Both the position numbers and the translations under genes were made by a program. Of a stretch of 64,000 bases of DNA, positions 1 to 64,000 are shown one piece after another. The DNA comes from an uncultured Clostridia bacterium (GTDB taxonomy: Bacteria; Bacillota; Clostridia; Christensenellales; DTU072), in contig CALVUD010000007.1 in assembly GCA_944363505.1 (NCBI GenBank), positions 26,122 to 90,121 on the forward strand, in the 5' to 3' direction. The notes below the pieces were generated by a model that had not been told where the DNA came from, did not search any database, and saw only the letters and a list, made by a program, of their open reading frames with translations. Numbering within the stretch: position 1 is the stretch's first letter; each line of letters begins with the position of its first letter.

Positions 1-896
1 TTGAGTTTAACGGGGAAGAAACTCATCTTCATATCCACGTCCATCAACTCGAACGTGATAGCGGAGTCGAGTTCGTTTCTGTCCTCGCCGATGAGTTCGG
101 GCGCGTTGACGTATTTGCAGCCTATCGCCTCGCCCACTATCATGGTGTCGTATCTGCTCCACGCTTTTTCGTTGATTTCCTTAAGGTATTCGTGGATATG
201 CGGTCCGAGCACGAAATGCTCGTCGCCGCACATTATCGGATTGAATTTGCCGTCGGGAAGTCCTTCCGCTTTACTGATATAGGTTATGACGTCACAGCGG
301 AAGCCGTCCACGCCCAATTCGAACCAGTAATTGCATATATCCGCGACTTCCTGCCTGACCTTCGGGTTATCCCAGTTCAGATCGGGCTGTTTCTTGCTGA
401 ACAGGTGCAGATACCATTCGCCCGTGGTTTCGTCGTATTCCCACGCTTTACCGGTAAAACGCGAAGTCCAGTTATTGGGCGGTTTTTTACCGTTTTTGCC
501 TCTGCCCTTTCTCCAGATATAATAGTCGCGGTAAGGATTGTCCTTTGACGAGCGGCTCTGTTTGAACCATTCGTGTTCGTCGGAAGTGTGGTTGACGACG
601 AGGTCCATCACCAGCCTGATACCGCGTTCGTGCATACCCGCAATCATCTCTTTCCAATCGTCCAGAGTTCCGAATTCGGGATTGATGTCGCGATAGTCCG
701 AAATATCGTATCCGTTGTCGTCGTTGGGCGATTTATATACGGGAGACAGCCATACGGCGTTGACTCCCAGCTCTTTCAGATAGTCGAGTTTCGAAATTAT
801 GCCGCGGATGTCGCCCACTCCGTCGCCGTTCGAATCGCAAAAACTTCTGGGATATATCTGATAAAATACTGCGTCTTTGTACCAGCGAGTCTTCAT
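1..896 (-). CDS. GH13 alpha-glucosidase / oligo-1,6-glucosidase-like, N-terminal 298 codons (3' end runs off the window)
   Basis: Absent from the ORF track because no stop lies in the window. My reverse-strand translation from ATG 896-894 reads MKTRWYKDAVFYQIYPRSFCDSNGDGVGDIRGIISKLDYLKELGVNAVWLSPVYKSPNDDNGYDISDY...DLVVNHTSDEHEWF...GVDGFRCDVI...IVGEA, which are GH13 conserved regions. The frame is open to base 1. Confidence 0.85.
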   Translation of the reverse strand, partial: MKTRWYKDAVFYQIYPRSFCDSNGDGVGDIRGIISKLDYLKELGVNAVWLSPVYKSPNDDNGYDISDYRDINPEFGTLDDWKEMIAGMHERGIRLVMDLVVNHTSDEHEWFKQSRSSKDNPYRDYYIWRKGRGKNGKKPPNNWTSRFTGKAWEYDETTGEWYLHLFSKKQPDLNWDNPKVRQEVADICNYWFELGVDGFRCDVITYISKAEGLPDGKFNPIMCGDEHFVLGPHIHEYLKEINEKAWSRYDTMIVGEAIGCKYVNAPELIGEDRNELDSAITFELMDVDMKMSFFPVKL

Positions 897-913
897 ATAG
901 CTCCTTTTTCGGC

Positions 914-2071
914 TTACGCCTGTTTTTTAGATTTGATTTTTTCTTCCGCCTTACGTTTTTCGAGTTCTTCTATAAATTTGTCTTCGTCGATCGGCAGAAC
1001 GACCTTTTCGCCCGTCCACGCCGAAAGGTGTATGGCGTTGGAGATCGTCAGCCCTCTGATGCCGTCGGCTCCCGGAGCGATCAACGGGGTCTTGAACAGT
1101 ATCGCGGAAACGAAATTGTTTATTATTCCGGTGTGTTGCTCGAAGAAGAACATCTTTGCCTGCCCTATGAGACCGATACTCTTTTTGATTTTCTTAGAGG
1201 GTATGCGCGGCATGAACTTTTTGTTCTTCGCGTTGAATTCGGTTTCGCCTACGGCGAGTTCCGTAAACGTCAGTTTGCCGCCTTCGATAACGAGTTTGCC
1301 CTTGTCCGCATCGATTTCCAGACGGTTGGTACCGGGGAAATCGTGAGTGGACGTAATGAACACGCCAGTCGCGCCGTTAGCGTATTCCATAAACGCCGTA
1401 ACGTCGTTTTCGACGTTGATATTACGGTTTTTGCCTATTTCGGCATGCGCCGTAACGGATACGGGCATACCGCCCAGCCATTGGAACAGATCCAGCTGAT
1501 GCGGGCACTGGTTGATCAGCACGCCGCCGCCTTCTCCGGCCCAGGTGCCTCTCCATCCGCCCTGATCGTAATAAGCCTGAGGACGGTACCAGTTCGTGAT
1601 TATCCAGTTTATACGCTTGATACCGCCCAACCTGCCGCTTTCGACGAGTTCCTTTGCGAAACGGTACAGCTTGTTGGTGCGCTGGTTATACATTATGCCG
1701 AATACGAGTTCGGGTTTGGCAGCCGCGACCTCGTTCATCTCTCTGACCGCCTTCGTATACACGCCCGCGGGTTTTTCGATAAGTGTGTGCAGCCCTTTTT
1801 CCAGCGCGTAGACGGCGATTACGGGGTGATCGTAGTGCGGAGTGGCGATAAGGACGGCGTCTACCTTTCCCGAGTCTATCAAAGACTTGTAATCGTCGAA
1901 AAATTCGACGCCCTTGGAAACGAGTTTTTCTTCAGCCCATTTTTTTCTGTCGGGAGAAATATCGCAAACCGCCGTCAGCACGGCGTTCTTGATAAGCCCG
2001 TGCGTAAAGCGCATACAATGCTGCGAACCCATTTTACCTATGCCTATAATACCGAATCTGACTTTGTTCAT
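914..2071 (-). CDS. Gfo/Idh/MocA family NAD(P)-dependent oxidoreductase
   Basis: 385-aa ORF with an N-terminal Rossmann motif (VRFGIIGIGKMGSQH). Its ATG overlaps the upstream stop (ATGA at 2068-2071). Confidence 0.85.
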   Translation of the reverse strand: MNKVRFGIIGIGKMGSQHCMRFTHGLIKNAVLTAVCDISPDRKKWAEEKLVSKGVEFFDDYKSLIDSGKVDAVLIATPHYDHPVIAVYALEKGLHTLIEKPAGVYTKAVREMNEVAAAKPELVFGIMYNQRTNKLYRFAKELVESGRLGGIKRINWIITNWYRPQAYYDQGGWRGTWAGEGGGVLINQCPHQLDLFQWLGGMPVSVTAHAEIGKNRNINVENDVTAFMEYANGATGVFITSTHDFPGTNRLEIDADKGKLVIEGGKLTFTELAVGETEFNAKNKKFMPRIPSKKIKKSIGLIGQAKMFFFEQHTGIINNFVSAILFKTPLIAPGADGIRGLTISNAIHLSAWTGEKVVLPIDEDKFIEELEKRKAEEKIKSKKQA

Positions 2072-3000
2072 GCTCTCTTTCCTGCCTCTTCTATGAATTT
2101 TTTGAGATTTTTATATTGCAAAACGAAAACGTCTTTTCTGGTAACCTTAGTGGTCTTGGTGTTGCCGAGTTTTTCGTCTATGTAGCAGAACGCTTTATAA
2201 AAATCCGGAACGATAAAGCGCGCGAACGGCACGAAATAAACGTATTTTCTGCCAACGGCATATTTTGCGGTGTGCGGCTCGAGCGTCATGAACCCCTCGT
2301 AACCCCTGGCTTCGAGATCGTCGAAAATCTTTTTGTAGTCGGTCTCGCCGAGTCCCATGGGAACTTCTACCCTTGTGGCTTTGTCGCAGTCCTTGATATG
2401 GTAATACACCACGCTGTCTTTCAGCTTTTCGTAAGCTTCGTTGGGGTTTTCGCCGACTTGAATAAAGTTGGACGCGTCGTAAGCGAGTCTGAATTTCGGA
2501 CTGTTCACGGCGTCGTATATTTCGACTACCCTGTCGGCGACGTCGCCGTAAATGCCTTTTTCGTTCTCGTGCAGCAATACCACGTCCGTACCCTCGACGC
2601 ATTCGACGAACTTTTTGAGCTTTTCGACGACAGTGTCGCGGTATTTGGAGTAATCGGCGCCCTTAGGAATGAAAAAACTGAAAATGCGGATATATTTACA
2701 GTTCATCATCGCCGCTATACCGACAAGTTCTTTCAGCTGCGTGAGCTGACGGTTGAAGCCTTCCTCGTCGTTGACGTTGACCTTTCCTATCGGCGACCCG
2801 ATAGAGCTGAAGCCTATTCCCGCGGCGTCAAGGCGCGGTTTTATCTTTGCGGCGAATTCTTCCGCCGTGTAATCGGCAATGTTCTTGCCGTCTATGCGTC
2901 TGGGGCAAATATACTTTTCGCCCAGTTCCCTTACCAGGGCTATCTGTTCATCCAGGTTGGAGCTTACCTCGTCGTAAAACCCGGAAATAGAAACTTTCAT
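2068..3000 (-). CDS. sugar phosphate isomerase/epimerase (xylose-isomerase-like TIM barrel)
   Basis: 310-aa ORF with SD GGGAGGA just upstream of ATG 3000. The overall sequence pattern fits the AP-endonuclease-2/xylose-isomerase-like TIM-barrel family by recognition only. Translationally coupled to the downstream oxidoreductase. Confidence 0.7.
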   Translation of the reverse strand: MKVSISGFYDEVSSNLDEQIALVRELGEKYICPRRIDGKNIADYTAEEFAAKIKPRLDAAGIGFSSIGSPIGKVNVNDEEGFNRQLTQLKELVGIAAMMNCKYIRIFSFFIPKGADYSKYRDTVVEKLKKFVECVEGTDVVLLHENEKGIYGDVADRVVEIYDAVNSPKFRLAYDASNFIQVGENPNEAYEKLKDSVVYYHIKDCDKATRVEVPMGLGETDYKKIFDDLEARGYEGFMTLEPHTAKYAVGRKYVYFVPFARFIVPDFYKAFCYIDEKLGNTKTTKVTRKDVFVLQYKNLKKFIEEAGKRA

Positions 3001-3060
3001 ACCGTCCTCCCGTTTGTAAAATTTATGAATAAAAGTGCTTATATTATGCGATATAGGGCG

Positions 3061-3909
3061 TTAAACGCCGGAATATGCCGAAAAACCTCCGTCAACGGGC
3101 ACCACGATACCCGTTACGAAACCGCTGAACTCGTCGTCGGAAAGCCACAGGAGTGTTCCCGTCAGTTCGTCCAGCTCGCCGAACCTGCCCATTGGCGTAT
3201 GCGAGATGATCTTGTGCGAACGCGGCGTGAGTTCGCCTTTTTCGTTGTACAGCAGCCCTCTGTTCTGATTACCCACGAAAAATCCGGGCGCGATCGCGTT
3301 GACGCGTATGCCCACTCCGGCAAAATGCACCGCCAGCCACTCGGTAAAATTCGAAACCGCCGCCTTAGCCGCGCTGTAGGCGGGGATCTTTGTCAAAGGT
3401 CTGAACGCGTTCATGCTGCTGATGTTTATTATATTGCCGTAACCTTGTTCCGCCATATCCGCCGAAAACACCTGTGTCGTAAGCAGAATCGACGTGAAAT
3501 TCAGATCGAAAAGCCTCGCGATCGCCTGGCTTTCGAGGTCGAAAAAGCTTTTCAGTCCTTCCGTGGAGGCGTCGCCCTTCTCGTATGTTTCCTTGTCCGT
3601 GGTTGCCTTGGGGTTGTTGCCGCCCGCGCCGTTTATCAGCATGTTGACGGCACCCATATCCGAGCGGATACGCTCGCGACATTCCTCCAGACTCGTCCTG
3701 TTCAGTACGTCCGCACGGTAAGCCCTCGCCTTTCCGCCGGCAGCGACTATCTCGTCGGCGACCTTTTCGGCGCCCTCGAGATTTATGTCTATCAACGCGA
3801 TCTCCGCGCCGACTTTGGCAAGTTCCTTGGCAAACGAGGAACATATGGCGCCAGCGGCGCCGGTAACGGCTATTTTTTTGTCACTTAAATCGATATTGTA
3901 ACGTTGCAT
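3061..3909 (-). CDS. SDR family oxidoreductase, probably the UxuB-type D-mannonate/fructuronate oxidoreductase
   Basis: 282 aa. Cofactor motif VTGAAGAICSS, catalytic YSAAK, and the GAGGNNPKATT block typical of the SDR-type UxuB. Lies 11 nt downstream of uxuA. Confidence 0.7.
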   Translation of the reverse strand: MQRYNIDLSDKKIAVTGAAGAICSSFAKELAKVGAEIALIDINLEGAEKVADEIVAAGGKARAYRADVLNRTSLEECRERIRSDMGAVNMLINGAGGNNPKATTDKETYEKGDASTEGLKSFFDLESQAIARLFDLNFTSILLTTQVFSADMAEQGYGNIINISSMNAFRPLTKIPAYSAAKAAVSNFTEWLAVHFAGVGIRVNAIAPGFFVGNQNRGLLYNEKGELTPRSHKIISHTPMGRFGELDELTGTLLWLSDDEFSGFVTGIVVPVDGGFSAYSGV

Positions 3910-3920
3910 ATTTTCTCCTG

Positions 3921-4961
3921 TTATTTGGATACGGCGCCTTCCGCTTCGAACAGTCCGTACAGATACATCGCGCCGAGCGCCCTGTCGTACAGACCGTAAC
4001 CGGGTCTGCCCGTTTCTCCCCAGATCATTCTGCCGTGGTCGGGACGGACGTAACCGTCAAAACCGCTCTTTAATAGAGCGCGCACTATCGCAAGCATGTC
4101 CAGGGAACCTTCTTTGGACGGATGCCCCGTTTCGTGGAAGCGGCGGTACGCGTCGATTTTGATGTTCCTGAGATGCGCAAAATGAATCCTGCCTTCGGCA
4201 ACGCCGATCATTTCGAGGAGGTCGTTGTCCGCCGAAGCGCCGAAACTGCCCGTACAGAAAGTAACGCCGTTGTTGCGGGCAGGATAAAGGTTCAAAAAGC
4301 GCTTCAGATGCTCTTTGTCGGTGATGATCCTCGGCAACCCGAATATACCCCACGGCGGATCGTCCGGGTGGATAGCCATGTCGATACCGACCCTTTCCGC
4401 AACGGGTATCACCGCCTCCAAAAAGTAGCGCAGATTGTCGAAAAGCTTTTCCTCGTCCACGTTTTCGTATTGTTTCAACAATCCTTTCAACTGATCGCGG
4501 GTATAGCTTTCGTCCCAGCCCGGCAGCGATAATTCGCTTTCGGCGGGATTCATTTTCAAAACCGTTTCCTCGTCGTAGGCAAGCGCGTTCGATCCGTCCG
4601 CTAACCCGGATTTGAGTTCGCTCCTCAGCCAGTCGAAGACGGGCATGAAGTTATAGCAGACGCATTTGACGCCGTGCGCCGCGAGGCGCTCGAGGTTTGT
4701 CGTATAATTCGCGATATATTTATCGCGCGTTTTCAGTCCGAGCTTTATATCCTCGTGAACGGGAACCGATTCGACCACTTCGAAAGTAAGTCCGACGCTT
4801 TCCGCGGCGTTCTTTATACCGAGAATGCTCGCGTCCGACCAAAGTTCCCCGACGGGAACGTCGTAGACTGCGCTGACTATGGAATCGATAACGGGTATTT
4901 GTCTGATCTTGTCAATAGTTACGGGGTCCTTCGGACCGTACCAGCGAAACGTCATTTTCAT
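3921..4961 (-). CDS. uxuA: mannonate dehydratase
   Basis: 346 aa. The characteristic N-terminus MKMTFRWYGPKDPV and family-wide similarity run through to the C-terminus. Confidence 0.9.
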   Translation of the reverse strand: MKMTFRWYGPKDPVTIDKIRQIPVIDSIVSAVYDVPVGELWSDASILGIKNAAESVGLTFEVVESVPVHEDIKLGLKTRDKYIANYTTNLERLAAHGVKCVCYNFMPVFDWLRSELKSGLADGSNALAYDEETVLKMNPAESELSLPGWDESYTRDQLKGLLKQYENVDEEKLFDNLRYFLEAVIPVAERVGIDMAIHPDDPPWGIFGLPRIITDKEHLKRFLNLYPARNNGVTFCTGSFGASADNDLLEMIGVAEGRIHFAHLRNIKIDAYRRFHETGHPSKEGSLDMLAIVRALLKSGFDGYVRPDHGRMIWGETGRPGYGLYDRALGAMYLYGLFEAEGAVSK

Positions 4962-5043
4962 AGGAAAATTTTACCATAATCCAAAAATAATTTCAATAGC
5001 AAAAATACATTAAATACTGTTAAGGTTCATAAAGATTTATACT

Positions 5044-5571
5044 ATGAACGTCGTTTTCGTCGTACTAGGCACGCTGTCGCTCGCAATTTTGCTGTTCACG
5101 AACCCGTCGGGAGCGCTCGGTTCGTTTATGCAGGGCGCGGAAAACTCGCTGAAGCTGAGCATAACTTTGTTTTGCAGTTACGCGTTCTGGCTTTCGGTAA
5201 TAAAGATTCTGGAGCGCGGCGGAGCATTGAAATCGATTAAGAAAATGTTAAATCCGCTGACGAAACGCGTTTTCCCCGGCGAAAACGACGAAACGCTGAC
5301 TCACGTATCCGCGAATTTCGCGGCGAACCTTATCGGAGCGGGCGGCGCCGCCACCCCCGAAGGTCTGAAAGCCGCCGAAAAAATGAAACAAACTAAAAAT
5401 CTCGTAATGCTGGTGACTCTGAATTCCTCCTCGTTACAACTGATACCCACGACCGTCGTCGCCTTGAGAAGCTCGCTGAACGCCGCCGCGGACATAATAT
5501 TACCTTCGCTGATATGCTCCGCCGTTACGACGCTTACCGCGTTCGTACTTACAAAGGCATTCGTAAAATGA
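5044..5571 (+). CDS. spmA: spore maturation protein A (nucleoside-recognition domain membrane protein)
   Basis: 175-aa polytopic membrane ORF. Paired with the spmB-like gene through an ATGA overlap. Confidence 0.8.
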   Translation: MNVVFVVLGTLSLAILLFTNPSGALGSFMQGAENSLKLSITLFCSYAFWLSVIKILERGGALKSIKKMLNPLTKRVFPGENDETLTHVSANFAANLIGAGGAATPEGLKAAEKMKQTKNLVMLVTLNSSSLQLIPTTVVALRSSLNAAADIILPSLICSAVTTLTAFVLTKAFVK

Positions 5572-6071
5572 TTTATTTCGTTCCCGCCCTTACCCTTGCG
5601 GTATTCGTGTTCGGCGCAATCAAAAAAGTAAACGTCTACGACTCGTTTACCGAAGGTATCAAGGAAGCCGTCGGACTGACAATCAAACTGATTCCGTACC
5701 TCGCGACGGTGTTCATGCTGATGGAACTGATGCGGTCAAGCGGACTTTCCGCATTTATCGGACGCACACTTTCACCAGCGTTTCAGTTGCTTGGGATACC
5801 GAAAGAACTATCTGAATTGATCATCCTACGTCCGCTTACGGGCAGCGGCAGTTTAGCCGTTCTGCAAAACATCTACCTCGAATACGGGGTCGATTCCTAC
5901 ATATCCAGGACGGCTTCGGTCATAATGGGTTCGACGGACACGGTGATGTATATCGCGGCGGTGTATTTTTCGGGAACACGGGAGAGCTCGTCCGGAAAAG
6001 CCGTCGGCATCGCGCTTGCGGCAAGTTTTATCGGGGCAATCTCGGCGGCGCTGATATGCCGAATCATGTAA
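5568..6071 (+). CDS. spmB: spore maturation protein B
   Basis: The start is taken at ATG 5568 (MIYFVPALTL...), which overlaps the spmA stop. The ORF-track start at 5514 would overlap spmA by 58 nt. The protein is a membrane protein with the RPLTGSGS block. Confidence 0.8.
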   Translation: MIYFVPALTLAVFVFGAIKKVNVYDSFTEGIKEAVGLTIKLIPYLATVFMLMELMRSSGLSAFIGRTLSPAFQLLGIPKELSELIILRPLTGSGSLAVLQNIYLEYGVDSYISRTASVIMGSTDTVMYIAAVYFSGTRESSSGKAVGIALAASFIGAISAALICRIM

Positions 6072-6207
6072 GCGTAATCGGATCCGCAAAATTTCCCGCC
6101 TTGTAAAAAAAGAACGACGATGTTTCGCCGCTCTTTTTATTTTTCGGTTTATCGGGTCAATCCGCAATTATTATCTGTGATTCGCGGATCGAATTACGCG
6201 TCCTTAA
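6069..6207. repeat. Direct repeat R, copy 1 (the complete spmB/fba-type intergenic spacer)
   Basis: 6069-6139 is identical (71/71) to 6358-6428, 6156-6169 to 6449-6462 (14/14), and 6184-6207 to 6477-6500 (24/24). The copy is bounded by 16-nt inverted repeats, GCGTAATCGGATCCGC at 6072-6087 and GCGGATCGAATTACGC at 6184-6199 (14/16 complementary). Confidence 0.9.
6105..6138. terminator. Rho-independent terminator hairpin inside R copy 1 (bidirectional A-tract/T-tract)
   Basis: AAAAAAAGAACGACG-ATGTTT-CGCCGCTCTTTTT. On the minus-strand RNA the 9-bp stem is fully paired, including two G-U pairs, and is followed by U7. On the plus strand two positions are A-C mismatches. Confidence 0.7.
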
Positions 6208-6356
6208 TTTATTTTCTTTAATTGGTTTAGAACGATATGGCAGCGGATTGTCGTGGAATTTACGATGCGTTTTGTTTAAACGGCAACGAGCCGTATTTGA
6301 ATACGCGTGGGCGCCGTTTAGGGAAAACGGGCGCAAATAACGCGGCAAGGCGCGGC
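6208..6356. repeat. Element X, copy A (unclassified conserved non-coding element)
   Basis: The core 6239-6356 aligns without gaps to 10362-10479 (118 nt each, 88 identical by hand count). Upstream, 6211-6225 resembles 10328-10343. No conserved ORF. Confidence 0.8.
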
Positions 6357-6357
6357 T

Positions 6358-6500
6358 TAAGCGTAATCGGATCCGCAAAATTTCCCGCCTTGTAAAAAAA
6401 GAACGACGATGTTTCGCCGCTCTTTTTAACTTGTTTGTAACTTGTAGAGTCAATCCGCAATTTTAACTAATTTTGTGCGGATCGAATTACGCGTCCTTAA
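6358..6500. repeat. Direct repeat R, copy 2 (ends on the fba stop codon)
   Basis: See copy 1. Similarity starts at TAAGCG and ends at CCTTAA, which contains the fba stop (6497-6499). Confidence 0.9.
6394..6427 (-). terminator. fba terminator (hairpin inside R copy 2)
   Basis: Same hairpin and U-tract as 6105-6138, about 70 nt downstream of the fba stop on the minus strand. Confidence 0.75.
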
Positions 6501-7426
6501 GCTTTGCCGCCGCAACCCAGGACGTACTGGATCTTGTGTTTAACGACTTCTTTTACGCGTTCGCGCGCGGGTCCCAAGTATTGCCTGGGATCGAAGTGAG
6601 AGGGATTGTCGTGGAAATACTTCCTGACCGTCGCGGTTACCGCCATTCTGAGGTCGGAGTCGATGTTGATCTTGCAAACCGCCATTTCGGCAGCCTTTCT
6701 GAGCATCTCTTCGGGAACGCCCTTGGCGCCGGGCATATTGCCGCCGTAACGGTTAATTTCCTCGGCGAGGTATTGAGGAACGCTGCTTGCTCCGTGCAAA
6801 ACGATCGGGAATCCGGGCAAACGCTTGCCTACTTCTTCCAGAATGTCGAATCTGAGTTTTGCTTCGCCCTTGAATTTGAAAGCGCCGTGGCTGGTGCCTA
6901 TGGCTATCGCGAGCGAATCGACGCCCGTCTTTTCGACGAATTCCTGGACCTGATCGGGATCGGTATAGCTGGAATCCGCGGCGGAAACCTTTACGTCGTC
7001 CTCTACGCCCGCGAGCCTTCCGAGCTCCGCTTCGACGACTACGCCGTGATCGTGAGCGTACTCGACAACGTTTTTGGTAATTTTGATATTATCGGAAAAA
7101 GCGTGCGAGGAAGCGTCTATCATGACGGAAGTAAAGCCTTTGTCCACGCAGTCTTTGCACAGTTCGAACGAATCGCCGTGATCGAGGTGTAAGCAGATCG
7201 GCAGTCCGGAATCGATGACCGCAGCCTCCACCAACTTAGTAAGATACGTGGGATTTGCGTATTTCCTGGCGCCCGAGCTGACCTGAAGGATCAAAGGAGC
7301 TCTTTCTTCTTTGGCAGCTTCCACGATGCCCTGGATGATTTCCATGTTATTGACGTTGAACGCGCCGATGGCGTAACCGCCCGCATACGCTTTTTCAAAC
7401 ATCTCTTTACTGGTTACTAATGGCAT
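6497..7426 (-). CDS. fba: class II fructose-1,6-bisphosphate aldolase
   Basis: 309 aa. Motifs MPLVTSKEMF...GAFNVNN, LHLDHG and VLHGASS. SD GGAGGA upstream. Confidence 0.95.
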   Translation of the reverse strand: MPLVTSKEMFEKAYAGGYAIGAFNVNNMEIIQGIVEAAKEERAPLILQVSSGARKYANPTYLTKLVEAAVIDSGLPICLHLDHGDSFELCKDCVDKGFTSVMIDASSHAFSDNIKITKNVVEYAHDHGVVVEAELGRLAGVEDDVKVSAADSSYTDPDQVQEFVEKTGVDSLAIAIGTSHGAFKFKGEAKLRFDILEEVGKRLPGFPIVLHGASSVPQYLAEEINRYGGNMPGAKGVPEEMLRKAAEMAVCKINIDSDLRMAVTATVRKYFHDNPSHFDPRQYLGPARERVKEVVKHKIQYVLGCGGKA

Positions 7427-7504
7427 ATTTATTCCTCCAATTAGGATTTTTTTATATTATACAACCTTTCCGTGTGAAAGTAAATCGAAAACGGCGATTT
7501 CGGC

Positions 7505-7533
7505 TTGTTAAAATTATCTTAGGGCTGTATAAT
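7505..7533 (+). promoter_or_regulatory. sigma-70-type promoter ending 6 nt before ATG 7540 (candidate leaderless transcript)
   Basis: TTGTTA (7505-7510), 17-nt spacer, TATAAT (7528-7533). There is no SD between the -10 box and the ATG. Confidence 0.55.
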
Positions 7534-7539
7534 TTAAGT

Positions 7540-8301
7540 ATGCTGAAAGACGGCGAAGAAATTTTCGATCTTCAATGCGACGGGCTGAAAATAATCCAAC
7601 ATCCCGACGGTTACGCGTTTACGACTGACGCGGTGCTTCTCGCAAACACAGTACGCGCCGCAAAAGGCGACAGAGTGCTGGAACTGGGCACGGGATCGGG
7701 AGTTATAGCCCTGCTCGTCTCAAAAAAAACGAACGCCGGACATATCGACGCCGTTGAGATCCAACCGCGCCTCGCGGACATGGCAAGGCGTTCGGTGGAG
7801 CTGAACGGTCTTTCGGACAGGATCGACATCATCGAGAGCGACATGAAAGAACTCGGATTATCCGGTAAAAGTTATGACGTCGTATGCACTAATCCGCCTT
7901 ATATGACCTATTCAGGCGACGCCTCGGAAGCCACAGAGAACGAGATATGCAAATCCGAGGTTTCGATCACGGTAGCCGAAGTCGTACATACCGCCGCAAA
8001 AGCATTGAAGTACGGAGGAAAGTTTTACGTCGTTTTAAAATCGGAACGTCTGACCGACCTCATATATAATATGCGGCTGAACCATATAGAGCCGAAAATA
8101 ATAACGCCCGTCCAACCCACGGCTAAAAAAGACGTGGATACCGTTTTGGTTACGGGAATCAAGAACGGCAAAAGCGGCGTAAAAGTCATGCGTCCTTTGG
8201 TTATAACCGAAGCGGACGGCAGCTATACCGAAACTGTTAGGAGAATGTATTTCAATGAGTGCGACCCTGTTCGTGGTGGGAACTCCGATAGGAAATCTTA
8301 A
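7540..8301 (+). CDS. tRNA (adenine-N6)-methyltransferase-like SAM-dependent methyltransferase (YabB/TrmN6 type)
   Basis: SAM motif VLELGTGSG and the NPPY motif (VVCTNPPYM). The start is taken at ATG 7540, because the ORF-track start at 7420 would overlap the divergent fba start. Sits next to rsmI, as yabB does in B. subtilis. Confidence 0.75.
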   Translation: MLKDGEEIFDLQCDGLKIIQHPDGYAFTTDAVLLANTVRAAKGDRVLELGTGSGVIALLVSKKTNAGHIDAVEIQPRLADMARRSVELNGLSDRIDIIESDMKELGLSGKSYDVVCTNPPYMTYSGDASEATENEICKSEVSITVAEVVHTAAKALKYGGKFYVVLKSERLTDLIYNMRLNHIEPKIITPVQPTAKKDVDTVLVTGIKNGKSGVKVMRPLVITEADGSYTETVRRMYFNECDPVRGGNSDRKS

Positions 8302-9070
8302 AGACATCACCTTACGCGCGTTGGAAACGCTGAAAAACGTCGATCTGATCGCGTGCGAAGACACACGCCACACGATGATCCTGTTGAACGCCTACGGCAT
8401 TTCGAAGCCGCTTCTGAGCTGTTACCGCGGCAAAGAAAACGAAAGTGCCGAGAAAATCCTATCGGAACTCAACGCGGGAAAAGACGTGGCGCTGGTCTCA
8501 GACGCCGGCATGCCCGCGGTTTCCGATCCGGGCGCCGTGGTCGTGAACGAATGTATTTCAAAAGGTTTCCGCGTGGAATCCGTACCCGGTCCCAGCGCCG
8601 TAGCTACCGCGTTTTCGGTATCCGGAATATGTAAAACGGGATTCGTATTTTTAGGTTTCCTGCCCGACAAAGCGGGTGAAAGAAAACGTATCATAGAGCG
8701 TATGCCATCGTTTAAAATGCCCGTCGCCGTCTATGTCGCGCCGCACGACATAGACAAGATATTACCGGAACTCAAGGCGCAGGCGGGCATCGGGAGAATA
8801 ACCGTCGTCAAGGAACTGACCAAGATCTACGAAAGCGTCATTCGCATTGACGACGAAATCCCCGACTTCGACCGTCGCGGCGAATTCGTCGTCATAGCGG
8901 AGTCGAAGGAAACCGCATCGACCGATACCGACGCGTTCGAAGCGCTCGAAAAGCTGCTGAAAAACGGCGCCACTCCCTCATCTGCCGCAAAGGAGATCTC
9001 CGCGCTTTACGGCGTAAACAAAAACGCTCTTTACCGCCGCGCCCTCGAGTTTTGTTCCGAAAAGCGATAG
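8255..9070 (+). CDS. rsmI: 16S rRNA (cytidine1402-2'-O)-methyltransferase
   Basis: 271 aa. N-terminus LFVVGTPIGNLKDITLRALETL is typical of RsmI. Overlaps the preceding gene by 47 nt. Confidence 0.9.
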   Translation: MSATLFVVGTPIGNLKDITLRALETLKNVDLIACEDTRHTMILLNAYGISKPLLSCYRGKENESAEKILSELNAGKDVALVSDAGMPAVSDPGAVVVNECISKGFRVESVPGPSAVATAFSVSGICKTGFVFLGFLPDKAGERKRIIERMPSFKMPVAVYVAPHDIDKILPELKAQAGIGRITVVKELTKIYESVIRIDDEIPDFDRRGEFVVIAESKETASTDTDAFEALEKLLKNGATPSSAAKEISALYGVNKNALYRRALEFCSEKR

Positions 9071-9126
9071 TCTAAAACCGGTCGTGTCGTCTGAATTGAC
9101 GTCTAATACGTTGATTGGCTAAAATT

Positions 9127-9333
9127 TCAGTAATCCTTGCGCCCCGTAAGGTAATCCAGGTCTTCGCCGAAATAGTCGGCTATCTTACACAGATTTTCCA
9201 AACCGATCTCTCGCTGGCATAAAATATAGCGCGATAAAGTTTGTTGCGGGATCTTTAACTTTTTTGCAACGGAATTTATGCTTTCGTTTCCTATTGTTTC
9301 TTTTAGCCGTTCAGCAAATTTTTCCACATACAT
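9127..9333 (-). CDS. XRE-family helix-turn-helix transcriptional regulator
   Basis: 68 aa. HTH segment SINSVAKKLKIPQQTLSRYILCQREIGLENLCKIADYF. AT-rich codon usage. Confidence 0.85.
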   Translation of the reverse strand: MYVEKFAERLKETIGNESINSVAKKLKIPQQTLSRYILCQREIGLENLCKIADYFGEDLDYLTGRKDY

Positions 9334-9345
9334 TCTGAAATTATG

Positions 9346-9390
9346 TTACACCAAACGGTGTTTAATTCTTGACATTACACCAAACGGTGT
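9346..9390. promoter_or_regulatory. Twin palindromic operators in the divergent XRE/DUF4352 control region
   Basis: TTACACCAAACGGTGT occurs twice (9346-9361 and 9375-9390), each with the dyad ACACC-N4-GGTGT, 29 bp apart. TTGACA lies at 9369-9374 and an extended -10, TGgTATAAT, at 9399-9407. On the minus strand CATAAT lies 6 nt before the XRE ATG. Confidence 0.7.
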
Positions 9391-9427
9391 GATATGCTTG
9401 GTATAATTTATGTGGGGAGGTAAATCC

Positions 9428-10072
9428 GTGTCAACCGATATCGAAGAATTCACTACAAACGAAACAGCCGTAAACACTTCAAGCTCAACAAATCCGAACA
9501 AACAGAATAAAAATTCAAACAAGAAAAATTTTTATAAAAAATGGTGGTTTTGGGTGATAATTGCTGTCGTGGCAGCAATCATAATCGGGGCTGCCGCAGG
9601 AAGCGCGGACGGTAACGGGGGCGACGAAATTCAAGATCATGAAAACGTCAATTCAAGCGAAGCCTGGTACATATGCGATAACGCGACCAACAGTTCTGAT
9701 ATTGTTTTCAAAGTAAATTCCGTGCAAAACACTCAATTTGTCGGAAGCGGCATACTTTCGGAAAGCACCTCAAATAATTTCGCTATTGTAAATATTTCCA
9801 TCAGCAACAATAGCGACAAACCGTTTTCCGCCAACCCGAATAATTTTAATTTAGTATTAAACGGCAAGAAATATAATTATCATAGTGCAACATACTATCT
9901 CGACAACGGAATGTCAAGCCAGGACGATATAAATCCCGGCATTACGAAAACGTACAGAATAGTTTTCGAAGTTCCCACGTCGACCTTAAATGACACCTAC
10001 ACTTTGGTTTGCGGCAACAACTACTCATTGCCGTGGAAGGACATCGAAATACTGCTTAAAGAAAGAAGCTGA
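9428..10072 (+). CDS. DUF4352-like membrane-anchored protein
   Basis: A GTG start at 9428 sits 7 nt after SD GGGGAGG; the ORF-track start is 9410. The protein has an N/K-rich N-terminus, one TM helix (WWFWVIIAVVAAIIIGAAAG) and a C-terminal beta-sandwich-type pattern (FAIVNISISNNSDKPF...INPGITKTYRIVFEVP). AT-rich. Confidence 0.65.
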   Translation: MSTDIEEFTTNETAVNTSSSTNPNKQNKNSNKKNFYKKWWFWVIIAVVAAIIIGAAAGSADGNGGDEIQDHENVNSSEAWYICDNATNSSDIVFKVNSVQNTQFVGSGILSESTSNNFAIVNISISNNSDKPFSANPNNFNLVLNGKKYNYHSATYYLDNGMSSQDDINPGITKTYRIVFEVPTSTLNDTYTLVCGNNYSLPWKDIEILLKERS

Positions 10073-10101
10073 GTCTTTTCTATCATCATTACGATAAAGC
10101 G

Positions 10102-10129
10102 AAAAGTCCGAGAAAAAATCGGACTTTTT
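10102..10129 (+). terminator. Rho-independent terminator of the DUF4352 gene
   Basis: AAAAGTCCGA-GAAAAAA-TCGGACTTTTTC. Confidence 0.75.
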
Positions 10130-10179
10130 CATTGCTCAAGATATAATAAGTTTTTATCTTCAATATAATCTCGCGCGCC
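10102..10179. repeat. Repeat R-B, copy 1 (terminator plus spacer downstream of the DUF4352 gene)
   Basis: Aligns with 10515-10599. Shared blocks are AAAAG(T/C)CCGAGA...TCGGACT, TAATAAGTTTTTA, TCAATA and CTCGCGCGC. Confidence 0.65.
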
Positions 10180-10220
10180 ATGATATGCCCTATCACGCTT
10201 TTGCATTTACAACGCGCTAT

Positions 10221-10310
10221 GGCAGCAATTCGGAACAGATTTTTCGGAACGATCGGACGAAACGGCGAGGAAAGCGTACGAACGTACTCGACCGAGCCGC
10301 CGCTTTAAGG
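10221..10310. repeat. Element X, degenerate unit B1
   Basis: Shares TATGGCAGC.ATT.GGAA, AAACGGCG and CCGAGCCG, in the same order as copies A and B2. The rest has diverged. Confidence 0.5.
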
Positions 10311-10324
10311 TACGATAAAAGTCA

Positions 10325-10479
10325 ATATATTTCGTTTAATTAGCTGATTCAGGAGTGCTTAGGCAGCGGATTGCCTCGGAATTTCAGAAATGTTTGCTTA
10401 AAACGGCGCCGAGCCGTATCGACATACGCGACGGCGGCGTTTTACGGAAACAGGCTGAAATAACGGGGTAAGGCGCGAC
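10325..10479. repeat. Element X, copy B2
   Basis: The core 10362-10479 matches 6239-6356 at 88/118 positions without gaps (hand count). Confidence 0.8.
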
Positions 10480-10514
10480 GAAGATATTTCGCGCGCTTCG
10501 ATTCTATCCTTATG

Positions 10515-10546
10515 AAAAAAGCCCGAGAGAAGCTCTCGGACTATTT
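10515..10546 (-). terminator. ilvE terminator
   Basis: The minus-strand RNA is GUCCGAGAG-CUUC-UCUCGGGC followed by U6. Confidence 0.75.
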
Positions 10547-10599
10547 CTTAACTATGGTTTTAATAAGTTTTTAACCTCAATAAATATTTCTCGCGCGCG
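10515..10599. repeat. Repeat R-B, copy 2 (terminator plus spacer downstream of ilvE)
   Basis: See 10102-10179. It ends in the near-palindrome ATATTTCTCGCGCGCGAAATAT (10584-10605), next to the ilvE stop. Confidence 0.65.
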
Positions 10600-10609
10600 A
10601 AATATCAAT

Positions 10610-11665
10610 TTAATTGACGTGCACTACCCACCCGAACGGATCGGCATAACGTCCCGTCTGGATACCTGTCAGTTTGTCGTACAGGAACGCGGTGATCTTG
10701 CCCATTTCGAAGTTGTTGATGACCATGTCTTCGCCGTCGATACCCAGAACGCCTACGGGGCTGATGACAGCCGCGGTACCGGAACCGAACGCCTCGTTCA
10801 TATGTCCGTTCTTTATAGCGTTGCGGATGTCGTCGACGCTGATACGGCACTCTTCCACGGGCATACCTTCGTGTTCGAGCACTCTGATAACGGAATCTCT
10901 GGTAATGCCGGGAAGTATAGAACCTACAAGCGCGGGAGTTTTCACTACGCCGTCGAACACGAAGAACATATTCATCGCGCCCACTTCCTCAACATACTTT
11001 TTCTCTTTCGCGTCCAACCAGAGCACCTGTTCGTAGCCGTGCTTGTTGGCTATGTCGCCCGCGAGCAGGCTTGCGGCGTAGTTGCCCATACATTTTGCCT
11101 CGCCCGTGCCGCCCAAAGGCGCGCGAACGTATTCGTTTTCGATCATTATCTTCGTCGGGGTCAGACCGCTTTCGTAATAGCTTCCGACAGGCGACAAAAT
11201 GATAAAGAAACGGTAAGTGTGTCCGGGATGCACGCCGAGCATGGGATCGGTCGCTATCATCGTGGGACGGATATAAAGCGCGGTGCCGGGCTCGGTGGGG
11301 ATCCAGTCCTCGTCTATCATTATAAGCTTTTTGAGGTTTTCTACGGTTTCCTCGACGTCCAGAGCGGGCATGCAAAGTCTTGCCGCGGAACGGTTCATGC
11401 GTCTGAAATTGTCATAGGGACGGAACATAGTTATTTTGCCGTCCTTGTTCTTGTACGCTTTCAGACCTTCGAAGATCCCCTGTCCGTAATGCAATACGCA
11501 GGTCGACGGATCGAGAGCGAAAGGCTGATAAGGCATTATTTCGGGTTCCAGCCATTTGCCGTCCTTATAGTCCATGACGAGCATATGGTCGGTAAAATAC
11601 TTTCCGAAACCGAGCTTCGAATAATCGGGCTTAGCCTTTTTTTGCTTCGTGAGAGTGATTTTCAT
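10610..11665 (-). CDS. ilvE: branched-chain amino acid aminotransferase
   Basis: 351 aa. Fold-type IV PLP enzyme pattern, including GTGEAKCMGNYAASL. Confidence 0.92.
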   Translation of the reverse strand: MKITLTKQKKAKPDYSKLGFGKYFTDHMLVMDYKDGKWLEPEIMPYQPFALDPSTCVLHYGQGIFEGLKAYKNKDGKITMFRPYDNFRRMNRSAARLCMPALDVEETVENLKKLIMIDEDWIPTEPGTALYIRPTMIATDPMLGVHPGHTYRFFIILSPVGSYYESGLTPTKIMIENEYVRAPLGGTGEAKCMGNYAASLLAGDIANKHGYEQVLWLDAKEKKYVEEVGAMNMFFVFDGVVKTPALVGSILPGITRDSVIRVLEHEGMPVEECRISVDDIRNAIKNGHMNEAFGSGTAAVISPVGVLGIDGEDMVINNFEMGKITAFLYDKLTGIQTGRYADPFGWVVHVN

Positions 11666-11669
11666 AATA

Positions 11670-12299
11670 CTACCTCGTGTATGTAAAGTATTTTGATTTT
11701 AGGTGTTCTATCTTGTCGGGTCTGCCTTCGGTCAAAGCTTTGAAACCCGACTCGAAACGCTCCCTGTTCGTAGCGGGAACGGCTATCGTTGCCGTAGTAC
11801 GCTCTGCATAGTTTATGTCGTATATCCGCGCTTCGGTCGCCTTTAACAAAGAATCCAGCAGCCTGAACTCCGAATATTCCAATTCCACGCGATAGATCTC
11901 CGACAAACGGAAACGCGCTACCGAGGCGGCGTCGGCAGCAAGAGTTGCGGCATGCGAATACGCCTGTACCAAGCCTCCCGCGCCCAGTTTGATACCGCCG
12001 AAGTACCTGGTTACGACGATGACTGTGTTGTAAAGTTCCTTCTTTTTCAGCACGTTCAGTATCGGCATACCCGAAGTGCCGTGCGGCTCTCCGTCGTCCG
12101 AAAAACGGAACGCGCCCGATTCGGGACTGCCCGTAACCGCATAAGGGTGATGGGTGGCGTCGGGATGCATCTTCTTTACCGCCGCAACGTATTCCAGCCC
12201 CGCTTCCACTCCGTCGGCGGGCGCGATACGCGCTATGAAACGGCTGCGGCTGATTTCGTACTCGACCCTGGATTCCTTTTCGGCCCCCGAGTACTCCAT
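11670..12299 (-). CDS. yigZ: YigZ/IMPACT family protein
   Basis: 209 aa. SRFIARIAP...HHPYAV...FSDDGEPHGTSGMPIL is typical of UPF0029/YigZ. The start overlaps the tyrS stop (TAATG). Confidence 0.85.
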   Translation of the reverse strand: MEYSGAEKESRVEYEISRSRFIARIAPADGVEAGLEYVAAVKKMHPDATHHPYAVTGSPESGAFRFSDDGEPHGTSGMPILNVLKKKELYNTVIVVTRYFGGIKLGAGGLVQAYSHAATLAADAASVARFRLSEIYRVELEYSEFRLLDSLLKATEARIYDINYAERTTATIAVPATNRERFESGFKALTEGRPDKIEHLKSKYFTYTR

Positions 12300-13537
12300 T
12301 ACTTGACGCTTACTTTCAGGTGCTGTTTTTTACCCTTGTGCAGGATAAATCCGTCTTTCAGCATTTCGGCGGGGATCTCCGCGTCGAAAGAGGCCACTTT
12401 CTCGTCGTTTAAACGTATTCCTCCGCCCTCGATAAGGCGTTTGGCTTCGCCCCTGCTTTTGCTCAGTCCCAGCTCCACCAACGCGTCCGCGACCTTTGTC
12501 GTCGAAGCGGAGATCGTGCCTTCGGGCATCTCGTCGCCGCCGCCGAACGCGCCTTCCGCCTGGCGTTTGGCTTTGTCGGCTTCTTCCTCGCCGTGTACTA
12601 TTTTGGTAACTTCGTATGCCAGGCGCGCCTTGGCGGCGTTTATCCTGCCGTCAAAATGCTTTATGCCCTGTTCGTCCGTAGTGTAGCAAGCGCACATTTC
12701 TCCGATCTCGTCCATGGGCAGGAACGTCAGCAGTCCCAGGCATTTTTCGACGTCGTTGTCGTCGATATTGCGCCAGTATTGATAAAAATCGTAAGGGGGA
12801 GTCTTTTCCTTGTCCAGCCACACGGCGCCGTTCATCGTCTTGCCCATCTTTTTGCCTTCGCTGGTAAGTAGCAGCGAGAACGTCATCGCGAACGCGGGCG
12901 CCTGTTCTTTTCTGCGGATAAGGTCCACTCCCGCAAGCATGTTCGACCACTGATCGTCGCCGCCGCACTCAAGCACCACGCCGTATTTGCGGTAAAGCAC
13001 CAAAAAGTCGTATGCCTGCATCAGCATATAGTTGAATTCCAAAAAGCTCAGACCCTTTTCCATTCTGGTCTTGAAACATTCCGCGGTCAGCATGCGGTTG
13101 ACGGTGAACATCGAGCCGACTTCGCGCAGAAAATCGATATAGTTGAGATCCAGCAGCCAGTCGCCGTTATCCACCATCATCGCGGCGTTTTCGCCCTCGA
13201 AGCTGAAAAATCTGGACATCTGCTTTTTGAAGCACGCCACGTTGTGCGCTATGGTTTCGCGCGTCATCATGGAACGCATGTCCGTTCTGCCGGAAGGGTC
13301 GCCTATCATACCTGTACCGCCGCCCAAAAGCACTATGGGTTTATGTCCCGCACGTTGCATATGCGCCATCGCCATCATTGCGAGGAAATGTCCGACGTGC
13401 AGACTGTCTGCCGTAGGGTCGAATCCGACATAGAAAGATACGCTCTGTTTCCCGAGAAGTTCGTACAGCTCGTCGCCGTAGACGGTCTGTTTGATGAATC
13501 CGCGTTCGGTAAGCGTATCGAAAACGTTTTTTGTCAT
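12299..13537 (-). CDS. tyrS: tyrosine--tRNA ligase
   Basis: 412 aa. HIGH-type motif (SLHVGHF), KMSKS-type motif (KMGKT) and a C-terminal S4-like domain. Confidence 0.95.
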
Positions 13538-13630
13538 GGAAAAATCGCTCCTTGATTACTTTTATAAAAGTTTATCACCAAAAAAAAGTTTTAGCAAGTT
13601 ATTTAAATTAAATTATCGTATCCGCGCGGT

Positions 13631-16168
13631 TTAAGTACGTATGCGTTCGTTTACCGAGGAAATTTTTACGTCTTTTGCCGACGCCGCTATCGTCAGCCAG
13701 CACCCTATAAACAGCGCGAGCGCCGCCGCCGCGACCGCCAGAAGCCATACGGGGAAGGCATCGAGCGCCAGATATTTGCCTATAATCGAGCCGAGCGAGG
13801 GCACCAGAAGGTTTATGCCGTAACCTATCACGAAGCCCGTCAATACGCCAGCACCGCCGGCTATCAGCCCTTCGCCCAAAGAAAAGCGCATATAATCGGA
13901 AGAGGACATTCCCGATATTCTGTACAGTTTGAATTCGTTTCTTCGATCGAAGAACGTAACTGCGGAAATATTTACTATCCCTATCACCGCCACCAGATAA
14001 ACGAGAGTCTGCAAAAGGCTGAGGAGAGAACTTACTCCGTCAAGCGACGACGAGGCGGCATACGCCCATTCGTCGAATTCCAGCGCAAACGCCAGCGGAA
14101 TGTTCAGTTTTTCGACGTTGGATCTTAAATTCACGAATACTTCGTTTGCGTCGACGCCCTCCGCGACGTCGATAAGATAGGTACACGATTCGCGTATCTC
14201 GGCGATCACCGAGTATTTGACGTAACCCACGCGGTCGTATTCGGTAACGGTCGTATCCTCGCCCACCACTGTGAAAGTGCGGACGCGGTTTGCGTAGTCC
14301 TTGTCTGACGGAGCAACCGTTATTGTGTCGCCCGTTTTCAGCCCGTAACGGAGCATCATGTCCGTGGACAGCACTATGGGATTTTCGGTCGCGTTCCACC
14401 TTTCGGCAAGAGCTTCGTCGTCGCTCATTATGCAATGATACAGCGTTTCCATATCCTCTACGCCGTATAACGTCCATTCTTCGGAATCGGAGCCCGGCAG
14501 ATAATAATCGAAATAATTGAATCTTCCCGACCACTCCACGCCGTAGGTCGAATCGACGGCGGCATCAAGGTCCGATACGGTATGATCACCGAAGTCCCTA
14601 CCCACGTTCACCACGACGTCGGCGCGGTACCGGGTTTCGAAAGGCACTATCGCCGACTGAACGAGACCCACGACCTCGACCACCAGGAAGGAAAACGCCA
14701 CCACTACCGAAACGAGCGTGGTTACAGTACCCATGGCGCGGTTGCGGGTGATGCCCGCGCCCGAAAGCGCGAACGCTCCGCCGCGGCGGTTACGTTTTGT
14801 CAGATACGCGAAAAAGCGTATGATGTGCGGCACCGCCGCATACGCGAAAAACGCAGCCGCCGCGACCAAAGCCACGGCCGATACCGCAAGCGCGATCCCT
14901 TCCGTTAAAACGTAAGCGGTAACTGCGCCCGCCAATATCAGCAAAGCTATGAATACGGTATAGGGCTTATGCGCCCTGCCGAACCTGAAAGATTCCGAGG
15001 TCAGTTCCCTGACAGTTTTTTTACTTACAGAGATTACGGGTCCCGAAGTAGCGATAAAGGTTACCGCTACCGCGATCAAGAAGCTGAGAACGTATTTCCA
15101 GACTTCGTATGTAACCGCGTTTGCGGCGGCGGGGATCAGTATGTTTGCCGCAAGCGTCATCGCGAATCTGCCGAGTATCAGTCCCACCGCGCCGCCGATT
15201 ATCAGATAGAAAACCACCTCGCCGAACATGATCCCCGCGACCTCAGCGGGAGTGGCGCCCGCGGCTTTGAACACGACCATTTCGCTCATACGGTTGCGTG
15301 AAATTATCAGGTACGAAGTAAACAGTATCAGCGACATCGTAACTATCAGAAACGCCAATCCGACCGCGAGCAGCAGCGTGTTGTTTTTGACGATATTCAT
15401 GACCTCGCCCATGTTGTTGCCCTCGTCCACGCTGACGGCGGGGAAAGCCTCTTCGAAAAACGGCAGGTATTCCTCGTACATTCCGGGTTCGGCAAACGTA
15501 ACGTATGCCGCGGTTATCGCGCCGACGTTGCCGACGGCGGTGAAGTCCACCAGCATGTTCACGTCCGCCGCCGAGGAAAAGATCCCCTCGTTCACGGCAA
15601 TGTACCTTACCAGCAGGCTGGTGTAACTTTCGTACTGGGGCAGATAGATCTCGACGACGTCGCCCGCCGAAATATCGTTTTGCTCTGCAAACCTTTTCCC
15701 TATGACCACGGGCGAATACTGACTGATCTTTTCGGCGTATTCCGCTTCGCTTGCCGCGTCCTCGACGGAATAGACGTCCGCATACCTGAGCGGGTGCCTG
15801 TTAAGATAATCAGACATGTCCGTCGCCTCGATAAGCACCGTTTTGGAGCGCGTTTCCGTTTTCAGCACGCTGGTAGCCTTATAAAAATAGCTGACGTCCG
15901 TAACCGTGCCCTCCGGCAGCGTGGAAATAATGCTTTCAGCCCTTGACAGGCTGAAAGTGGTGTTGGTATTGAAATTGGAGCCTATCAGCATGTCCGCGCC
16001 CTGAGCCACGCGGTCGTATTCCGCCATATTGACGTTATAGAATACGTCGGACATCGAAAACGCTATGAAGATCATAGCAGTAACGACGGCAATCGTGATA
16101 ACGATGACCGCCATCTGTCCTCTGGATTCGTCCGCGCTGCGGATAATGTGCCTTAAAAAAGCCTTCAT
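13631..16168 (-). CDS. ABC transporter permease with two FtsX-like modules (MacB/YbbP type)
   Basis: 845 aa. Two blocks of TM helices are separated by large extracytoplasmic segments. ATGA overlap with the upstream ATPase gene. Confidence 0.85.
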   Translation of the reverse strand: MKAFLRHIIRSADESRGQMAVIVITIAVVTAMIFIAFSMSDVFYNVNMAEYDRVAQGADMLIGSNFNTNTTFSLSRAESIISTLPEGTVTDVSYFYKATSVLKTETRSKTVLIEATDMSDYLNRHPLRYADVYSVEDAASEAEYAEKISQYSPVVIGKRFAEQNDISAGDVVEIYLPQYESYTSLLVRYIAVNEGIFSSAADVNMLVDFTAVGNVGAITAAYVTFAEPGMYEEYLPFFEEAFPAVSVDEGNNMGEVMNIVKNNTLLLAVGLAFLIVTMSLILFTSYLIISRNRMSEMVVFKAAGATPAEVAGIMFGEVVFYLIIGGAVGLILGRFAMTLAANILIPAAANAVTYEVWKYVLSFLIAVAVTFIATSGPVISVSKKTVRELTSESFRFGRAHKPYTVFIALLILAGAVTAYVLTEGIALAVSAVALVAAAAFFAYAAVPHIIRFFAYLTKRNRRGGAFALSGAGITRNRAMGTVTTLVSVVVAFSFLVVEVVGLVQSAIVPFETRYRADVVVNVGRDFGDHTVSDLDAAVDSTYGVEWSGRFNYFDYYLPGSDSEEWTLYGVEDMETLYHCIMSDDEALAERWNATENPIVLSTDMMLRYGLKTGDTITVAPSDKDYANRVRTFTVVGEDTTVTEYDRVGYVKYSVIAEIRESCTYLIDVAEGVDANEVFVNLRSNVEKLNIPLAFALEFDEWAYAASSSLDGVSSLLSLLQTLVYLVAVIGIVNISAVTFFDRRNEFKLYRISGMSSSDYMRFSLGEGLIAGGAGVLTGFVIGYGINLLVPSLGSIIGKYLALDAFPVWLLAVAAAALALFIGCWLTIAASAKDVKISSVNERIRT

Positions 16169-16953
16169 TCGTTACCGACCGTGTATTTGTCCGTTTTTTC
16201 CGTTCCCGTATCGGAACTTTCCGTATCCGTCGCACACGCCGCGCCGCTTTCGGCTTGCGCTTCAGAACCGTCGCTTTTCTGACGTGAGTCGCTTAAGGTT
16301 ATCGCGCCGTCCCTGATCGAAATGATGACGTTGCCGAAGCCCGCGTTGAACTCCGAATGCGTAACCTGAACGATGGTGGCGCCCATTTCCTCGTTGATCT
16401 TTTTCAAAAGTTTCATTATCTCGAGGCTGGAACGGCTGTCGAGGTTACCCGTCGGCTCGTCCAAAAGTATCACCGACGGATCGAAAATAAGTCCGCGCGC
16501 GATCGCGACGCGTTGCTGTTCTCCGCCCGACATCTTTGACGGCAGTTTTCCCTTGCAACCGTCGATACCCAGATATTTCATCAGTTCGTCCGCTTTTTTC
16601 CTGTGTTCCGCGCTTACTCTGCCCGCAAGCATTACGGGAAGCAATACGTTTTCTTCCGCCGTGAGATACGGCGCAAGATTGAAAAACTGGAAAACGAACC
16701 CTATCTCCGTACGTCTCAGCAAAGCGAGTTCTTTTTCGCTCGCGGCGGAAATTTCCCTGTCGCCCAGGAACACTTTACCCGAAGTGGGTTTGTCGATGCC
16801 GCCCAGAATGGTCAGCAAAGTGGATTTGCCCGACCCCGAAGAACCGACTATCGACACGAAATCGCCCCTGTCTATCTTAAGGCTGACGCCGTTCAGAACG
16901 CGCTGACTCCCGAATTCCTTGACTATGTTTTCCGCTCTCAATACCTCGTTCAT
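16165..16953 (-). CDS. ABC transporter ATP-binding protein (MacB/LolD family) with an acidic C-terminal tail
   Basis: Walker A GSSGSGKST, signature MSGGEQQRVAIAR, Walker B ILLDEPTGNLD. SD GAGGAA. Confidence 0.92.
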   Translation of the reverse strand: MNEVLRAENIVKEFGSQRVLNGVSLKIDRGDFVSIVGSSGSGKSTLLTILGGIDKPTSGKVFLGDREISAASEKELALLRRTEIGFVFQFFNLAPYLTAEENVLLPVMLAGRVSAEHRKKADELMKYLGIDGCKGKLPSKMSGGEQQRVAIARGLIFDPSVILLDEPTGNLDSRSSLEIMKLLKKINEEMGATIVQVTHSEFNAGFGNVIISIRDGAITLSDSRQKSDGSEAQAESGAACATDTESSDTGTEKTDKYTVGNE

Positions 16954-16977
16954 CTATATTCCTCTGTAGTTCTGTAT

Positions 16978-18579
16978 CTAAAAATCGATGTTTTTGATGA
17001 CGTCGCCCAACAGCTTGAAAACAAGATTGGCAAACACCGTTGACGCGAACGTATCCGTTCCGACCTCCAGCCTGCCGTCCGAGTTGAGTCGGGTAACGTA
17101 ATCTGCGTAGGCGGATATCCTCGCTCTGTCTTCGGCACAGAGGCTCTCGATGTCCGATACGCTTTTGACCGCGGCGAAATCGCGCGCTATTTCCTCCGCG
17201 CCCGTAATAAGCGCCTCGAGCTGTTCCGCGGTAACTTCGGAGCTTGTCTGTTCCAATTCCGCGAACCTTTCGAACACCCTTTCGAAAGCCTCCGCCGCTT
17301 TATGCGCGTCGTTCAGCTCGCTTTCGGCATATCCGCGTTCGAACCCTTTGGCGGCGCAACGCGCGGAAAGCACCGTGAACAGATCCTTATACGCCGCGCG
17401 TTCGGACTCCGTATCGGCGGCGGAAGCGTAATACAGCGCGTCGAACACGGGCGTGTCGGTCGCGAGCAAGGCTTCTGTCAGGGAATACAGCGCGAATCGC
17501 GCCACCCCGTCGGTTTCGCGGAGTACGGCGTTCAGCGCTTCGACGGAAGCGAGTTCGTCCGTATTTATACCCTGATCCTGAAGGTACTGCATCATTTCGT
17601 CGTCGAACTGCGTTCCCGTCAGGCCGAATGCGGTCAATAACGTTTCGGCGCCGGTTTTGGCGATCGCGTCGTTTAAAAGCGTACCCAGCTCGTAAGCGAG
17701 CGCCGCCGTGGCGCGCGCTTCTATCAGACTGCCGTTGCCCGAGCCGAGTCCGCCGAGGCTTTCCGAAAGAGCCGCCGCCGAAACGACGATATTCGAAAAA
17801 CGCGTCCTTCCGAGCGAGGCTACCGTTTCCTTGCCCTCCTCGTCCTGGAACATATAGATTATCTGGTATATGATACGCGCGCTTTCCTCCGAGGTCAGCA
17901 GCGTCGCCGCGACGTATTCGGTATAGGACGCCGTGAAATCTATTTCCGACGCACGCGCGGCGAGAGTCGCGGGGGACGCGTATGCCAGCAGATACTTTTT
18001 CTCTACGGTTCCGCCTTTGCAGTCGGGACATATACCCTCCTCGGCTATCTCCGAAGAATTGAGTATCTTCTCGCAAGCGGGACAATACACCGCATACGCG
18101 ATCGCGCCCGAAGCGCCCTCGTAATACTCCTTGAATTCCAAGAAGAACAGCATCAGATCCTGTTCCGCGCCGTGAACTTCGCTAAAAGAATAATCCGCAA
18201 GTTTTTTGCCGAGATTTATCAGTTTTTCGGAAGGGATGCCCGCCTCGGAATAAAGCTTTATGACGGGATCGGAAACGGCGGAAGAATTAGATACGCTGAA
18301 CGGAGGATTTTCCTCGTCGAACTCGTAATCGGGGAAAGCGATACGGAAAAATCCGGAAATCACCGTTACGAGGAATTTGCTCATATACGACTTGAACTCT
18401 TTTTCGGCCTCCAAAGAATATCTGACGGCGCCGTCGTATGTAAAAGATTCCCCGTCTATGACGCCGTCGGCGCCGTCGTCGCGGGGAAGGGCGAGTATAA
18501 CTGTAGCCGCTATCAACGCCGCTATCAACAGCGCCGCCACCACGGACAGCAATATTCCTCCGAGCTTCCTTTTTTCCAT
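16978..18579 (-). CDS. hypothetical membrane-anchored protein with an internal CxxC...CxxC zinc-ribbon
   Basis: 533-aa ORF with an N-terminal TM helix (ILLSVVAALLIAALIAATVILAL), the motif CPACEKILNSSEIAEEGICPDCKG and an Ala/Glu-rich helical remainder. It is the first gene of the ABC operon. I recognise no family. Confidence 0.6.
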   Translation of the reverse strand: MEKRKLGGILLSVVAALLIAALIAATVILALPRDDGADGVIDGESFTYDGAVRYSLEAEKEFKSYMSKFLVTVISGFFRIAFPDYEFDEENPPFSVSNSSAVSDPVIKLYSEAGIPSEKLINLGKKLADYSFSEVHGAEQDLMLFFLEFKEYYEGASGAIAYAVYCPACEKILNSSEIAEEGICPDCKGGTVEKKYLLAYASPATLAARASEIDFTASYTEYVAATLLTSEESARIIYQIIYMFQDEEGKETVASLGRTRFSNIVVSAAALSESLGGLGSGNGSLIEARATAALAYELGTLLNDAIAKTGAETLLTAFGLTGTQFDDEMMQYLQDQGINTDELASVEALNAVLRETDGVARFALYSLTEALLATDTPVFDALYYASAADTESERAAYKDLFTVLSARCAAKGFERGYAESELNDAHKAAEAFERVFERFAELEQTSSEVTAEQLEALITGAEEIARDFAAVKSVSDIESLCAEDRARISAYADYVTRLNSDGRLEVGTDTFASTVFANLVFKLLGDVIKNIDF

Positions 18580-18745
18580 ACGCGCACATTATATCATACC
18601 CGCCCGAACAAATACAATAGTCCTATTGTGTTCGTATTGTGAACGCGCGTGCGTTTTAAACGGAAAAATAGAGGCATTCTGTTGCGAAGATACAAAAATT
18701 GTGCTAATATTGGTGAAGTAATATAAAAACGGCGAGGAAATTGAA

Positions 18746-21154
18746 ATGTCCGAAAAATACGATTTCAACAAAGTTGAGAAAAAATGGCAGGATTATTGGT
18801 ATTCCAACCACATTTTCGAAGTAAAAGAAGACCCCTCTAAACCCAAATTTTACGCGCTGATAGAATTTCCGTACCCCTCGGGCGCGGGATTGCACGTCGG
18901 TCATATACGCGCGTTTTCGTCGATGGAAGTCATCGCGCGCAAAAAAAGACTCGAAGGCTATAACGTACTTTTCCCGATAGGTTACGACGCGTTCGGACTG
19001 CCTACCGAAAACTACGCCATGGCGACCAAACAGCACCCGCGCAAGGTTACCGACGAAAACATCGCCAAATTCACCGGACAGTTAAAAGAGGTCGGCTACA
19101 GCTTCGACTGGTCCAGGGTCGTCGACACCACCGACCCCGACTATTACAAGTGGACGCAATGGATATTCCTGCAGCTGTTCAAGAAAGGTCTGGCGTACAA
19201 AGCCACCACCACCGTCAATTTCTGCCCCAAGTGCAAAGTAGTTCTCGCCAACGAGGAAAGCCAGGGCGGAGTGTGCGACCGCTGCGGTTCCGAAGTCGTA
19301 CAGAAAGAAAAAGACGTTTGGTTCTTGAGGATCAGAAATTATGCCGAACGCCTGCTGAAGGGTTTGGAAAAAGTCAATTTCCCCGAAAGGATAAAGACCG
19401 AGCAACAAAACTGGATCGGCCGCTCCGAGGGCGCGGACGTTACTTTCACGGTCAGATTCGACGGCGGAGAATATCCTCTCGTCGTATACACTACCCGTCC
19501 CGACACCATTTTCGGCGCGACTTTTTTGGTCGTATCCCCCGAACACCCCCTGCTGAAAGAGCATTTCGACAAGGTCGTGAACAAGGCGGAGATCGAGGAG
19601 TATCAGCGCCAGGCAAAGCTGAAAAAAGAGTTCGACCGCATCCAGGTCAACAAGGATAAGACGGGTATAAAAGTCGAAGGAATGTATGCCGTAAATCCGA
19701 TAACGGGAACCGAAATTCCGGTTTTCACGGCGGATTACGTTATGATGGATTACGGCACGGGCGCCATCATGGCGGTCCCCGCGCACGATCAGCGCGACTG
19801 GGATTTCGCCAAAAAATTCTCCCTGCCCATTATCGAGGTCATCAAGTCCGACGTCGACGTTCAACAGGAACCGTACTGCGCAAAGGAAGGCGCGGGCGTC
19901 ATGGTCAATTCCGACTTTCTGAACGGACTGAAAGTCAAGCCCGCGATAAAGAAGATGATCGAGTATATGGAAGCGAAAGGCGTCGGCAAAGCCAAGGTCG
20001 ACTATAAAATGAAGGACTGGGCTTTCAACCGTCAGCGTTACTGGGGCGAGCCGATACCGATAATCAACTGCCCGCATTGCGGACAGGTGCCCGTACCCGA
20101 AAACGAACTGCCGCTGAGGCTTCCCGATCTTAAGGATTTCACCCCCACCGACGACGGCACTTCTCCCCTTTCCAAATGCACCGACTGGGTAAACACCGTT
20201 TGCCCGGTATGCGGCGCGCCCGCAAAGCGCGAGACCGACACCATGCCGCAGTGGGCGGGTTCCAGCTGGTATTTCCTGCGTTACGAATCCCCCCGCGATC
20301 CCGATCACGCCGTCAATCCCGACGCCAACCGCTACTGGGGACAGGTTGACTGGTATAACGGCGGAATGGAACACGTTACGAGGCACCTGATCTATTCGCG
20401 TTTCTGGAATCAGTTCCTCTACGACATCGGAGTCGTCAAGGACGAAGAACCGTATATCAGGCGTTCCGCGCAGGGACTTATCCTCGGCTCCGACGGCGAA
20501 AAGATGTCCAAATCGCGCGGCAACGTCGTAAACCCCGACGACGTCGTAAAACAATACGGCGCCGACGTACTCAGATTATTCATACTGTTTATAGGCGATT
20601 ACGAAAAGCCCGCACCCTGGTCCCAGGAAGGCATCAAGGGCTGCAACCGTTTCCGTCAAAGGTTCTGGGGACTGGTCGATATGGTTTCCGACAAGGCGGA
20701 TACCTCCGACCTCAACCTCGACGCGCTGATAAAGAAAGTGGGCGACGACTACGAAGCGTGCAAATTCAATACCGCCATCGCGCAGATAATGACGGCTCTG
20801 AATACGGTATACGCGCGCGGTTCCCTCACCAAAAAGGAATTCAACACGCTGTGCCTGTTGCTGTATCCCGTCGCTCCGCACATCACTTCGGAGATGTACG
20901 AAAGATTAAACGGCGGCGCGAAGATCGACCGCGCTTCTTTCCCGACCTACGATCCCGCGAAACTCACCGCGGATACCGTAGAGATCCCCGTTCAGCTGAT
21001 GGGTAAACTGCGCGGCAGAGTTACCGTCGCCGCTGGAGCGACCGAAGCCGACGTGCTGGCGGCGGCAAAGGAAGCGGGACTTATCGGGGATCAGGAGATC
21101 GTCAAGACGATATACGTTCCCGACAAGATCCTGAACGTCGTGGTCCGCCGTTAA
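18746..21154 (+). CDS. leuS: leucine--tRNA ligase
   Basis: 802 aa. HIGH (GLHVGHIRAF), KMSKS (GEKMSKSRGN) and CP1 editing-domain pattern. Confidence 0.97.
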   Translation: MSEKYDFNKVEKKWQDYWYSNHIFEVKEDPSKPKFYALIEFPYPSGAGLHVGHIRAFSSMEVIARKKRLEGYNVLFPIGYDAFGLPTENYAMATKQHPRKVTDENIAKFTGQLKEVGYSFDWSRVVDTTDPDYYKWTQWIFLQLFKKGLAYKATTTVNFCPKCKVVLANEESQGGVCDRCGSEVVQKEKDVWFLRIRNYAERLLKGLEKVNFPERIKTEQQNWIGRSEGADVTFTVRFDGGEYPLVVYTTRPDTIFGATFLVVSPEHPLLKEHFDKVVNKAEIEEYQRQAKLKKEFDRIQVNKDKTGIKVEGMYAVNPITGTEIPVFTADYVMMDYGTGAIMAVPAHDQRDWDFAKKFSLPIIEVIKSDVDVQQEPYCAKEGAGVMVNSDFLNGLKVKPAIKKMIEYMEAKGVGKAKVDYKMKDWAFNRQRYWGEPIPIINCPHCGQVPVPENELPLRLPDLKDFTPTDDGTSPLSKCTDWVNTVCPVCGAPAKRETDTMPQWAGSSWYFLRYESPRDPDHAVNPDANRYWGQVDWYNGGMEHVTRHLIYSRFWNQFLYDIGVVKDEEPYIRRSAQGLILGSDGEKMSKSRGNVVNPDDVVKQYGADVLRLFILFIGDYEKPAPWSQEGIKGCNRFRQRFWGLVDMVSDKADTSDLNLDALIKKVGDDYEACKFNTAIAQIMTALNTVYARGSLTKKEFNTLCLLLYPVAPHITSEMYERLNGGAKIDRASFPTYDPAKLTADTVEIPVQLMGKLRGRVTVAAGATEADVLAAAKEAGLIGDQEIVKTIYVPDKILNVVVRR

Positions 21155-21201
21155 AAAAACGGGATTTTACATCAATAAAATACCGAAATGCTTTCAAACA
21201 G

Positions 21202-21230
21202 TTGCAAAACGGCGTTGAAACCATTAAAAT
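21202..21230 (+). promoter_or_regulatory. candidate gap promoter
   Basis: TTGCAA (21202-21207), 17-nt spacer, TAAAAT (21225-21230). SD GGAGG lies before ATG 21274. Confidence 0.55.
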
Positions 21231-21273
21231 AAACTTAATAAATAAAAATTAACTCTATGGAGGTTAAATCTAT

Positions 21274-22326
21274 ATGGCACAAAACGTAAGAGTGGCAATC
21301 AACGGATTCGGCAGAATAGGCCGTTTGGCGTTCAGACAAATGTTCGGCGCGAAGGGCTATGAAATCGTAGCTATCAACGACCTGACCAGCCCCAAAATGC
21401 TTGCTCATCTTCTGAAGTACGATTCGACTCAGGGCAACTATGCCAATTCCCACGCGGTCAGCTTCCGCGAAGCCGAGCTTAACGAGGATGGCAGCATCAA
21501 AAAGGACGGCGCCATCATCGTGGACGGCAAAGAGATCACCATCTATGCCAAACCCAAGGCCGCAGAGCTTCCCTGGGGAGAGCTGAAGGTTGACGTCGTT
21601 CTGGAATGCACCGGATTCTATACTTCCAAAGCGAAGGCTCAGGCTCACATCGACGCGGGCGCCAGAAAAGTCGTTATCTCCGCTCCCGCCGGCAACGACC
21701 TGCCCACTATCGTATACAACGTAAACCACACCACGCTGAAGGCTGAGGACACCATCATCTCCGCGGCTTCCTGCACCACCAACTGCCTCGCCCCCATGGC
21801 CAAGGCGCTGAACGATTTCGCCCCCATCAAATCGGGCATCATGACCACCGTTCACGCTTACACCGGCGACCAGATGCCTCTGGACGGACCGCAAAGAAAA
21901 GGCGATCTGCGCCGCAGCAGAGCTTGCGCTCTCAACATCGTTCCTAACTCCACCGGCGCGGCGAAAGCCATCGGTCTCGTTATCCCCGAACTCAGCGGCA
22001 AGCTGATCGGCGGCGCTCAGAGAGTTCCCACCCCCACCGGCTCCACCACCATCCTCGACGCCGTTGTCGAAGGCTCCGTCACCAAGGAAGCCATCAACGC
22101 GGCAATGAAAGCGGCGGCTACCGAGTCCTATGCTTACAACGAGGACGAGATCGTTTCCTCCGACATCATCGGCAGCACCTACGGCTCGATCTTCGACGCG
22201 ACCCAGACCAAGGTCATCGCCATGGGCGACACCTCTTTGGTACAGGTCGTCAGCTGGTACGACAACGAGAACTCCTACACCAGCCAGATGGTAAGGACTA
22301 TCAAATACTTCTCCGAGCTGAAATAA
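21274..22326 (+). CDS. gap: type I glyceraldehyde-3-phosphate dehydrogenase
   Basis: 350 aa. NGFGRIGR and the catalytic motif [10 protein letters not shown]. Confidence 0.95.
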
Positions 22327-22342
22327 TTAAAATTCAACGGTT

Positions 22343-22376
22343 AAAAAAAGTCCGAGATTTTTCTCGGACTTTTTTA
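22343..22376 (+). terminator. gap terminator
   Basis: AAAAAAAGTCCGAGA-TTTT-TCTCGGACTTTTTT. Confidence 0.8.
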
Positions 22377-22505
22377 ATACCCTTTTTTCGATATACTTTT
22401 CAGACGCCGTTTCAAAATCGCCTGCGCTCCGATAAAGCTTTATCCGATAATCCATATTAAAAGCTTCTTTTACGGCATTAGGCGGTCGACCGTTTCGCTT
22501 ACCGC

Positions 22506-23594
22506 TCACTTTGCTCGGGCAAAAGGATAGTTCGGATCCGGCTGCCATAAAACGATCAGTTCATCTGTGTCAAGATAAAATTTCAAATCGTCAAATTTTA
22601 ACATATAGTCGAAATTTATCTCATATTTACGGCTTTTTACAAAAAGCGCAAAGTATCCGTTATACTTCCCCAAATTTCCGCAGACGTATAACGAAATATT
22701 TTTTAAGCTCTCGGTATTTTCTCTGTCGATCGGCATCCTGTCGCCGAGCGGAGAAAAAATGTAATCGTAGAACGCTTCTATGGCAATGCTTTCGGAATAA
22801 TCGCCGGAAGCGTCGGGGTCTGTCAAAGACGGTACGAAATCTTCCGATATGTTCGAAACATCTCCGCGGAAATCGCATTCGTTGGCATAGTAGGCGATAT
22901 TTTTCAGATCCTCCATGCCCAATTCGCCTTGCTCGAAAGATTCCTTAAGCGCATATATGCGACCGTTCGTAACATAGTTTAAAATAGGAGTTTCGCTGCC
23001 CGAAAGATATTGCTTGGTGAGTTCGATCAAATATAGATAAGTTTGTCTGTATTCGCTATTAAACATATCGTCGGGGCGTAAAAGCGTGATAACGACGTTC
23101 TCGTTTTCGACTTCGATATCTTTAATGTTCATGTAAGAATAAGGCTTATCGAACATAAACAGCAAAAGAAGCGAATGTTCTTCAAAATAAGAATCGTTGT
23201 AGCTTCTGATCTTCTCTCCCAGCTCACTCTGATAAAGGCTGTCCTCTTCATCGAAAAAAGGATACCCTTCTCTATAGGAAAGAGCTTTCAGATCTGAGGA
23301 CGAGCCGACTATTTCCGTAAGGTCTGCTTCGCTGCCTTGCTCTTTAACGGCGTCCCCGAAAGGAAAAGATTGCATATTATATGAAAAATCAAAGTCGTTT
23401 CCGGCATTGTACCAGAATTTTTCGCGGTAACCGAAATAATACAAGCGCGGCTCGGGTTCACTGGTGTCGCAGTTTTTTAAGAAAGAAAAAACCACTATCC
23501 AAAACACCAAAAGCAGAAGAATGACCACGGCTAAAAATATTCTTTTAAACAGCTTTACCCCATATATCTTACCCACCTGAAGCTTTAACGTCAA
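22506..23594 (-). CDS. hypothetical membrane-anchored protein (AT-rich orphan)
   Basis: 362-aa ORF with an N-terminal TM helix (IFLAVVILLLLVFWIVVFSFL) and an acidic, Tyr/Phe-rich ectodomain. I recognise no family. The start is uncertain: TTG at 23594 or an in-frame GTG 18 nt downstream, neither with a clear SD. Confidence 0.55.
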   Translation of the reverse strand: MTLKLQVGKIYGVKLFKRIFLAVVILLLLVFWIVVFSFLKNCDTSEPEPRLYYFGYREKFWYNAGNDFDFSYNMQSFPFGDAVKEQGSEADLTEIVGSSSDLKALSYREGYPFFDEEDSLYQSELGEKIRSYNDSYFEEHSLLLLFMFDKPYSYMNIKDIEVENENVVITLLRPDDMFNSEYRQTYLYLIELTKQYLSGSETPILNYVTNGRIYALKESFEQGELGMEDLKNIAYYANECDFRGDVSNISEDFVPSLTDPDASGDYSESIAIEAFYDYIFSPLGDRMPIDRENTESLKNISLYVCGNLGKYNGYFALFVKSRKYEINFDYMLKFDDLKFYLDTDELIVLWQPDPNYPFARAK

Positions 23595-23716
23595 CGCTTA
23601 CATATCGGTTAGTTAGACCTGTCAGGAAATCTTTCACGATTTAATTATATGTCGCGATCCGAGATGTGTCAACACCCTTTCTTCGCCTACGCCTACCGCC
23701 TACCCCGTTTTCCGAT

Positions 23717-23750
23717 AAAAAATATCCGACTTTCGGTCGGATATTTTTTA
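23717..23750 (-). terminator. gpmI terminator (bidirectional form)
   Basis: AAAAATATCCGAC-TTTCG-GTCGGATATTTTTT, about 20 nt downstream of the gpmI stop. Confidence 0.8.
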
Positions 23751-23768
23751 TCGGAAATTGTTCAGATT

Positions 23769-25346
23769 TCAGCCTTCGATAAGGCTCGGTTCCCAGCAGT
23801 CCATGGGCTTCAATCCCAACAGCTCGACTACCGTCGCCGCGACGTTGGCAAGCCCGACTTTTCCTTCCGCGGTCAGTTTTTTGACGTCGGAATTGTAGAT
23901 TATGAACGGAACGGGGTTCAGACTGTGCGCGGTGCGCGGTTGCAAAACGCCCTTTTTGTTCTTCTCAAGCATCTGATCGGCGTTGCCGTGGTCGGCGGTT
24001 ATCACGAGGGTATAACCCGTTTCGTCGACTACGGGGAGGATCCTCGCAAGCGCGAGATCCACCGCTTCCACGCCTATCACCGTGGCGTCCATGTTTCCGG
24101 TATGTCCGACCATGTCGCCGTTGGGGTAATTAAGGCGTATGAATCCGAATTCGCCCGAACGCATTTCCTCGATGACCCTGTCGGTGATCTCGGCGGACTT
24201 CATCCACGGTCTTTCGTCGAACGACACGCGGTCGGAGGGTATCTCCTCGTAGACCTCCATCGTTTCGCTGAACTTTTCGGAACGGTTTCCGTTCCAGAAA
24301 TATGTAACGTGCCCGTATTTTTGAGTCTCGCTGAGAGCGTACTGCTTTACTCCGTGCTTTACCAGAAATTCTCCGAGCGTGTTTTTGATGCAGGGAGGCT
24401 CGACGAGGAAGAGTTTGGGAAGTTTCAGGTCCCCGTCGTACTGGAGCATGCCCGCGAATTTGACCGAAGGGGTAACTCCCCTGTCGAAAGCGTCGAAATC
24501 GGCGAGGTCGAAAGCTTCGCTGATCTCTATGGCGCGGTCGCCGCGGAAATTGAACAGTATGACGGAATCGCCGTCCTCTATTTTACCTACGGGCTGTCCG
24601 TTCTCGGTAACGACGAACGCGGGAAGATCCTGGTCTATGACGCCCTCGTTTTCGGCGCGGTAAGTTTCGATCGCCGCTTTTGCCGAGGGGAACGCCCTGC
24701 CGGAGCCGTGAACGTGAACTTCCCAGCCCGCCTTGACCATGTCCCAGTTGGCGCGGTAACGGTCCATCGTGATTTTCATTCTGCCGCCGCCGGAGGCGAT
24801 CTTTGCGTCGAAAGAGGCGTCGTTAAGCTCCGAAAGCTTGTTTTCGAGCATGTCGACGTAGGTCAGCGCCGAAGTCGCGGGAACGTCCCTGCCGTCCAGA
24901 AGAATATGTACTCTCGCGCGCTTTACGCCCTCTTTCTTGGATTCTTCCAGCATGCTGAGAAGGTGCGAGATATTGGAGTGGACGTTGCCGTCGGAGAGCA
25001 GACCGATAAAATGAAGCGTTCCGCCCTTAAGGCAGTTCGATTTCAGCTCCTCCCATGCCTTGGAGCGGTATATCGCGCCCGAAGCTATAGATTCGTTGAC
25101 CAGTTTTGCGCCCTGCGAATAGATCTGTCCGCATCCGAGAGCGTTGTGCCCGACCTCGGAGTTTCCCATATCTTCGTCGGAGGGAAGCCCCACCGCTTCG
25201 CCGTGCGCCCTGAGGTATGTATGCGGGCACTCCTTCAGGAGCTTGTCCAGCGTGGGAGTGCGCGCTTCGCCTACGGCGTCGCCGATACCGTTTGCGGATC
25301 TGCCGACGCCGTCCATTACGATCAATACGACTTTTTTATCGCTCAT
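23769..25346 (-). CDS. gpmI: 2,3-bisphosphoglycerate-independent phosphoglycerate mutase
   Basis: 525 aa. VVLIVMDGVG and ITADHGNA motifs. Confidence 0.95.
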   Translation of the reverse strand: MSDKKVVLIVMDGVGRSANGIGDAVGEARTPTLDKLLKECPHTYLRAHGEAVGLPSDEDMGNSEVGHNALGCGQIYSQGAKLVNESIASGAIYRSKAWEELKSNCLKGGTLHFIGLLSDGNVHSNISHLLSMLEESKKEGVKRARVHILLDGRDVPATSALTYVDMLENKLSELNDASFDAKIASGGGRMKITMDRYRANWDMVKAGWEVHVHGSGRAFPSAKAAIETYRAENEGVIDQDLPAFVVTENGQPVGKIEDGDSVILFNFRGDRAIEISEAFDLADFDAFDRGVTPSVKFAGMLQYDGDLKLPKLFLVEPPCIKNTLGEFLVKHGVKQYALSETQKYGHVTYFWNGNRSEKFSETMEVYEEIPSDRVSFDERPWMKSAEITDRVIEEMRSGEFGFIRLNYPNGDMVGHTGNMDATVIGVEAVDLALARILPVVDETGYTLVITADHGNADQMLEKNKKGVLQPRTAHSLNPVPFIIYNSDVKKLTAEGKVGLANVAATVVELLGLKPMDCWEPSLIEG

Positions 25347-25353
25347 ATGCGGA

Positions 25354-26100
25354 TTAATAGTTGACTACCTTCGCGAAATCCTCCGCTTTCAGGGAAGCGC
25401 CGCCGATAAGTCCGCCGTCGATCTCGGGCATAGCCATGAGTTCGGAAGCATTCTTCGCGTTCATGGAGCCGCCGTACTGGATGCGCATGGCTTTCGCCGC
25501 GGTCCTGTCATAAAGCTTTCTGAGTCCTTTGCGGATGACGCGGATGGTCGCGTTGGCTTCCTCGGCGGTAGCCGTCTTGCCGGTACCGATAGCCCATACG
25601 GGTTCGTAAGCGATGACGATCCTCTTCAGCTGGTTCTTCTCGATACCTTCGAGAGCGCCCACGAGCTGTCCGATAACGACGTCCTTGGTCTGTCCCGCTT
25701 CACGCTGTTCGAGGGTCTCGCCTATGCAGACGATGGCTTTGAGTCCCGCCGCGAGCGCGGCTTTCAGCCTGGCGTTGACGGATTCGTCGGTCTCGCCGAA
25801 ATACTGACGGCGTTCGCTGTGTCCGATGATGACATAACGGACTTTCAGTTCTTTCAACATATCGGCGGAGATTTCGCCGGTGAACGCGCCCTTGGGTGCC
25901 CAGTGTACGTTCTGAGCGCCGAGTTTTATTTTGGTGCCGCGGATGGCTTTGCGCGCGGTGTCGATGCTGGTGAAAGGCACGCAGACTACTACTTCGCACT
26001 TGGCGTCCTTGACCAAAGGTCCTATCGCTTCCAATAAAGCCTTGGTCTCGGCGTTGTTCATGTTCATTTTCCAGTTACCTGCGATAATGGGTCTTTTCAT
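25354..26100 (-). CDS. tpiA: triose-phosphate isomerase
   Basis: 248 aa. IAGNWKMN and [11 protein letters not shown] motifs. Confidence 0.95.
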
Positions 26101-26151
26101 TTCGGTTTCTCCTTTATGATCTCTTCGGCACGTTGCCGTGCGATTGATTGA

Positions 26152-27426
26152 TTATTGTTTGTCGTCCAGACAAGCCACACCGGGCAGAACCAGGCCTTCG
26201 AGGAACTCCAGCGAAGCGCCGCCGCCCGTGGAAATGTGGGTCATCTTGTCGGCGTATCCCAGCTGCTTTACCGCCGCCGCAGAATCTCCGCCGCCGATAA
26301 TGGTGGTCGCCGAAGTGTTGGCGAGAGCTTCCGCCACCGCCATGGTGCCCTTTGCGAGGGTCGGATTTTCGAACACGCCCATTGGTCCGTTCCATATAAC
26401 GGTCTTGGCGTTCTTGACGGCGTCGGCATAAAGCTTTTGAGTCTTTTCGCCGATATCCAGTCCCATCATGTCGTCGGGAATGGCATTGGAGGGTACGGTC
26501 TTGACTTCGATCGCTCCGTCAATGGGATCGGGGAACGCCGCGGCTACCACGGTGTCGACGGGGAGCAGCATTTCCACGCCCTTGTCGGCGGCTTTTTTGA
26601 TAAGCTCCGCGGCAAGATCGACTTTGTCCAGTTCGCAAAGGCTGGTTCCCACGCCGTAACCTTTCGCTTTAAAGAAAGTATACGCCATGGCGCCGCCGAT
26701 GATCAGAGTGTCCACCTTTTCGAGGAGGTTGTTGATGACGCCGATCTTATCGGAAACCTTGGCGCCGCCCAGAATGGCGACGAAGGGGCGCACGGGGCTT
26801 TCGAGCGCGCCGCCCATGACCTCGAGTTCCTTCTCGATCAGGAAGCCCGCAACCGCGGCTTCGCAAAGTCCGTACTGCGCGATACCCGCCGTGGAAGCGT
26901 GCGCGCGGTGAGCCGTTCCGAAAGCGTCGTTGACGTAGACGTCGCAGAACTCAGCGAGCGCTTTGCAGAAGTTCTCGTCGTTCTTGGTCTCCTCGGAATG
27001 GAAGCGGAGATTTTCGAGCAATACGACGTCGCCGTCTTTCATGTTTGCTACAGCCGCCTTTGCCGCGGGTCCTATTACGTCCTCGGCAAAAGTTACTTTG
27101 CCGCCCAGAAGTTCGTTCAGCCTCGCCGCAACGGGACGGAGCGAGCACTTCTTGAGCGTCTTCTGAACCAGCTCTTCACGGCTTAAGCCCTCGTCCTCGG
27201 GCTTGATCTTTTTGATGGTGTCGTTGAAAATATTGTAAGGTCTGCCCAGGTGAGAGCAAAGGATGACCTTCGCGCCATGTTCCATCAGATATTTAATGGT
27301 GGGCAGCGCGCCGTTGATACGGTTTTCGTCGGTGATGACGCCGTTTTTCATCGGAACGTTCAGATCGACGCGTACCAGGCATTTTTTACCTTTGACGTTA
27401 ACGTCTTTTATCGTTTTCTTGTTCAT
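26152..27426 (-). CDS. pgk: phosphoglycerate kinase (with a lineage-specific insertion after SHLGRP)
   Basis: 424 aa. [17 protein letters not shown] and GGGDSAAAV motifs. Confidence 0.95.
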
Positions 27427-27540
27427 AAATTGCTCCTTGTAGAGAGATTTTTATCTTTATCCATTATATCACCTATGTGCGCGAACGGCAATAGATTTTA
27501 TAAGTTTTTCCTTAAAACTTCGAAAAATACCTTTTTTCCG

Positions 27541-28491
27541 CTATTGCTTAAAGTCCGACGCCGCCGTCAGCATGTCCGCCGCGGAATAAATGTCCGCGGC
27601 GTTATGAGCCGAAAACGCTTTCAGTTTCACCGCCTTGCCTCCCCTTACGCCTTTGGCATACGCCGCGACGTGCTTTTTCATCATATCGACGGCGACGCGC
27701 TCGGGGTAGATCGTCAAGAGCATTCCGAGATGTTCCTTTATCAAAGCCCCCGGATCGACCTCGACACCGACGCCGTTAAGCTCCGAAAAAATATATGGTC
27801 TCCCGATCGCGGCGCGCGCTATCGCGGCGCCGTCGGCGCCCGTTATCTCCAACGCGCGTTCCAGCGACGCTTTGTCCGTGATGTCGCCGTTTGCGAATAC
27901 GGGTATCGAAACCGCAAGTTTGGTTTCCCTTATTCCGTTCAAATCGACTTCGCCCGAATAATATTGCTCCCTCGTTCTGCCGTGCACGGTTATTGCGACG
28001 GCGCCGGCTTCTTCCGCGGCGGCAGCGGCGGCCGGAGAAACCGGTTCCCCCGCTTTAAAGCCTAAACGCATCTTTACGGTTACGGGTCTGGGACTCGCTC
28101 CCTCGACCGCCGCCGCCACGACTTCCTTCAGTTTCGGTATGTCTTTAAGTAGCGCGCTGCCGTCGCCGTTCGATACTATCTTTGGCACGGGACAGCCGCA
28201 GTTTACGTCGACGATATCGAATTTCGCTATCGCCTCGTGCCGCGCGGCTTTGAACATGAATTCGGGTTCGGAGCCGAAAAGCTGTACTCCTTTCACGGGT
28301 TCGGAGTCGGTAACGGCGAGAAGCGCTTCCGTATGTTCGGAGCCGTAGACCAGTCCTTTTGCGGAAATCATTTCGGTAAACGCGAGCGCAGCGCCGTAGC
28401 GGTAGGCGAGCGCGCGCTGTCCGATGTCGGTATATCCCGCTATCGCGGGCATTATCAGGTTGCCGTTTATGTTTAAAGAGCCTAATTTCAT
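27541..28491 (-). CDS. dusB: tRNA-dihydrouridine synthase
   Basis: The start is taken at ATG 28491 (MKLGSLNINGN...), which overlaps the mazG stop as ATGA. The ORF-track start at 28566 lies inside mazG. Catalytic block VDVNCGCPVPKI. Confidence 0.85.
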   Translation of the reverse strand: MKLGSLNINGNLIMPAIAGYTDIGQRALAYRYGAALAFTEMISAKGLVYGSEHTEALLAVTDSEPVKGVQLFGSEPEFMFKAARHEAIAKFDIVDVNCGCPVPKIVSNGDGSALLKDIPKLKEVVAAAVEGASPRPVTVKMRLGFKAGEPVSPAAAAAAEEAGAVAITVHGRTREQYYSGEVDLNGIRETKLAVSIPVFANGDITDKASLERALEITGADGAAIARAAIGRPYIFSELNGVGVEVDPGALIKEHLGMLLTIYPERVAVDMMKKHVAAYAKGVRGGKAVKLKAFSAHNAADIYSAADMLTAASDFKQ

Positions 28492-29501
28492 TCCGTCAGC
28501 TTTTTGGATTCCTGATAAAATTCTTCCATTTTGTCGATATTCGCGGCACTGAGTTCGATCCCGCATTCATTACAGCGCTTTTCGACGTAAGCGAATCTTC
28601 TGATAAAGCGCGCCGTCGTGCCGTTCAACGCAACTTCGGGATCTATACCCACCATTCTGAGCGCGTTCACGGCGGCGAAAAGCACGTCGCCGCCCTCTTT
28701 TTCGCGTTCGGCGCCCGACGCGTTTTCAAACTCGGCGACCTCTTCCTTTATCTTGTCGAGCGCACCCGAAACGTCGGAAAAATCGAAGCCCGTTTTCTTG
28801 ATTATCTTCTGAACCTTGTACGCGCGCATCAGCGCTCCGAAAGTAACGGGTACCGACTTTATCTTGTCGTCGAGCGAGGTATAGCCTTTCTCGACGGCTT
28901 TGGCGGCTTCCCAGTTTTTCAGCGCTTCTTCGGGGTCGTTCGCTTTCCGGTCCCCGAAAATATGGGTGTGTCTGAACACCAGTTTCGTGCAAAGAGCGTT
29001 GACGACGTCGTCAAATGAAAACGCGCCCCTGTCCTCGGCTATAGCGGCGTGGAAAAGCCCCTGTAACATTACGTCGCCGCTTTCTTCCAGCATTTTTTCG
29101 TCGCTTGCCATATCCACGGCTTCGGCAAGCTCGTAGGCTTCTTCGACGGCGTTGGAACGGATGCTTTCGTGAGTCTGCGCCCTGTCCCACGGACAGCCGT
29201 CTGGGTCGCGCAGCCTGCGTATTATCTCGACGAGGTCGCCGTAGGTGTATTTATGCCTTTCTACGAACGGAGCGCCGGGTATCGTAATTTTCGAAACCGA
29301 AGGCGGAATAGCGCTTAGCTTCACCGTCGTTCCGTCGGCTTTCGCCTCGCGGTCGCCGCCGAACACGGCAACAGCTTTTTCCCTGACCGCTTTAAAATTG
29401 TCGGCGCGGATCTCGTCTATTACCGTGTCCGCGTTCATTTCGAAAGAATTGATCTCGCGTTTTATAAAATCTTCCGCGATAAAATATGTATACGATTTCA
29501 T
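28488..29501 (-). CDS. mazG: MazG-family nucleoside triphosphate pyrophosphohydrolase (tandem MazG domains, no tetrapyrrole-methylase domain)
   Basis: 337 aa. LRDPDGCPWDRAQTHESIR and EEAYELAEAV motifs. Occupies the position of yabN in the spoVT-yabM-yabN arrangement. Confidence 0.85.
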   Translation of the reverse strand: MKSYTYFIAEDFIKREINSFEMNADTVIDEIRADNFKAVREKAVAVFGGDREAKADGTTVKLSAIPPSVSKITIPGAPFVERHKYTYGDLVEIIRRLRDPDGCPWDRAQTHESIRSNAVEEAYELAEAVDMASDEKMLEESGDVMLQGLFHAAIAEDRGAFSFDDVVNALCTKLVFRHTHIFGDRKANDPEEALKNWEAAKAVEKGYTSLDDKIKSVPVTFGALMRAYKVQKIIKKTGFDFSDVSGALDKIKEEVAEFENASGAEREKEGGDVLFAAVNALRMVGIDPEVALNGTTARFIRRFAYVEKRCNECGIELSAANIDKMEEFYQESKKLTE

Positions 29502-29515
29502 ATCGCCTCCCGAGG

Positions 29516-31093
29516 CTATTCGCCTTTATCAGAATTGAATTTTGCGTTAAATCTGGCAAGTTTCGCGCCCATAGGCAGACTGACGAGTTCCCGATAAGTG
29601 AACACGGGCAGCGCCACGAGCGCCGCGAGATATATTATCCCCGAAACCGCCGCCAGTCCCAGCACCGCCCAGGCGCTCAGTCCGAAGACCGAAGCGAGCG
29701 CCGTCGGTACAAGTATTATAGCACCCAGCGCGCACGAAACGCCACTTTTTTGAAGCATTAAAGAGTTTTTGCCCGTAAGATTGAATACCGACGCCATGTT
29801 CAGCGCGGCTCCCAGAGCGTATGCCGCAAGATTTGCCCACATCACTCCTTGTATGCCTACCGCAAACAACAAGGCTATACCCGCCACTATCTTCAGCGCG
29901 CCCGCCGCCGCGAGATTCTTTATCGGCGCCGAGGTGTATCCCAATCCCTGCAACACGGATACGCTGATCTGCATCAAAGTCAGAAAAACCACGTTTACCG
30001 CGCCGATCCTTAGCAGTTCCGCGGCAAGCCTTATTTCGGAAGCGGAAAGCGAAGGATAAATAACGCCCAGAACTTCGGCGGGAGCCGCTAAAAACAGCGC
30101 GGCGAAAGGCACTCCCAGCGCAACCGCGGCTTTCAGCGAAGTGCTAAGTTTCAGTCTGATCGCCTCCATGTCGCGCGCCGCTCTGCTGCCCGCAAGGTGC
30201 GGAGCGACGGCAATGCCCACTCCCAGCGCCAAAGAAACGGGCAGGTTGACCAATGTGTTGACGGGCGCGGACAATAATCCGTATTCAGCGGTAGCAACTT
30301 CCGCAGGCATGTTAAGCGACAAAATGTTGATGACCGTAAACGAATCCAGAAACTGCGCCAGCGGAAAAATCATACCGCCTATGCCTATCGGCAACGATAT
30401 GGCGAGTATTTCTTTATACAGCCGTTTAGCCTCTTTCAGCGGCGGCAGTTTGAGTTCGATACGCTCCTTGATCATAAACCGCGCCGCAAGCACGCCGAAG
30501 GTCAATCCCTCTCCGATACTGACCCCGGCAAGCGCGCCCGCTACCGCATATTCTACGCCTTTAGGTAACAACAGCCAGGCAAGAAGCATCCCGAACAACA
30601 ATTTACCCAACGCTTCGGTGATCTGCGACAACGCGGTCGGGTTCATATTGTTTTTACCTTGGAAATACCCTTTCAGCACCGCTATGCCGCTGAAGAAAAA
30701 AATCGACGGGGCTATCGCGAGATACCCCGTTTCCGCCTCGGGCGTGCCCTGCAGCCGCGCCGCCACGCCGTTCAAAAGCATCAGCGCCGCCGTCAGTGCC
30801 GCTCCCGTAGTCAGCATCGCCGCGAGCGCTCCGAGAGTCAGGCGTACCCCTCTCGCGTTTTCACCCGCCGCCGAATACGACGCCACCAGCACGGATATCG
30901 CCATCGGTACGGCGCCGCCCGAAACGGACAGTATCAGCGCGTACACGGGGTATACCGACTGGTATACCCCCATTCCCTCCGCTCCCAGCATATTGGTCAG
31001 CGGTATGCGGTACAACGCGCCTAAAACCTTTGCTCCGAGGGTCGCAAGCATTATTATGCCCGCGCCGCCAAGGAGCGTGCGTTTCTTTTTCAT
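29516..31093 (-). CDS. MOP-superfamily polysaccharide/lipid II flippase-like membrane protein (YabM/SpoVB/MurJ type)
   Basis: The start is taken at ATG 31093 (MKKKRTLLGGAGIIMLATLGAKVLGALYRIPL...), which overlaps the spoVT stop (TGATG). The ORF-track start at 31288 lies inside spoVT. About 14 predicted TM segments. Confidence 0.8.
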   Translation of the reverse strand: MKKKRTLLGGAGIIMLATLGAKVLGALYRIPLTNMLGAEGMGVYQSVYPVYALILSVSGGAVPMAISVLVASYSAAGENARGVRLTLGALAAMLTTGAALTAALMLLNGVAARLQGTPEAETGYLAIAPSIFFFSGIAVLKGYFQGKNNMNPTALSQITEALGKLLFGMLLAWLLLPKGVEYAVAGALAGVSIGEGLTFGVLAARFMIKERIELKLPPLKEAKRLYKEILAISLPIGIGGMIFPLAQFLDSFTVINILSLNMPAEVATAEYGLLSAPVNTLVNLPVSLALGVGIAVAPHLAGSRAARDMEAIRLKLSTSLKAAVALGVPFAALFLAAPAEVLGVIYPSLSASEIRLAAELLRIGAVNVVFLTLMQISVSVLQGLGYTSAPIKNLAAAGALKIVAGIALLFAVGIQGVMWANLAAYALGAALNMASVFNLTGKNSLMLQKSGVSCALGAIILVPTALASVFGLSAWAVLGLAAVSGIIYLAALVALPVFTYRELVSLPMGAKLARFNAKFNSDKGE

Positions 31094-31617
31094 CAGATGC
31101 GCTTGGAAATGAAGTCCGCCGCGGTTTCGGCGGTCTTTTGCGCGAGCGATTCCGACAGCGGAGCGCCGAAAACCATTACGGAGCCCAGCACCGAACCGCC
31201 GTTGACTATCGGGGCGCATACGCCCGACAAGTTTTCGCGAGGCTGTTTGAATAGTTTTCCGAGTTCTTTTTCCCCGACGGTGAAGCACTTCCGTAAGTTC
31301 AGCAGTTCGTCCGCATTGGCGCCCATGGGGTCGCCGCTTCTTGCGGGCGGATTCTTGCCCGAAACCGCCAAAACGCGGTCGTTGTCGGTAATCAAAGCCG
31401 TCAGTCCCGTCGTGGTATAAATACTTCTGACGTAATCGGCTTTAAAATCCGCAAGCTCCTCTACCGCCGAATACTTCCTGAGTATCAGTTCGTTTTCGTC
31501 CGAGGTCAACACTTCGAGTTCTTCGCCTTCGCGTATTTTCAGCGTGCGCCTCAGCTCTTTAGGTATGACGACTCTTCCCAGTTCGTCCATTCTTCTGACA
31601 ATTCCCGTGGAACGCAT
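31093..31617 (-). CDS. spoVT: stage V sporulation protein T (AbrB-family regulator with a GAF-like C-domain)
   Basis: 174 aa. N-terminal SpoVT/AbrB swapped-hairpin motif GIVRRMDELGRVVIPKELRRTLKIREGEELEV. Confidence 0.88.
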   Translation of the reverse strand: MRSTGIVRRMDELGRVVIPKELRRTLKIREGEELEVLTSDENELILRKYSAVEELADFKADYVRSIYTTTGLTALITDNDRVLAVSGKNPPARSGDPMGANADELLNLRKCFTVGEKELGKLFKQPRENLSGVCAPIVNGGSVLGSVMVFGAPLSESLAQKTAETAADFISKRI

Positions 31618-31739
31618 AATCTCTCCTTCGGAAATAGCGTGTGCAAAGCGTCCGTTTCAATGCGCTCGGGCGAAAAAAGATTTTATCGTAAAGAAGCCGC
31701 TGTTATGGTATAATATGTATATACGCACGGGAGGCAAAC

Positions 31740-33341
31740 ATGCAGATCACATTTTTAGGCGCGGCGCGCGAAGTCACGGGTTCGTGTTACCTGATAAACG
31801 TAGGCAACAAAAACGTTATGATAGACTGCGGAATGGAGCAAGGTCCCGACCTTTATGAGAACCAGTCGCTGAATATTCCCGCATCGGGCGTCGACGCCAT
31901 ATTGCTGACGCACGCGCATATCGACCACTCGGGCAAACTGCCTCTGATGTACAAAAACGGATACCGCAACAAAATATATATGACGCGCGCTTCGCGCGAT
32001 CTGTGCAAAATAATGCTGATGGATTCCGCGCACATTCAGGAACAGGAAGCTCTGTGGCGAAACAAAAAAGCCAAACGCTCCTCCGCCACGCCGCCGTATA
32101 CCCCATTGTACGATTCCGCCGACGCCGAAAATACGCTGAAACTGATACGCGCGTTGGATTACGGACAGGTTTTCGACGTCGTGGACGGCGTCCGGGCGCG
32201 ATTTATAGACGCGGGACATCTTTTGGGTTCGGCGTATATAGAACTGACGCTCACTGAAAACGGCGAAACGCGCAAAGTCGTTTTTTCGGGCGACATAGGA
32301 AACGTAAACAAGCCGATAATCCGTAACCCGTCCGTCGTGACCGAAGCTGACTACGTCGTCATGGAATCCACCTACGGCGACCGCGTGCACGGCGACGACC
32401 CCGATTACGTCAACAAGTTGTCGGAAATAATAGAATCGACATTCCGTCGCGGCGGGAACGTCGTTATCCCCACGTTCGCTGTGGGCAGAATGCAGGAAAT
32501 GCTGTATTTCCTGCGTGAAATAAAAAACAGAAAACTCGTCCGCGACTTCCCGAATTTCGAAGTATACGTCGATTCTCCTCTCGCCATCGAAGCGACGGGT
32601 ATTTATTCCGAAAACGTCGCTTCTCTTTGCGACGAGGAAACCGAAAAGCTGATACAAAAAGGCATAAACCCCATATCTTTCCCGGGAATGGTACTCTCGG
32701 TCACGGCGGACGACTCCAAAAAGATAAACGCCGACAAAAGCCCGAAAGTAATTCTGAGCGCTTCGGGAATGTGCGAAGCGGGCAGAATACGCCATCATTT
32801 GAAACACAATCTGTGGCGTCCCGAATCCACCGTCGTTTTCGTGGGGTATCAGGTCGCGGGCACTCTGGGCAGAACGCTTCTCGACGGCGCGAAAGCCGTG
32901 AAACTTTTCGGCGAAACCATCGCCGTGCGCGCATCCGTCGTCGAGCTTCAGGGGACCAGCTCCCACGCCGACCGCGAAGCGCTTTTAAAATGGGCGCTTA
33001 ACTTCGACCCCAAGCCCACCCGTATATTCGTTACTCACGGCGAGGATTCGGTGGCGGCTTCGTTTGCCGATCTGTTATACCGCGAAGGCGGGCTTCGCGC
33101 CGTGGCACCCTATCCGGGCGGCATTTACGACCTCGTCACCGACGAATGCGTAAGCCGCGGCAATACCACTCCCAAAAAGCAGTCGAAACCCGTAAAACAG
33201 AAAAACGTATCTCAGGCATACCGTAGCGTGTTGGACGCAATGAACGAACTACAGATCGCGGTGGCTTCCTCCGAAGGACTTTCCAACCGCATACTGCGCG
33301 ACATAGCCGCGGACCTGAAACGCGTTCTGAAAAAGTTTTAA
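31740..33341 (+). CDS. MBL-fold beta-CASP family RNA-metabolising hydrolase
   Basis: 533 aa. HxHxDH motif (LTHAHIDHSG), beta-CASP blocks and C-terminal SSHADREALL. SD GGGAGG. Confidence 0.85.
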   Translation: MQITFLGAAREVTGSCYLINVGNKNVMIDCGMEQGPDLYENQSLNIPASGVDAILLTHAHIDHSGKLPLMYKNGYRNKIYMTRASRDLCKIMLMDSAHIQEQEALWRNKKAKRSSATPPYTPLYDSADAENTLKLIRALDYGQVFDVVDGVRARFIDAGHLLGSAYIELTLTENGETRKVVFSGDIGNVNKPIIRNPSVVTEADYVVMESTYGDRVHGDDPDYVNKLSEIIESTFRRGGNVVIPTFAVGRMQEMLYFLREIKNRKLVRDFPNFEVYVDSPLAIEATGIYSENVASLCDEETEKLIQKGINPISFPGMVLSVTADDSKKINADKSPKVILSASGMCEAGRIRHHLKHNLWRPESTVVFVGYQVAGTLGRTLLDGAKAVKLFGETIAVRASVVELQGTSSHADREALLKWALNFDPKPTRIFVTHGEDSVAASFADLLYREGGLRAVAPYPGGIYDLVTDECVSRGNTTPKKQSKPVKQKNVSQAYRSVLDAMNELQIAVASSEGLSNRILRDIAADLKRVLKKF

Positions 33342-33361
33342 ATCCGTTTCGGTCAAAACCG

Positions 33362-33392
33362 AAAAATAACTGCGGGATTCCCGCAGTTATTT
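33362..33392. terminator. bidirectional terminator between convergent genes
   Basis: AAAATAACTGCGGGA-TT-CCCGCAGTTATTTT. Confidence 0.8.
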
Positions 33393-33425
33393 TATCGATA
33401 TTATGATAAAATTCTGTGCTTCTTT

Positions 33426-33857
33426 TCAGGCGAGAATGACGTCCGAGGAAGTGGCTTCGACCTCGTCGCCGTCGTGCAAAACGACCTTGTCGCCGTGCTT
33501 GTAGGTTCTGACGTATCCCGCCACCCTAATTTTAAATTCGCCGACGGCGTCCAAAGATTTCAGTGCCGTATAAACTCCGGGCATCAGCTCTCCGCCCTTT
33601 TCCACGACGTACACCACGCCGCGCGCGAGAACGAAATCCTTTTGGGTCAGCCTTACGTTTTCCTTGCCGTCCGTAAACGCCGCTTCGTCGGTCGAATACC
33701 TGACCCCTTTCCTTATTTTTACGTCGTCGGGATATTCGCCCTTTTCGCGTTGAGCCTTTTTGAGTCTGTAATAGGCTATCGATACCATGATTATTCCCGC
33801 CGCCAGAATAGCCACGGCGACGGAAAACAACAAAATTATAAGTTGTGTTTTATCCAT
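33426..33857 (-). CDS. small single-pass membrane protein, unknown function
   Basis: The start is taken at ATG 33857 (MDKTQLIILLFSVAVAILAAGIIMVSIAYY...), preceded by SD AAGGAG. The ORF-track start at 33929 lies inside the upstream gene. 143 aa. Confidence 0.6.
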   Translation of the reverse strand: MDKTQLIILLFSVAVAILAAGIIMVSIAYYRLKKAQREKGEYPDDVKIRKGVRYSTDEAAFTDGKENVRLTQKDFVLARGVVYVVEKGGELMPGVYTALKSLDAVGEFKIRVAGYVRTYKHGDKVVLHDGDEVEATSSDVILA

Positions 33858-33868
33858 ATCGCGACTCC

Positions 33869-34897
33869 TTACAGCTTTTTGCCGCACTCGGGACAAAACT
33901 TTGCGCCCGAATCCACTTTCGCCCCGCACTCGGGACAGAACTTAGAGCCGATCTGCTTGCCGCACTCGGGACAGAATTTGGACTTTGCAGGCACGCTTTT
34001 ACCGCATTCGGGGCAGATTACCGCTCCCGCGTCGGCTGTCGTTTTTTTGGGTTCGTCGTTTGAAAAGCCTTTGGAAAATTGCGCTCCCATACCGAAGCCC
34101 ATAGCGGCGCCCATGGCGGTACCCATTGTCTGACCCATCGCGGAATTGTTCTTCGCCGCCTCGCGTATGGCGTCCGCCTCTGCGAGTTTTCTGTAGATCT
34201 CGGCGTTTTTGCCGAACATGCTGAGTCTGGCGTTCTCGTCGAACGCCTTTTCGAGTTCGGGCGGCAAAGAAACGCTCTCGAACACGAACGTGCTGAGTTC
34301 TATGCCGTTTTCCTCCATGTGCGGTTCCAGTTTCTTCCCTACCGCGGCGCTCAGTTCCAGTAAATTCGCCGCCATGTCAAGGACGGGCACGCCGCTCTCG
34401 CCTATCGCGTCGGACAAGCCCATGACCAACATACTGCGGATAAAGTCGGTGATGTCCGATGTCGCAAACGAAGACTTGACGCCCATAAGCACGGTCAGGA
34501 ACTTGTACGGGTCGCTCACGCGGAAGGCGTAGGTCCCGTAAGCCCTGAGTCTTATAGCGCCGTAATCGGCGTCGCGCACCATGACGGGGGTCGCCGTTCC
34601 CCATTTAAGTCCCGAAAAACGCGCCGTATTCACAAAATACAGATCGTCCTTATACGGGGTTTCGAAGGCGAATCGCCACGCCATCAGCCTTGTCAGGATC
34701 GGGATCGTCCTGGAGTCGAGACTGTACGTCCCGGGACCGAACACGTCGGCAAGTTTGCCGCGGTCGCAAAAGATCGCCGCCTGTCCTTCCCTTACGACCA
34801 GCCTGGAGCCGCGCTCTATCGCGTTTTCTCTGGTCGGATACTTGTAAACTATCGTGTCGGGCGCTCCCGACCATTCAATGATCTGTAATAAAGCCAT
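33869..34897 (-). CDS. SPFH/Band-7-like protein (COG4260, YdjI-like) with four C-terminal CPECG zinc-ribbon knuckles
   Basis: The start is taken at ATG 34897 (MALLQIIEWSG...), preceded by GGGAG. The body pattern VVREGQAAIF...YFVNTARFSGLKWGTATPV...AYGTYAFRVSDP fits the family. The tail reads CPECGKSVPAKSKFCPECGKQIGSKFCPECGAKVDSGAKFCPECG. Confidence 0.8.
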   Translation of the reverse strand: MALLQIIEWSGAPDTIVYKYPTRENAIERGSRLVVREGQAAIFCDRGKLADVFGPGTYSLDSRTIPILTRLMAWRFAFETPYKDDLYFVNTARFSGLKWGTATPVMVRDADYGAIRLRAYGTYAFRVSDPYKFLTVLMGVKSSFATSDITDFIRSMLVMGLSDAIGESGVPVLDMAANLLELSAAVGKKLEPHMEENGIELSTFVFESVSLPPELEKAFDENARLSMFGKNAEIYRKLAEADAIREAAKNNSAMGQTMGTAMGAAMGFGMGAQFSKGFSNDEPKKTTADAGAVICPECGKSVPAKSKFCPECGKQIGSKFCPECGAKVDSGAKFCPECGKKL

Positions 34898-34980
34898 ATC
34901 CACTCCCGCGGTTTCCCGCATATTTAGTAAAATCAGTTTAGCACAGCTTGAAACCCGTGTCAATCCGTGCGTTTTCGCCC

Positions 34981-35009
34981 TTGACAAAAAGTCGCTCAAT
35001 ATTTATACT
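34981..35009 (+). promoter_or_regulatory. near-consensus sigma-70 promoter with a very short or absent leader
   Basis: TTGACA (34981-34986), 17-nt spacer, TATACT (35004-35009). ATG is at 35019 and there is no SD. Confidence 0.6.
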
Positions 35010-35018
35010 GGAATCGGT

Positions 35019-35525
35019 ATGGAAAAGATAAAACACGATCTTAAAAAACAACTGATAACTGCGGTTATTTTGACCGTTTCGCTGCCTTTTGGCGGAGTGT
35101 TGCTGGGCGTGGGACTGGGCATCGGTCAGCCCGGCGTATGGGCTGTAGGCATAGCGTTCATGGTCGCGGGCTTTTACGGCTGTCCGATAGCGTGGGCTGC
35201 GGGATACGGCAATACCAAAGGATTGGTAAGGGTCGTCAACGCGGTGCGCGACGAACATCTGTATACCGTTCAGGAGATCTCGGCTCAGCTCGGCGTCAAC
35301 GAGCGACAGGTACGCATGAAACTCGACGCCTGTTTCAATAAACAGTACCTGACCGGCTTCAAGCGCGAAGGCGATATCATAAAAGCCAATTTCAACAAGG
35401 ATATTCTGAATCGGACGTTGAGCGCGGAATGCGTAAACTGCGGAGCGAAGTTTTCTTATAACGCCGCCGACCACGCCCCGCGTTGTCCCTATTGCGGTTC
35501 GCCCGTAAACACTAATAATTTATAA
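35019..35525 (+). CDS. membrane protein with a cytoplasmic winged-helix-like segment and a C-terminal zinc ribbon, unknown function
   Basis: The start is taken at ATG 35019 (MEKIKHDLKK...). The ORF-track start at 34854 overlaps the divergent SPFH gene. Two TM helices, YTVQEISAQLGVNERQVRMKLD, and CVNCGAKF...CPYCG. Confidence 0.6.
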   Translation: MEKIKHDLKKQLITAVILTVSLPFGGVLLGVGLGIGQPGVWAVGIAFMVAGFYGCPIAWAAGYGNTKGLVRVVNAVRDEHLYTVQEISAQLGVNERQVRMKLDACFNKQYLTGFKREGDIIKANFNKDILNRTLSAECVNCGAKFSYNAADHAPRCPYCGSPVNTNNL

Positions 35526-35590
35526 TTAATTATATAACTTACCTATATTATCTAATCAAAATTCATAATTAAAATGGTTAATTTTTAATC

Positions 35591-36457
35591 CTACTTATCT
35601 TTTAACCTTCTTAGTGGTAATTCAAATTGATTGATAATTGAATAATACGATTTACCTCCAGATAATAATCTATTAAAAGTTGAAAATTCATCAGTAAGTC
35701 CTAATTTATCAAATGTATCTCTAACCATACCCGCTTCTACAGGTCTAGTCCATCCATAAAATTTAACAATATATGATAGCTCTTTATTTCTTATTATTCC
35801 TTTTGCTTTACGTTTAAATTTGATTTTCATATTATCTAACTCGAATGAAACATTATGCATTTCTGACAATAAAGAACAAAACTCTTTCATATTCAAATCG
35901 GCATGTATAGATCTATCTTTTTTTTCCGTAATCTGCCTTAAGATATACGCTATAGTTTCTATTACTGGATCATCCTCCTTTTTAAACTTTTTGTATTGGT
36001 GCGCATATTTATGTGCAATATCACCCTTTGCCACAGATTTAACCAGTTCTTCAAATTGTTCTACTGATTGTATAGGAAAATAACCATATTCCGTAAGCTG
36101 TTTAAGCAATACCAACAAAGCAGTTCTTTTATTACCATCATGAAACGGATGATCTTTAGTCAAGCCAAAAAACAAGGTTGCACAAATATGTATTGGTTCA
36201 GTATATTTTAATTTTCCACCATTTGATACAAGTTGTCTAGAAATTGCAGAACAAAGTAAATCAGACGATCTAACACCTGCCAACATTTTTTCTGCTGTCG
36301 TCCCACCTGATTCATCTGTAAAATAATCAGCCAATATATAATGAGCTTTTAGAACATCTTCCACATTAATTAGTGGACTATAAATATCAGGAAGATTAGG
36401 TGTCTTTAATAAATCATATTCATATGCCTTTTTCAAATAATCCGGTAGGTATTTCAT
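35591..36457 (-). CDS. Fic/Doc (Fido) family protein with a Doc-type active-site motif
   Basis: 288 aa. HPFHDGNKRT is encoded at 36122-36151 (checked codon by codon). SD GAGGAAAA precedes the ATG. Composition is extremely AT-rich compared with the flanking genes. Confidence 0.85.
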   Translation of the reverse strand: MKYLPDYLKKAYEYDLLKTPNLPDIYSPLINVEDVLKAHYILADYFTDESGGTTAEKMLAGVRSSDLLCSAISRQLVSNGGKLKYTEPIHICATLFFGLTKDHPFHDGNKRTALLVLLKQLTEYGYFPIQSVEQFEELVKSVAKGDIAHKYAHQYKKFKKEDDPVIETIAYILRQITEKKDRSIHADLNMKEFCSLLSEMHNVSFELDNMKIKFKRKAKGIIRNKELSYIVKFYGWTRPVEAGMVRDTFDKLGLTDEFSTFNRLLSGGKSYYSIINQFELPLRRLKDK

Positions 36458-36763
36458 GTTTTCCTCATTTTTTATAATATAATATTATATTATACTATTG
36501 TATTAAAAAAATAAATAGTTTTTTAGATTTTTTCTTACTAAAAATAAGCATATCAAAATTAATATTCTTTAATAAATTAATAAAAATTATAAAATATTGC
36601 TTGTTTCTTTATAACTATATAGAACGTTTATAAATATTTGTAGTATTTCTAATTATTATCTTCCTTTTTTAAATATCTTAAAGAGTAATATGATTTCAGG
36701 TGTAATTATAATTTTATATATCTGCTTCTCTATTCGTATAATATTGATATCTTTTGATATATT

Positions 36764-36791
36764 AAAAAGCCCGCCTTTCGGCGGGCTTTTT
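36764..36791 (-). terminator. terminator of the M28 peptidase gene
   Basis: AAAAAGCCCGCC-TTTC-GGCGGGCTTTTT. Confidence 0.85.
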
Positions 36792-36801
36792 AATCGTTCG
36801 G

Positions 36802-38163
36802 TTATTCTTCGGTCTTTTCAGCTTCGGCTTCGGAAGTCGCGGGGGCTTCGGGAGCCGCTATAATTTCGGGCGCCGCGGGGGCTTCGGGAGCCGCTTTAGC
36901 TTCGGCATCGGAAACGGCTTCGGCTGAAGTTTCGGGAACTATTTCGACCTTTGCGACGGCGCGTGAAGCCGCAATCTTTTTGATGGTGTTGACGATCACG
37001 GCAAATCCCTTTTCGAACACTTCGACGCTCAAACGGTCGGAAGTGTCGTTATTGGTGTGATAATAGTCGGAAACGGTGGGCATCTGTGCGGCGAAGGTTA
37101 CGGTACGCACGCCGACCTTGCAGAACGGAGTGGAATCGCACCCGCCCACGGGATTGACGATCTCGTTGATCTTTTCGCCCGTTTCTCCGATCGCTTCCTT
37201 CATCATGTCGATCATTCCCCTGTCGAACTTCGTGCCCTGCCACGGGTCGCCCTTGACGGCGGCGAAGTATCCGGGGTCGGAAATGGAATCCACGTTCAGG
37301 ACGTACATGTTGTTTTTGTCGAACTCGTCCTTATGCGCTTTGACGTATGCGAACGAGCCTTTCAGTCCCGATTCTTCCGCAGCGAAGCCGATATTGACAA
37401 GCTTCATTCCCTCGGGCATCTCTTCGGGATGTTCTTTGAAATACTTCATTACCATCATATTCAGACCTATGCCGCTCATGTTGTCCATGGCGCCGGGGCT
37501 GCCTATGGTCTTGTCCTGAGTCAGGAAATGGCTGATAAAGAAAAATCCGGGGATCGCCGCCACGGGAAGAACGTATAACACTATCGAAGCGACGTATGCG
37601 TCCTCCAGCACGCCGAAGGTGTTCAGTATGCTGAAAAGGCTCATTACCGCCATGCCTACGGCGCAAAGTATTCCGTAGCCGGTCTTGATCATAGCGGTCT
37701 TGGGGTTCATCGCGGCGAGTTTCCAGCACCAGCTGGTATCGTAATGCGCGCCGAGATATACGGTATAGTCGGTTTTGCCGTTTCGGGGTTCGAGTTCGGT
37801 TATGATATTTTCGGCTTTCTCTTTTTTGAAACAGAAATCCCATATTCCCGTATAACGCACTATCTGCATAAAGGTAAACACCAGAATACCTATGTATCCG
37901 ATAAGCGAGAGGATCGGCGCTCCTATGTAATAAAGCACCAACAGCGCCATGGCGACCCAGCCCAGTTTGTTGATGGCGCCGATACTCGCCTCGGGCGCGA
38001 AAACAAAACTTTCCGTCCTGGGTTTCAGACCGACTCTTTCGTTCATTTCGCCTACAAGCTTTTTGCAAGCGGCTTTTTCTTCGGCAGAGCCGGGCAGTCT
38101 GGCGCCGTCCGCTTCTATGGTCCGGACGATCTCCATTGCTTCTTCTGCGTATTTTCTGTACAT
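36802..38163 (-). CDS. M28-family membrane metallopeptidase with an Ala/Pro/Glu-rich C-terminal tail
   Basis: 453 aa. Internal TM helices, zinc-ligand blocks GAMDNMSGIG and FAAEESGLKGS, and the tail APEAPAAPEIIAAPEAPATSEAEAEKTEE. Confidence 0.8.
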   Translation of the reverse strand: MYRKYAEEAMEIVRTIEADGARLPGSAEEKAACKKLVGEMNERVGLKPRTESFVFAPEASIGAINKLGWVAMALLVLYYIGAPILSLIGYIGILVFTFMQIVRYTGIWDFCFKKEKAENIITELEPRNGKTDYTVYLGAHYDTSWCWKLAAMNPKTAMIKTGYGILCAVGMAVMSLFSILNTFGVLEDAYVASIVLYVLPVAAIPGFFFISHFLTQDKTIGSPGAMDNMSGIGLNMMVMKYFKEHPEEMPEGMKLVNIGFAAEESGLKGSFAYVKAHKDEFDKNNMYVLNVDSISDPGYFAAVKGDPWQGTKFDRGMIDMMKEAIGETGEKINEIVNPVGGCDSTPFCKVGVRTVTFAAQMPTVSDYYHTNNDTSDRLSVEVFEKGFAVIVNTIKKIAASRAVAKVEIVPETSAEAVSDAEAKAAPEAPAAPEIIAAPEAPATSEAEAEKTEE

Positions 38164-38191
38164 ATTGCCCTCCTGTGCGCTACGCGCGGTT

Positions 38192-39442
38192 TTATATGCT
38201 TAGATTATGGTTCAGTCGGAAATTTTCTTCCACCAGAATATTTATTTTCGCCGAATATTTGACTTCCTTAAAATAGAATCTGTTAATCCTACGGTCTATC
38301 GTCAAATCAACCGCTTCGTAGTTTTTATGAACTATCGTGAACTGGTTCAAGAGAGGCACTTCGATGACGACGTCTTCGCCGCCGTCGTAGCGCTTGCCTT
38401 TGAATCCGATTTTGTCGCGATCCATGAAAAATTCGCCTTCTCCGACGTCCGAATAATTGTTTTCGTCGTCGCATTCCGCCCAAACCGCCGGGTGCGAAAC
38501 GTAAAAGTTCTCCGCTTCGAGTTCCTTGCGGGCGCTTTCGCGTTCGAAGTCGTACCACAGATCTATTCTGTCGAAACTCACGGAGTCGCCCTCCGGAGTA
38601 AATCTGCCGTATTCGTCATAGCGCACTTTATTGCCGCATTTTTCGCAGACGAGATGGTGTTCCGTGGAAATCATCTCGTACTCCGCTCCGCACTTAGGGC
38701 ACTTATAAAGTATGTAATGGAGTCCCATAGCGGGTTTTTTGCTGCGGTAACGCAAATTGTTCTCCTGTTGGAAAAGATTGTCGTTGAATGTGAATCTCTC
38801 CTTTAAAACGGCATAGATCTCGTCGGCAGTCAGCGTTTTTAACTGTTCTTTGGTGAATAAAAGTTCGGACTTGTTGACCACCAAACCGCGTTTGAAGCCC
38901 GAATACCACCTGGGACGCGAAGAATATCCGCCGTAGTTATGCATGAATACCACGTCGGCGTTCAGCATCTTTAAAAGTTTTGCAAGGCTTTCGGGAAGAT
39001 AAAATAGATTCTTGCCGTCGAGAGTGAATTTACCCTCGGGGAACAGCGCGAGGCTAAGTCCCGCATCAACCGCCCTTTTCATGACGCGTATCGAACCCAG
39101 GTCCATTTCGAACTGGTTTATCGGAATAAGCCCGGCGGCTTTTTTGATGGGCTTGATCTTGCCCCAGGTGAACACGTCCCTGCCGCAAACGATATTCAGG
39201 CGCGTGGGGCACATCGCTATTTCCATCATAGCCACGTCCATGATACAGGTGTGCGTACCAAGCACCACGAAAGGACCGACACGCTTTTTGATCTCCGGGT
39301 CGCGTTCGAAACGACCTTTTATCAGGATTTTGGACAAAAACTTTGCCAGCGGCACTAAGGTCCAATACAAAAATCCCGATGGTCTTTGGGGGGTGAATTG
39401 CTCGTTTTTTGCGGGTAAAGTGCTTTTTTCCTCTGTTTTCAT
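38192..39442 (-). CDS. PlsC-family lysophospholipid acyltransferase-like protein with an internal zinc ribbon and C-terminal extension
   Basis: 416 aa. HX4D motif (HTCIMD), FPEG motif, and CPKCGAEYEMISTEHHLVCEKCG. Confidence 0.75.
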   Translation of the reverse strand: MKTEEKSTLPAKNEQFTPQRPSGFLYWTLVPLAKFLSKILIKGRFERDPEIKKRVGPFVVLGTHTCIMDVAMMEIAMCPTRLNIVCGRDVFTWGKIKPIKKAAGLIPINQFEMDLGSIRVMKRAVDAGLSLALFPEGKFTLDGKNLFYLPESLAKLLKMLNADVVFMHNYGGYSSRPRWYSGFKRGLVVNKSELLFTKEQLKTLTADEIYAVLKERFTFNDNLFQQENNLRYRSKKPAMGLHYILYKCPKCGAEYEMISTEHHLVCEKCGNKVRYDEYGRFTPEGDSVSFDRIDLWYDFERESARKELEAENFYVSHPAVWAECDDENNYSDVGEGEFFMDRDKIGFKGKRYDGGEDVVIEVPLLNQFTIVHKNYEAVDLTIDRRINRFYFKEVKYSAKINILVEENFRLNHNLSI

Positions 39443-39444
39443 GG

Positions 39445-40560
39445 CTATTTAAGGTTTTCGGGGTTCAGACATTCCAGTTCGGGCAGAACGAATCTGCCGT
39501 CTTTTCTGATCAAAACGTCGTCGAAATATATTTCTCCTCCGCCGTATTCGGGGGTCTGTATCAGTACCAGATCCCAGTGTACCGCGGATACGTTGCCGTT
39601 ATAAGCGTCGTCGTAACATGCGCCGGGCGTGAAATGTATGGAACCCGAGATCTTCTCGTCAAACAGAATGTCGCCCATAGGCTTTGTAACGAAAGGATTT
39701 ACCCCTATCGCGAACTCGCCCACATACCGCGCGCCGGGATCGGTATCGAAAATACGGTTGGCGGCTTCGGTATCGGAAGCGGTCGCTTTCACTATCTTCC
39801 CGTTCTCGAACTCCAATCTGACGTCCTTGAACTCGATGCCGTTTTCCACGGAAGGCGCGTTATAGTGGATATAGCCGTTGACGGAATCCTTTACGGGCGC
39901 CGAATATATCTCGCCGTCGGGAATATTGCGTTGCCCCGCGCATTTTTCGGAACCTATACCCTTTATACTGAACCTGAGATCGGTGTCGCGGGCGGTGATA
40001 CGCACCTTGTCGGTAGCGTCCATCAACGCCTTCAGCGCGTCCATCGCCCTGTCCATTTTGGCATAGTCGAGGGTACATACGTCGAAATAGAAATTCTCGA
40101 ACGCCTCGGTCGACGTCCTCGCCTGTTCCGCCATGCCCTCCGTGGGGTATCTCAGCACGACCCATTTTGTTTTGTTTACCCTCAGCTCGTGGTGAACGGG
40201 GTGAGAATACAGCCTGTCGTATATTCCCACTTTTTCACCGTCAATGTCGCTGAGTTCATAGCAGTTGTTGCCGCCGCGGATACCAATATAGGCGTCCATC
40301 TCGCTCATCCTGAACGAATCGTAACGCGCCATGGTCTTTGCCAGCTCCTCGCTCATGCCGCGGCGAACGGCGCGAGTAACGCGCATATCCTCAATACTCA
40401 CGAAAGGATACGCCTTTACGCGGTAAACTTCCTCGACTATCGCCTCCACCAGCATATAGTCGATACCGCGCGCCTCGATCAGGATCTTTTCGCCCTCTTT
40501 CAGAGCGCAGGAATAATTGACGAGGATCTTTGCAAGTTTGTCGATACGTGGATCGCGCAT
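39445..40560 (-). CDS. M29-family aminopeptidase (AmpS/PepS type)
   Basis: 371 aa. N-terminus MRDPRIDKLAKILVNYSCALKEGEKILIE and family-wide pattern. Abuts the luxS stop. Confidence 0.9.
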   Translation of the reverse strand: MRDPRIDKLAKILVNYSCALKEGEKILIEARGIDYMLVEAIVEEVYRVKAYPFVSIEDMRVTRAVRRGMSEELAKTMARYDSFRMSEMDAYIGIRGGNNCYELSDIDGEKVGIYDRLYSHPVHHELRVNKTKWVVLRYPTEGMAEQARTSTEAFENFYFDVCTLDYAKMDRAMDALKALMDATDKVRITARDTDLRFSIKGIGSEKCAGQRNIPDGEIYSAPVKDSVNGYIHYNAPSVENGIEFKDVRLEFENGKIVKATASDTEAANRIFDTDPGARYVGEFAIGVNPFVTKPMGDILFDEKISGSIHFTPGACYDDAYNGNVSAVHWDLVLIQTPEYGGGEIYFDDVLIRKDGRFVLPELECLNPENLK

Positions 40561-41070
40561 TTATTTTTTCTTCCTTTCCCGTTTGACGGGGTAGACCAGA
40601 TTTTCCTTTTTCGGGTCGATGATGACGTTATAATACATCGTCGCGTCGATCCTCGCCGCCTCCAGATCCATATCTATACAGTTGCCGCACTGTTTCGGAT
40701 TTGCGCCCGGGATCTCGCCCGTAAAATCGGATATGTAATCGAAAGCGCGCTCTATCAGCGGTAAAATGTCCTTGGGACCGAGGTCGCCCGAAACCATGAC
40801 GTAAAATCCCGTCCTGCAGCCCATCGGTCCGACGTAAAGTATTTTGTTTCCCCAAAGCTGATCGCCCCTGAGATAATCCGCCAGAAGATGTTCCAGCGCA
40901 TGCACGGAACCGGTAGACATCGGTTCTTCGTGATAAGGTCTTTTCATTCTCAGGTCGAACGTAGTGATCACAAGCCCAGTATCCATTATATCCTTTCTGG
41001 ACACGAATAAACCGCATTTAAGTTTGGTGTGATCGACGTTGAAACTGGAAACGTAAGGGTTTTCTTCCAT
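40561..41070 (-). CDS. luxS: S-ribosylhomocysteine lyase
   Basis: 169 aa. Metal-site motif HALEHL and GCRTGFY. Confidence 0.9.
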   Translation of the reverse strand: MEENPYVSSFNVDHTKLKCGLFVSRKDIMDTGLVITTFDLRMKRPYHEEPMSTGSVHALEHLLADYLRGDQLWGNKILYVGPMGCRTGFYVMVSGDLGPKDILPLIERAFDYISDFTGEIPGANPKQCGNCIDMDLEAARIDATMYYNVIIDPKKENLVYPVKRERKKK

Positions 41071-41133
41071 ATTGCCCCCGAGCTTGATAATTTTTTTTAA
41101 TTATACACTAAGGCATAAAGTTTTTCAAGTATT

Positions 41134-42108
41134 TTACCTAACACCGTTCCCCGTACGCTTGGCGCGCGGCACGTCCGGAATTACAGACTCCGAAAAATCG
41201 GCGATGGCTTTTACGAAAGGCAAAAGGATCAGCGTGGTAACGAGGTTGAAAACGATATGGAAATAAGCGACCAGCGAAGCCACGCCGAAAAACGAGAGCG
41301 CCTCGACCGTCTTTTCTCCGAACGCCACGACGAAAGGCAGGAATATCAATACGCCTATCATGTTGAATGCCAGATGTATAAGCGCGGTACGCTTCATGTT
41401 CGCGGAGCCGCCCATCGCCGCGAGCATCGCCGTGGCGCAGGAACCGACGTTCGAGCCCATTATGACGTAAAACGTGCCCGTAACGGGCATGATGCCCAGC
41501 TGAGCGAGCGTCAACACTATCCCCGTTACGGCAGAGGACGACTGTATGACGGAAGTGAACACCACTCCTATCATTATCAGCAATAAAGGGGAACTTAAGT
41601 TTTGAAAAAGGGATACGAAAGTCGTGGATTCTTTGAGACTCAACGCGTTAGCGCGTATCACGTCCAAACCGATGAAGATCAGCCCGAGAGCGGCAAGCAC
41701 CCAGCCCGCGGTTTTTATCTTTTCCTTTTTCGCCGCCATGAAGATCATTGCGCCGATAAATGCGGTAAAGGCGAATATCTCCGCTATCGGCAACGAGTTG
41801 AACGAGATGATCAGCGCCGTTACGGTAGTGCCGATATTGGCGCCCATTATGATACACGTCGCCTGGAAAAGGCTGACGATACCCGCGTTGACCAGCCCCA
41901 AAAGTATCACCGTTGTGGCGGACGAGGATTGCAAGACCGCCGCGCTTCCCACGCCTACGCCCACCGCCGCGAGTTTGTTGTTGCCGAGTTTTTTGAACAG
42001 TTCTTCTATCTTGCCGCCCGCTATCCCGGTAAGCGACGAGGAGATCAGGCGCATCCCGATAAGGAACGCCCCTATCCCCGAAAAAAGGCGCAGTATGTAT
42101 GCCGTCAT
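41134..42108 (-). CDS. Na/Pi cotransporter family protein (short form, no PhoU-like domain)
   Basis: The start is taken at ATG 42108 (MTAYILRLFSGIGAFLIG...), because the ORF-track start at 42177 lies inside the upstream terminator hairpin. Duplicated QSSSA motifs (LQSSSATTV, IQSSSAVTG). The start remains uncertain because there is no SD. Confidence 0.75.
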   Translation of the reverse strand: MTAYILRLFSGIGAFLIGMRLISSSLTGIAGGKIEELFKKLGNNKLAAVGVGVGSAAVLQSSSATTVILLGLVNAGIVSLFQATCIIMGANIGTTVTALIISFNSLPIAEIFAFTAFIGAMIFMAAKKEKIKTAGWVLAALGLIFIGLDVIRANALSLKESTTFVSLFQNLSSPLLLIMIGVVFTSVIQSSSAVTGIVLTLAQLGIMPVTGTFYVIMGSNVGSCATAMLAAMGGSANMKRTALIHLAFNMIGVLIFLPFVVAFGEKTVEALSFFGVASLVAYFHIVFNLVTTLILLPFVKAIADFSESVIPDVPRAKRTGNGVR

Positions 42109-42154
42109 ACATTTATCGTATGACGCGCCGCGCGTTTTAATTCTTAAACCCCGA

Positions 42155-42189
42155 CGGACAAAGAAAACGCGCCGCAACGGCGGCGCGTT
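42155..42189 (-). terminator. terminator of the surface-lipoprotein operon
   Basis: The minus-strand RNA is AACGCGCCGC-CGUU-GCGGCGCGUU followed by UUCUUUG, starting about 25 nt after the stop at 42214. Confidence 0.65.
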
Positions 42190-42213
42190 CTGCTTAAGGC
42201 AGTTCGAAGCCTG

Positions 42214-44844
42214 TCAGTTTCCGCTGAGGACGTAAACCGTATATGCGGGATACAGCCTGATGTCGTAATCGTAGCTCTCCTCGTACAGAACTTCGTACTT
42301 CAGGTTTTCGTCAACGTACCAACCCGCGAAATCGAATCTGTACTCGATATTGCTGATCTTCAGCGTGAATCCGTATTTGCCGCTTACGGTGTTATAGTCG
42401 TAACCTTCGTACTTGGGCAGGTTCTTCGGAGTGGAATTGAAGTCTATGGTATCGCCTTCGTAGTTGTAAAGCAGCGTTCCGATCTCCTCGTCCGTCATTA
42501 TCGTTTCGATTATCGCGCCGCCGTTTTCGGTCGCGTTGTAATCGCCCTCTTTGAAGCCGGCGTTGAACAAAGCGTCCGCAGCCGCCGAACCGTCGTAAGA
42601 GGTGAACTTAGTCCAGTTGAGTTTCGCCATTGTAACTTCGATCTGTCCGTAGACGTATCTCAGCGGGATCTCGTGCTCGTTCAGAAGTCTCGAAAGCGCC
42701 CAGCCGGTGTCGTACTCTTCGGTGCAGTTGATGTGTCCGTCGTTATTTTTGCACGCTTCCAGAGTGCCGCCGCAGCTGTAAGTCTTTTTGATGAGGGTGT
42801 CCTCGAAGTATTTGTCGACCTGGATGTTGTTGACGGGCTTGTAGTTTTTATAATCCTGCGCGAGCGTGGTCTCCACGTTGCTCCTGATGCCCGACCAGTT
42901 GGCGTTCGCCGCGGTGGTGATCTGTCCGTTGACGTCGACCTTGGTATAGTTTCTGGTGAGGTTCTGATATTCGGCGTAGTTTCTGCCCTCGGTCTCGACG
43001 AGTTCGTCGTATGCCGCCTGTTCTGTTGCGGTCAGGTGCGCGGCGTCGACTCCGAGCGCGGTCAGCATCCTCGTAATGTCGATATTATATATGACCTCGT
43101 TTTTCTTGTTCTGCTGAATTCCCCTTACGGAGTCTGCGGAATAGGATTTTATCTCGTAACGCAGAGCGCCCGTAAGGTCGTTATCGGTTATCGTCGCATG
43201 GGTCAGAACGTAGTTTTGACTCTTCAGCAGTTCTATTTCGTATTCGACCTTATAGTAACGCTGGGTGGGGGACGGATTCTCCTGCTCTTCCTCGGTCAGA
43301 CCGTTCCACTGTTCGCTGACGAGATTCATGCGCAGCGTATTGGTGTCGGACTCGGAATACTCCCAGTTGACGTCGCCTATCTTCATGTTCGCGTCCAGAC
43401 CGTAGCTTAAAGCCTGCTGCATCTCGCTGGAATAGGTTATGGTACCCGAGCCTTTGCCCGTACCGGTATTTTGTCCGTAATAGCTGATGCCTTTACTGTA
43501 TTGTCCCGCTCTGCCGCCCACATAGATCTCGGCGTCGACGTCTTCCTGTATCGCCTGGAACTCCAGCTGGCTCTGATAGTATTTCGTCAGGCAGGCCGTG
43601 GAATAACGGTATGCTTTTTCATACTGACGTCTGTCCATATCGCGGTAATCGAGAGCCTCACGATCGGTATCGTAATAGCTTTTGTGGCTGAGCTTTAAAA
43701 AGTATTCGTATTCGGTGATAGTTTCGCCATTGTACGTCTTGGTTACGGCGTCGTCGAATACGTTATAGTCGCGCTGTTTGAACTGATAATGGTAACCGAG
43801 CAGCGTCATCGCCGCGACCTTGGTTCCCGCCTCGTAACTGTCGTTCATGTCGATGAACTCTCTGAAGGCTATCAGATAGCTGAGGGTGTCGTAATCGTAC
43901 ATTTCCTCACGCATATAAACGATGAACTCCTCGTAATCCCTGCCGTACTGGGAATAAGTACCGTTGTCGCCGAATTCGAGCTCGGAAATATTAAATTCAT
44001 CTTTGTACAGCGGCATCATTACGGTTTCGATGACCTCGACGGCATATTCCGTCATCGCTATCGAAGCGCGGCCGAAATCGTCCACTTCGGCGCCGAAAAT
44101 ACGGAATATCTCGCCGTAGATCTTGCGGTTTTTGAGGTTTATCGCGTCGGAAACTTCGTCGGAATCGGCAAATTCGCCGTTTGCCTTTATCTCCGCCTCC
44201 GTCCAGTCGTACATTTCCTCGAGTTCTTCGAGCTGAGCATAGTCGTCGATAGCGGAGGAAGTGCCTATTTCAAACGTGAATCCGTGGTATTCTTCCCTGT
44301 TCTCCTCTTCCTCGCTGGTACGGCTGATGTATTCGACCATAAGGTCGGTGTGCTCCCTCGCTATGCCCGCGAGCGACAGCTTTTCTATGATCGCGGCGGG
44401 ATCGGAATAACAGAAAATACGCTCTACGGTGTTGGCGGAATCGCCGTCTTCCCAGTACCATTCGCCGTTATCGTTCTGTGCAAGATAGCCGTATTTATGC
44501 TGTCTGGTCCGGGTACCGTCGGCAGCCTCGGTGATCGCTCCGAAAGTGTAGTATTTGGAGTTATCCCAGGTTTCGCCGTCCAACAGCCAGTATCCGCGCT
44601 CCTCGTCCTGTTTATCGGTAAGCTTTTGATTCCAGTTATCCCTGTCCTGTTCGGTGTAATTTACCCGGGCAACGTTTATGTACGCGCTCTGACCGTAATC
44701 CACCATGTCTGGCAGCGTGGAAATATTGACTTTGCTGTTGTCTGTCGGCTTTTTGTCGTCGCCGTTATTTACGCATGCGGCGACCGCGATCACGACAATC
44801 GATAAAATCAACATACAGGCGATAATTTTGATGAGTTTACGCAT
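42214..44844 (-). CDS. large putative surface lipoprotein, unknown function
   Basis: 876 aa. Signal peptide with lipobox (VIAVAAC), an acidic Tyr/Glu-rich body, and a C-terminal unit resembling a Listeria-Bacteroides repeat (YRFDFAGWYVDENLKY). SD AAGGAG. Confidence 0.7.
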   Translation of the reverse strand: MRKLIKIIACMLILSIVVIAVAACVNNGDDKKPTDNSKVNISTLPDMVDYGQSAYINVARVNYTEQDRDNWNQKLTDKQDEERGYWLLDGETWDNSKYYTFGAITEAADGTRTRQHKYGYLAQNDNGEWYWEDGDSANTVERIFCYSDPAAIIEKLSLAGIAREHTDLMVEYISRTSEEEENREEYHGFTFEIGTSSAIDDYAQLEELEEMYDWTEAEIKANGEFADSDEVSDAINLKNRKIYGEIFRIFGAEVDDFGRASIAMTEYAVEVIETVMMPLYKDEFNISELEFGDNGTYSQYGRDYEEFIVYMREEMYDYDTLSYLIAFREFIDMNDSYEAGTKVAAMTLLGYHYQFKQRDYNVFDDAVTKTYNGETITEYEYFLKLSHKSYYDTDREALDYRDMDRRQYEKAYRYSTACLTKYYQSQLEFQAIQEDVDAEIYVGGRAGQYSKGISYYGQNTGTGKGSGTITYSSEMQQALSYGLDANMKIGDVNWEYSESDTNTLRMNLVSEQWNGLTEEEQENPSPTQRYYKVEYEIELLKSQNYVLTHATITDNDLTGALRYEIKSYSADSVRGIQQNKKNEVIYNIDITRMLTALGVDAAHLTATEQAAYDELVETEGRNYAEYQNLTRNYTKVDVNGQITTAANANWSGIRSNVETTLAQDYKNYKPVNNIQVDKYFEDTLIKKTYSCGGTLEACKNNDGHINCTEEYDTGWALSRLLNEHEIPLRYVYGQIEVTMAKLNWTKFTSYDGSAAADALFNAGFKEGDYNATENGGAIIETIMTDEEIGTLLYNYEGDTIDFNSTPKNLPKYEGYDYNTVSGKYGFTLKISNIEYRFDFAGWYVDENLKYEVLYEESYDYDIRLYPAYTVYVLSGN

Positions 44845-44914
44845 CTTGTGTTTCTCCTTATATTGCTCTATATCTATAACGACGGACGACGCTCTCGTCC
44901 GATATTATATTATA

Positions 44915-47900
44915 TCATACCCCCACTATTTTGTCGAGGCTTTCGGGCCACAGCTCGCGATACTTTTCTATAGCCTCGGCGGGGACCCTGATCTCCGATA
45001 CCGAATCGAACACGCCGCTTTCCACCGTTATCGACGACGGATCGGTTGCACTGAACCTTAGCGCGAATCCCTCGGCGGTATTTTCGAACGCGCCCGCTCC
45101 TATCGATACCACGCTTGCGGGTAGCGAAACTTCGGTCAGCGAAACGCAGTCCTTGAACGCGCCGCCCGGTATTTCCGTCAGGGCGGTGCCCGAAAGATTT
45201 ACCGCGGTAATGTTTCCGTTACCCGCGAACGCGTCGGCGGCTATGCCCTTGAAATATCCGGGTAGCGTAACGCTCGCGGAAGAACCGACGTATCTTATCA
45301 GAATACTCGGCGCCGAGGCAAGCACGTATCCCGTAGTAGCCTGAGATATTTCTGCCTCCAGCCACGCCGTACCGTCGAACGCGCCCGCGCCTATACGCTT
45401 GACGGTCGAAGGAATGGTAACGGCGGAAACGTTGCTCCATCCCTTTATGAATCCGTCGGCTATGACGTCGGCTGCCGCCAAAGCGATTATCTGAACGCTC
45501 TTTATGTTTTCGAGAACCCCGCCGGTCATGTCCGATATCGGCGTGTCGCCGTAAACGGTCAGCGAAGTAATTAAGGGATCGGAGAGCATGTCGCTGAGTT
45601 CCGCGGGGGAAACGAGCGGCGCTTTCGGTAGCGCTATGCCCGTGATCTTGCCGGAACCCGTCATCCCTTCCAGAGCGCCCTCGACTATCGATTTCACGTT
45701 GTCGGGTAAGTTCCACGTGCCGTCGAACGGCGTCACTTTCTTATAGAAAATATATCCTGCCGTTTCGTTTCCGAAAGTCACGTCCTGCGACGCGGAATTC
45801 AGCCACGCCGTACCGTCGAACGCGCCCGCGCCTATATTCGTAAGATTGCTTAAAGTTCTGAGCCTCGATCCGACCGTGGTCAGGTTCAGACAGTCTTTGA
45901 AAGCGTTTTCGCCTATCGAATTCAGCAAACTGCCCTCCTCGACTTCCACCTGAGTCAGGAAGGTGTTTCCTTCGAACGCGCCCGCCGCGATAGTTCTGAC
46001 GTCGAAAGGCACTACGTATGACGACGCTTCTCCGGTATACCTTATCAAGATCTTGCCGCCGACGGAAGAGTTTAGTATCAGCGCGCCGTCGGTTGCGGTG
46101 ATCTGAGTGCCTTCAAACGCAGTTTCGGCTACATATGTTACGCTTTCGGGTAGCGAAACGCTGCTGAGATACTGGCAATACGCGAAAGCGTAATCGAGGA
46201 TCGATTCCGCCCTGCTGCCCGCCTCGAAACGTATCTGCGTTACGGAAAGTCCCATCGAAGAATACTTGTAATCCCCGTTGTCGATCGTCGCGTTCGCAAA
46301 CGCCGCGGTGTTGACGACTATCGCGTCCGCAGGGATGACCACGTCGGTCGAACCGCCCGTACCCGAAGGGTCGTATTTGTAATACAGCACTCCGCCCAGC
46401 ATTATGTTGCTGTTGCCGTAGCGCGTGGACGAATAACTCCGATACCAGACTGTGTTTTCGAGCGAATTGACGCCGACCTTTCTGATACTGGCCGGGAACG
46501 AAACCGAGCTAATGTGATCCCATCCGAGCAACAGTTCGTCTACCGTTTCCACGGTGCCTTCCTCTATCATGACCGAAGTAACCACGCTCATCGCGCCGAG
46601 GTTGCCGTCCAGCAACTCGTTCATCGTAACCGCGCCGTTATATTCGATAACGTGTACGGAATGCACGTCTATAACGCTTCTTAAGGTCGCCGCGGAAAGT
46701 TTGCGCGCGTCGGGAGTAACGTCCAGAACTCTGAGGACGCTGAGCTCGGAAAGGTTACTCAGCGCACTCGCTTCGGCGGTTATGCCGTAACGAAGACCTA
46801 CCGACGTAACCGAACCGGTCAAAACGGCGCCGGACAAGGATTTCACGACGGCGGTCTGAATGTTGCCGCCCGCCGATACTTCCACCTCCGCGGGAATGTC
46901 CACGTCGGTAACTTCGCCGATATACGTGCCGTCCGCGCTCTCGGTATACAGTCTGTACATATACAACACGCCCGAAGTGGAGATCAGATAATGCGCTACG
47001 GTGCGCACGTCGCCCGAAAGCGAGACCTCGGTCTCGTAATCGTAAACGGTGCTGAGCGCGACCACGTTGCCTACGCCCGTTCCCCACGAGGCGTAATTAC
47101 CTGTACCGCTATAGAATATCGTAATGTTATCGACGCCGCCGAGCACGTTGCCGCCCGTAAGCTCGGGTTCCGCGCCCTCTCTGTCGTTAAACAGCAATCT
47201 GATCAGTTTTTCCGCGCCGTTGAAAGCGTCGGAGCTTATCTGAGCCACGCTTGCGGGTATATATACGGTTTCAGCCACGCTGTCGGAGAACGCATAGCCG
47301 TTTATAGATGTAGCGCGCGCGTCTATACGCACCACGGATTCGGCGCTTCTGACCTCTATCAGAGTTCCGCCGATAAATACGAATTCGGAGTCCTGAGCGT
47401 TCATCCAGCCCGTGCCTCTGAACGCCGCGGAGCCTATCGAAACGCCCTCAAGAGCATTTTCGGCTTCGACGGTTTCCAGCGCGTAAACCTCCTGTCCGGA
47501 GCGCACGAAAATACCGTTGACCGAACCTGCGTTTTCGAGGAACGAATCGGGAATTGAGACCGCGTCCGAAATATCTATATATATTGATTTAAGGTTCTGC
47601 GGCAGATCGGCGCCCGAATTCAGTCCGAATACGGCAGCCACGCCGACGGGTGTGTTTATCGTCAGCGAAACGTCTCCCGCCGTCGCCGAAACCAGTCTGT
47701 AAATCAGGTTGTCGGCGCCCGTGCCGCTCCTAAGCGAAGCCTGCGGATCTTCGTTGACGCGACTGTTGACGTTCAGCGTTATTTCGGTTGCAAAAGTCAG
47801 TCCTCCGAACGGGTTATCGCCTATCGGGACCAAAGCAGTATCGACTTCTATCGCCGTACTCGAACGGGTGAACGCGTAATCGCCTATTCTGTCTACCGCA

Positions 47901-50900
47901 GTTCCCGATATGGTCGCGGGCGTAATAACCGCGCCGCTTTCCTCGGGCACGGACATATATTTCAACAACGCGATCGCGTTACTGTAATACGCGTAAACCC
48001 AGCCGCTCGCCTCGTCGTAACCGACGTTGCTGACCGCGATAGGCGATTTTACTCCCGATACGGACGATTCGGCGTACAGACTGAATTCTCCCGAATCGTT
48101 CAGCGTGCCCGTAAGCGCGTTTTCGGGAACGGTCGCGGACCCCGCGACGACGAGTACCGCGAATTTCGAAGAATTCATAAACGCGTATTCGCCTATTTCC
48201 GCGCCGGAGCCGGTAAGATATACGCTTTCCAGATTCACGGCGTTCGCAAACGCATATTCGCCTATGGTCTTTACGCCTTCGGGCAAAACGACCTGTCTGA
48301 CGGACGAATTATATTCAAAAGCGTTCGGGGAAACCGCAATGGCGTTTTCGGGAACCCATACTACGGACGCGGTACCGGTATACGAATACAGAATGCCTGC
48401 GCCGAGCATCGTGAATCCGTCGGAATCGACGTATGCGTCGACCCACGGAACGCCGTCGAACGCGCCGTTGCCTATCGTCTGTACCGCGCCGGGTATACCG
48501 TCGGTATAATCGTCACCGTCATAAGTCAGCACCGTAGACAGCGATATATCGCCCGAAAAAGCCGAAGTCTCGATGGAATTCAGATATGTAAGCGAATCGA
48601 AATACAATTCTCTTAACGCAGTCATTCCGGCAAACGCCTCTACGCCCAGCGATTCCACGTACTCGCCGACGTGCACGCGCGTTATGAACGTCTGATCCGC
48701 GAACATATAGTCGGGCAGTCCGAACGAGGAAGTACCGTAAACTTCGACCTCGGTTATCTTGGAGGGAAGCTGTCCGCCGAAAATGCCCGAAGCGGTAACG
48801 TTGGGGTTTACCAGCGTAAGTTTGTAAAGGCTGTCGGAGGTAACGTATGCCTGCGTCAAAGCCGCACCCGACACCGTATATCCCGAATACAGATCGCGCA
48901 CTATCGTCAGGTTTTCGAGTATGGATGCGGAATAGAACGTATCCGCTTCAATACTGAGCGTGCTGCCGAATTCGACGCTGTAAATAATGGACGAGAACAC
49001 GTTGGAGCCCAGTCCCACGACCGTATAGGTCTTGCCCGCTTCGCTTGCGGGCGTACCGCTTTGGGTCATGACCGTAACGGTATTCGGAACTTCCACGTCG
49101 AAAAAGTAACCGGTTCTTTCGTCGCCCAGATACTGTAAAAGAATCACGGAGTCGCTCATCGACGAATCGATCGCGTAGGACCAGATACCGCCGTCGGGAG
49201 CGATTGCCATGCTGTATTTCGAAACGAGTTTGTCGCTTAACGCCGTCCAATTTGTACCGCCGGCGACATAGCGCGAAACCTCGGGCACGTATATGCGGAA
49301 GTTCAGGTAGGACAGCCCAGAGTTGTAGAACACTTCCGTACCCAGCACCGCGGGTTCGGAGCGGTCGAATACCGCGTACATCAGCTCGCTCGCTTCAAAG
49401 AACGCCCTGTCTCCCAGTCTTTGCAGGGAAGCGGGCAGGAACACGCGCCTCAGCGACAATGCGCCCATAAACGCGCCCTCTCGGATTTCCGTAAGCGACG
49501 ACGGGAAAGAAACGTCGTCGGTCGCCGTTACGGAGCCTGCGGCGTCCACGACGTACAGATCGTTCAGCTTCAACGACAAGCAGCCCGAGAAAGCGTAACT
49601 GCCTATCACCGACAGCTCGGCGCCCTCGCGGAACCTGACGGTCTCAAGCATCTCGCAGTCGCGGAAGCAGTTGTCGGGTATCGTGCCAACGCGCTGAGGT
49701 ATGGTTATTTCGGTAAGCGCTGTATTTTCGAAAGCGCCGGGCCCGAACGAAATTATCGTATCGGGGAGCGTTACGGACACGATCGCGGTATCCGCGAACG
49801 CTTCCGTTCCTATCTGAGTTACGGGCACGCCCATATAGTAGTTTGCCACCGTAACTTCCGTTGCCGTACCCGTGTAACCGGCTACGTATGCTTCCGTTCT
49901 GTTTTCGTTCAGCGCGTACTCGACGCCCTCCGTTCCCTCGGCTACGGCTTCCCATGCCGCGTACAATACCAAATCTGAGGTAACGGGCGTCGAAAAATCG
50001 TAACGGGTTACGAACGCGGGATCGACGTACCAGTCAAGGAACACCATATTCTCCCACGCCGCCGAAGGCGCAGCGACGGCGGAATTGTGTACCACCGTTA
50101 CGGGGTCGATTACGTAACCGTCGATGTTCGTAACGAACGATACGGTATATCTCGTGGCTTCCGTTACCGCATAGAAAGTCGTATCGCCGCTAAGCACATA
50201 AAATACGCCTGCGGGTTTCAACGCGCCCGAGCCTTCGCCGACAAGCACATATTGACCGGAGGAATTGACCGTGTACCAGCCGTTATCCACGAAATACAAC
50301 CTTTCGGCGAAATTCGACCAGGTGCTCGTCCTTATCAGATTGGCGATCTCGCCCGCGTCGCAAGTTACCAGATAGTCCGCTCCTTCGCCGACGACCAGAT
50401 AAGAAGCCGTATAAACGTCCTCGCCGACGCCGCCTGCCTTATACCACTCTCCCGTAGCGGGATCGTAGTAAATGCGCGTACCTTGAGCGTCCTTTCTCCA
50501 GCCCAGGAAATCGACGCCTTCTTCCGTTACCGCGGACACCGATTCGCGATATCCCGCTATGCCGGAAGTGAAGCCTATCACCGTTCCGTAATCGTAATTT
50601 ACGGGAAGACTGAGCGAATTGCCCTCGAAATCGTACTGGGGATATTCGATATTGCCTTCTCCTATGAATTTAAGAGTGTACGAATTGATCGTGAATACGG
50701 GCACGAACGACATATCCGAAACGACGTCGGTGGCGCTGGCGCCGTCGGGAATCGCCCTGAAACCCGTAAAGGTATAGCCTTGGCGTTCGGGAGACGCCAC
50801 GTCCTGAGGCAGTCTGACGGAGTCGTGGAAATCCGCCTCGGTCGAATAAAGCGGAACGGTCGCCTGTTCGTCGGCATACCAGGTCACGGTAAAGCGATTG

Positions 50901-53407
50901 AGTCTGCAAGTCGCGACCGCCACCGTATCCGCCGTTATCGGCGCATTCACTATGCCGCTGTCGGTCCAGGCAAAGCCCGAAAGAGCTACTTCACCCGACG
51001 AATATCCGCCGTAGCTGATTATCAGTCCGGCGACGGAGTCGATGCCCGGCAGTTCGAAGCCCGGCGAAGTCATCGAAATCGTGGAATTGTACTCTACCTT
51101 TACTATGTAATCGGAATCGGGATCGGAGGGGTCGGCAATAAACACCGATTGAGAAGTGATCCCGGAATTGTTTACGAAATCCACGCGGAAAGAAACGTTG
51201 TATACGTTTATGGTATACACGATACGCAGTCTGAGCGTTCCCGTCATCTGAACGCCGAACGAATACGTCTGATCGGTAGCCGTATTGTCCTCGTTAGCTA
51301 TATACCATGCGCCGGTATATCCCGCGCGTTCTTCGATGGCGGGAGCGGCGTCCTCGGTCAGGATGCTGCCCGCGTCGACGCGCAAAGTTTCGATATTGCT
51401 GCCGGCGTCGTCCAGGAATATGACCGAATACTGTCTGATCCAGTTGGCGTAAAGATGCAACACGGTCGCGGAAGGCTGATAGGCGTCGAATTCGTCTATG
51501 GAATTCAACACTCCCTTTTCGACCAGCGTTTCCGCCGTCAAAAGCGTTTCTCCGCTCCACTCCGCGGCACCGCCTCTTTCGGTATACCAACCGTCGAAAC
51601 GGTAATCCGTTCCGGCCGAAGGCTCGTAAAGTATCGGATTCGTTCCGTATGTTACCGTCTGCTCCGTGAACGAGGAATCGGAATCCGTTTCATAGAAATT
51701 GACGATATACACGTTGGCGGTATATGTGGGATAGACGTTGGTGTTGGCGGTTATAGCCGTGTCGAAATCGTAGTCCCAGCCCGCAAACGAATAGCCCGTG
51801 CGCGACGGAACGACCGACGGCACGGAAGCGTATTCCATATACGCGACCGATTGTGTCGCGACGACCGTGGTGCGGTCGAAAGCATAGAACGAAACGGTAT
51901 AAACGTTTTTCTCGTAACCCGCATACAACGAGATATCCGAGTTGACGTCGGTCAGCGACGCCTGGGTCGCGGGGGTACCGGAAACGTCGTACCACACGCC
52001 GCCGTAACCTTCGACGTAAGGTACGTTCCCGGGAGTATCCGATCCGCCCTTAGGCACGCTGACAACGGAATAAAGCCAGTATTCCGTGCCGTTATGAATA
52101 ACCTTGTCGGCGCCCTCTTCGGGAACGATTATCGACGAGGGAACGTATCTGGAAACCTTATAGAGTTTCGTCCAGCCGGCATATAGCGCGGTGTCAGCGG
52201 TTACCAGATCGTTGGTGAAGTCCCATTTGTCCCTGGCGCCCGATTGTCTGAACCAACCGTCGAAACGGTATCCGTCAAGAGACGGATCGGCGGGTGCCGT
52301 GCGTATCGGAGTATTATAAGTTACCTGTACCGAATCGCCGTAAACGGCGCCGGTTTCGCCCGTGCCGTCGGGATAATTCCAATAATATACCACCGTATAG
52401 CTGATCGTATTGAACGCCGCCTCGGCATATATGTCCGCGGTAACGTAACGGAGCGCGGATGCGGAAGCGCTGTCCCAGCTGCCGGTAAAGCGACGGTTGC
52501 CGACGATCTCCGGCACCGCCGCGGTGAACGCGTCTATCCTGTCGGACTGGGTGGCGATCAGGTCGGTTCCGTAAGGCACGTTTTCTATCCTGCCCACTTC
52601 GCGCAGGGTCCTGCCGTCCTCGTCGCGATAGCTGAAAGTTACGGTAAAAGTCTGTCGGACGTACTGCGCGTAAACGGTAACGTCCTGGTTGATGTTTGTG
52701 AACACCGTTCTGCTCCAGGAAGCGTCGTAACCGTCCCTGGCGGGAACGGTGGGTATGTCCGAAAGAGTTCCTCCCGCCTCGACCTCGCGGGTGGTGATCA
52801 GCGTCGTAAGATCGTCGCTGTAGAACGATATCGTGTAAAGCCTTGCCCAGCGCGCGTACAGGACGGTGTCCGCCGTGATCTGAGCGGTAGCAAAATTGAA
52901 CTGGTTGTTGAATGTATTTTCGGTATACCAGCCGATAAATCTGTATCCTTCGCGCACGGGCGTTTCGGGTTCAGCCGCCCTGCCGTATTCGATAACGCTC
53001 TGGGACTTGACCTCGCTGCCGCCCATCGAATCGAAAGACACGGTATATCTGACCGTTCCCGCCTCGACGGTTTTGACCACGATGTCGTAAGAAGTGCTGA
53101 CGCCCTTGTATTCCAAAACCACGCTAAGCCTGTCCGTCGGCTTTTCCGTGGAGAAATTCAATATTCTGAGGTCCTGTCTGATATCCGTGGCGTAAACGTC
53201 GTATACTTCGCCGTCCGTGCGCGTAACGGTCAAAGCTATGCCGTCGATATTCAGTTCCTCGCCGACAAGATACTCGGTTTTAAAATCTCCGGATTTTTCG
53301 GAAATGGCTATGGAAGCGATTTCCACCGCGGGAGAACACGCGACCGTCGCCGCTATGATCCCCAACGAAAGCAGAATCAGTAAAATCAACGCGCACTTGT
53401 TTTTCAT
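44915..53407 (-). CDS. giant surface lipoprotein with Listeria-Bacteroides-type repeats and BspA-type leucine-rich repeats
   Basis: Uninterrupted 8493-nt ORF (2830 aa). Signal peptide with lipobox (IIAATVAC). About 15 units of the type Y.V.F...G..[FW].GW; the first is YTVSFDSMGGSEV...REGYRFIGWYTEN...ADTVLYARW. Then many LRR units of the type IG..AF.....L..V.LP. No LPXTG motif. Confidence 0.85.
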   Translation of the reverse strand: MKNKCALILLILLSLGIIAATVACSPAVEIASIAISEKSGDFKTEYLVGEELNIDGIALTVTRTDGEVYDVYATDIRQDLRILNFSTEKPTDRLSVVLEYKGVSTSYDIVVKTVEAGTVRYTVSFDSMGGSEVKSQSVIEYGRAAEPETPVREGYRFIGWYTENTFNNQFNFATAQITADTVLYARWARLYTISFYSDDLTTLITTREVEAGGTLSDIPTVPARDGYDASWSRTVFTNINQDVTVYAQYVRQTFTVTFSYRDEDGRTLREVGRIENVPYGTDLIATQSDRIDAFTAAVPEIVGNRRFTGSWDSASASALRYVTADIYAEAAFNTISYTVVYYWNYPDGTGETGAVYGDSVQVTYNTPIRTAPADPSLDGYRFDGWFRQSGARDKWDFTNDLVTADTALYAGWTKLYKVSRYVPSSIIVPEEGADKVIHNGTEYWLYSVVSVPKGGSDTPGNVPYVEGYGGVWYDVSGTPATQASLTDVNSDISLYAGYEKNVYTVSFYAFDRTTVVATQSVAYMEYASVPSVVPSRTGYSFAGWDYDFDTAITANTNVYPTYTANVYIVNFYETDSDSSFTEQTVTYGTNPILYEPSAGTDYRFDGWYTERGGAAEWSGETLLTAETLVEKGVLNSIDEFDAYQPSATVLHLYANWIRQYSVIFLDDAGSNIETLRVDAGSILTEDAAPAIEERAGYTGAWYIANEDNTATDQTYSFGVQMTGTLRLRIVYTINVYNVSFRVDFVNNSGITSQSVFIADPSDPDSDYIVKVEYNSTISMTSPGFELPGIDSVAGLIISYGGYSSGEVALSGFAWTDSGIVNAPITADTVAVATCRLNRFTVTWYADEQATVPLYSTEADFHDSVRLPQDVASPERQGYTFTGFRAIPDGASATDVVSDMSFVPVFTINSYTLKFIGEGNIEYPQYDFEGNSLSLPVNYDYGTVIGFTSGIAGYRESVSAVTEEGVDFLGWRKDAQGTRIYYDPATGEWYKAGGVGEDVYTASYLVVGEGADYLVTCDAGEIANLIRTSTWSNFAERLYFVDNGWYTVNSSGQYVLVGEGSGALKPAGVFYVLSGDTTFYAVTEATRYTVSFVTNIDGYVIDPVTVVHNSAVAAPSAAWENMVFLDWYVDPAFVTRYDFSTPVTSDLVLYAAWEAVAEGTEGVEYALNENRTEAYVAGYTGTATEVTVANYYMGVPVTQIGTEAFADTAIVSVTLPDTIISFGPGAFENTALTEITIPQRVGTIPDNCFRDCEMLETVRFREGAELSVIGSYAFSGCLSLKLNDLYVVDAAGSVTATDDVSFPSSLTEIREGAFMGALSLRRVFLPASLQRLGDRAFFEASELMYAVFDRSEPAVLGTEVFYNSGLSYLNFRIYVPEVSRYVAGGTNWTALSDKLVSKYSMAIAPDGGIWSYAIDSSMSDSVILLQYLGDERTGYFFDVEVPNTVTVMTQSGTPASEAGKTYTVVGLGSNVFSSIIYSVEFGSTLSIEADTFYSASILENLTIVRDLYSGYTVSGAALTQAYVTSDSLYKLTLVNPNVTASGIFGGQLPSKITEVEVYGTSSFGLPDYMFADQTFITRVHVGEYVESLGVEAFAGMTALRELYFDSLTYLNSIETSAFSGDISLSTVLTYDGDDYTDGIPGAVQTIGNGAFDGVPWVDAYVDSDGFTMLGAGILYSYTGTASVVWVPENAIAVSPNAFEYNSSVRQVVLPEGVKTIGEYAFANAVNLESVYLTGSGAEIGEYAFMNSSKFAVLVVAGSATVPENALTGTLNDSGEFSLYAESSVSGVKSPIAVSNVGYDEASGWVYAYYSNAIALLKYMSVPEESGAVITPATISGTAVDRIGDYAFTRSSTAIEVDTALVPIGDNPFGGLTFATEITLNVNSRVNEDPQASLRSGTGADNLIYRLVSATAGDVSLTINTPVGVAAVFGLNSGADLPQNLKSIYIDISDAVSIPDSFLENAGSVNGIFVRSGQEVYALETVEAENALEGVSIGSAAFRGTGWMNAQDSEFVFIGGTLIEVRSAESVVRIDARATSINGYAFSDSVAETVYIPASVAQISSDAFNGAEKLIRLLFNDREGAEPELTGGNVLGGVDNITIFYSGTGNYASWGTGVGNVVALSTVYDYETEVSLSGDVRTVAHYLISTSGVLYMYRLYTESADGTYIGEVTDVDIPAEVEVSAGGNIQTAVVKSLSGAVLTGSVTSVGLRYGITAEASALSNLSELSVLRVLDVTPDARKLSAATLRSVIDVHSVHVIEYNGAVTMNELLDGNLGAMSVVTSVMIEEGTVETVDELLLGWDHISSVSFPASIRKVGVNSLENTVWYRSYSSTRYGNSNIMLGGVLYYKYDPSGTGGSTDVVIPADAIVVNTAAFANATIDNGDYKYSSMGLSVTQIRFEAGSRAESILDYAFAYCQYLSSVSLPESVTYVAETAFEGTQITATDGALILNSSVGGKILIRYTGEASSYVVPFDVRTIAAGAFEGNTFLTQVEVEEGSLLNSIGENAFKDCLNLTTVGSRLRTLSNLTNIGAGAFDGTAWLNSASQDVTFGNETAGYIFYKKVTPFDGTWNLPDNVKSIVEGALEGMTGSGKITGIALPKAPLVSPAELSDMLSDPLITSLTVYGDTPISDMTGGVLENIKSVQIIALAAADVIADGFIKGWSNVSAVTIPSTVKRIGAGAFDGTAWLEAEISQATTGYVLASAPSILIRYVGSSASVTLPGYFKGIAADAFAGNGNITAVNLSGTALTEIPGGAFKDCVSLTEVSLPASVVSIGAGAFENTAEGFALRFSATDPSSITVESGVFDSVSEIRVPAEAIEKYRELWPESLDKIVGV

Positions 53408-53466
53408 TTCAGACCGGACCGTTTACGTTATTATATAAATCGCGCGCTCGCAATTTATACACATCT

Positions 53467-53494
53467 ATTATACCAAACGCGGCGTTCATTGCAA
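53467..53494 (-). promoter_or_regulatory. candidate promoter of the giant gene
   Basis: Read on the minus strand: TTGCAA (53494-53489), 16-nt spacer, extended -10 TGgTATAAT (hexamer 53472-53467). This implies a leader of roughly 50 nt that contains ATAAATTGCGAGCGCGCGATTTAT. Confidence 0.55.
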
Positions 53495-53645
53495 TATCGA
53501 AAAGCGATTTTTACTATAAATTTATTATTAAATTTTATATGGGTTCTTTTATTCGCCTCGCCGATATTTCTTATCAAAAAAGCGAGGTTTACGGGCAAAA
53601 GCGCGCCCCGGCAAGCTCTCAGACGCAGAAATTAAACCGATTCGC

Positions 53646-53674
53646 TTGTCAACGGTCGCGCGATTTGTTAAAAT
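53646..53674 (+). promoter_or_regulatory. candidate promoter of the GNAT gene (leaderless geometry)
   Basis: TTGTCA (53646-53651), 17-nt spacer, extended -10 TGtTAAAAT (hexamer 53669-53674). ATGs lie at 53677 and 53683 and there is no SD. Confidence 0.55.
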
Positions 53675-53676
53675 TT

Positions 53677-54660
53677 ATGCGTATGCGTTTGGACGAATTG
53701 AAAAAACTGCATATATCGGCTTTCCCCGGCGACGAGGCATACGCGGAATATTTTTTCCGCGAACGTTTCGACGCCTCGCACGCCTTCACGCTGAGCGCGG
53801 ACGGCAAGATAGTATCCGCGGCTTATGCGAGAATCATCGAAGCGGAGATATACGGGAAAGTATTGGAGATCCCGCTTTTGACGGGCGTCGCTACGCACCC
53901 GGATTATCGGTACCGCGGCTTTGCTTCACGCGTGATAAGAGACGCCGAAACCCGCCTGAAAGAAGAAGGCTATCCTTTCGTGATGCTTCACCCTTTCAAC
54001 TCCGATTTCTATGCCGCGCTCGGCTATGCACCGATAAACGGTATCGGGCGTTTTTGCCCGAAGCCCTACGGACCGGGAGGCGTCGCAGAAGCGCTGACGC
54101 CGGAGGATTGGAGCGAAACTTTCAGCGTGTATTCCGAATGGGCTTCCTCCTCCCCCGCGCACGTTTTCCGCTCCGCTTCCGTCCAGAAAGAGCATATCGG
54201 AATGTTTTTGAAATATTGCGGTTCGGGTTACCTTATCAGATTGAACGGTTCCCCTGTCGCATATGTCTTGATAGAGAACGGCAAGGCCGTCGAGGCAATG
54301 TTCACGCGTCCCGACGCCTTTGACGGAGTAACTGAAACGCTGAGCCTCGCGTTACCGCTGGCGCTTTCGGAAGAAAGCGGTTATTCCATGGCGAAGCTAC
54401 TTAACCTAAAGTCTTTGTTCCGACTTCTCCCCATGAGGGGAGTCGATTCGGACGCGCGCTTCGGGCTAAGCGGTAAGACGTATCAATTAATAATAAACAA
54501 CGGCTGTTTCGTATCGCTGACGGAAACCTCGGGAAAAGCTTACGAGCTGACTCCCGCCGAACTGATCCGGACGGCTTTGGGACACGGGAAAGAGTATCCG
54601 CTTTCACCTATAGGATCTTTGTTCCCGGAATACGGATTGGCCGTGTTCGAAAAATATTGA
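53677..54660 (+). CDS. Eis-like GNAT N-acetyltransferase (GNAT plus SCP2-like C-domain)
   Basis: Acetyl-CoA motif HPDYRYRGFASRVI with a C-terminal sterol-carrier-like region. The true start is probably 53677 or 53683. The ORF-track start at 53539 lies upstream of the promoter. Confidence 0.78.
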   Translation: MRMRLDELKKLHISAFPGDEAYAEYFFRERFDASHAFTLSADGKIVSAAYARIIEAEIYGKVLEIPLLTGVATHPDYRYRGFASRVIRDAETRLKEEGYPFVMLHPFNSDFYAALGYAPINGIGRFCPKPYGPGGVAEALTPEDWSETFSVYSEWASSSPAHVFRSASVQKEHIGMFLKYCGSGYLIRLNGSPVAYVLIENGKAVEAMFTRPDAFDGVTETLSLALPLALSEESGYSMAKLLNLKSLFRLLPMRGVDSDARFGLSGKTYQLIINNGCFVSLTETSGKAYELTPAELIRTALGHGKEYPLSPIGSLFPEYGLAVFEKY

Positions 54661-54685
54661 ACCAGAAAACGGAGTAATACCTAAT

Positions 54686-55960
54686 ATGGCGAGAAGAGTT
54701 GACAACAAAAAACAATACCGCACGCTGTGGATAATCATAGCCGTGATACTATGCGTGACATTTGCCGCCGCGGCGGTGCTGTTCGCGCTGAACTACGTCG
54801 ATTCCGGCGTCGATCCCGTATCCGAGATGCGCGCCAAGAACGTCATTTTACTGATCGGCGACGGCATGGGATTCAACCACATAAAGGCGGGAAACATTTA
54901 CTCAGGCTCCAGATTGCAGATGGAACGCTTTGCCGTATCCGGCGAGGTAATGACGCGTTCGCTGACCCCGGGCGCAACCGATTCCGCCGCAGCCGCGACG
55001 GCAATGGCGACCGGAATCAAGACCTATAACGGCAGGATCGCGTATAAAGACGGCAAAAACCTGACAACCGTTGCGGAAATGGCAATGGCGGAAGGCAAGA
55101 AAGTCGGCGTCGTGGTTACAAAAGCCGTAACGGACGCGACCCCTGCGGCGTTCCTGACCCATGCGTCGGATCGCGGAGAAACGCAGTCGATAGCCGAACA
55201 ACTCGTAAATTCGGACGTCGACGTGCTGTTCGGACTGGGAGACGAATATATGTACGCGCTCGCCGACAGCATCGCTACCGACGAACGCGAATACTGCACC
55301 ACTTTCCAGACCATAGCCGACGCCGTTCAAAGCTCCGAAAAGGAAAAGATCTTCGGATTGCTGGAGGACGGCTCCATACAGAATTTCGGCGCAAACACGC
55401 TGGCTCAGCTGACCAGAAACGCTCTGACGAAGCTGTCCGCGGAAGCCGACGACGGCTTTTTCCTGATGGTCGAGGGCAGCAAGATCGACTCCGCGTCGCA
55501 CGACAACAACATGCAGGCGATGCTTAACGAACTTCAGGCTTTCAACGCCACGGTTTCTGCCTGCAAAGAATGGGCTGCGGCGAACGGCGACACCGTGGTG
55601 ATCGTAACCGCAGACCACGAGACCGGCGGTCTGAAAGTGCCCGACATCAAGGACGCCTCCGAAGCGTACGACGCGTTGCTGGACTTCGATTCTTCCGATA
55701 AATGGTTCACCAAAACCGGACACACCTCGGTCAACGTAGGCTATTATATCTACGCCACCTCCACGACCCCCATAGTCGGTTCCGTCGAAGCCGTCGACAA
55801 TAACGGCGACATCATATTCGACGCGAACGGGGAACCCGTAATGGTAGATGTGGTTACCGGATATGCGGAGATAGATTATTCCGCGCTTATGGACATTCCC
55901 GAGGAGATCGATAACACGGACATTTTCGAACTGATAAAACAATGGTTATTGACTGAATAG
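54686..55960 (+). CDS. alkaline phosphatase (PhoA family), membrane-anchored
   Basis: 424 aa. N-terminal TM helix, active-site block GATDSAAAATAMATG, and VTADHETGG. Confidence 0.88.
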   Translation: MARRVDNKKQYRTLWIIIAVILCVTFAAAAVLFALNYVDSGVDPVSEMRAKNVILLIGDGMGFNHIKAGNIYSGSRLQMERFAVSGEVMTRSLTPGATDSAAAATAMATGIKTYNGRIAYKDGKNLTTVAEMAMAEGKKVGVVVTKAVTDATPAAFLTHASDRGETQSIAEQLVNSDVDVLFGLGDEYMYALADSIATDEREYCTTFQTIADAVQSSEKEKIFGLLEDGSIQNFGANTLAQLTRNALTKLSAEADDGFFLMVEGSKIDSASHDNNMQAMLNELQAFNATVSACKEWAAANGDTVVIVTADHETGGLKVPDIKDASEAYDALLDFDSSDKWFTKTGHTSVNVGYYIYATSTTPIVGSVEAVDNNGDIIFDANGEPVMVDVVTGYAEIDYSALMDIPEEIDNTDIFELIKQWLLTE

Positions 55961-55975
55961 AGGACATTTCAAATT

Positions 55976-57649
55976 ATGGATAAAAACAACGAACAATTGA
56001 TGAATATCACCGTAGGCGATATGCTGAACAATATCGCCAAAAAATACCCTACCAAACTGGCGGTAAAATACATCGAGGTCAACTATTCCAGAACTTATTA
56101 CGAGTTCAACAAGGAAGTGGACAAATTCGCCAAAGGTCTGCTGGGAATGGGCATACAGAAAGGCGACCACGTAGCGATATGGGCTACCAACTATCCCGAA
56201 TGGCTGATACTGTTTTTCGCCACGGCGCGCATAGGCGCGGTATTGGTAACGGTAAACACCAACTACAAGGAAACCGAGCTCGAATACCTGTTGTCCAACT
56301 CCGATTCCAAAGCGCTGTTTATCTGCGACGGAATCAAGGACATAGACTGCGAAAAAATCATATATTCCGTCTGCCCCGAGTTGAAGACTTCCAAACCCGG
56401 CGAACTGCATAACGAGCGTCTGCCTTTCCTGAGATACGTCGTGTCTTTGGACAACTGGTACGACGGCATGTACAACTGGTCGCAGATCCCCTACTTCGGC
56501 GTACTGATCAGCAACGAAGAATACAACGCCGTCAAACATTCCGTTGATCCCGACGAAGTGGTCAACATGCAATACACCTCCGGCACGACGGGCTTCCCCA
56601 AGGGAGTGATGCTGACGCACAACAATATCGTCAATAACGGAAAAGCCATAGGCGACTGCATGAAGTTCACTTCAAAGGACAAACTTTGCATACCCGTGCC
56701 CTTCTTCCACTGCTTCGGCATGGTGCTGGCGATAATGGCGTCCGTAACTCACGGCGCGGCGATGGTACCGCTGTTGTGGTACACGCCCATGAAGGTCATG
56801 CACGCGGTCGAATACGAAAAATGCACCGCGGTCCACGGCGTTCCCACAATGTTTATAAGAGTTTTGGAGCACCGCGATTTCTCGCGCTACGATTTTTCCA
56901 GCCTCAGAACGGGCATTATGGCGGGTTCCCCCTGCCCCGTAAAGGTCATGCGCGACGTTGTGGATAAAATGCACATGTCCGAGATCACCATCACCTACGG
57001 TCAGACCGAAGCCAGCCCCGCCTGCACCATGACCACCGTGGACGACAGCCTGGAAGCGCGAGTCAACACCGTAGGCAGAGAAATGCCGTTCATGGAAACC
57101 AAGATCGTAGACCCCGACACCGGCGAAGATCTTCCAAACGGCAAGCCCGGCGAATTCGTGGTGCGCGGCTATAACGTAATGAAAGGCTATTACAAAATGC
57201 CCGAGGCCACCGCTCAGGCGATCGACAAGGACGGTTGGCTGCATACCGGCGACCTTGCAATCCGCGACGATGACGGCTACTACCGTATCACGGGCAGGAT
57301 CAAGGATATGATCATCCGCGGCGGCGAAAACATCTTCCCCAAAGAGATAGAGGATTTCATCTATACTCACCCCGACGTCGTCGACGTTCAGATCGTGGCG
57401 GTGCCCTCCGAAAAATACGGCGAAGAAGCTTACGCTTTCGTCATCAAACGCGCGGGCAGCACCGTTACCGAAAAGGACATTCAGACATACGTCGCCAACA
57501 ACATGGCACGGCACAAAGTCCCCAGCTATGTCGAGTTCATCGACCAGATGCCTATGACCGCGTCGGGCAAGATACAAAAATTCGTTCTGCGCGATATGGC
57601 AAAGAATAGACTGAACCGCGAAACCAGTTTCGTGTTCAAAGACGAGTAA
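55976..57649 (+). CDS. AMP-dependent acyl-CoA synthetase/ligase
   Basis: 557 aa. AMP-binding motifs YTSGTTGFPKG, GYGQTE-like TYGQTE and TGDLA. Confidence 0.9.
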   Translation: MDKNNEQLMNITVGDMLNNIAKKYPTKLAVKYIEVNYSRTYYEFNKEVDKFAKGLLGMGIQKGDHVAIWATNYPEWLILFFATARIGAVLVTVNTNYKETELEYLLSNSDSKALFICDGIKDIDCEKIIYSVCPELKTSKPGELHNERLPFLRYVVSLDNWYDGMYNWSQIPYFGVLISNEEYNAVKHSVDPDEVVNMQYTSGTTGFPKGVMLTHNNIVNNGKAIGDCMKFTSKDKLCIPVPFFHCFGMVLAIMASVTHGAAMVPLLWYTPMKVMHAVEYEKCTAVHGVPTMFIRVLEHRDFSRYDFSSLRTGIMAGSPCPVKVMRDVVDKMHMSEITITYGQTEASPACTMTTVDDSLEARVNTVGREMPFMETKIVDPDTGEDLPNGKPGEFVVRGYNVMKGYYKMPEATAQAIDKDGWLHTGDLAIRDDDGYYRITGRIKDMIIRGGENIFPKEIEDFIYTHPDVVDVQIVAVPSEKYGEEAYAFVIKRAGSTVTEKDIQTYVANNMARHKVPSYVEFIDQMPMTASGKIQKFVLRDMAKNRLNRETSFVFKDE

Positions 57650-57669
57650 CACGCAGCGCGTTATTACTT

Positions 57670-57698
57670 AGCCGCCTCTTTCGGGGCGGCTTTTTCTT
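57670..57698 (+). terminator. terminator of the acyl-CoA synthetase gene
   Basis: AGCCGCC-TCTTTCGG-GGCGGCTTTTTCTT. Confidence 0.8.
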
Positions 57699-57739
57699 GT
57701 CCGTGCAAAAAGCAAAATAGGATAAATCTGTATCTATAG

Positions 57740-59449
57740 CTACTTTTTCTTGCTGATTTTGTACGAGAAGTCGTTCAGATCCACTTTCAAAGTATACTGT
57801 CCGCGGTTCAACGTAAGTTTACCCGGTTCCGCAAAAACCGAAAAATCGTTCGTGAATTCGGGGTGTATCTGACCCAAATATCTGTAGTGAGCCAACAGTT
57901 CGGTATCCTCGAACCCTCTTGCGAACGGTCTTCTGTTTATAGGGTCCTCATAGCCTTGCATGCCGATCTCGTCTCCGTAATACACGGTTGGCAAACCGGG
58001 AAGAAAATACTGCAATGCCGACGCCGCTTTCAGCTTGGTTTTCGCAATTCTGTACTCTTCCGCTCCCATGCGGTACAAAAGCCTTTCGGATTTAGAACGC
58101 ATATTGTGTTCGTCGCCGAGAGCGGTTACTATCCTGACGGTATCGTGCGTACCCAAAAGCGACATCGAGGAATACAGCGCGTCTTTGGGATAATTTTCAA
58201 CGATACTCATCACGGAGTTCACGAAGGAAACGGCGCTTCTGTCCTTGAACAGATTCAGTATCGCGGTGCGGAAAGGATAGTTCATCGTGCCGTCCAGTTC
58301 GTCTCCGAAAAGATATTTGCGTTTTTCGCCGTAACTTACCTTGGTGCTTGCGTCCTCCCAGACCTCGCCTATCAAGGCGATATCGCCCATGGATTTGACC
58401 TTTTTGCGTATTTCTTCGATAAAATCCGAGGACAATTCGTCCGCGACGTCGAGTCTCCAGCCTTTGACGCCCATAGACGTCCATTTTTCGATGACCCCGC
58501 CCTTGCCCGCGATGAATTTCTGAAAAGCCGAGCAGTTTCTTTTTACCGTCGGCACCACCGTTACGCCCCACCAACAGTCGTAAACATCGGGATACGAAGT
58601 GAAGGTGTACCAGTCGTAATATGCGCTGTCGGGGGACTGATACGCCCCCACGCCGGGGTAATTTCCGAACTTGTTGAAATACAGGCTGTCCGCTCCCGTA
58701 TGGTTGAATACGCCGTCCAGAATGATGCCGATACCGCGCTTGTCGGCTTCGCCGACGAGCGTAATAAACTCTTTTTCCGTTCCGAACAACGGATCGATCT
58801 TCATATAATCGCCCGTGTCGTAACGGTGATTGGAATGACTTTCGAATATCGGCGAAAGGTATATCGCGCCGACTCCGAGCGAAACGAGGTAGTCGAGTTC
58901 GGAGATTATTCCTTTGATATTGCCGCCGTAGAAATCGTTTGCGCGGTAAACGCCGTCGGGATCGAATATTGTCAGTTCGTCGCTCCAGTCTTTGAAGCGC
59001 CCGAACAGCGGACGTTTTCCGTCCTCGATACGCTTGAACCTGTCGGGGAAAATATGATAGATGATCTTGCCTTTCAGCCAGTCCGCCGTCTTGAAATCAG
59101 CGTCGTAAACGGTCAGTTGCCATTCTTTCAGCCACTCGCCCACAACGGCTTTGCCGTCGTCCGAAGCTCTTCCGGCGTACAACGTTTCGCCGCCCCGGTA
59201 AATCTCGAAGCGGTAATAATAAATTCCGGGCGTTTCCAACGAAAATTCGGTGCGGAAAACGTTATATCCGTCGTCCGTACCGACATAATGCAAATCGGCT
59301 TTCCCGTCGCGGGCGCCGCGATATATCAACGCGACGCCCGTTACGTTTACGGTTTGTTCTACGGGAAAAACGATTTGGATTTTTTCCTCGGTTTTAACGG
59401 CTCCGAACGGTTGTTTGAAGCGCGTATCGCGCGAATCGAATTTCAACAT
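57740..59449 (-). CDS. GH13 alpha-glycosidase (neopullulanase/cyclomaltodextrinase-like)
   Basis: 569 aa. GH13 regions DGVFNHTG, GWRLDVADE, GEVWED and LLGTHDT. Confidence 0.85.
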   Translation of the reverse strand: MLKFDSRDTRFKQPFGAVKTEEKIQIVFPVEQTVNVTGVALIYRGARDGKADLHYVGTDDGYNVFRTEFSLETPGIYYYRFEIYRGGETLYAGRASDDGKAVVGEWLKEWQLTVYDADFKTADWLKGKIIYHIFPDRFKRIEDGKRPLFGRFKDWSDELTIFDPDGVYRANDFYGGNIKGIISELDYLVSLGVGAIYLSPIFESHSNHRYDTGDYMKIDPLFGTEKEFITLVGEADKRGIGIILDGVFNHTGADSLYFNKFGNYPGVGAYQSPDSAYYDWYTFTSYPDVYDCWWGVTVVPTVKRNCSAFQKFIAGKGGVIEKWTSMGVKGWRLDVADELSSDFIEEIRKKVKSMGDIALIGEVWEDASTKVSYGEKRKYLFGDELDGTMNYPFRTAILNLFKDRSAVSFVNSVMSIVENYPKDALYSSMSLLGTHDTVRIVTALGDEHNMRSKSERLLYRMGAEEYRIAKTKLKAASALQYFLPGLPTVYYGDEIGMQGYEDPINRRPFARGFEDTELLAHYRYLGQIHPEFTNDFSVFAEPGKLTLNRGQYTLKVDLNDFSYKISKKK

Positions 59450-59493
59450 TCGGCGATTTGGTCGTTTTTATGCTGTATTTTTCCTTTTTTCGA

Positions 59494-61911
59494 TTATTTT
59501 ACCTTCTTCAGTCGCCAGATGCGTTGCGCGTATTCCTCCACGCTGCGATCCGCCGCAAAGAAGCCGGAGCGCGCTATGTTGACAAGCGACATCTTTTCGA
59601 AGCGGTAACGGTCGCGGTAAGCTTCGCTGACCTTCGACTGTGCGTCCACATACGAACCGAAGTCCGCGAGTACCATGTACGGATCGGCGCCGCCGCCTCT
59701 GCCAACGGTAAGACTGTCGGCGATCTCGCCGAAATTGGTGCCCGCTATGCCCTTGCGCAGCAAGTCTATTATCGCCTTTATCCTGTGGTCCGAATTATAA
59801 TACGAGGTGGGATTGTAATGTCCTTTCAGCTTCTCCACTTCCTCGGCGAGCAATCCGAAAATGAATATGTTTTCGTCGCCTACGCGTTCGTGGATCTCGA
59901 CGTTTGCGCCGTCCATTGTGCCGATGGTTACCGCTCCGTTTATCATGAACTTCATGTTACCGGTACCCGAAGCCTCTTTCCCGGCGGTGGATATCTGCTC
60001 GCTGATCTCGCTTGCGGGCATTATGATCTCCGCAAGGCTGACGCGGTAGTTTTCGAGGAACACGACTTTCAGCCTGCCCCTGACGTCGGGGTCGTCGTTG
60101 ACCATCTTGCCGATCATGTATATCAAACGTATGATCAGCTTCGCCATATAATAGGAACTGGCGGCTTTCGCTCCGAAAACGAAAGTCCTTGGCTCTATAT
60201 CTACGTTCGGGTCGGCTTTTATCATGTTGTACAGATGCAGAATGTGCAATGCGTTCAACAGCTGACGCTTGTATTCGTGCAATCTCTTTACCTGTACGTC
60301 GAAAATCGAATCGGGGTTGACGACAACGCCCGTCGTTTTAAGAATGTATTCGCCGAGGCGCACTTTGTTCTGACGCTTGATCTCGGCAAGCTTGTCCAGG
60401 ACGTCTCTGTTGCCCTGATACGCCATCAGCTTTTCGAGTTCGTCCGCGTTTTTAACGAATTTGTCGCCTATCAGATCCTTTATCAGCTTTGCCAGAAGCG
60501 GATTCGCCTCGCAAAGCCAGCGGCGGTGAGTGATGCCGTTGGTAACGTTGGTGAATTTTTCGGGCGCAACTTTATAATAATCCGCGAATACGTCGTTTTT
60601 CAGAATATCGCTGTGCAACGCCGAAACGCCGTTGACCGTATGCGAAGCCACCAAGCACAGATTCGCCATGCGTATCTCGGAATCGGAAAGTATCGCGTTG
60701 TTGCTGATCTTCTGCCAGTCCCCGGGGAACACGTTCCACAAGTCGGCGCAATAACGCTGGTTGATCTCCTTGATTATCTGATAGATGCGGGGCAGGAGCG
60801 ATTTGAACAGCGACTGCGGCCAACGCTCCAAAGCCTCCTGCATGACGGTGTGGTTGGTATAGCTGATCACCTCGGTTACCGTCTTCCACGCGTCGTCCCA
60901 GCTCCAGCCGTAATCGTCCAGCAGTATACGCATGAGTTCGGGTATACACAGCGTGGGATGAGTGTCGTTGATGTGGATGGCGATCTTTTCGGAAAGATTC
61001 GAAAGATCCTTGTTGTATTTCAGATGTTTGAACAGTATCGACTGTATCGAAGCGGATACGAAGAAATACTGCTGTTTCAGCCTTAAAGACTTGCCCTCAA
61101 TATGGTTATCGGCGGGATACAGCACTTTACTGATGGACTCCGCCATCGCCTGAGCCTCGACCGCCTTTACGTACTCTCCGCGCGAGAACATATTCATGTC
61201 GAGTTCGACGGGAGATTTGGCGCTCCACAGTCTCAGGACGTTGACGGCGTCGGAACCGTATCCCGATATATTCATGTCGTAAGGCACCGCTAAAATCGTG
61301 GTGTGCCCTTTCTGTTCGCAGATGAGTCTGCCGTTTTCCCAATGCTCCTCGACTCTGCCGCCGAATTTGACCTCAAACACTTCGTCGCGCTTGTTCAGCC
61401 ATACGTCGCCGTCGGTAAGCCAGTTATCCGGCATTTCCATCTGCCAACCGTCCACGATCTTCTGTTCGAAGATGCCGTAATCGTAACGGATACTGAATCC
61501 GCCCGCGGGATAGCCGAGGGAGGTCAACGAGTCCAGATACGCCGCGGCGAGTCTGCCGAGACCGCCGTTGCCCAGACCCGCGTCGGGTTCCAGAGTCATC
61601 AGCTTGTCGATGTCGAAGCCCAGTTCCTTTACGGCGCCGGAAGCGGCGTTCAATAACCCTATATTATAAAGGTGGTTTCTGAGCGATCTGCCGAGCAAAA
61701 ATTCCATCGACATATAATAGATCTGCTTGTAACCGCCGGAACGAACCTTGTTTTTATACTCGAGACGTTTTTCGGTGAGTATGTCTTTTACCACCGTGCA
61801 CAGCGCACGGTATGCCATGTTTTCAGTTGCCTCATCGGCTCTGACTCCGAAATTTTTCGCAAGCGTAAGCTCGATGAGGCGTTTGATTTCCGTTTTGTTG
61901 ATACCTGCCAT
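59494..61911 (-). CDS. glgP: glycogen/starch phosphorylase
   Basis: 805 aa. PLP-site block GKEASGTGNMKFMINGA. SD GGAGGA. Confidence 0.95.
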   Translation of the reverse strand: MAGINKTEIKRLIELTLAKNFGVRADEATENMAYRALCTVVKDILTEKRLEYKNKVRSGGYKQIYYMSMEFLLGRSLRNHLYNIGLLNAASGAVKELGFDIDKLMTLEPDAGLGNGGLGRLAAAYLDSLTSLGYPAGGFSIRYDYGIFEQKIVDGWQMEMPDNWLTDGDVWLNKRDEVFEVKFGGRVEEHWENGRLICEQKGHTTILAVPYDMNISGYGSDAVNVLRLWSAKSPVELDMNMFSRGEYVKAVEAQAMAESISKVLYPADNHIEGKSLRLKQQYFFVSASIQSILFKHLKYNKDLSNLSEKIAIHINDTHPTLCIPELMRILLDDYGWSWDDAWKTVTEVISYTNHTVMQEALERWPQSLFKSLLPRIYQIIKEINQRYCADLWNVFPGDWQKISNNAILSDSEIRMANLCLVASHTVNGVSALHSDILKNDVFADYYKVAPEKFTNVTNGITHRRWLCEANPLLAKLIKDLIGDKFVKNADELEKLMAYQGNRDVLDKLAEIKRQNKVRLGEYILKTTGVVVNPDSIFDVQVKRLHEYKRQLLNALHILHLYNMIKADPNVDIEPRTFVFGAKAASSYYMAKLIIRLIYMIGKMVNDDPDVRGRLKVVFLENYRVSLAEIIMPASEISEQISTAGKEASGTGNMKFMINGAVTIGTMDGANVEIHERVGDENIFIFGLLAEEVEKLKGHYNPTSYYNSDHRIKAIIDLLRKGIAGTNFGEIADSLTVGRGGGADPYMVLADFGSYVDAQSKVSEAYRDRYRFEKMSLVNIARSGFFAADRSVEEYAQRIWRLKKVK

Positions 61912-61956
61912 TAATCCTCCGATATTTCGATGCGGAGCAAAGCCCCGCGATTGTAA

Positions 61957-63375
61957 TTATATGTTGTTGTACAGCCTCAGATAATCGTCCGCCGACTTAT
62001 CCCAGGAGAAGTCCGCCGCCATGGCGTTCTTCACGACGCCCTTCAGCCACAGATCGGGCTGATAGAACGTGTCGACCGCGCGCTGTACCGCGCCCAGCAT
62101 ATCGTGCGCGTTATAGGTCTTGAAAGTAAACCCGAGACCTTTTTTGGTGGTCGGGTCGAACGCGGGAACGGTGTCCTTCAGTCCGCCCGTCTCCCTGACG
62201 ATCGGTATCGCGCCGTAGCGCATGGCTATCATCTGCGAAAGTCCGCACGGCTCGTATTTCGAGGGCATCAGGAACATATCCGAACCCGCATAGATCTTGC
62301 TGGCGATGTCGGACGAGAAGTATATAGCCGTCGCGAGTTTGGTCGGGAACTGTTTGCCGATTTCTCTGAGCGCGTTCTCGTATTTTGCGTCTCCGGTACC
62401 CAAAACGACAAATTGGATATCCATAGACAACATTTCGCGGATAACGTTCAATACCAGATCGATACCCTTTTGCGGGGTCAGCCTGGTAACCATGCCGATC
62501 AGAGGTCTGTCCGAAGCGGGCAGTCCCAGAAGCTCCTGCAAGCCGTGCTTGTTCTCGGCTTTCTTGGCATAGGTCTTATAATCGAAATTGGCGAACAACG
62601 CCTTGTCGGTCTTGGGGTTATACAGGTCGGTGTCGATACCGTTTACTATGCCGCAAAGCTTGTAGCTTCTCGCGTTCAGTATCCCCTCCAGTCCGTATGC
62701 AAAGTACGGCTCCAGAATCTCGCCCGCATATGTGGGAGAGACCGTAACCACTTTGTTTGACGACTCGATACCCGCTTTCAGCATGTTGGCGTCGCCCTTG
62801 TACTCGACTATGCTTTCCATGCCCGCGGGCACGCCGAACACGTTGCCGATGACGTACTTGTCCATTCTGCCCTGGAATTCGATATTGTGAATGGTCATGA
62901 CGGTTTTCATCGTCTTGTAGCCGTCCACGAATCTGTAGAAGCAGTCCAGATACAGCGGCGAAAGCCCGGTCTGCCAGTCGTTGCACTGTAAAATGTCGGG
63001 ATAGAACCCCGTAACCTGCATGGTTTCGAGCACCGCTTTCGAGAAAAACGCGAACCTTTCGCCGTCGTCGAAATGACCGTAGATACCGTTTCTCTTGAAA
63101 TAGTATTCGTTATCGATGAAATAATAATCGACGTCGTTCACGCGACTCATGAACACGCCCGCGTACTGACTGCGCCAGCCAAGATATACCGTCGTGTTGC
63201 CTATGTACTTCAGGCTGTTGCGGTATTCGGCTTTCATGTCCGAATAAAGCGGCAAAACGACGGCGGTTTCGATTCCTTTTTTCTTCAGCGCCGCGGGCAA
63301 TGCGCCCATAACGTCGCCCAGTCCGCCCGTGCGGATAAACGGAGAAGCCTCGGATGCAGCAAACAGAACTTTCAT
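61957..63375 (-). CDS. glgA: glycogen synthase (ADP-glucose type)
   Basis: 472 aa. N-terminus MKVLFAASEASPFIRTGGLGDV. SD AAGGAGG. Confidence 0.95.
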   Translation of the reverse strand: MKVLFAASEASPFIRTGGLGDVMGALPAALKKKGIETAVVLPLYSDMKAEYRNSLKYIGNTTVYLGWRSQYAGVFMSRVNDVDYYFIDNEYYFKRNGIYGHFDDGERFAFFSKAVLETMQVTGFYPDILQCNDWQTGLSPLYLDCFYRFVDGYKTMKTVMTIHNIEFQGRMDKYVIGNVFGVPAGMESIVEYKGDANMLKAGIESSNKVVTVSPTYAGEILEPYFAYGLEGILNARSYKLCGIVNGIDTDLYNPKTDKALFANFDYKTYAKKAENKHGLQELLGLPASDRPLIGMVTRLTPQKGIDLVLNVIREMLSMDIQFVVLGTGDAKYENALREIGKQFPTKLATAIYFSSDIASKIYAGSDMFLMPSKYEPCGLSQMIAMRYGAIPIVRETGGLKDTVPAFDPTTKKGLGFTFKTYNAHDMLGAVQRAVDTFYQPDLWLKGVVKNAMAADFSWDKSADDYLRLYNNI

Positions 63376-63401
63376 ATTACCTCCTTATTTAGCCCGTCGG
63401 C

Positions 63402-64000
63402 TTAAACGATCTTGTTCTTTACTATGACTATAGGATAGGTTTCGGAACCGGATATCTGACGTCCCGCGCCTATCACGACCTGCTTGTCGGTTATCGTATA
63501 CCGGATCTTGCCGCCGCGCATGACGATACCGTTCTCCATTATAATGCAGTTTTTGACCTCGGCGCCCTCTTCTATCCTCACGTTACGGAAAAGTATACTG
63601 TTTTCGACGGTTCCGTTTATCGTACAACCGTCCGCGATCAGCGAATTGGACACCTTGGCGCCGCTACGGTACATGGTGGGAACGGAGTCCTTGACCTTGG
63701 TATAGATCTTACTCATGCTGCCGAACAGTTCCTCTCTGACGGCGGTATCCAGCACTTTCATGCTCTCGTTGTAGTAAGTCTTGACGTCGTCGATTATCGC
63801 GGCGTAGCCGTCCAGCTCGCGGGCGTAAAGCTTGCCGCCCTCGACGTCCTTGAAAAGTATATCCTTTTCAAAATCGACGTATCCCCTCGCATACGACTGT
63901 TCCACCTTGGAAATCAGATAGTCTTTCTTGGCGATATAGATATTTAGGGAAACCAGTCTTTCACGGTCGGTGGGGATCTCCAGCGCGCTGAGGTCGGTTA
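63402..64000 (-). CDS. glgD: glucose-1-phosphate adenylyltransferase subunit GlgD, C-terminal part (5' end beyond the window)
   Basis: The ORF-track entry starts at an internal GTG (63905). I checked that the same frame stays open to base 63998 (...TDLSALEIPTDRERLVSLNIYIAKKDYLISKVEQSY...). Left-handed beta-helix C-terminus. It sits immediately upstream of glgA, as in the Firmicute order glgC-glgD-glgA-glgP. Confidence 0.8.
   Translation of the reverse strand, partial: TDLSALEIPTDRERLVSLNIYIAKKDYLISKVEQSYARGYVDFEKDILFKDVEGGKLYARELDGYAAIIDDVKTYYNESMKVLDTAVREELFGSMSKIYTKVKDSVPTMYRSGAKVSNSLIADGCTINGTVENSILFRNVRIEEGAEVKNCIIMENGIVMRGGKIRYTITDKQVVIGAGRQISGSETYPIVIVKNKIV

Follow-up and report, generated by a model that had tools for sequence, protein, structure and literature searches.

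Anatomy of the spmB-fba spacer

The window analysed here, by which we mean the whole 64-kb stretch of DNA, carries two convergent genes, spmB and fba, whose intergenic spacer is made up of two copies of one module (R1 and R2) with a further element, X, between them. The features of this spacer are as follows.

5514..6071, plus strand: spmB, of the Gate/nucleoside-recognition family (open reading frame; Pfam PF07670 on an identical protein)
6069..6207, minus strand: R1, first copy of the spacer module (repeat comparison, inverted repeats, folding)
Parts of R1: 5' arm 6072-6087; terminator hairpin 6107-6138; segment V1, allele a, 6140-6155
Hairpin 2 of R1: stems 6156-6165 and 6184-6192; loop V2, allele a, 6170-6183; 3' arm 6184-6199
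6208-6357: X as a whole, between R1 and R2
6208..6233, plus strand: leader of X, variable and AT-rich (four or more unrelated alleles, counting the population and the sister species together)
6234..6357, plus strand: core of X, an imperfect hairpin with its stem from about 6239 to 6356, candidate structured RNA (covariance model, covariation, folding)
6358..6500, minus strand: R2, second copy of the spacer module and working fba terminator (repeat comparison, inverted repeats, folding)
Parts of R2: 5' arm 6361-6376; terminator hairpin 6396-6427; segment V1, allele b, 6429-6448
Hairpin 2 of R2: stems 6449-6458 and 6477-6485; V2, allele b, 6463-6476; 3' arm 6477-6492
6497..7426, minus strand, convergent with spmB: fba, class II fructose-bisphosphate aldolase (open reading frame; PF01116)

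Homologues of SpmB are annotated as spore maturation protein B, and their taxonomy puts the source bacterium with uncultured Christensenellales/Clostridia. A preliminary description of this DNA had reported the duplication of the spacer at 6069-6207 and 6358-6500 around X, which we confirmed to the base, together with its statement that the identity runs from the stop codon of one gene to that of the other. Indeed, the spmB TAA stop (6069-6071) provides the opening three bases of R1, and R2 ends in TTA followed by A, where TTA (6497-6499) is the reverse complement of the fba stop. Between these limits the two copies form exactly the succession of blocks that had been described. Identity is complete over the first 71 nt (71/71 at 6069-6139 and 6358-6428), after which 16 nt of R1 (6140-6155) are unrelated to 20 nt of R2 (6429-6448). 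An identical 14-nt block, GTCAATCCGCAATT, is common to both (6156-6169 and 6449-6462); it is followed by 14 versus 14 nt with an identity of about 4/14 (6170-6183 and 6463-6476) and by a final 24 nt that are again identical (6184-6207 and 6477-6500).

No R block was found elsewhere within the 64-kb window, where the 32-nt hairpin block has no place besides R1 and R2 (0 expected). An independently assembled contig, L018, contains the same R1-X-R2 sequence as the window, and the arrangement is thus not an artefact of the window's own assembly.

Module R is a clamped terminator of fba

Each copy of R is bounded by 16-nt inverted repeats (6072-6087/6184-6199 and 6361-6376/6477-6492) with 14/16 complementary positions, as previously noted; none of 100 shuffles reached 6 matches. 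Complementarity of the arms ranges from 14/16 to 16/16 on R copies and is 14/14 on R', the corresponding module at a second locus described below. Further copies of the 16-nt repeats, for which a search had been suggested, do not occur in the window. When genome contigs were searched with an arm-derived 17-mer, the probe proved too degenerate, giving at least 119 chance matches, none of those listed containing R, X or fba.

Upon folding, the arms of R form a 16-bp closing stem, here called the clamp, around the terminator hairpin and a second hairpin (for R1, z -2.8 on the plus strand and -5.7 on the minus strand). V1 is the linker from the terminator to hairpin 2, and V2 is the loop of hairpin 2, whose stems are GTCAATCCGC and GCGGATCGA. 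On the minus strand the terminator reads GAGCGGCGA-AACA-UCGUCGUUC and then U7, which makes it an intrinsic terminator of -16.8 kcal/mol whose stem contains two G.U pairs. The same hairpin is weak on the plus strand (-9.4 kcal/mol), where it carries two A.C mismatches. The "complete terminator hairpin" that had been recognised in the 71-nt block is therefore complete on the fba strand but not on that of spmB. A consensus terminator scan did not pick it up because its A and T runs join the stem. Since both inner hairpins fold better on the minus strand, R is primarily a 3' module of fba and, for spmB, a leaky terminator at best. No V allele is the reverse complement of another, and R was rejected as an invertible segment.

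Every lineage with this gene order, down to 65% SpmB identity, has R at the orthologous spmB-fba site. Relatives without X keep it at the orthologous position as well, with a length of 125-131 nt in L012 and L158 and of 116 nt in L155. The clamp persists in altered sequence: in L140, a contig of the sister species, it is a perfect 16/16 (GCGTGATCCGAGCCGC/GCGGCTCGGATCACGC) with three double changes relative to the window species; in L012 it reads TTTATCCGC/GCGGATAAA, and in L155 CGATTTACGG/CCGTAAAGCG, with 9/10 pairs. The orthologous position, and a clamp that is kept while its sequence changes, argue that R is a vertically inherited, constrained structure rather than a recently arrived miniature inverted-repeat element (MITE).

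X is a candidate structured RNA

The covariance model of X matches the window at 6223-6360 with 159 bits. X and its paralog X', which is found at the second locus, have in common a hairpin that is about 118 nt long and contains 41 pairs. Canonical pairs occupy 98% of the pair cells, as against 36-54% in controls with slid partners. In seven pairs both partners have changed, and one of these, a C-G/G-C switch, is polymorphic among alleles at a single locus, although this covariation comes from only about three independent lineages (X, X' and the sister species). Every X or X' sequence contains two to four G.U pairs and at most one A.C pair. The folding energy of X is -51.9 kcal/mol on the plus strand and -37.2 kcal/mol on the minus strand, and for X and X' alike the plus strand is favoured by about 14 kcal/mol. 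This asymmetry, together with the excess of G.U over A.C pairs, indicates an RNA read in the direction of spmB. Thus, a conserved fold, compensatory changes and strand asymmetry, all seen in few independent lineages, come together in X as in a structured RNA. Processes acting on the palindrome at the DNA level can also keep the arms of X complementary.

Between the window and the sister species X is 88.7% identical, in comparison with 68.8% for R2 and 59-73% for the third codon positions of spmA, spmB and fba. Its better conservation argues that X is under purifying selection. X most likely gives rise to an RNA downstream of spmB, either a 3'-UTR element or a small RNA that would end at the next R. 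A consensus scan revealed no convincing promoter upstream of X. As the leader exists in at least four unrelated alleles and lacks a promoter consensus, we favour the prediction that X is transcribed from upstream, by read-through of a leaky R1.

A coding function for X was rejected: an open reading frame of 52 aa is broken by indels in several variants, is absent from X', and differs mostly non-synonymously in the sister species. A search for spurious gene calls matching a 98-aa minus-strand frame on other copies of X returned nothing. Neither X nor X' has a plus-strand match in Rfam 15, even at E<=10 or E<=5, and X found none in BLAST searches of plasmids and phages. In JGI metagenomes and viral contigs, X patterns gave either no match or chance matches that the covariance model rejected. 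Apart from X and X', neither the window nor a further 20 kb of flanking sequence taken from other contigs, about 84 kb in total, contained any copy. X constitutes a new, narrowly distributed candidate RNA family, and the present analysis flags, in an uncultured gut Clostridia lineage, a conserved plus-strand hairpin of about 120 nt that no Rfam family matches.

A second locus pairs an X paralog with a duplicated terminator

X' was first found with a profile built from X variants; it lies 4 kb away on the same strand, between rsmI (or an inserted HTH/DUF4352 pair) and a convergent aminotransferase gene. The features of this far locus are listed below.

10078..10180, no strand assigned: R'1, upstream partial copy of the far-locus terminator module (direct repeat with 10502-10598, z 12.9)
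Parts of R'1: hairpin 10102-10128, AT-rich part, ...TCTCGCGCGC
10346..10483, plus strand: X', paralog of X, leader and hairpin (nhmmer E 1.5e-21; covariance model 138.7 bits)
10483..10606, minus strand: R'2, far-locus terminator module of 124 nt (inverted repeats, direct repeat, folding)
10610-11665, minus strand: convergent aminotransferase gene

X' folds with -56.2 kcal/mol on the plus and -42.3 kcal/mol on the minus strand (z -4.8). The clamp of R'2 is a perfect 14-nt inverted repeat (10483-10496/10593-10606) enclosing a hairpin at 10516-10546; the module surrounds the terminator of the aminotransferase gene and ends 3 nt short of its stop codon. The two R' copies in L001 share about 83 nt with 2 mismatches, and at this locus the 5' arm of the R' clamp falls inside the "insert". 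The intervening region Y (10181-10345) was no more stable than shuffles when considered as a structured RNA. The locus is hypervariable: L011 and L019 carry a duplication of a unit of some 220 nt, L016 has a deletion of the hairpin apex, and X'-R'2 has been replaced in L013, L017 and the sister species.

Within the 64-kb window, the repeats flanking X and X' are the only long intergenic direct repeats lying within 2 kb of each other, and a terminator clamped by inverted repeats occurs only at these two loci. The likeness of R2 to R'2 is weak (z 5.2, attained by 1 of 500 shuffles), and on sequence grounds the homology of R and R' is only suggestive. X is nonetheless paired with a duplicated terminator module at both of its two loci. 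To this extent the earlier proposal that a terminator had been captured with the element survives, as the terminator duplication beside X is echoed at X'.

Array length and R alleles vary among strains

By exact-protein look-ups of SpmB and Fba we gathered 16 complete spmB-fba spacers of the species, namely the window and 15 independent contigs, with identical or near-identical SpmB and Fba flanks. The copy numbers given here derive from short-read metagenome assemblies. Twelve of the 16 spacers are R-X-R (one of them with an N gap, the others 426-511 nt), three are R-X-R-X-R (L003, L016 and L020; 719-748 nt), and one, L008, has a single R and no X in 137 nt next to the same SpmB protein. The period of the head-to-tail array is 288-293 bp. 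In these short-read assemblies the spacer thus behaves as a variable-number tandem repeat (VNTR), with a head-to-tail unit and with one, two or three copies of R in different strains. Many short-read contigs stop within a few tens of bases of entering R, as a true repeat would lead one to expect. In a lineage at 76% SpmB identity, every contig breaks 122 nt into R. The locus breaks short-read assemblies and could be used to tell strains apart. Assembly errors could underlie some of the odd variants, among them internal duplications in L172, a 22-nt duplication in L016 and the N gap in L002.

Alignment of all R copies resolved them into discrete segment alleles: the 5' arm with its linker occurs as A1, A2 or A3, V1 as a, b or c, and V2 as a, b, b', c or d. 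These alleles appear in nearly all combinations, in first, middle and last copies alike. Because they reassort freely between copies and strains, the mosaic in the window is one combination among those formed as diverged haplotypes exchange patches. The preliminary description had listed an unusual insertion or repair mechanism among the possible explanations; patchwise exchange of at least three haplotypes per segment, with the linker and the loop of hairpin 2 as the replaced blocks, makes an exotic repair product unnecessary.

Within a single genome of this species, R1 and R2 are 80% to 99% identical, well above the 69% found for orthologous R2 between species, as is characteristic of concerted evolution. 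In L173, which has a divergent R1 allele, the likeness to R2 ends at the inverted-repeat arm instead of extending to the stop codons. What the identity from stop to stop in the window shows is therefore the reach of recent conversion rather than the original bounds of a duplication, a reach that would be limited by coding sequence on one side and by X on the other. What had appeared as a "139-bp target duplication" is thereby documented as a bacterial intergenic region that evolves in concert and varies in copy number, and this can be seen directly in metagenome populations.

The preliminary description had predicted an empty site with a single R, and L008 supplies one, but it offers no proof that X was inserted recently. 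Its single R carries a rare 52-nt middle (V1c-V2d, with the rare CTCTTCTT variant) as in R1 of L173, and its 3' end is of the R2 type. From its sequence, this allele looks like the collapse of an array by crossover between R1 and R2, with deletion of X, and not like an ancestral empty site.

The arrangement predates a species split

In the sister species (L140 and L166; 87% SpmB identity) the order is spmB, a degenerate R1, X, a complete R2 and fba; its R1 has kept the arms and hairpin 2, and the terminator is deleted. Since the sister species shares the arrangement, R-X-R is older than the split between the two species.

The block consisting of fba, a methyltransferase gene and rsmI lies between the two X loci. 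Relative to spmB, this block is inverted in lineages at 70% and 67% SpmB identity but not at 65%, and in the inverted lineages the spacers are short and plain, with neither R nor X. The X and X' loci hence fall at the two ends of a segment that has been inverted repeatedly. Among the called genes within 10 kb on either side, there was no transposase, reverse transcriptase, integrase or other recombinase. The tie of both X copies to duplicated clamped terminators and to the ends of a recurrently inverted block presents a testable puzzle.

Explanations for the R-X-R arrangement

The spmB-fba spacer is probably an old, recombining intergenic tandem array of the form (R-X)n-R, in which the fba terminator module alternates with a conserved plus-strand hairpin. 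R would be the native 3' module of fba, with a minus-strand terminator and a second hairpin inside the 16-bp clamp. Unequal homologous crossing-over between copies of R would expand and collapse the array, and gene conversion among these copies and between strains would keep R1 and R2 alike. Such conversion would give rise both to the stop-to-stop identity in the window and to its mosaic of identical and replaced blocks, the latter corresponding to linker and hairpin loop that are presumably unconstrained. The array itself is a known kind of thing; X is the new, uncharacterised element.

Recombination of this sort accounts for the maintenance of the array and for changes in its copy number, but not for the first terminator duplications beside X and X'; that such a duplication stands next to both copies is left unexplained by ordinary recombination. 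Duplication of a composite X-R unit, duplicative insertion, or selection for insulation could be the reason for the pairing. We give a rather small chance to the idea that X is an undescribed structured RNA element whose local spread duplicates the resident terminator module on both sides. Spread of this kind might depend on the RNA or on the hairpin, for example through target-primed copying at terminators or through break repair provoked by the palindrome, and would create self-insulated "terminator-X-terminator" units for recombination to amplify. The paralogs X and X' bracket a block whose orientation is reversed in related lineages.

Several other origins can be weighed against the recombining array. 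It is unlikely, if conceivable, that X is mobile but non-autonomous and, on integrating, duplicates 80-140 bp of target with the terminator in it, either by staggered cuts lying far apart or by target-primed synthesis. In that case R1 and R2 would represent one very long target-site duplication, and the single-R allele would be the empty site. Locus-specific direct repeats that include the local terminator do flank both X and X', with no others in the 64 kb; a single-R allele exists; X can be parsed as flanked by TTAA...TTAA; and IS1634/IS1549-type long direct repeats offer a precedent. Against this, X occurs in only two copies in about 84 kb, 4 kb apart, and is unmatched in JGI metagenomes, viral contigs, plasmids and phages; no transposase or reverse transcriptase is encoded within 10 kb on either side; and the single-R allele looks recombinant. 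X has no defined ends, for the sequence adjoining the hairpin is not conserved, and the extent of the duplication is not constant, its bounds varying between strains and loci (L173, L140 and the far locus). Moreover, X is under purifying selection, and the arrangement predates speciation, with R1 already decayed in the sister species. The 139-nt target duplication or attL/attR-like scars proposed in the preliminary description are contradicted by that R-X-R order with a degenerate R1, by the identity in L173 that stops at the inverted-repeat arms and by the existence of three-copy arrays. Mobility of R itself is very improbable. As a MITE- or REPIN-like element of 128 bp with 16-bp terminal inverted repeats, R would have landed twice side by side, leaving X as an ordinary spacer, or would form a MITE-flanked composite. 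Inverted repeats of 16 bp indeed bound each R, R' has a perfect 14-bp pair, and both modules are about 125 bp long. Yet the 64 kb hold no other copy of an arm or R block where many dispersed copies would be expected, and instead of presence or absence at non-orthologous sites with short target duplications we found R at the orthologous site down to 65% SpmB identity, with arms that have changed in a compensatory way.

There is hardly any room for a tandem duplication of the spacer with the 3' ends of both genes, in which X would be a decayed fba tail joined to an spmB tail. X and fba do share an exact 14-nt match, GGATTGTCGTGGAA (6245-6258 in X, 6603-6616 in fba), and KFHDNP translated from X resembles YFHDNP of Fba. 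Alignment of X to fba and spmB was, however, not above shuffles (local alignment score 28, below the best of 200 shuffles at 34, with no similarity to spmB), and X as a gene remnant was rejected; X is a conserved hairpin with a paralog unrelated to fba and is better conserved than synonymous sites. Misassembly of a single R or some other structure into R-X-R deserves next to no credence. Short-read assemblies do break or carry runs of N at the spacer, and some variants are odd, but the same R-X-R junctions recur in at least 12 independent assemblies from different samples, R1 and R2 usually differ in their V1 and V2 alleles, which anchors each of them uniquely, and the sister species shows this order too. 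A cassette array of integron type but lacking an integrase, with R resembling attC, X as a tiny non-coding cassette and exchange by a tyrosine recombinase, is equally hard to credit. It would suit the R-X-R-X-R order, the imperfect-palindrome ends of about 130 bp with a variable centre, the variable cassette number and the CTTAAGC found at both R2 boundaries. The arms of R, however, read GCGTAAT.../...ATTACGC and lack the integron core sites RYYYAAC and GTTRRRY, no recombinase gene lies within 10 kb on either side, both cassettes are the same element, and R is an orthologous gene terminator in relatives without X.

Relation to known systems

A literature search found no direct precedent for the R-X-R arrangement; several known systems resemble parts of it. 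Elements of the IS1634/IS1549 group duplicate their target as direct repeats that are tens to hundreds of bp long. X is likewise an insert between direct repeats, but it has no transposase, terminal inverted repeats or defined ends, and its arrangement is ancient and recombining.

The BIME, REP and ERIC sequences of enterobacteria are transcribed as hairpins of 3' UTRs and can vary in copy number. Like the spacer studied here, they are mosaics of palindromic units and variable linkers at the 3' ends of genes and between convergent genes, and the imperfect palindrome ERIC measures about 127 bp, close to X in size. They are dispersed in tens to hundreds of copies, whereas X has two in about 84 kb; they share no sequence similarity with X, which is unmatched outside its own clade.

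In Listeria, LhrC1-4 are head-to-tail units of a structured small RNA and a terminator, with an extra paralog elsewhere, and resemble X and X' in this respect. The copy number of X is polymorphic within the species, unlike that of LhrC1-4; X is a candidate RNA known from sequence; and the terminator module here belongs functionally to the convergent gene.

With VNTR and MIRU loci the array shares head-to-tail intergenic units, bounds that abut the flanking stop codons and a copy number that varies between strains, which unequal recombination or slippage would produce. Its unit is much larger (289 bp versus 40-100 bp) and composite, combining a terminator module with a conserved hairpin; moreover, the array comprises one to three units, and its R copies swap diverged segment alleles.

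Inversion of the fba block and variation at its ends

In lineages whose SpmB is 70% and 67% identical to that of the window, the block comprising fba, the methyltransferase gene and rsmI (window 6497-9070, compared with L149-L153 and L155) is flipped relative to spmB, so that the order reads spmB forward, rsmI and the methyltransferase gene reverse, and fba forward. The block occurs without inversion in a lineage with 65% SpmB identity. Both X/R loci of the window, the R-X-R array in the spmB/fba spacer and the far locus in the rsmI/aminotransferase spacer, lie at the same places as the ends of this inversion.

The rsmI/aminotransferase spacer proved hypervariable when window positions 10073-10609 were compared with L001, L011, L013, L016, L017, L019 and L166. 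L011 and L019 each carry a tandem duplication of a unit of about 220 nt, which consists of region Y and a 5' fragment of X', the paralog of hairpin element X. In L016 the apex of X' has been lost between CGGAA repeats, and L013, L017 and the sister species have an unrelated terminator region in place of X'-R'2. In the window, two genes separate rsmI from the far repeat locus:

9127-9333, minus strand, HTH_3 gene
9410-10072, plus strand, DUF4352 gene

This pair (9127-10072) is a presence/absence polymorphism, being carried by the window, L011, L012, L016, L018 and L019 and missing from L001, L013, L014 and L017. Downstream of rsmI in L015 and L020, Flg_new/PKD-domain surface-protein genes replace the aminotransferase, Impact and TyrRS genes, a swap that is a further rearrangement breakpoint at the far locus.

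R-like modules and minor observations

All five contigs of the lineage with 76% SpmB identity (L144-L148) stop 122-135 nt past the spmB stop codon, within an R-like module (GCGTAATTGTATGCGC ... terminator), which suggests that this lineage also has the repeat and that it breaks assemblies there too. In the 511-nt spmB/fba spacer of L172, 15 nt of R1 and about 65 nt of R2 are additionally duplicated within the respective copy. The two duplications share the junction GAATTAC|TC and reflect either slippage or faulty assembly.

Coding regions of the window contain a 37-nt motif present seven times across 4.7 kb, as well as short tandem arrays whose periods are 18/36 nt and 42 nt (together covering 45068-49814, 36826-36905 and 33878-33976). 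These repeats are unrelated to the R/X finding.

Gene calls differ at the start of spmB (window 5514-5571): some assemblies give 185 aa, with an overlap of 58 nt with spmA, and other assemblies, like every relative, give 167 aa. The true start is probably the one of the shorter call, at about 5568.

Follow-up and report, generated by a model that had tools for sequence, protein, structure and literature searches.

Here, in a 64,000-nucleotide stretch of DNA from an uncultured Clostridia bacterium (the window), we describe an element, X, that is one long imperfect rod-like hairpin and that alternates with a bidirectional terminator module, R, so that each of two loci is an array R-(X-R)n in which X is the variable unit. 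Comparison with 50 related contigs from chicken-gut Clostridia places X in four lineages, each time at the same two syntenic places. We put at about one half the probability that X is a functional, lineage-specific structured RNA module, encoded on the plus strand within a recombining hairpin-terminator array, in which shape rather than sequence is selected; its transcription, start site and molecular role are ones that we infer. A sequence-only reading of this DNA had offered three ideas: a self-transcribed small RNA, a DNA site that must stay untranscribed or a small non-autonomous mobile element. An RNA is favoured by the consistent strand asymmetry and by the structure kept over long divergence, whereas the mobile element is weakened by the fixed places of X and by the lack of a reliable target duplication; X may also be a DNA site that needs to stay untranscribed.

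If transcribed, X would represent a new structured RNA family confined to one clade of uncultured chicken-gut Clostridia near 'Candidatus Stercoripulliclostridium', with an unusual anatomy in which a rod-like hairpin alternates with duplicated two-way terminators. The data set, with four lineages and with 0, 1 or 2 units in dozens of strains, shows compensation keeping a structure while the sequence drifts at the neutral rate, and it illustrates how arrays expand, contract and come to mark the junctions of rearrangements. X is nevertheless narrow in distribution, offers no broadly relevant new mechanism and has a functional role that we infer.

The repeat that defines X had been reported as a gap-free match between positions 6239-6356 and 10362-10479 with 88 of 118 positions identical, and realignment returned the same count; a repeat search of the window recovers the self-match as 116 nt at 75% (blastn E = 1.6e-17). 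The similarity noted upstream of this core is also real (6211-6225, ATTTTCTTTAATTGG, versus 10328-10343, TATTTCGTTTAATTAG). A covariance-model search with filters off finds two intact copies in the 64-kb window, copy A (134.7 bits) and copy B2 (122.2 bits). Copy A was considered as a derivative of the neighbouring gene fba on account of a 14-nt exact match (6245-6258 and 6603-6616), which does not extend, is allele-specific and is probably due to chance.

X most likely matches no known RNA family, gene or transposon. Rfam 15 gives no match in the window at the gathering threshold and none on X at E <= 10 within 5900-10800, and the X variants of relatives L031, L033, L039 and L042 likewise find no match on X, which leaves X outside every Rfam family; plasmid, phage and viral-contig collections hold no match to it either. 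X is not protein-coding, as had seemed likely from the window alone: across family members no frame is open in every one. That it encodes a small protein, the 52-codon open reading frame at 6237-6395 following an AGGAG-like motif, is scarcely credible. Most copies do have such a motif 4-8 nt ahead of the hairpin base; copy A, the degenerate copy B1 and the P0008 and P0007 lineages have an ATG or GTG at the base or just 5' of it, and the frame stays open in copy A as well as in the P0008 lineage. However, the same frame contains one to three stops in B2, L031, L033, L034, L032 and L039, the ATG of copy A at 6237 is TAG in B2, the reading frame varies from 7 to more than 80 codons among copies, and the lack of a frame open across all copies effectively refutes a protein. 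The product of 6237-6395 has no homologue among 5.8 billion proteins, and the same search aimed at reading frames called over the other X copies yielded no candidate.

Copy A (6239-6356, plus strand) is an imperfect hairpin, 118 nt long, with about 41 pairs and the apex GTAT-TTGA-ATAC (-55 kcal/mol, z = -3.9, versus -37.4 kcal/mol on the minus strand), and copy B2 (10362-10479, plus strand) is a 118-nt hairpin with the apex GTAT-CGAC-ATAC (-61.2 kcal/mol, z = -5.8, versus -43.4 kcal/mol on the minus strand). Two short hairpins had been proposed within X; GTAT/ATAC stands, as the apical stem, but ACGGC finds its partner not in the adjacent GCCGT but in a GCCGT about 30 nt further on, and this pairing belongs to the single hairpin of about 41 pairs. 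Best conserved is the base (5'-GGCAGCRGAU.. / ..GCGG-3'), where a bulged A is invariant and an internal loop contains a GA; the sequence of the apical loop is unlike between copies. Lengths range from 116 to 156 nt, and the more diverged copies, some with extra branches, are still rods (z -2.1 to -6.6). X does not itself resemble an intrinsic terminator, a GC-rich hairpin with a U tract straight after it: the hairpin of X is followed by TTAAGCGTAATCGG in copy A and by GAAGATATTTCG in B2, and a terminator scan flags the R modules only.

Compensatory changes, of which none had been seen between the two window copies, are present once related copies are aligned. Among 11 distinct copies from one lineage, standard pairs fill 97.8% of pair cells, compared with at most 55% when the partners are slid, and both sides change at 6 pairs, compared with 0-1 in the slid controls; when L031 and three lineages are taken together, both-sided changes appear at 18 of the 38 consensus pairs. 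X drifts at about the synonymous rate with its pairing retained: copy A and its orthologue X' are 62-64% identical, and the third codon positions of fba in the same lineages are 62% identical. Differences between copies A and B2 fall on 16 of 82 paired and 13 of 35 unpaired positions. Each of the 22 distinct copies that were folded is the more stable on the plus strand, by 7-21 kcal/mol. G-U pairs occupy 11 pair positions and A-C mismatches 4, although counted in this way (11 versus 4) the strand bias is only marginal; the bias as a whole rests partly on related sequences, and the tolerance of single-stranded DNA hairpins for G-T pairs counts against an RNA reading of the strand bias.

At the first locus, between spmB and fba, R_A copy 1 (6069-6207, unstranded) is the entire spacer from the spmB stop codon. 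It comprises two inverted-repeat arms, the left at 6072-6087 (GCGTAATCGGATCCGC) and the right at 6184-6199 (GCGGATCGAATTACGC), a bidirectional intrinsic terminator at about 6105-6144 and a small hairpin, ATCCGC..GCGGAT, whose loop is hypervariable, and it folds with its two ends paired (-48.7 kcal/mol on the minus strand, -39.3 on the plus strand). The module is a direct repeat of 6358-6500 (71 nt at 100% plus 59 nt at 78%), where R_A copy 2 (unstranded) has its arms at 6361-6380 and 6473-6492, its terminator at about 6394-6430 and its end on the fba stop codon (6497-6499). Copy A is preceded by an AT-rich leader (6208-6238, plus strand) that ends 3' in the purine-rich TTTAGAACGATAT, AGGAG-like in other alleles and lineages, that aligns with 10326-10361 upstream of B2, and that exists among strains as two very different alleles. 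The relative L002 has one copy of the R_A module and no X.

The second locus, beside ilvE, begins with R_B copy 1 (10073-10179, unstranded), which lacks a left arm and consists of a terminator (10101-10130) and an AT-rich stretch running to CTCGCGCGCC. B1 follows (10180-10317, plus strand), a degenerate X copy, truncated at its 3' end, that has lost the hairpin. The third, degenerate unit that had been suspected at 10221-10310 lies here and is a genuine but weak relative (alignment z = 3.1 against copy A and 5.3 against B2); B1 is without about 32 nt of the 3' arm, its fold is not significant (z = +1.3), and the covariance-model search of the window does not detect it. Among strains B1 is conserved at 91-98%, with a 4-nt indel in one strain and duplication in L001 and L009. 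Copy B2 then has its leader at 10318-10361 (plus strand; AATATATTTCGTTTAATTAGCTGATTCAGGAGTGCTTA), which aligns with that of copy A, and is followed by R_B copy 2 (10480-10609, unstranded), which adjoins the ilvE stop codon (10610). In this module a perfect 14-nt inverted repeat (10483-10496, GATATTTCGCGCGC, and 10593-10606, GCGCGCGAAATATC) encloses a terminator predicted on both strands (10516-10552), and the fold reaches -46.5 kcal/mol on the minus strand and -39.7 on the plus strand. The two R_B copies are 73% identical (10102-10178 versus 10517-10598).

X thus does sit between terminators at two convergent-gene junctions, as had been described, but these are not the plus-strand and the minus-strand gene's own terminators; they are two copies of one module, R, about 130-140 nt long, in which a bidirectional terminator lies inside a 14-23 nt inverted repeat. 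Since the two flanking terminators are copies of R, X is the variable unit of a tandem array. The units recur at a constant period of 289-293 nt. Among strains in the 50 related contigs the spmB-fba array has n = 0, 1 or 2, the ilvE locus carries X copies that are full, truncated or internally deleted, and the R copies are mosaic; single strains show a 50-nt X remnant (L006) or a 22-nt internal duplication. Copies are freely lost, truncated and internally deleted in single strains, which points to weak selection on any one copy. Either locus can lose its copy, and wherever both loci of a strain are visible at least one intact X is present. The copy number would change as R modules recombine unequally with one another by homology, and gene conversion would exchange sequence between the copies at the two loci.

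That X has no function we consider improbable. It would then be a quasi-palindrome produced by rearrangement or by tandem duplication of the terminator spacer, kept palindromic as template switching in replication corrects one arm by the other, and shuffled by recombination. Correction of quasi-palindromes by template switching is an established mutational process, X arrays lie exactly where the rearrangement of the fba-MTase-rsmI block made its two novel junctions, strains differ freely in copy number and in internal deletions and duplications, and the sequence drifts at the neutral rate. Yet homologous X is found at both loci, so that it was not built from local sequence, and the structure outlasts a divergence that should decay neutral stems, as it has in B1. 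Template switching, moreover, gives Watson-Crick pairs and leaves unexplained both the bias of G-U over A-C and the strand advantage of 22 copies, and an intact copy is retained in every genome with both loci visible.

The genes neighbouring the X loci are spmB, fba, rsmI and ilvE, and the arrays occupy exactly the two novel junctions of the fba-MTase-rsmI block, beside a variable gene island. The 10 kb beyond each window end contain no X, giving two loci only in about 84 kb in total, and a model search finds none in sister species. An exact-pattern scan of genome contigs with ATACGCGNNGGCGNCGTTTNNNGNAAAC returned one match, in Tateyamaria, that the model search did not confirm and that we ascribe to chance; two exact-pattern scans each of metagenome contigs and of viral contigs gave no match, and these collections evidently do not include the lineages that bear X. 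A replication origin or terminus near the arrays is ruled out by a GC skew that is negative throughout the window, and P0002 (494 aa), the representative of an 'fba cluster', is an unrelated membrane protein rather than fba.

X could instead be an element acting at the DNA level: a non-autonomous mobile hairpin of the MITE or ERIC kind, or one that forms in a single strand and is recognised by a transposase or recombinase, or else a recombination site whose insertion duplicated the inverted-repeat-bounded terminator. We regard such an element as unlikely. In its size and its long-hairpin shape X agrees with what is listed for bacterial MITEs, among them ERIC at about 127 bp (PMC3184786), and it conforms to a MITE in build (under about 400 bp, no transposase, arms forming a long stem-loop). 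Direct repeats (R) flank it, with limits that coincide with R's inverted-repeat arms; it stands at both junctions of a rearranged three-gene block beside the gene island; and the two loci share lineage-specific features. Against this, the four lineages differ by about 38% at third codon positions, and in all of them X keeps to the same two syntenic places, with no new insertion site. The TTAA flanks belong to R and are TGAA or AGAA in other alleles; a target-site duplication, for which TTAA in the window and CTAG in L040 were considered, was rejected since other alleles lack it, and most P0008-lineage alleles have no counterpart of TTAA. Neighbourhood gene tables show no transposase, integrase or reverse transcriptase adjoining X, and plasmids, phages and viral contigs lack it. 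Single-strand transposons use the exposed lagging-strand template, whereas the foldable strand of X is the C-rich (lagging) strand and not that template.

The repeat families that X most resembles are ones to which it does not belong. ERIC, Correia and RUP elements (PMC3184786), like X, are about 100-150 nt, non-coding and imperfectly palindromic, fold as a long RNA stem-loop and lie at gene 3' ends with a plausible effect on transcript stability or processing. X differs in being confined, over about 84 kb, to two syntenic loci instead of dispersed, in showing no duplication of TA or another target (its flanks are copies of a terminator module of about 140 nt), in its asymmetry, with a 30-45 nt leader on one side, and in sharing no sequence similarity with them. 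REP/BIME, pneumococcal BOX (boxA-boxB(n)-boxC) and SPRITE repeats (PMC3184786) resemble it as mosaics of structured units whose number varies among strains, prefer convergent-gene spaces or gene 3' ends and are tied to recombination and genome plasticity. REP units, however, are GC-rich palindromes of 20-40 nt in hundreds of copies tied to RAYT transposases, whereas X is a 118-nt unit with two copies in 64 kb and no transposase-like gene nearby. BOX modules are dispersed, whereas the X array combines 118-nt and 140-nt units at two loci and has a bidirectional terminator as the alternate module. The X array behaves like ERIC, BOX or REP and belongs to none of them.

Further comparisons fit no better. 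Integron attC sites (including VCR) are, like X, imperfect palindromes of about 60-140 nt with a conserved base, a variable apex and strand-specific folding, in arrays of strain-variable unit number. X, however, lacks the RYYYAAC/GTTRRRY end boxes (its base reads GGCAGCGGATTG ... CAAGGCGCGGC) and a nearby integrase, the would-be cassettes being copies of the terminator spacer and the neighbouring genes being spmB, fba, rsmI and ilvE; its foldable strand is also not the lagging-strand template. Retron msr-msd RNA is a long hairpin with short flanking inverted repeats, and only sister species, which lack X, have a reverse transcriptase with an RT-5 RNA, directly after the fba terminator; unlike a retron, X has no adjoining reverse transcriptase (no RVT gene at the loci of the window lineage), and it resembles neither RT-5 nor the element of the sister species. 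Readings of X as attC, retron, 6S, SRP or k-turn RNA were all dropped, as neither anatomy nor tests fit any of them.

We think it unlikely that X is a small RNA gene of the classical trans-acting type, or a sibling pair or array of such genes; each would then have its own promoter in R or the leader and a terminator in the next R, and would pair with mRNAs. Terminators insulate X on both sides, and a bidirectional one lies 42-47 nt 3' of it in every lineage. Tandem sibling small RNAs with a promoter and terminator each are known (LhrC1-4 of Listeria; OmrA/B), and the X array shares with them a unit of about 290 nt composed of structured RNA and terminator, a variable copy number and a concerted evolution of copies; the constant period and the retention of at least one intact copy per strain with both loci visible would suit such genes. 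In contrast to these siblings, X has no recognisable promoter and is nearly all closed in one rod. No conserved promoter was found in a scan limited to sigma-70-type sites upstream of X on the plus strand (the window, L031 and L042). The one good promoter-like site, TTTACA-17-TACAAT, occurs in each R of one lineage, is antisense to X and is missing from the window lineage, and comparisons by eye, themselves weak, fitted neither the leader nor the hairpin base to sigma-54 (where the spacing is one base short), sigma-H or sigma-D sites. Nor is there an accessible seed: the whole sequence drifts at the synonymous rate, no single-stranded stretch is conserved, and unpaired positions diverge faster than paired ones, such better conservation of stems than of loops arguing against a classical seed-pairing small RNA.

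As a structured RNA module selected for its shape, X would be transcribed from left to right, either because some transcription leaks past R or because the AT-rich leader contains a promoter that is weak or not of the sigma-70 type. The terminator of R is weaker on the plus strand; with a complete terminator module ahead of X, however, read-through may be low. The transcript would fold as a rod and end at the next R terminator. The rod would then act by its structure and probably without a base-pairing seed, perhaps as a stable 3' barrier or a processing substrate for double-strand-specific or 3'-exonucleolytic RNases, or alternatively as a platform for protein binding.

How R-X-R arose is a separate matter, and that it has an undescribed origin strikes us as distinctly improbable. 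Either a hairpin element would on insertion have duplicated the whole terminator with its bounding inverted repeat, as a 'target duplication' of about 140 bp with limits set by the base of a cruciform, or a structured RNA gene would have been born at a quasi-palindromic junction left by duplication of a bidirectional terminator and later been copied to the second junction of the rearrangement. If either were true, X would be a young RNA gene, confined to one genus, with an origin traceable in living strains.

R is a feature in its own right, a bidirectional terminator closed by an inverted repeat. Similarity between R_A and R_B is weak (z about 3.6-4.3). R was considered as a dispersed MITE and rejected: a long-range inverted repeat enclosing a terminator occurs in the window at just these two loci, and the terminator at 22344-22375, though similar, forms a plain hairpin. 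The inverted repeat around R, 14-23 nt long, co-varies and overlaps the convergent gene's stop codon.

The X element, a non-coding sequence of ~118 nt at two convergent junctions of the window, is a structured, lineage-restricted hairpin that forms part of a hairpin–terminator array. The sequence-only reading that first described it was right that the repeat is real and non-coding. Copy A (6239–6356; locus A, between spmB and fba) and copy B2 (10362–10479; locus B, beside ilvE) align without gaps at 88 of 118 positions, exactly as counted by eye, and a repeat search lists the two as a 116-nt match of 75% identity (E = 1.6e-17 by blastn within the window). The reported upstream likeness is borne out as an AT-rich leader of ~30–45 nt, and the suspected third unit, B1 (10180–10317), is a real though decayed relative (alignment z-scores of 3.1 and 5.3) that has no 3′ arm or significant fold and is not recovered by a covariance model of X. 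Run across all 64 kb with filters off, that model found no intact copy besides A and B2, and its weaker reverse-strand 'ghost' matches reflect the quasi-palindromic sequence; no copies lie within 10 kb past either end. Separately, 14 nt of the 5′ arm of copy A (6245–6258; GGATTGTCGTGGAA) match fba coding sequence exactly on the same strand (6603–6616), ~100 nt from the stop codon, probably by chance, as the match has no extension and is specific to one X allele.

A small protein is very improbable: stops interrupt every frame in some copies, a 4-nt indel in B1 counts against coding and no protein homologue was found. As previously supposed, X belongs to no known RNA family in an Rfam search; it also has no match in plasmids, phages or viral contigs. 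A role as a terminator is ruled out, there being no U tract after X. Judged by the usual criteria for MITEs (PMC3184786), X fits in hairpin and size but has no reliable target duplication, dispersal or site change across four lineages, and we rejected this assignment.

Instead of the two short hairpins proposed earlier, X folds into one long imperfect hairpin, in which GTAT/ATAC is indeed the apex but ACGGC/GCCGT is a long-range pair within the single rod. The plus strand folds at −55 kcal/mol in copy A (z = −3.9) and −61.2 kcal/mol in copy B2 (z = −5.8), compared with −37.4 and −43.4 kcal/mol for the minus strand. Among 11 distinct copies from the window and L002 lineages, standard pairs fill 97.8% of pair cells, against 36–55% when partners are slid by 1–3 columns, and six pairs have changed on both sides, against 0–1 in the slid controls. 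An RNAalifold consensus of 14 sequences (three lineages plus the related contig L031) contains 38 pairs, 18 of them with both-side changes, and more diverged copies likewise fold as rods (z from −2.1 to −6.6). The sequence itself drifts at a roughly neutral rate: between the window lineage and P0008, another X-bearing lineage, identity is 62–64% for X at locus A and its orthologue X′, 64% for R, the terminator module flanking X, and 62% at fba third codon positions. Copies A and B2 differ at 13 of 35 unpaired but 16 of 82 paired positions, and the comparisons point to a hairpin maintained through compensation, with invariant parts at its base (5′-GGCAGCRGAU.. and ..GCGG-3′).

X had been described as shielded by the separate terminators of a plus-strand and a minus-strand gene. 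Both terminators are present, yet they are copies of one module, R, a bidirectional intrinsic terminator inside a long-range inverted repeat; this makes each locus an R-(leader-X-R)n array that repeats every 289–293 nt. The entire spacer separating the spmB and fba stop codons is present twice at locus A (6069–6207 and 6358–6500; 71 nt identical and a further 59 nt at 78%), and at locus B the R copies (10102–10178 and 10517–10598) match at 73%. The arms are GCGTAATCGGATCCGC and GCGGATCGAATTACGC in R_A, the locus A module, and GATATTTCGCGCGC and GCGCGCGAAATATC in R_B, its locus B counterpart; the two modules are at best weakly alike (z ~3.6–4.3). Both fold better on the minus strand, that of fba and ilvE (R_A, −48.7 versus −39.3 kcal/mol; R_B, −46.5 versus −39.7 kcal/mol). 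Across the whole window, terminator-enclosing inverted repeats occur only at these loci, and the convergent junction at 22327–22505 has a plain terminator without X.

Like the X hairpin, the R inverted repeat co-varies between lineages, being of the GCGTAATTCGATCCGC type at locus A in the window lineage, GGCGTAATTGTATGCGCA/TGCGCATACAATTACGCC in P0008 and TTTATCCGC/GCGGATAAA in the relative L002, and at locus B AATAATTTTCTTCCCGAA/TTCGGGAAGAAAATTATT in P0007 (a further X-bearing lineage), TTGATCGATTGCCGAA/TTCGGCAATCGATCA in L039 and a perfect 23-nt repeat in L024. Its right arm overlaps the stop codon of the convergent gene, sometimes with its last codons. The arms also coincide with the limits of the duplicated segment, which in P0008 reaches past the stop codon and a few bases into the 3′ end of fba; this would fit either a spacer duplicated in tandem, with X at the join, or an insertion in which the entire palindromic target was duplicated. 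A small hairpin inside R_A (6163–6189 and 6454–6482; strains L001–L010) keeps an ATCCGC/GCGGAT stem around a loop of ~18 nt that exists in at least three unalignable versions, shuffled among R copies and strains. Elsewhere, no perfect palindrome of the window is longer than an AT-rich inverted repeat at 23709–23757, whose 22-nt arms (TTTCCGATAAAAAATATCCGAC/GTCGGATATTTTTTATCGGAAA) enclose a loop of 5 nt.

The plus strand of X is the more stable in all 22 distinct folded copies, by 7–21 kcal/mol. Of the pair positions in the consensus structure, 11 show G–U pairs and 4 show A–C mismatches, a bias that by our own calculation (one-sided binomial ~0.06) is by itself suggestive of the strand and is consistent across lineages. 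At both loci the gene upstream of X has the plus strand as its sense strand. By GC skew the plus strand is also the lagging strand, so its complement, rather than the plus strand itself, is exposed as template for lagging-strand synthesis. Hairpins of single-stranded-DNA transposition, as in IS200/IS605 and attC biology, use the strand that is so exposed, which argues mildly against X being one. A DNA-level mobile or recombination hairpin is unlikely, and no transposase, integrase or reverse transcriptase gene lies beside X.

We favour, at a probability of about one half, a functional plus-strand structured RNA module that acts in cis as part of a putative transcript. Selection would act on the shape of X and on the few unpaired purines at the hairpin base. 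X would be transcribed from left to right, ending at the next R terminator, which lies 42–47 nt downstream in every lineage, and its folded structure would serve as a stable 3′ barrier, processing substrate or protein platform, a mode of action proposed for ERIC, BOX and REP elements (PMC3184786). ERIC-, BOX- and BIME-type intergenic repeats and tandem small-RNA genes are the closest in behaviour, although X is a member of neither group. A classical trans-acting small RNA is unlikely; taken together, the two RNA readings are fairly probable. Weak points of the cis-acting reading are that promoter scans found no conserved promoter for X, that a full terminator precedes it, and that the sole good promoter-like site points the wrong way, in one lineage only. 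That site, in P0008 copies of R, is sigma-70-like (TTTACA-17-TACAAT, 10/12 matches; contig L042, 6021–6049, 6310–6338 and 6599–6628), lies on the L042 locus plus strand, equivalent to the window's minus strand, and would start transcription at the X 3′ edge, running antisense to the more stable strand; no such site exists in the window lineage, where the −10 position reads GATCCG or TCGAAT and the spacing is wrong. In this proposed working, arrays grow and shrink by recombination between R copies, and the two loci exchange sequence: A and B2 are 75% identical in the window lineage whereas orthologues are 52–62% identical, and the apical domains of the two P0008-lineage copies share lineage-specific features. 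Unusual anatomy and rich comparative data accompany a narrow distribution and a putative function.

The comparison drew on ~50 related contigs gathered by look-ups with flanking proteins. The window comes from the MAG of an uncultured Clostridia bacterium of the chicken gut, and proteins that cluster with its fba product carry the names 'Clostridia bacterium' and 'Candidatus Stercoripulliclostridium'. P0002, which represents the 90% cluster, is a multi-pass membrane protein of 494 aa that bears no relation to aldolase, an apparent artefact of clustering in the protein collection. In the window lineage, most strains have n = 1 at locus A, whereas L006 and L010 have n = 2, with a 22-nt internal duplication in one L006 copy; the R copies are mosaics drawn from a small set of allelic types, indicating gene conversion. 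Locus B takes the forms B1-B2, B1-(truncated B2)-B1-B2, B1 alone, or B2 with the hairpin interior deleted (50 nt left); strains with a Flg_new/PKD island between rsmI and ilvE have no intact X detected there. L002 has a single R without X at locus A and an intact B2 at locus B. P0008 has n = 0, 1 or 2 of X′ at locus A and a diverged X at locus B in L039, and P0007 has a plain terminator without R or X at locus A and diverged X copies at locus B, some of them with an extra branch hairpin. Every strain with both loci visible has at least one intact copy.

X is absent from sister species of another gene order, in which spmB faces rsmI and fba faces rho. The fba–MTase–rsmI block (6497–9070) is arranged differently in them (L012–L023), and X arrays occupy exactly the two junctions specific to X-bearing lineages, those that arose when the block was rearranged. 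This placement is an observation, and any causal tie between the rearrangement and the arrays is conjectural. Such a setting suits a functionless quasi-palindrome left by rearrangement and kept through template-switch correction, to which we give little credence.

In sister species without X (L013, 7000–8430; also L014, L015 and L017), a ~1.4 kb element directly 3′ of the fba terminator encodes a reverse transcriptase of 404 aa (PF00078), with a non-coding RNA ahead of it that matches Rfam RT-5 (53.2 bits). The site is empty in L016 and L018, and the element resembles a retron-type insertion in a comparable position. Locus B of P0007 carries a further GC-rich module, TTAGTTGCGCCCGCCTACCGGACGGTCGCGCC...GCGTGAGCGTCGCTTGACACG (L031, ~2990–3270, where it occurs twice; also L032–L034), and tandem sub-repeats, CCAAGCCGGTCGCCGTTATATGGGA, in the leader ahead of X, neither with an Rfam match. 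The space from rsmI to the locus B array and ilvE is a variable gene island (window, 9127–10072; L024, 9527–17035; L042, 1–3294; L041, 1–3302) that holds, according to strain, HTH_3 plus DUF4352 (window), nothing, a Flg_new/PKD surface-protein cluster, an Rrf2/SnoaL/PNPOx/Macro set or a PHP/UDP-glucose dehydrogenase set. A very large minus-strand ORF (44915–53407; 2830 aa), whose product in L049 is annotated with Flg_new and LRR_5 repeats, encodes a giant surface protein of a repeat family shared with locus B island genes of other strains.

Follow-up and report, generated by a model that had tools for sequence, protein, structure and literature searches.

A solitary, double-length Doc-type Fic gene in a horizontally acquired AT-rich islet as a candidate single-chain, self-inhibiting toxin

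The closest described systems for the gene analyzed here are P1 Doc/Phd and the class III Fic proteins. The target of P1 Doc is EF-Tu. Among Fic proteins, classes I-III share the inhibitory motif (S/T)xxxE(G/N), and those of class III are reportedly self-inhibited by a C-terminal α-inh helix. At the level of fold, Kinch 2009 describes 2f6s and 2g03 as having a circularly permuted helix, the place of which is taken in Doc-Phd by a segment of Phd, and P1 Doc as having neither the first helix nor the permuted one, and no hairpin. SoFic, a standalone Fic-domain gene, acts in phage defense and is described as an AMPylase in the Millman et al. 2022 preprint. In this report we focused on a single gene, hereafter long Doc, which is the sole long ORF in an AT-rich islet of a 64,000-nt window (the whole stretch of DNA that was analyzed), and compared it with these systems. 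The islet, the gene, and the N-terminal and catalytic parts of its product are as follows.

35507..36763, no strand: AT-rich islet, 1257 bp replacing 45 bp of an empty-site allele (GC profile, strain contigs)
35591..36457, minus strand: long Doc gene, 288 aa plus stop (ORF; Pfam Fic 42.8 bits)
36380..36457, minus strand: N-terminal extension, residues 1-26, with a helix at 6-18 (AF2 model; no counterpart in P1 Doc)
35921..36379, minus strand: Doc-like catalytic core, residues 27-179 (VIA, Foldseek)
36209..36226, minus strand: β-hairpin (flap), residues 78-83, before the active-site helix (DSSP on the AF2 model)
36122..36151, minus strand: catalytic motif HPFHDGNKRT, residues 103-112, with the Doc-type Lys110 (sequence)

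The 288-aa ORF and the position of its HPFHDGNKRT motif at 36122-36151 are as the first-pass annotation gave them, and the Doc-type Fic assignment made there is borne out by both profile and structure. The Pfam Fic family (PF02661) scores 42.8 bits over residues 30-120 (cut-off 24; E 9.9e-11), and the best structural match of the AF2 model (pLDDT 91.6) is P1 Doc, with 121/123 residues of 3dd7_A aligned by VIA at Z 14.5 and rmsd 1.9. All three Doc entries lead the VIA list (Z 14.5, 14.2 for 3k33_A, and 13.7), the next match being at 8.3; Foldseek gives the Doc-like core a TM-score of 0.76 on the target, and a PHROG family labeled "Doc-like toxin" matches with E 1e-12. The NCBIfam model DOC_P1 (TIGR01550) scores 34.4 bits, under its cut-off of 38.65, in a match limited to residues 90-149. 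Within the motif, H103, F105, D107, G108, N109, K110, and R111 are unchanged across 41 family sequences, and the pattern H.F.D[GA]NKR is found in 38/39 loci. As had been pointed out, the protein is more than twice as long as P1 Doc (288 aa against a PDB chain of 126 aa). Part of this difference is N-terminal, since the structural alignment with P1 Doc starts only at residue 27; that with the E. faecalis Fic chains starts at residue 3 or 8.

What the extra length consists of, a point that goes beyond the first-pass annotation, is a degenerate HicA domain and a helix that completes the Fic fold, located as follows.

35657..35905, minus strand: degenerate HicA-like (dsRBD-like) domain, residues 185-267 (VIA, hhalign)
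35594..35656, minus strand: C-terminal tail, residues 268-288, with the core P281-L282-x-R284-L285 (cross-phylum conservation; predicted on the catalytic loop)

For the first of these, the top five VIA matches are all HicA chains, 1whz_A (Z 7.8, 68/70 residues aligned), 6g26_E (6.2), 5yrz_D (5.4), 4p78_D (5.4), and 6hpb_C (5.1), at Z-scores of 5.1-7.8 that lie within the range the tool calls common. An hhalign comparison with 12 HicA sequences gives 93.1% probability and E 3.1e-7 over 57/57 columns (residues 190-254). Pfam HicA (PF07927) matches 4/37 family members, all below threshold (best E 0.0029), and ties with DUF5834, also found in 4/37. Foldseek with the C-terminal domain alone returns no HicA match, its top match being an AMPK regulatory fragment (E 0.057); the HicA link rests on VIA and hhalign. 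This likeness of profile and fold to HicA toxins would also be expected of a two-headed toxin that has an active RNase, the HicA-like domain, beside the Doc kinase. We hold such an arrangement to be very improbable: the catalytic His of HicA (H22 in 12/12 HicA sequences, in a G-S-H segment) aligns to K211 of long Doc, in a column where family members have K, Y, S, T, or other residues, the domain has no invariant His, and its conserved patch F233-R238 contacts the Doc core in the complex model. Judged from these alignments, the HicA-like domain is catalytically dead, and it is sited just before the C-terminal helix.

The C-terminal tail is the part of the C-terminal half of the family in which conservation across phyla is strongest. 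Its segment PLRRLKDK is kept across phyla, with the consensus F/Y-x-x-P-L-x-R-L, and it has no conserved Glu and no match to the motif (S/T)xxxE(G/N) by which Fic proteins of classes I-III are inhibited. Two independent predictors put the tail on the catalytic loop D107-R111, the site that is taken by the C-terminal helix in class III Fic proteins and by the Phd helix on Doc. Those class III chains in which the C-terminal helix is intact (2g03, 3s6a, 3zlm, 5cgl, 2f6s, 5nv5, and 8idv were compared) can be aligned with the model from residue 26 out to 283-288 (131-138 residues); for NmFic delta8 (3se5) and S182A/E186A (3sn9), the alignment ends at 179-181 (116-117 residues). When residues 1-180 and 181-288, i.e., two halves of one gene, were predicted as a complex, the score was 0.76, against 0.00 for the best of three controls, a score that may partly reflect likeness to known structures because Fic/α-inh and Doc/Phd complexes are already solved. 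The mark of 0.76 is met by 116/157 solved complexes and by 2/215 mismatched pairs, counts that are rough, with other alignments being used here. The prediction runs share at least 96% of contacts, with a partner pLDDT of at least 78, and the predicted interface sets residues 107-111, 114-115, and 118-119 against tail residues 271-287, with contacts such as K110-L285, R111-L282, and L114-L282/L285/F278. The tail is predicted to dock on the active site. An intramolecular inhibitory helix had been proposed as something to look for by structure prediction, and a C-terminal helix over the active site is what the models contain. The complete Fic fold has a helix here in any case, and such a helix need not inhibit.

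We see about an even chance that long Doc is a single-chain, self-inhibiting Doc kinase, a fused toxin-antitoxin that behaves as a mobile defense or addiction gene. The self-inhibited toxin was one of three readings in the first-pass annotation and is the best fit among them, given a conserved tail that is predicted on the catalytic loop. In mechanistic terms, the long Doc chain would hold elements that P1 Doc either lacks or borrows from Phd, namely the N-terminal helix, the β-hairpin, and the C-terminal helix, the last of which (~271-287, core PLxRL) would pack over the catalytic loop D107-G-N-K-R111 and the next helix. Like Doc, the enzyme would be an ATP-dependent kinase, and its target is probably a translation factor such as EF-Tu. 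The helix would hold the kinase off in cis, as Phd does in trans and α-inh does in class III Fic, until a signal, possibly one sensed by the HicA-like domain, frees it. A more specific version, which we regard as doubtful, is a one-protein immune sensor-effector in which the dead HicA domain binds phage or stress RNA or protein, the helix is pulled off, and the Doc kinase stops translation. If true, long Doc would be a ligand-gated abortive-infection system made from parts of two toxin families.

A conventional toxin would be neutralized in trans, by an unlinked protein or by an RNA that is transcribed from the upstream region or antisense to the gene. Within the islet, such an RNA could come from one feature in particular.

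36458..36763, minus strand: AT-rich (~15-21% GC) non-coding leader/promoter region, 306 bp, with the ribosome-binding site GAGGAA at 36461-36466

Besides this leader, trans neutralization can draw on an 87-aa ORF (35820-36083, plus strand) that lies antisense within the long Doc gene. We nevertheless consider it improbable. The antisense ORF, when its frame is read at the same nucleotide offsets, is interrupted by stops in 6/7 of the closest homologues (L002-L007; it is open in L008) and was rejected as a gene; the earlier statement that the islet has no ORF of 60 aa or more thus failed on the letter, since this ORF exists, and held in substance, since it is judged spurious. The region 36458-36689 contains no ORF of at least 30 aa, and a 57-aa ORF (36690-36863, plus strand) runs through the terminator into the peptidase gene. 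As for an RNA antitoxin, which had also been suggested, the idea finds no footing in the leader: an alignment of seven loci (this one and the six closest homologues) is conserved only at the start codon; Rfam returns no family above its gathering score, the sub-threshold matches being all on the terminator; Tandem Repeats Finder reports only AT low-complexity sequence, with none of the repeats of type III antitoxins; folding is unremarkable (z +1.04, with 85/100 shuffles folding at least as well); and promoter-like hexamers, 11 against 8.6 ± 3.3 in shuffles, are not in excess. The absence of a Phd-like antitoxin gene, already reported for the islet, extends to related loci, and the survey of homologue neighborhoods that had been called for shows unrelated neighbors over 40 loci, where small ORFs near long Doc are common only to syntenic pairs and none is common to all. 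Searches of this genome, which is 96% complete, found no Phd/YefM (PF02604) and neither a HicA Pfam match nor HicB (PF15919, PF05534), and none of the 40 loci has a HicB neighbor. Dependence on an unlinked partner is further argued against because the gene moves alone between phyla.

The islet is a one-gene cassette that arrived by horizontal transfer. Its host surroundings are as follows.

35019..35525, plus strand: host 168-aa membrane/zinc-ribbon gene (ORF; weak zinc-ribbon Pfam matches), last codons islet-derived
36761..36794, no strand: two-way terminator hairpin of convergent host genes, with 15-nt arms that are 100% complementary, at the right border of the islet

GC content is 0.15-0.34 in the 300-nt windows that start from 35400 to 36450 and mostly 0.45-0.64 in flanking ones, and the two 1-kb bins of the islet (0.39 and 0.33) are the minimum of the window, all other bins being at 0.41-0.59. 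The abrupt switch in composition described previously therefore stands, with its borders corrected from 35526-36766 to 35507-36763 on the contigs of a near-identical strain. In that strain, contigs from samples X13 and X19 fuse 35506 to 36764 with 45 different letters between them; the empty-site contig from the DNA run X13 is 2924 nt long with 1+3 mismatches, and the same sample has islet contigs alongside empty-site ones. A more distant genome of the same genus (G018) also has an empty site, where flanks 82-84% identical to those here lie ~139 bp apart instead of 1417 bp. The long Doc gene was found in 0/21 other genomes of the genus (E<=1e-20), 13 of which are at least 90% complete. These observations, among them the comparison of related genomes that the first-pass annotation recommended, confirm the horizontal acquisition claimed there, the islet being strain-variable and its gene not found in the 21 congeners searched. 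The left border falls inside the final codons of the 168-aa gene, which is why the C terminus of that gene differs in the islet allele; in both G018 and the empty allele it has another sequence. On the right, the terminator hairpin is, as read from sequence, older than the islet because it is already present at the empty site of G018. Terminal repeats or a target duplication were looked for at the islet and only short, chance-like AT-rich matches were found (e.g., 12-nt arms at 35517/36703), and there is no recombinase or other mobility gene inside it. This last point would suit a decaying passenger gene, inert and without present function in this genome, as would the lack of any sign of expression; the two metatranscriptome runs compared, X19 and X20, have only the empty-site allele or contigs that end at its border and thus do not bear on transcription of the islet. 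We find a decaying passenger very improbable, however, because the frame is intact and full length, every family-invariant residue is present, the ribosome-binding site is good, and a 90%-identical full-length relative exists.

Long Doc belongs to a large family. There are at least 504 full-length homologues at E<=0.001, the best 120 of which are 285-354 aa long, and at least 409 long Doc loci in species genomes from many phyla. The C-terminal domain occurs in at least 671 clusters at 50% identity; among the best 150 of these, 95 representatives are at least 255 aa long, 94 of them with a motif of the NKR type (the regular expression matches 84, and of the remaining 11, 10 have variants such as HPFxDCNKR), and 55 are shorter than 255 aa. 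In one protein, P0183 (258 aa), there is no NKR motif in the stretch examined. A stand-alone C-terminal domain was considered and is held less likely, although a genuine split form may exist: the eight N termini that were checked, six of them from short proteins, all start within the Doc core, which suggests that these gene calls are truncated. The word "orphan" in the first-pass annotation is thus apt in that there is no partner gene, and inapt for a conserved family that spans many phyla. The family is nearly always solitary, with GC content below that of its flanks: gene GC is lower than mean flank GC in 41/45 related loci, by at least 0.05 in 38. Databases label long Doc proteins of ~290 aa as type II death-on-curing toxins, a label that contrasts with their missing antitoxin gene, and our literature search found no paper describing the long Doc architecture.

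The genomic context of this family bears on the main competing explanation, namely that long Doc is not a toxin and instead serves as a Fic/Doc-type modifying enzyme in a regulatory or constitutive role, with a helix that is structural and a HicA-like domain that binds substrate. Neighbors are ordinary housekeeping genes at most loci (~30/40). Restriction-modification, Abi, or defense-candidate neighbors occur in 7/40, a raw count that does not establish an enrichment, at L015 (flanked by type III mod and res), L016, L021, L032, L035, L047, and L050. Integrases lie beside L008 and L013, group II introns at L030, and tRNA genes within 160 nt in L004, L005, and L018. PADLOC yields weak Fic-core matches to the candidates PDC-S23 (E 8e-7), S04, and S05, and no named system. 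A search of 72,556 plasmids and 50,697 phages yielded no full-length copy, and IMG/VR yielded only one; plasmid matches are to short Doc toxins only (six plasmids, residues 29-180 at 29% identity), and phages gave none. Such scarcity on plasmids and phages is unusual for an addiction module. A modifying enzyme would be in keeping with the housekeeping neighbors, with the absence of full-length copies from the plasmids and phages searched, with a single chain that has every core Fic element, as solitary class III Fic does, and with a tail that has no conserved inhibitory Glu. We rate it as a serious but unlikely explanation. A gene that is strain-variable, found in 0/21 congeners, and poorer in GC than the flanking DNA in 41/45 loci better fits a mobile conflict gene, and the best-conserved C-terminal part is the very tail that touches the catalytic loop in the model. 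The suggestion of a domesticated enzyme in the first-pass annotation, taken as a housekeeping role, finds no support in a gene that varies between strains and that searches of the other species in its genus did not find.

If the cis helix of the self-inhibiting Doc kinase is inhibitory, this has several implications. First, single-chain fused toxin-antitoxins would extend to the Doc lineage. Second, Phd in trans and α-inh in cis would become linked regulatory solutions. Third, a simple one-gene system, with at least 671 clusters across phyla, would be at hand for studying how the switch is released. A built-in antitoxin-like helix would account for the missing partner gene of the family, and long Doc would exemplify the reuse of a toxin domain (HicA) as a non-catalytic module.

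Comparison with known systems highlights important similarities and differences. P1 Doc/Phd (3dd7, 3k33) shares with long Doc the Lys-type motif, in which NKR is followed by Leu where Fic has the second Arg, and a helix in the Phd-binding groove, which in the long Doc model would belong to the same chain. The main differences are that P1 Doc has 126 aa and a Phd antitoxin gene, whereas long Doc has 288 aa, an inserted HicA-like domain, and no antitoxin gene, and that the long Doc model has an N-terminal helix and a β-hairpin, both of which Kinch 2009 reports as missing from P1 Doc. Class III Fic proteins (NmFic, H. pylori, E. faecalis) resemble long Doc in being encoded by a solitary gene and in having a full Fic core with a C-terminal helix that is superimposable on that of the model. 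However, their Z-scores are only 7.8-8.3, and they have GNGRxxR where long Doc has NKR..L. Unlike them, long Doc has a 100-residue domain before the helix and a tail without (S/T)xxxE(G/N), and by analogy with Doc its chemistry would be that of a kinase, in contrast to AMPylation in class III Fic. HicA toxins (PF07927; 1whz, 6g26, 6hpb) are similar to residues 190-254 over the whole profile and in fold. The HicA-like part of long Doc differs from them in that the His is replaced, the domain is fused within another toxin, no HicB was found, and the conserved surface is turned toward the Doc core in the prediction. SoFic is a precedent for a single Fic-domain defense gene, as an AMPylase unlike the Doc-like long Doc, and CapRel (PMC9712102, PMC13423816) and EzeT (PMC4826407) reportedly combine a toxin and its neutralizer in one polypeptide. 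CapRel (RelA/SpoT-like) and EzeT (a zeta toxin) have folds unrelated to that of long Doc, which, if the reading of a self-inhibiting Doc kinase is right, would share with them this single-polypeptide arrangement.

The AT-rich islet is a sharp compositional trough, with a GC content of 0.15-0.34 in 300-nt windows starting at 35400-36450 and mostly 0.45-0.64 in flanking windows, and its region has the lowest 1-kb GC bins of the entire 64 kb. Elsewhere, 9001-10000 is the second-lowest 1-kb bin of the window, with a GC of 0.41. The trough and the position of the catalytic motif are as the first-pass annotation had described them, and its observation as a whole is confirmed, except that it had reported no small ORF of 60 aa or more in the islet and so overlooked the third of the following features.

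Features of the islet
35591-36457, minus strand: long Doc gene, encoding a 288-aa Doc-type Fic protein, sole long ORF of the islet
36122-36151, minus strand: catalytic motif HPFHDGNKRT, mapped from the sequence
35820-36083, opposite to and within the long Doc gene: 87-aa antisense ORF

The long Doc gene is intact, with a good GAGGAA ribosome-binding site ahead of its ATG. When the antisense frame was read at identical nucleotide offsets in the seven closest homologues, stops interrupted it in six (loci L002-L007) and it was open in L008, so the ORF was treated as spurious. To the left of the islet, a gene for a 376-aa Band-7/SPFH protein with three C-terminal zinc-ribbon repeats (33869-34999, minus strand) is followed, with an overlap of its end, by a gene for a small membrane protein (33426-33929, minus strand); both lie immediately left of the 168-aa zinc-ribbon membrane gene.

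The islet is a polymorphic insertion. When the 4.6-kb region around it was used as query against 30 related genomes, the closest same-genus genome matched both flanks at 82-84% identity, with a flank-to-flank distance of ~139 bp vs 1417 bp here and the two-way terminator retained. The long Doc protein is absent at E ≤ 1e-20 from all 21 other species genomes of the genus, 13 of which are at least 90% complete. The gene is also strain-variable: contigs from a DNA run (X13; 2924 nt, 1 and 3 mismatches on the two sides) and from a metatranscriptome run (X19; 1218 nt, 19 and 8 mismatches) both connect 35506 directly with 36764 through 45 other letters, which sets the islet at exactly 35507-36763, or 1257 bp. 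Since islet-bearing contigs (35795-36363, 0 mismatches) are also found in X13, both alleles coexist in one chicken-gut sample; the RNA runs compared with the region carry the empty allele. Because the left junction falls within the final codons of the 168-aa host gene, the C terminus of its product differs in the islet allele. No convincing terminal repeats or target duplication were found at the islet, which carries no recombinase.

Two repeats lie at or beyond the right border. The two-way terminator hairpin (36761-36794, AAAAAGCCCGCC...GGCGGGCTTTTT) has look-alikes of 31-47 nt and 81-94% identity in relatives and elsewhere in this genome (G000:C4:15293-15323, G000:C1:156156-156202 and G000:C7:62882-62915). 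At the 3' end of the M28 peptidase gene, 3.8 copies of an 18-nt tandem repeat (36826-36898, GGCTTCGGGAGCCGCGGG) encode an Ala/Pro/Glu-rich C-terminal tail, and metagenome contigs show length variants there (12, 1 or 5 letters omitted, and a 36-nt skip).

The long Doc gene is solitary, in agreement with the earlier claim that it has no partner. Crude gene calls in 40 related loci, taking two neighbours per side (145 ORFs), gave unrelated families, including transporters, glycosidases, a tRNA synthetase and a sirtuin. When all ORFs of 25-160 aa lying up to 700 bp from the long Doc gene were compared with one another by BLAST, similarities were confined to six pairs of syntenic loci, none being shared more widely or matching the window, and the ORF listing has no ORF of 30 aa or more in 36458-36689. 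This genome, which is 96% complete, has a single Fic gene and no Pfam match to Phd/YefM, HicA or HicB. Control of long Doc in trans or by an RNA, which the first-pass annotation had entertained, is unsupported: conservation is lacking in the upstream region, which folds no better than shuffles and contains neither an Rfam family above threshold nor tandem repeats of the antitoxin kind.

Across the family, the GC content of the gene falls below the flank average in 41 of 45 loci; the gene is found beside integrases (L008 and L013) or group II introns (L030), and lies within 160 nt of tRNA genes in L004, L005 and L018. No full-length copy was found on 72,556 plasmids or 50,697 phage records, and only one was found in IMG/VR. 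PADLOC was given 58 of these 145 neighbours, which either looked defence-like or were among the longer ones and lacked an evident housekeeping domain, and it picked out seven of the 40 loci; this count, made without a background comparison, only suggests an enrichment near defence genes.

Loci with restriction-modification, Abi or defence-candidate genes near long Doc (PADLOC)
L015, 3337-8434: long Doc flanked by type III mod and res, all three genes co-oriented
L016: AbiLii neighbour
L021: PDC-S20/KAP NTPase neighbour
L035: type ISP neighbour
L047: type IV restriction enzyme neighbour
L032 and L050: a neighbour of one of these kinds

Two other arrangements were seen. In two sponge-symbiont genomes (L036, 4899-5771; L040, 4824-5762), long Doc interrupts one branched-chain amino-acid ABC transporter operon, inserted co-oriented between two of its permease genes (BPD_transp_2). 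In a Bacteriovoracaceae locus (L051, 4869-6639), the gene that directly adjoins long Doc, and is convergent with it, also encodes a Fic domain (284 aa, Pfam Fic E 5.6e-11).

Long Doc is conserved and is no orphan, contrary to its initial description. At E ≤ 0.001, a word-index search gave at least 504 proteins; among the best 120, lengths are 285-354 aa and query coverage is 95-100%. Scanning a single genome for each species gave 409 encoding loci, and full-length matches occur in Clostridia, Bacteroidota, Planctomycetota, Alpha- and Gammaproteobacteria, WWE3, Victivallis, Fibrobacteres and other groups. When a profile built on the C-terminal 128 residues was run against 1.84 billion representatives, it matched 671 clusters at E ≤ 0.001 (410 at E ≤ 1e-10). 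Among the best 150 of these, all 95 proteins of at least 255 aa carry the domain C-terminally, and 94 have an NKR-type Fic motif ahead of it (84 by regular expression); ten of the 11 exceptions to the expression are variants such as HPFxDCNKR, and in the eleventh, P0183 (258 aa), the motif was not seen in the stretch examined. The other 55 are shorter than 255 aa; those sampled start inside the Doc core and look like truncated gene calls. Neighbours in the ESM Atlas are clusters of 257-296 aa, automatically named death-on-curing family toxin.

Long Doc belongs to the Fic/Doc superfamily and, judged by motif and fold, to its Doc branch. In its AlphaFold2 model (41 sequences; pLDDT 91.6, pTM 0.85), residues 27-179 align with 121 of 123 residues of P1 Doc (VIA Z 14.5, rmsd 1.9), the next family scoring Z 8.3, and the Foldseek TM-score is 0.76 on the target. 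The sequence passes Pfam Fic and the PHROG 'Doc-like toxin' but scores 34.4 bits with NCBIfam DOC_P1, below the cut-off of 38.65. This curated score is one of three defining features in which long Doc departs from classical Doc toxins, the others being small single-domain size and dependence on an adjacent antitoxin; Doc proteins are described as usually single-domain in the available text of Khater and Mohanty (2015).

The C-terminal half contains a domain homologous to HicA. Residues 185-267 are modelled as a helix, three strands and a helix (pLDDT 83.8 when the C-terminal 128 residues are modelled separately), and the five best of 48,161 chains in VIA, for both the full and the C-terminal model, are HicA proteins, each covered nearly end to end: 1whz_A (Z 7.8, 68/70 aligned), 6g26_E (6.2), 5yrz_D (5.4), 4p78_D (5.4) and 6hpb_C (5.1). 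Because Z values of 5.1-7.8 are by themselves in the range that VIA calls common, and Foldseek gave no match to these chains, the link was tested by sequence. With hhalign, a profile of 37 C-terminal domains aligned to all 57 columns of one built from 12 HicA sequences of related genomes (probability 93.1%, E 3.1e-7). Weak support also comes from Pfam, where HicA_toxin, tied with DUF5834, is the most-matched family (4 of 37 members, best E 0.0029). The invariant His of the HicA set is not kept, its counterpart being K211 in a column that varies across the long Doc family, and no other His is invariant in the domain; we therefore read the domain as a probably degenerate, non-catalytic HicA.

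Within the C-terminal half, conservation across phyla is highest in the last 20 residues, which have a core P281-L282-x-R284-L285 and usually end in PLRRLKDK/E or PLRRLADR. Two lines of modelling place this tail on the catalytic loop as a predicted C-terminal helix. First, when Foldseek's candidates were re-aligned with the model, Fic proteins with an intact C-terminal helix (NmFic 2g03, 3s6a, 3zlm, 5cgl, 5ckl and 5cmt; Helicobacter pylori 2f6s; Enterococcus faecalis 5nv5 and 6ep0; Mycoplasma mycoides 8idv) aligned from residue 26 to 283-288 (131-138 residues), whereas NmFic delta8 (3se5) and S182A/E186A (3sn9) aligned only to 179-181 (116-117 residues), as did class I Fic proteins, in which the antitoxin supplies the helix. 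The available text of Kinch et al. (2009) describes a circularly permuted helix in 2f6s and 2g03 and its replacement by a Phd segment in Doc-Phd, and states that Doc has neither the first nor the permuted helix and no beta-hairpin; the long Doc model, unlike P1 Doc, combines all three elements in one chain, with a helix at 6-18, a hairpin at 78-83 and the helix of the tail.

Second, a different predictor folded residues 1-180 against 181-288 with a score of 0.76 (best of three controls, 0.00), a mark that 116 of 157 solved complexes and 2 of 215 mismatched pairs attain; as own alignments were used, these counts are valid only approximately. Because the two chains are the halves of a single gene, and structures of Fic/alpha-inh and Doc/Phd complexes exist, this pass may partly reflect likeness to known structures. 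The runs share at least 96% of contacts (partner pLDDT at least 78), and the confident interface joins D107-R111, L114-L115 and 118-119 of the core to Y271-D287 of the tail, with predicted contacts such as K110-L285, R111-L282 and those of L114 to F278, L282 and L285. Also at the interface is the conserved F233-R238 patch of the HicA-like domain. The tail pLDDT, 83-88 in the full model, is 67-77 when the C-terminal part is folded alone, consistent with a tail that leans on the core.

Given its Lys-type motif and a Leu in place of the second Fic Arg, long Doc may be a kinase like Doc. It would be held off by its own C-terminal helix, in parallel to Phd acting on Doc in trans and alpha-inh in class III Fic proteins, which it inhibits in cis, and would be released by some signal, for which the HicA-like domain, placed immediately before the helix, is speculatively a candidate sensor or targeting module. 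The tail lacks (S/T)xxxE(G/N), the inhibitory motif of class I-III Fic proteins, so if it inhibits, it should act sterically and hydrophobically rather than through a Glu-Arg lock as in AMPylating Fic proteins. In the main rival reading, the helix has a purely structural role and long Doc is a regulated modifying enzyme, not a toxin; the mobility pattern speaks against a housekeeping role, without proving toxicity. The first-pass interpretation is partly supported: the lack of a partner gene stands, and control in trans or by RNA is unsupported.

We found no description of a Doc-HicA fusion or a self-complemented Doc in searches of openly accessible full-text papers, nor is either described in the available text of Makarova 2009 or Khater and Mohanty 2015. 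A standalone Fic defence gene, SoFic, is reported in the available text of the Millman 2022 preprint, and the available texts on CapRel (PMC9712102, PMC13423816) and EzeT (PMC4826407) describe fused toxin-antitoxins. Long Doc would resemble such fused toxin-antitoxins in logic, and it resembles class III Fic proteins in layout, but it is a member of neither group.
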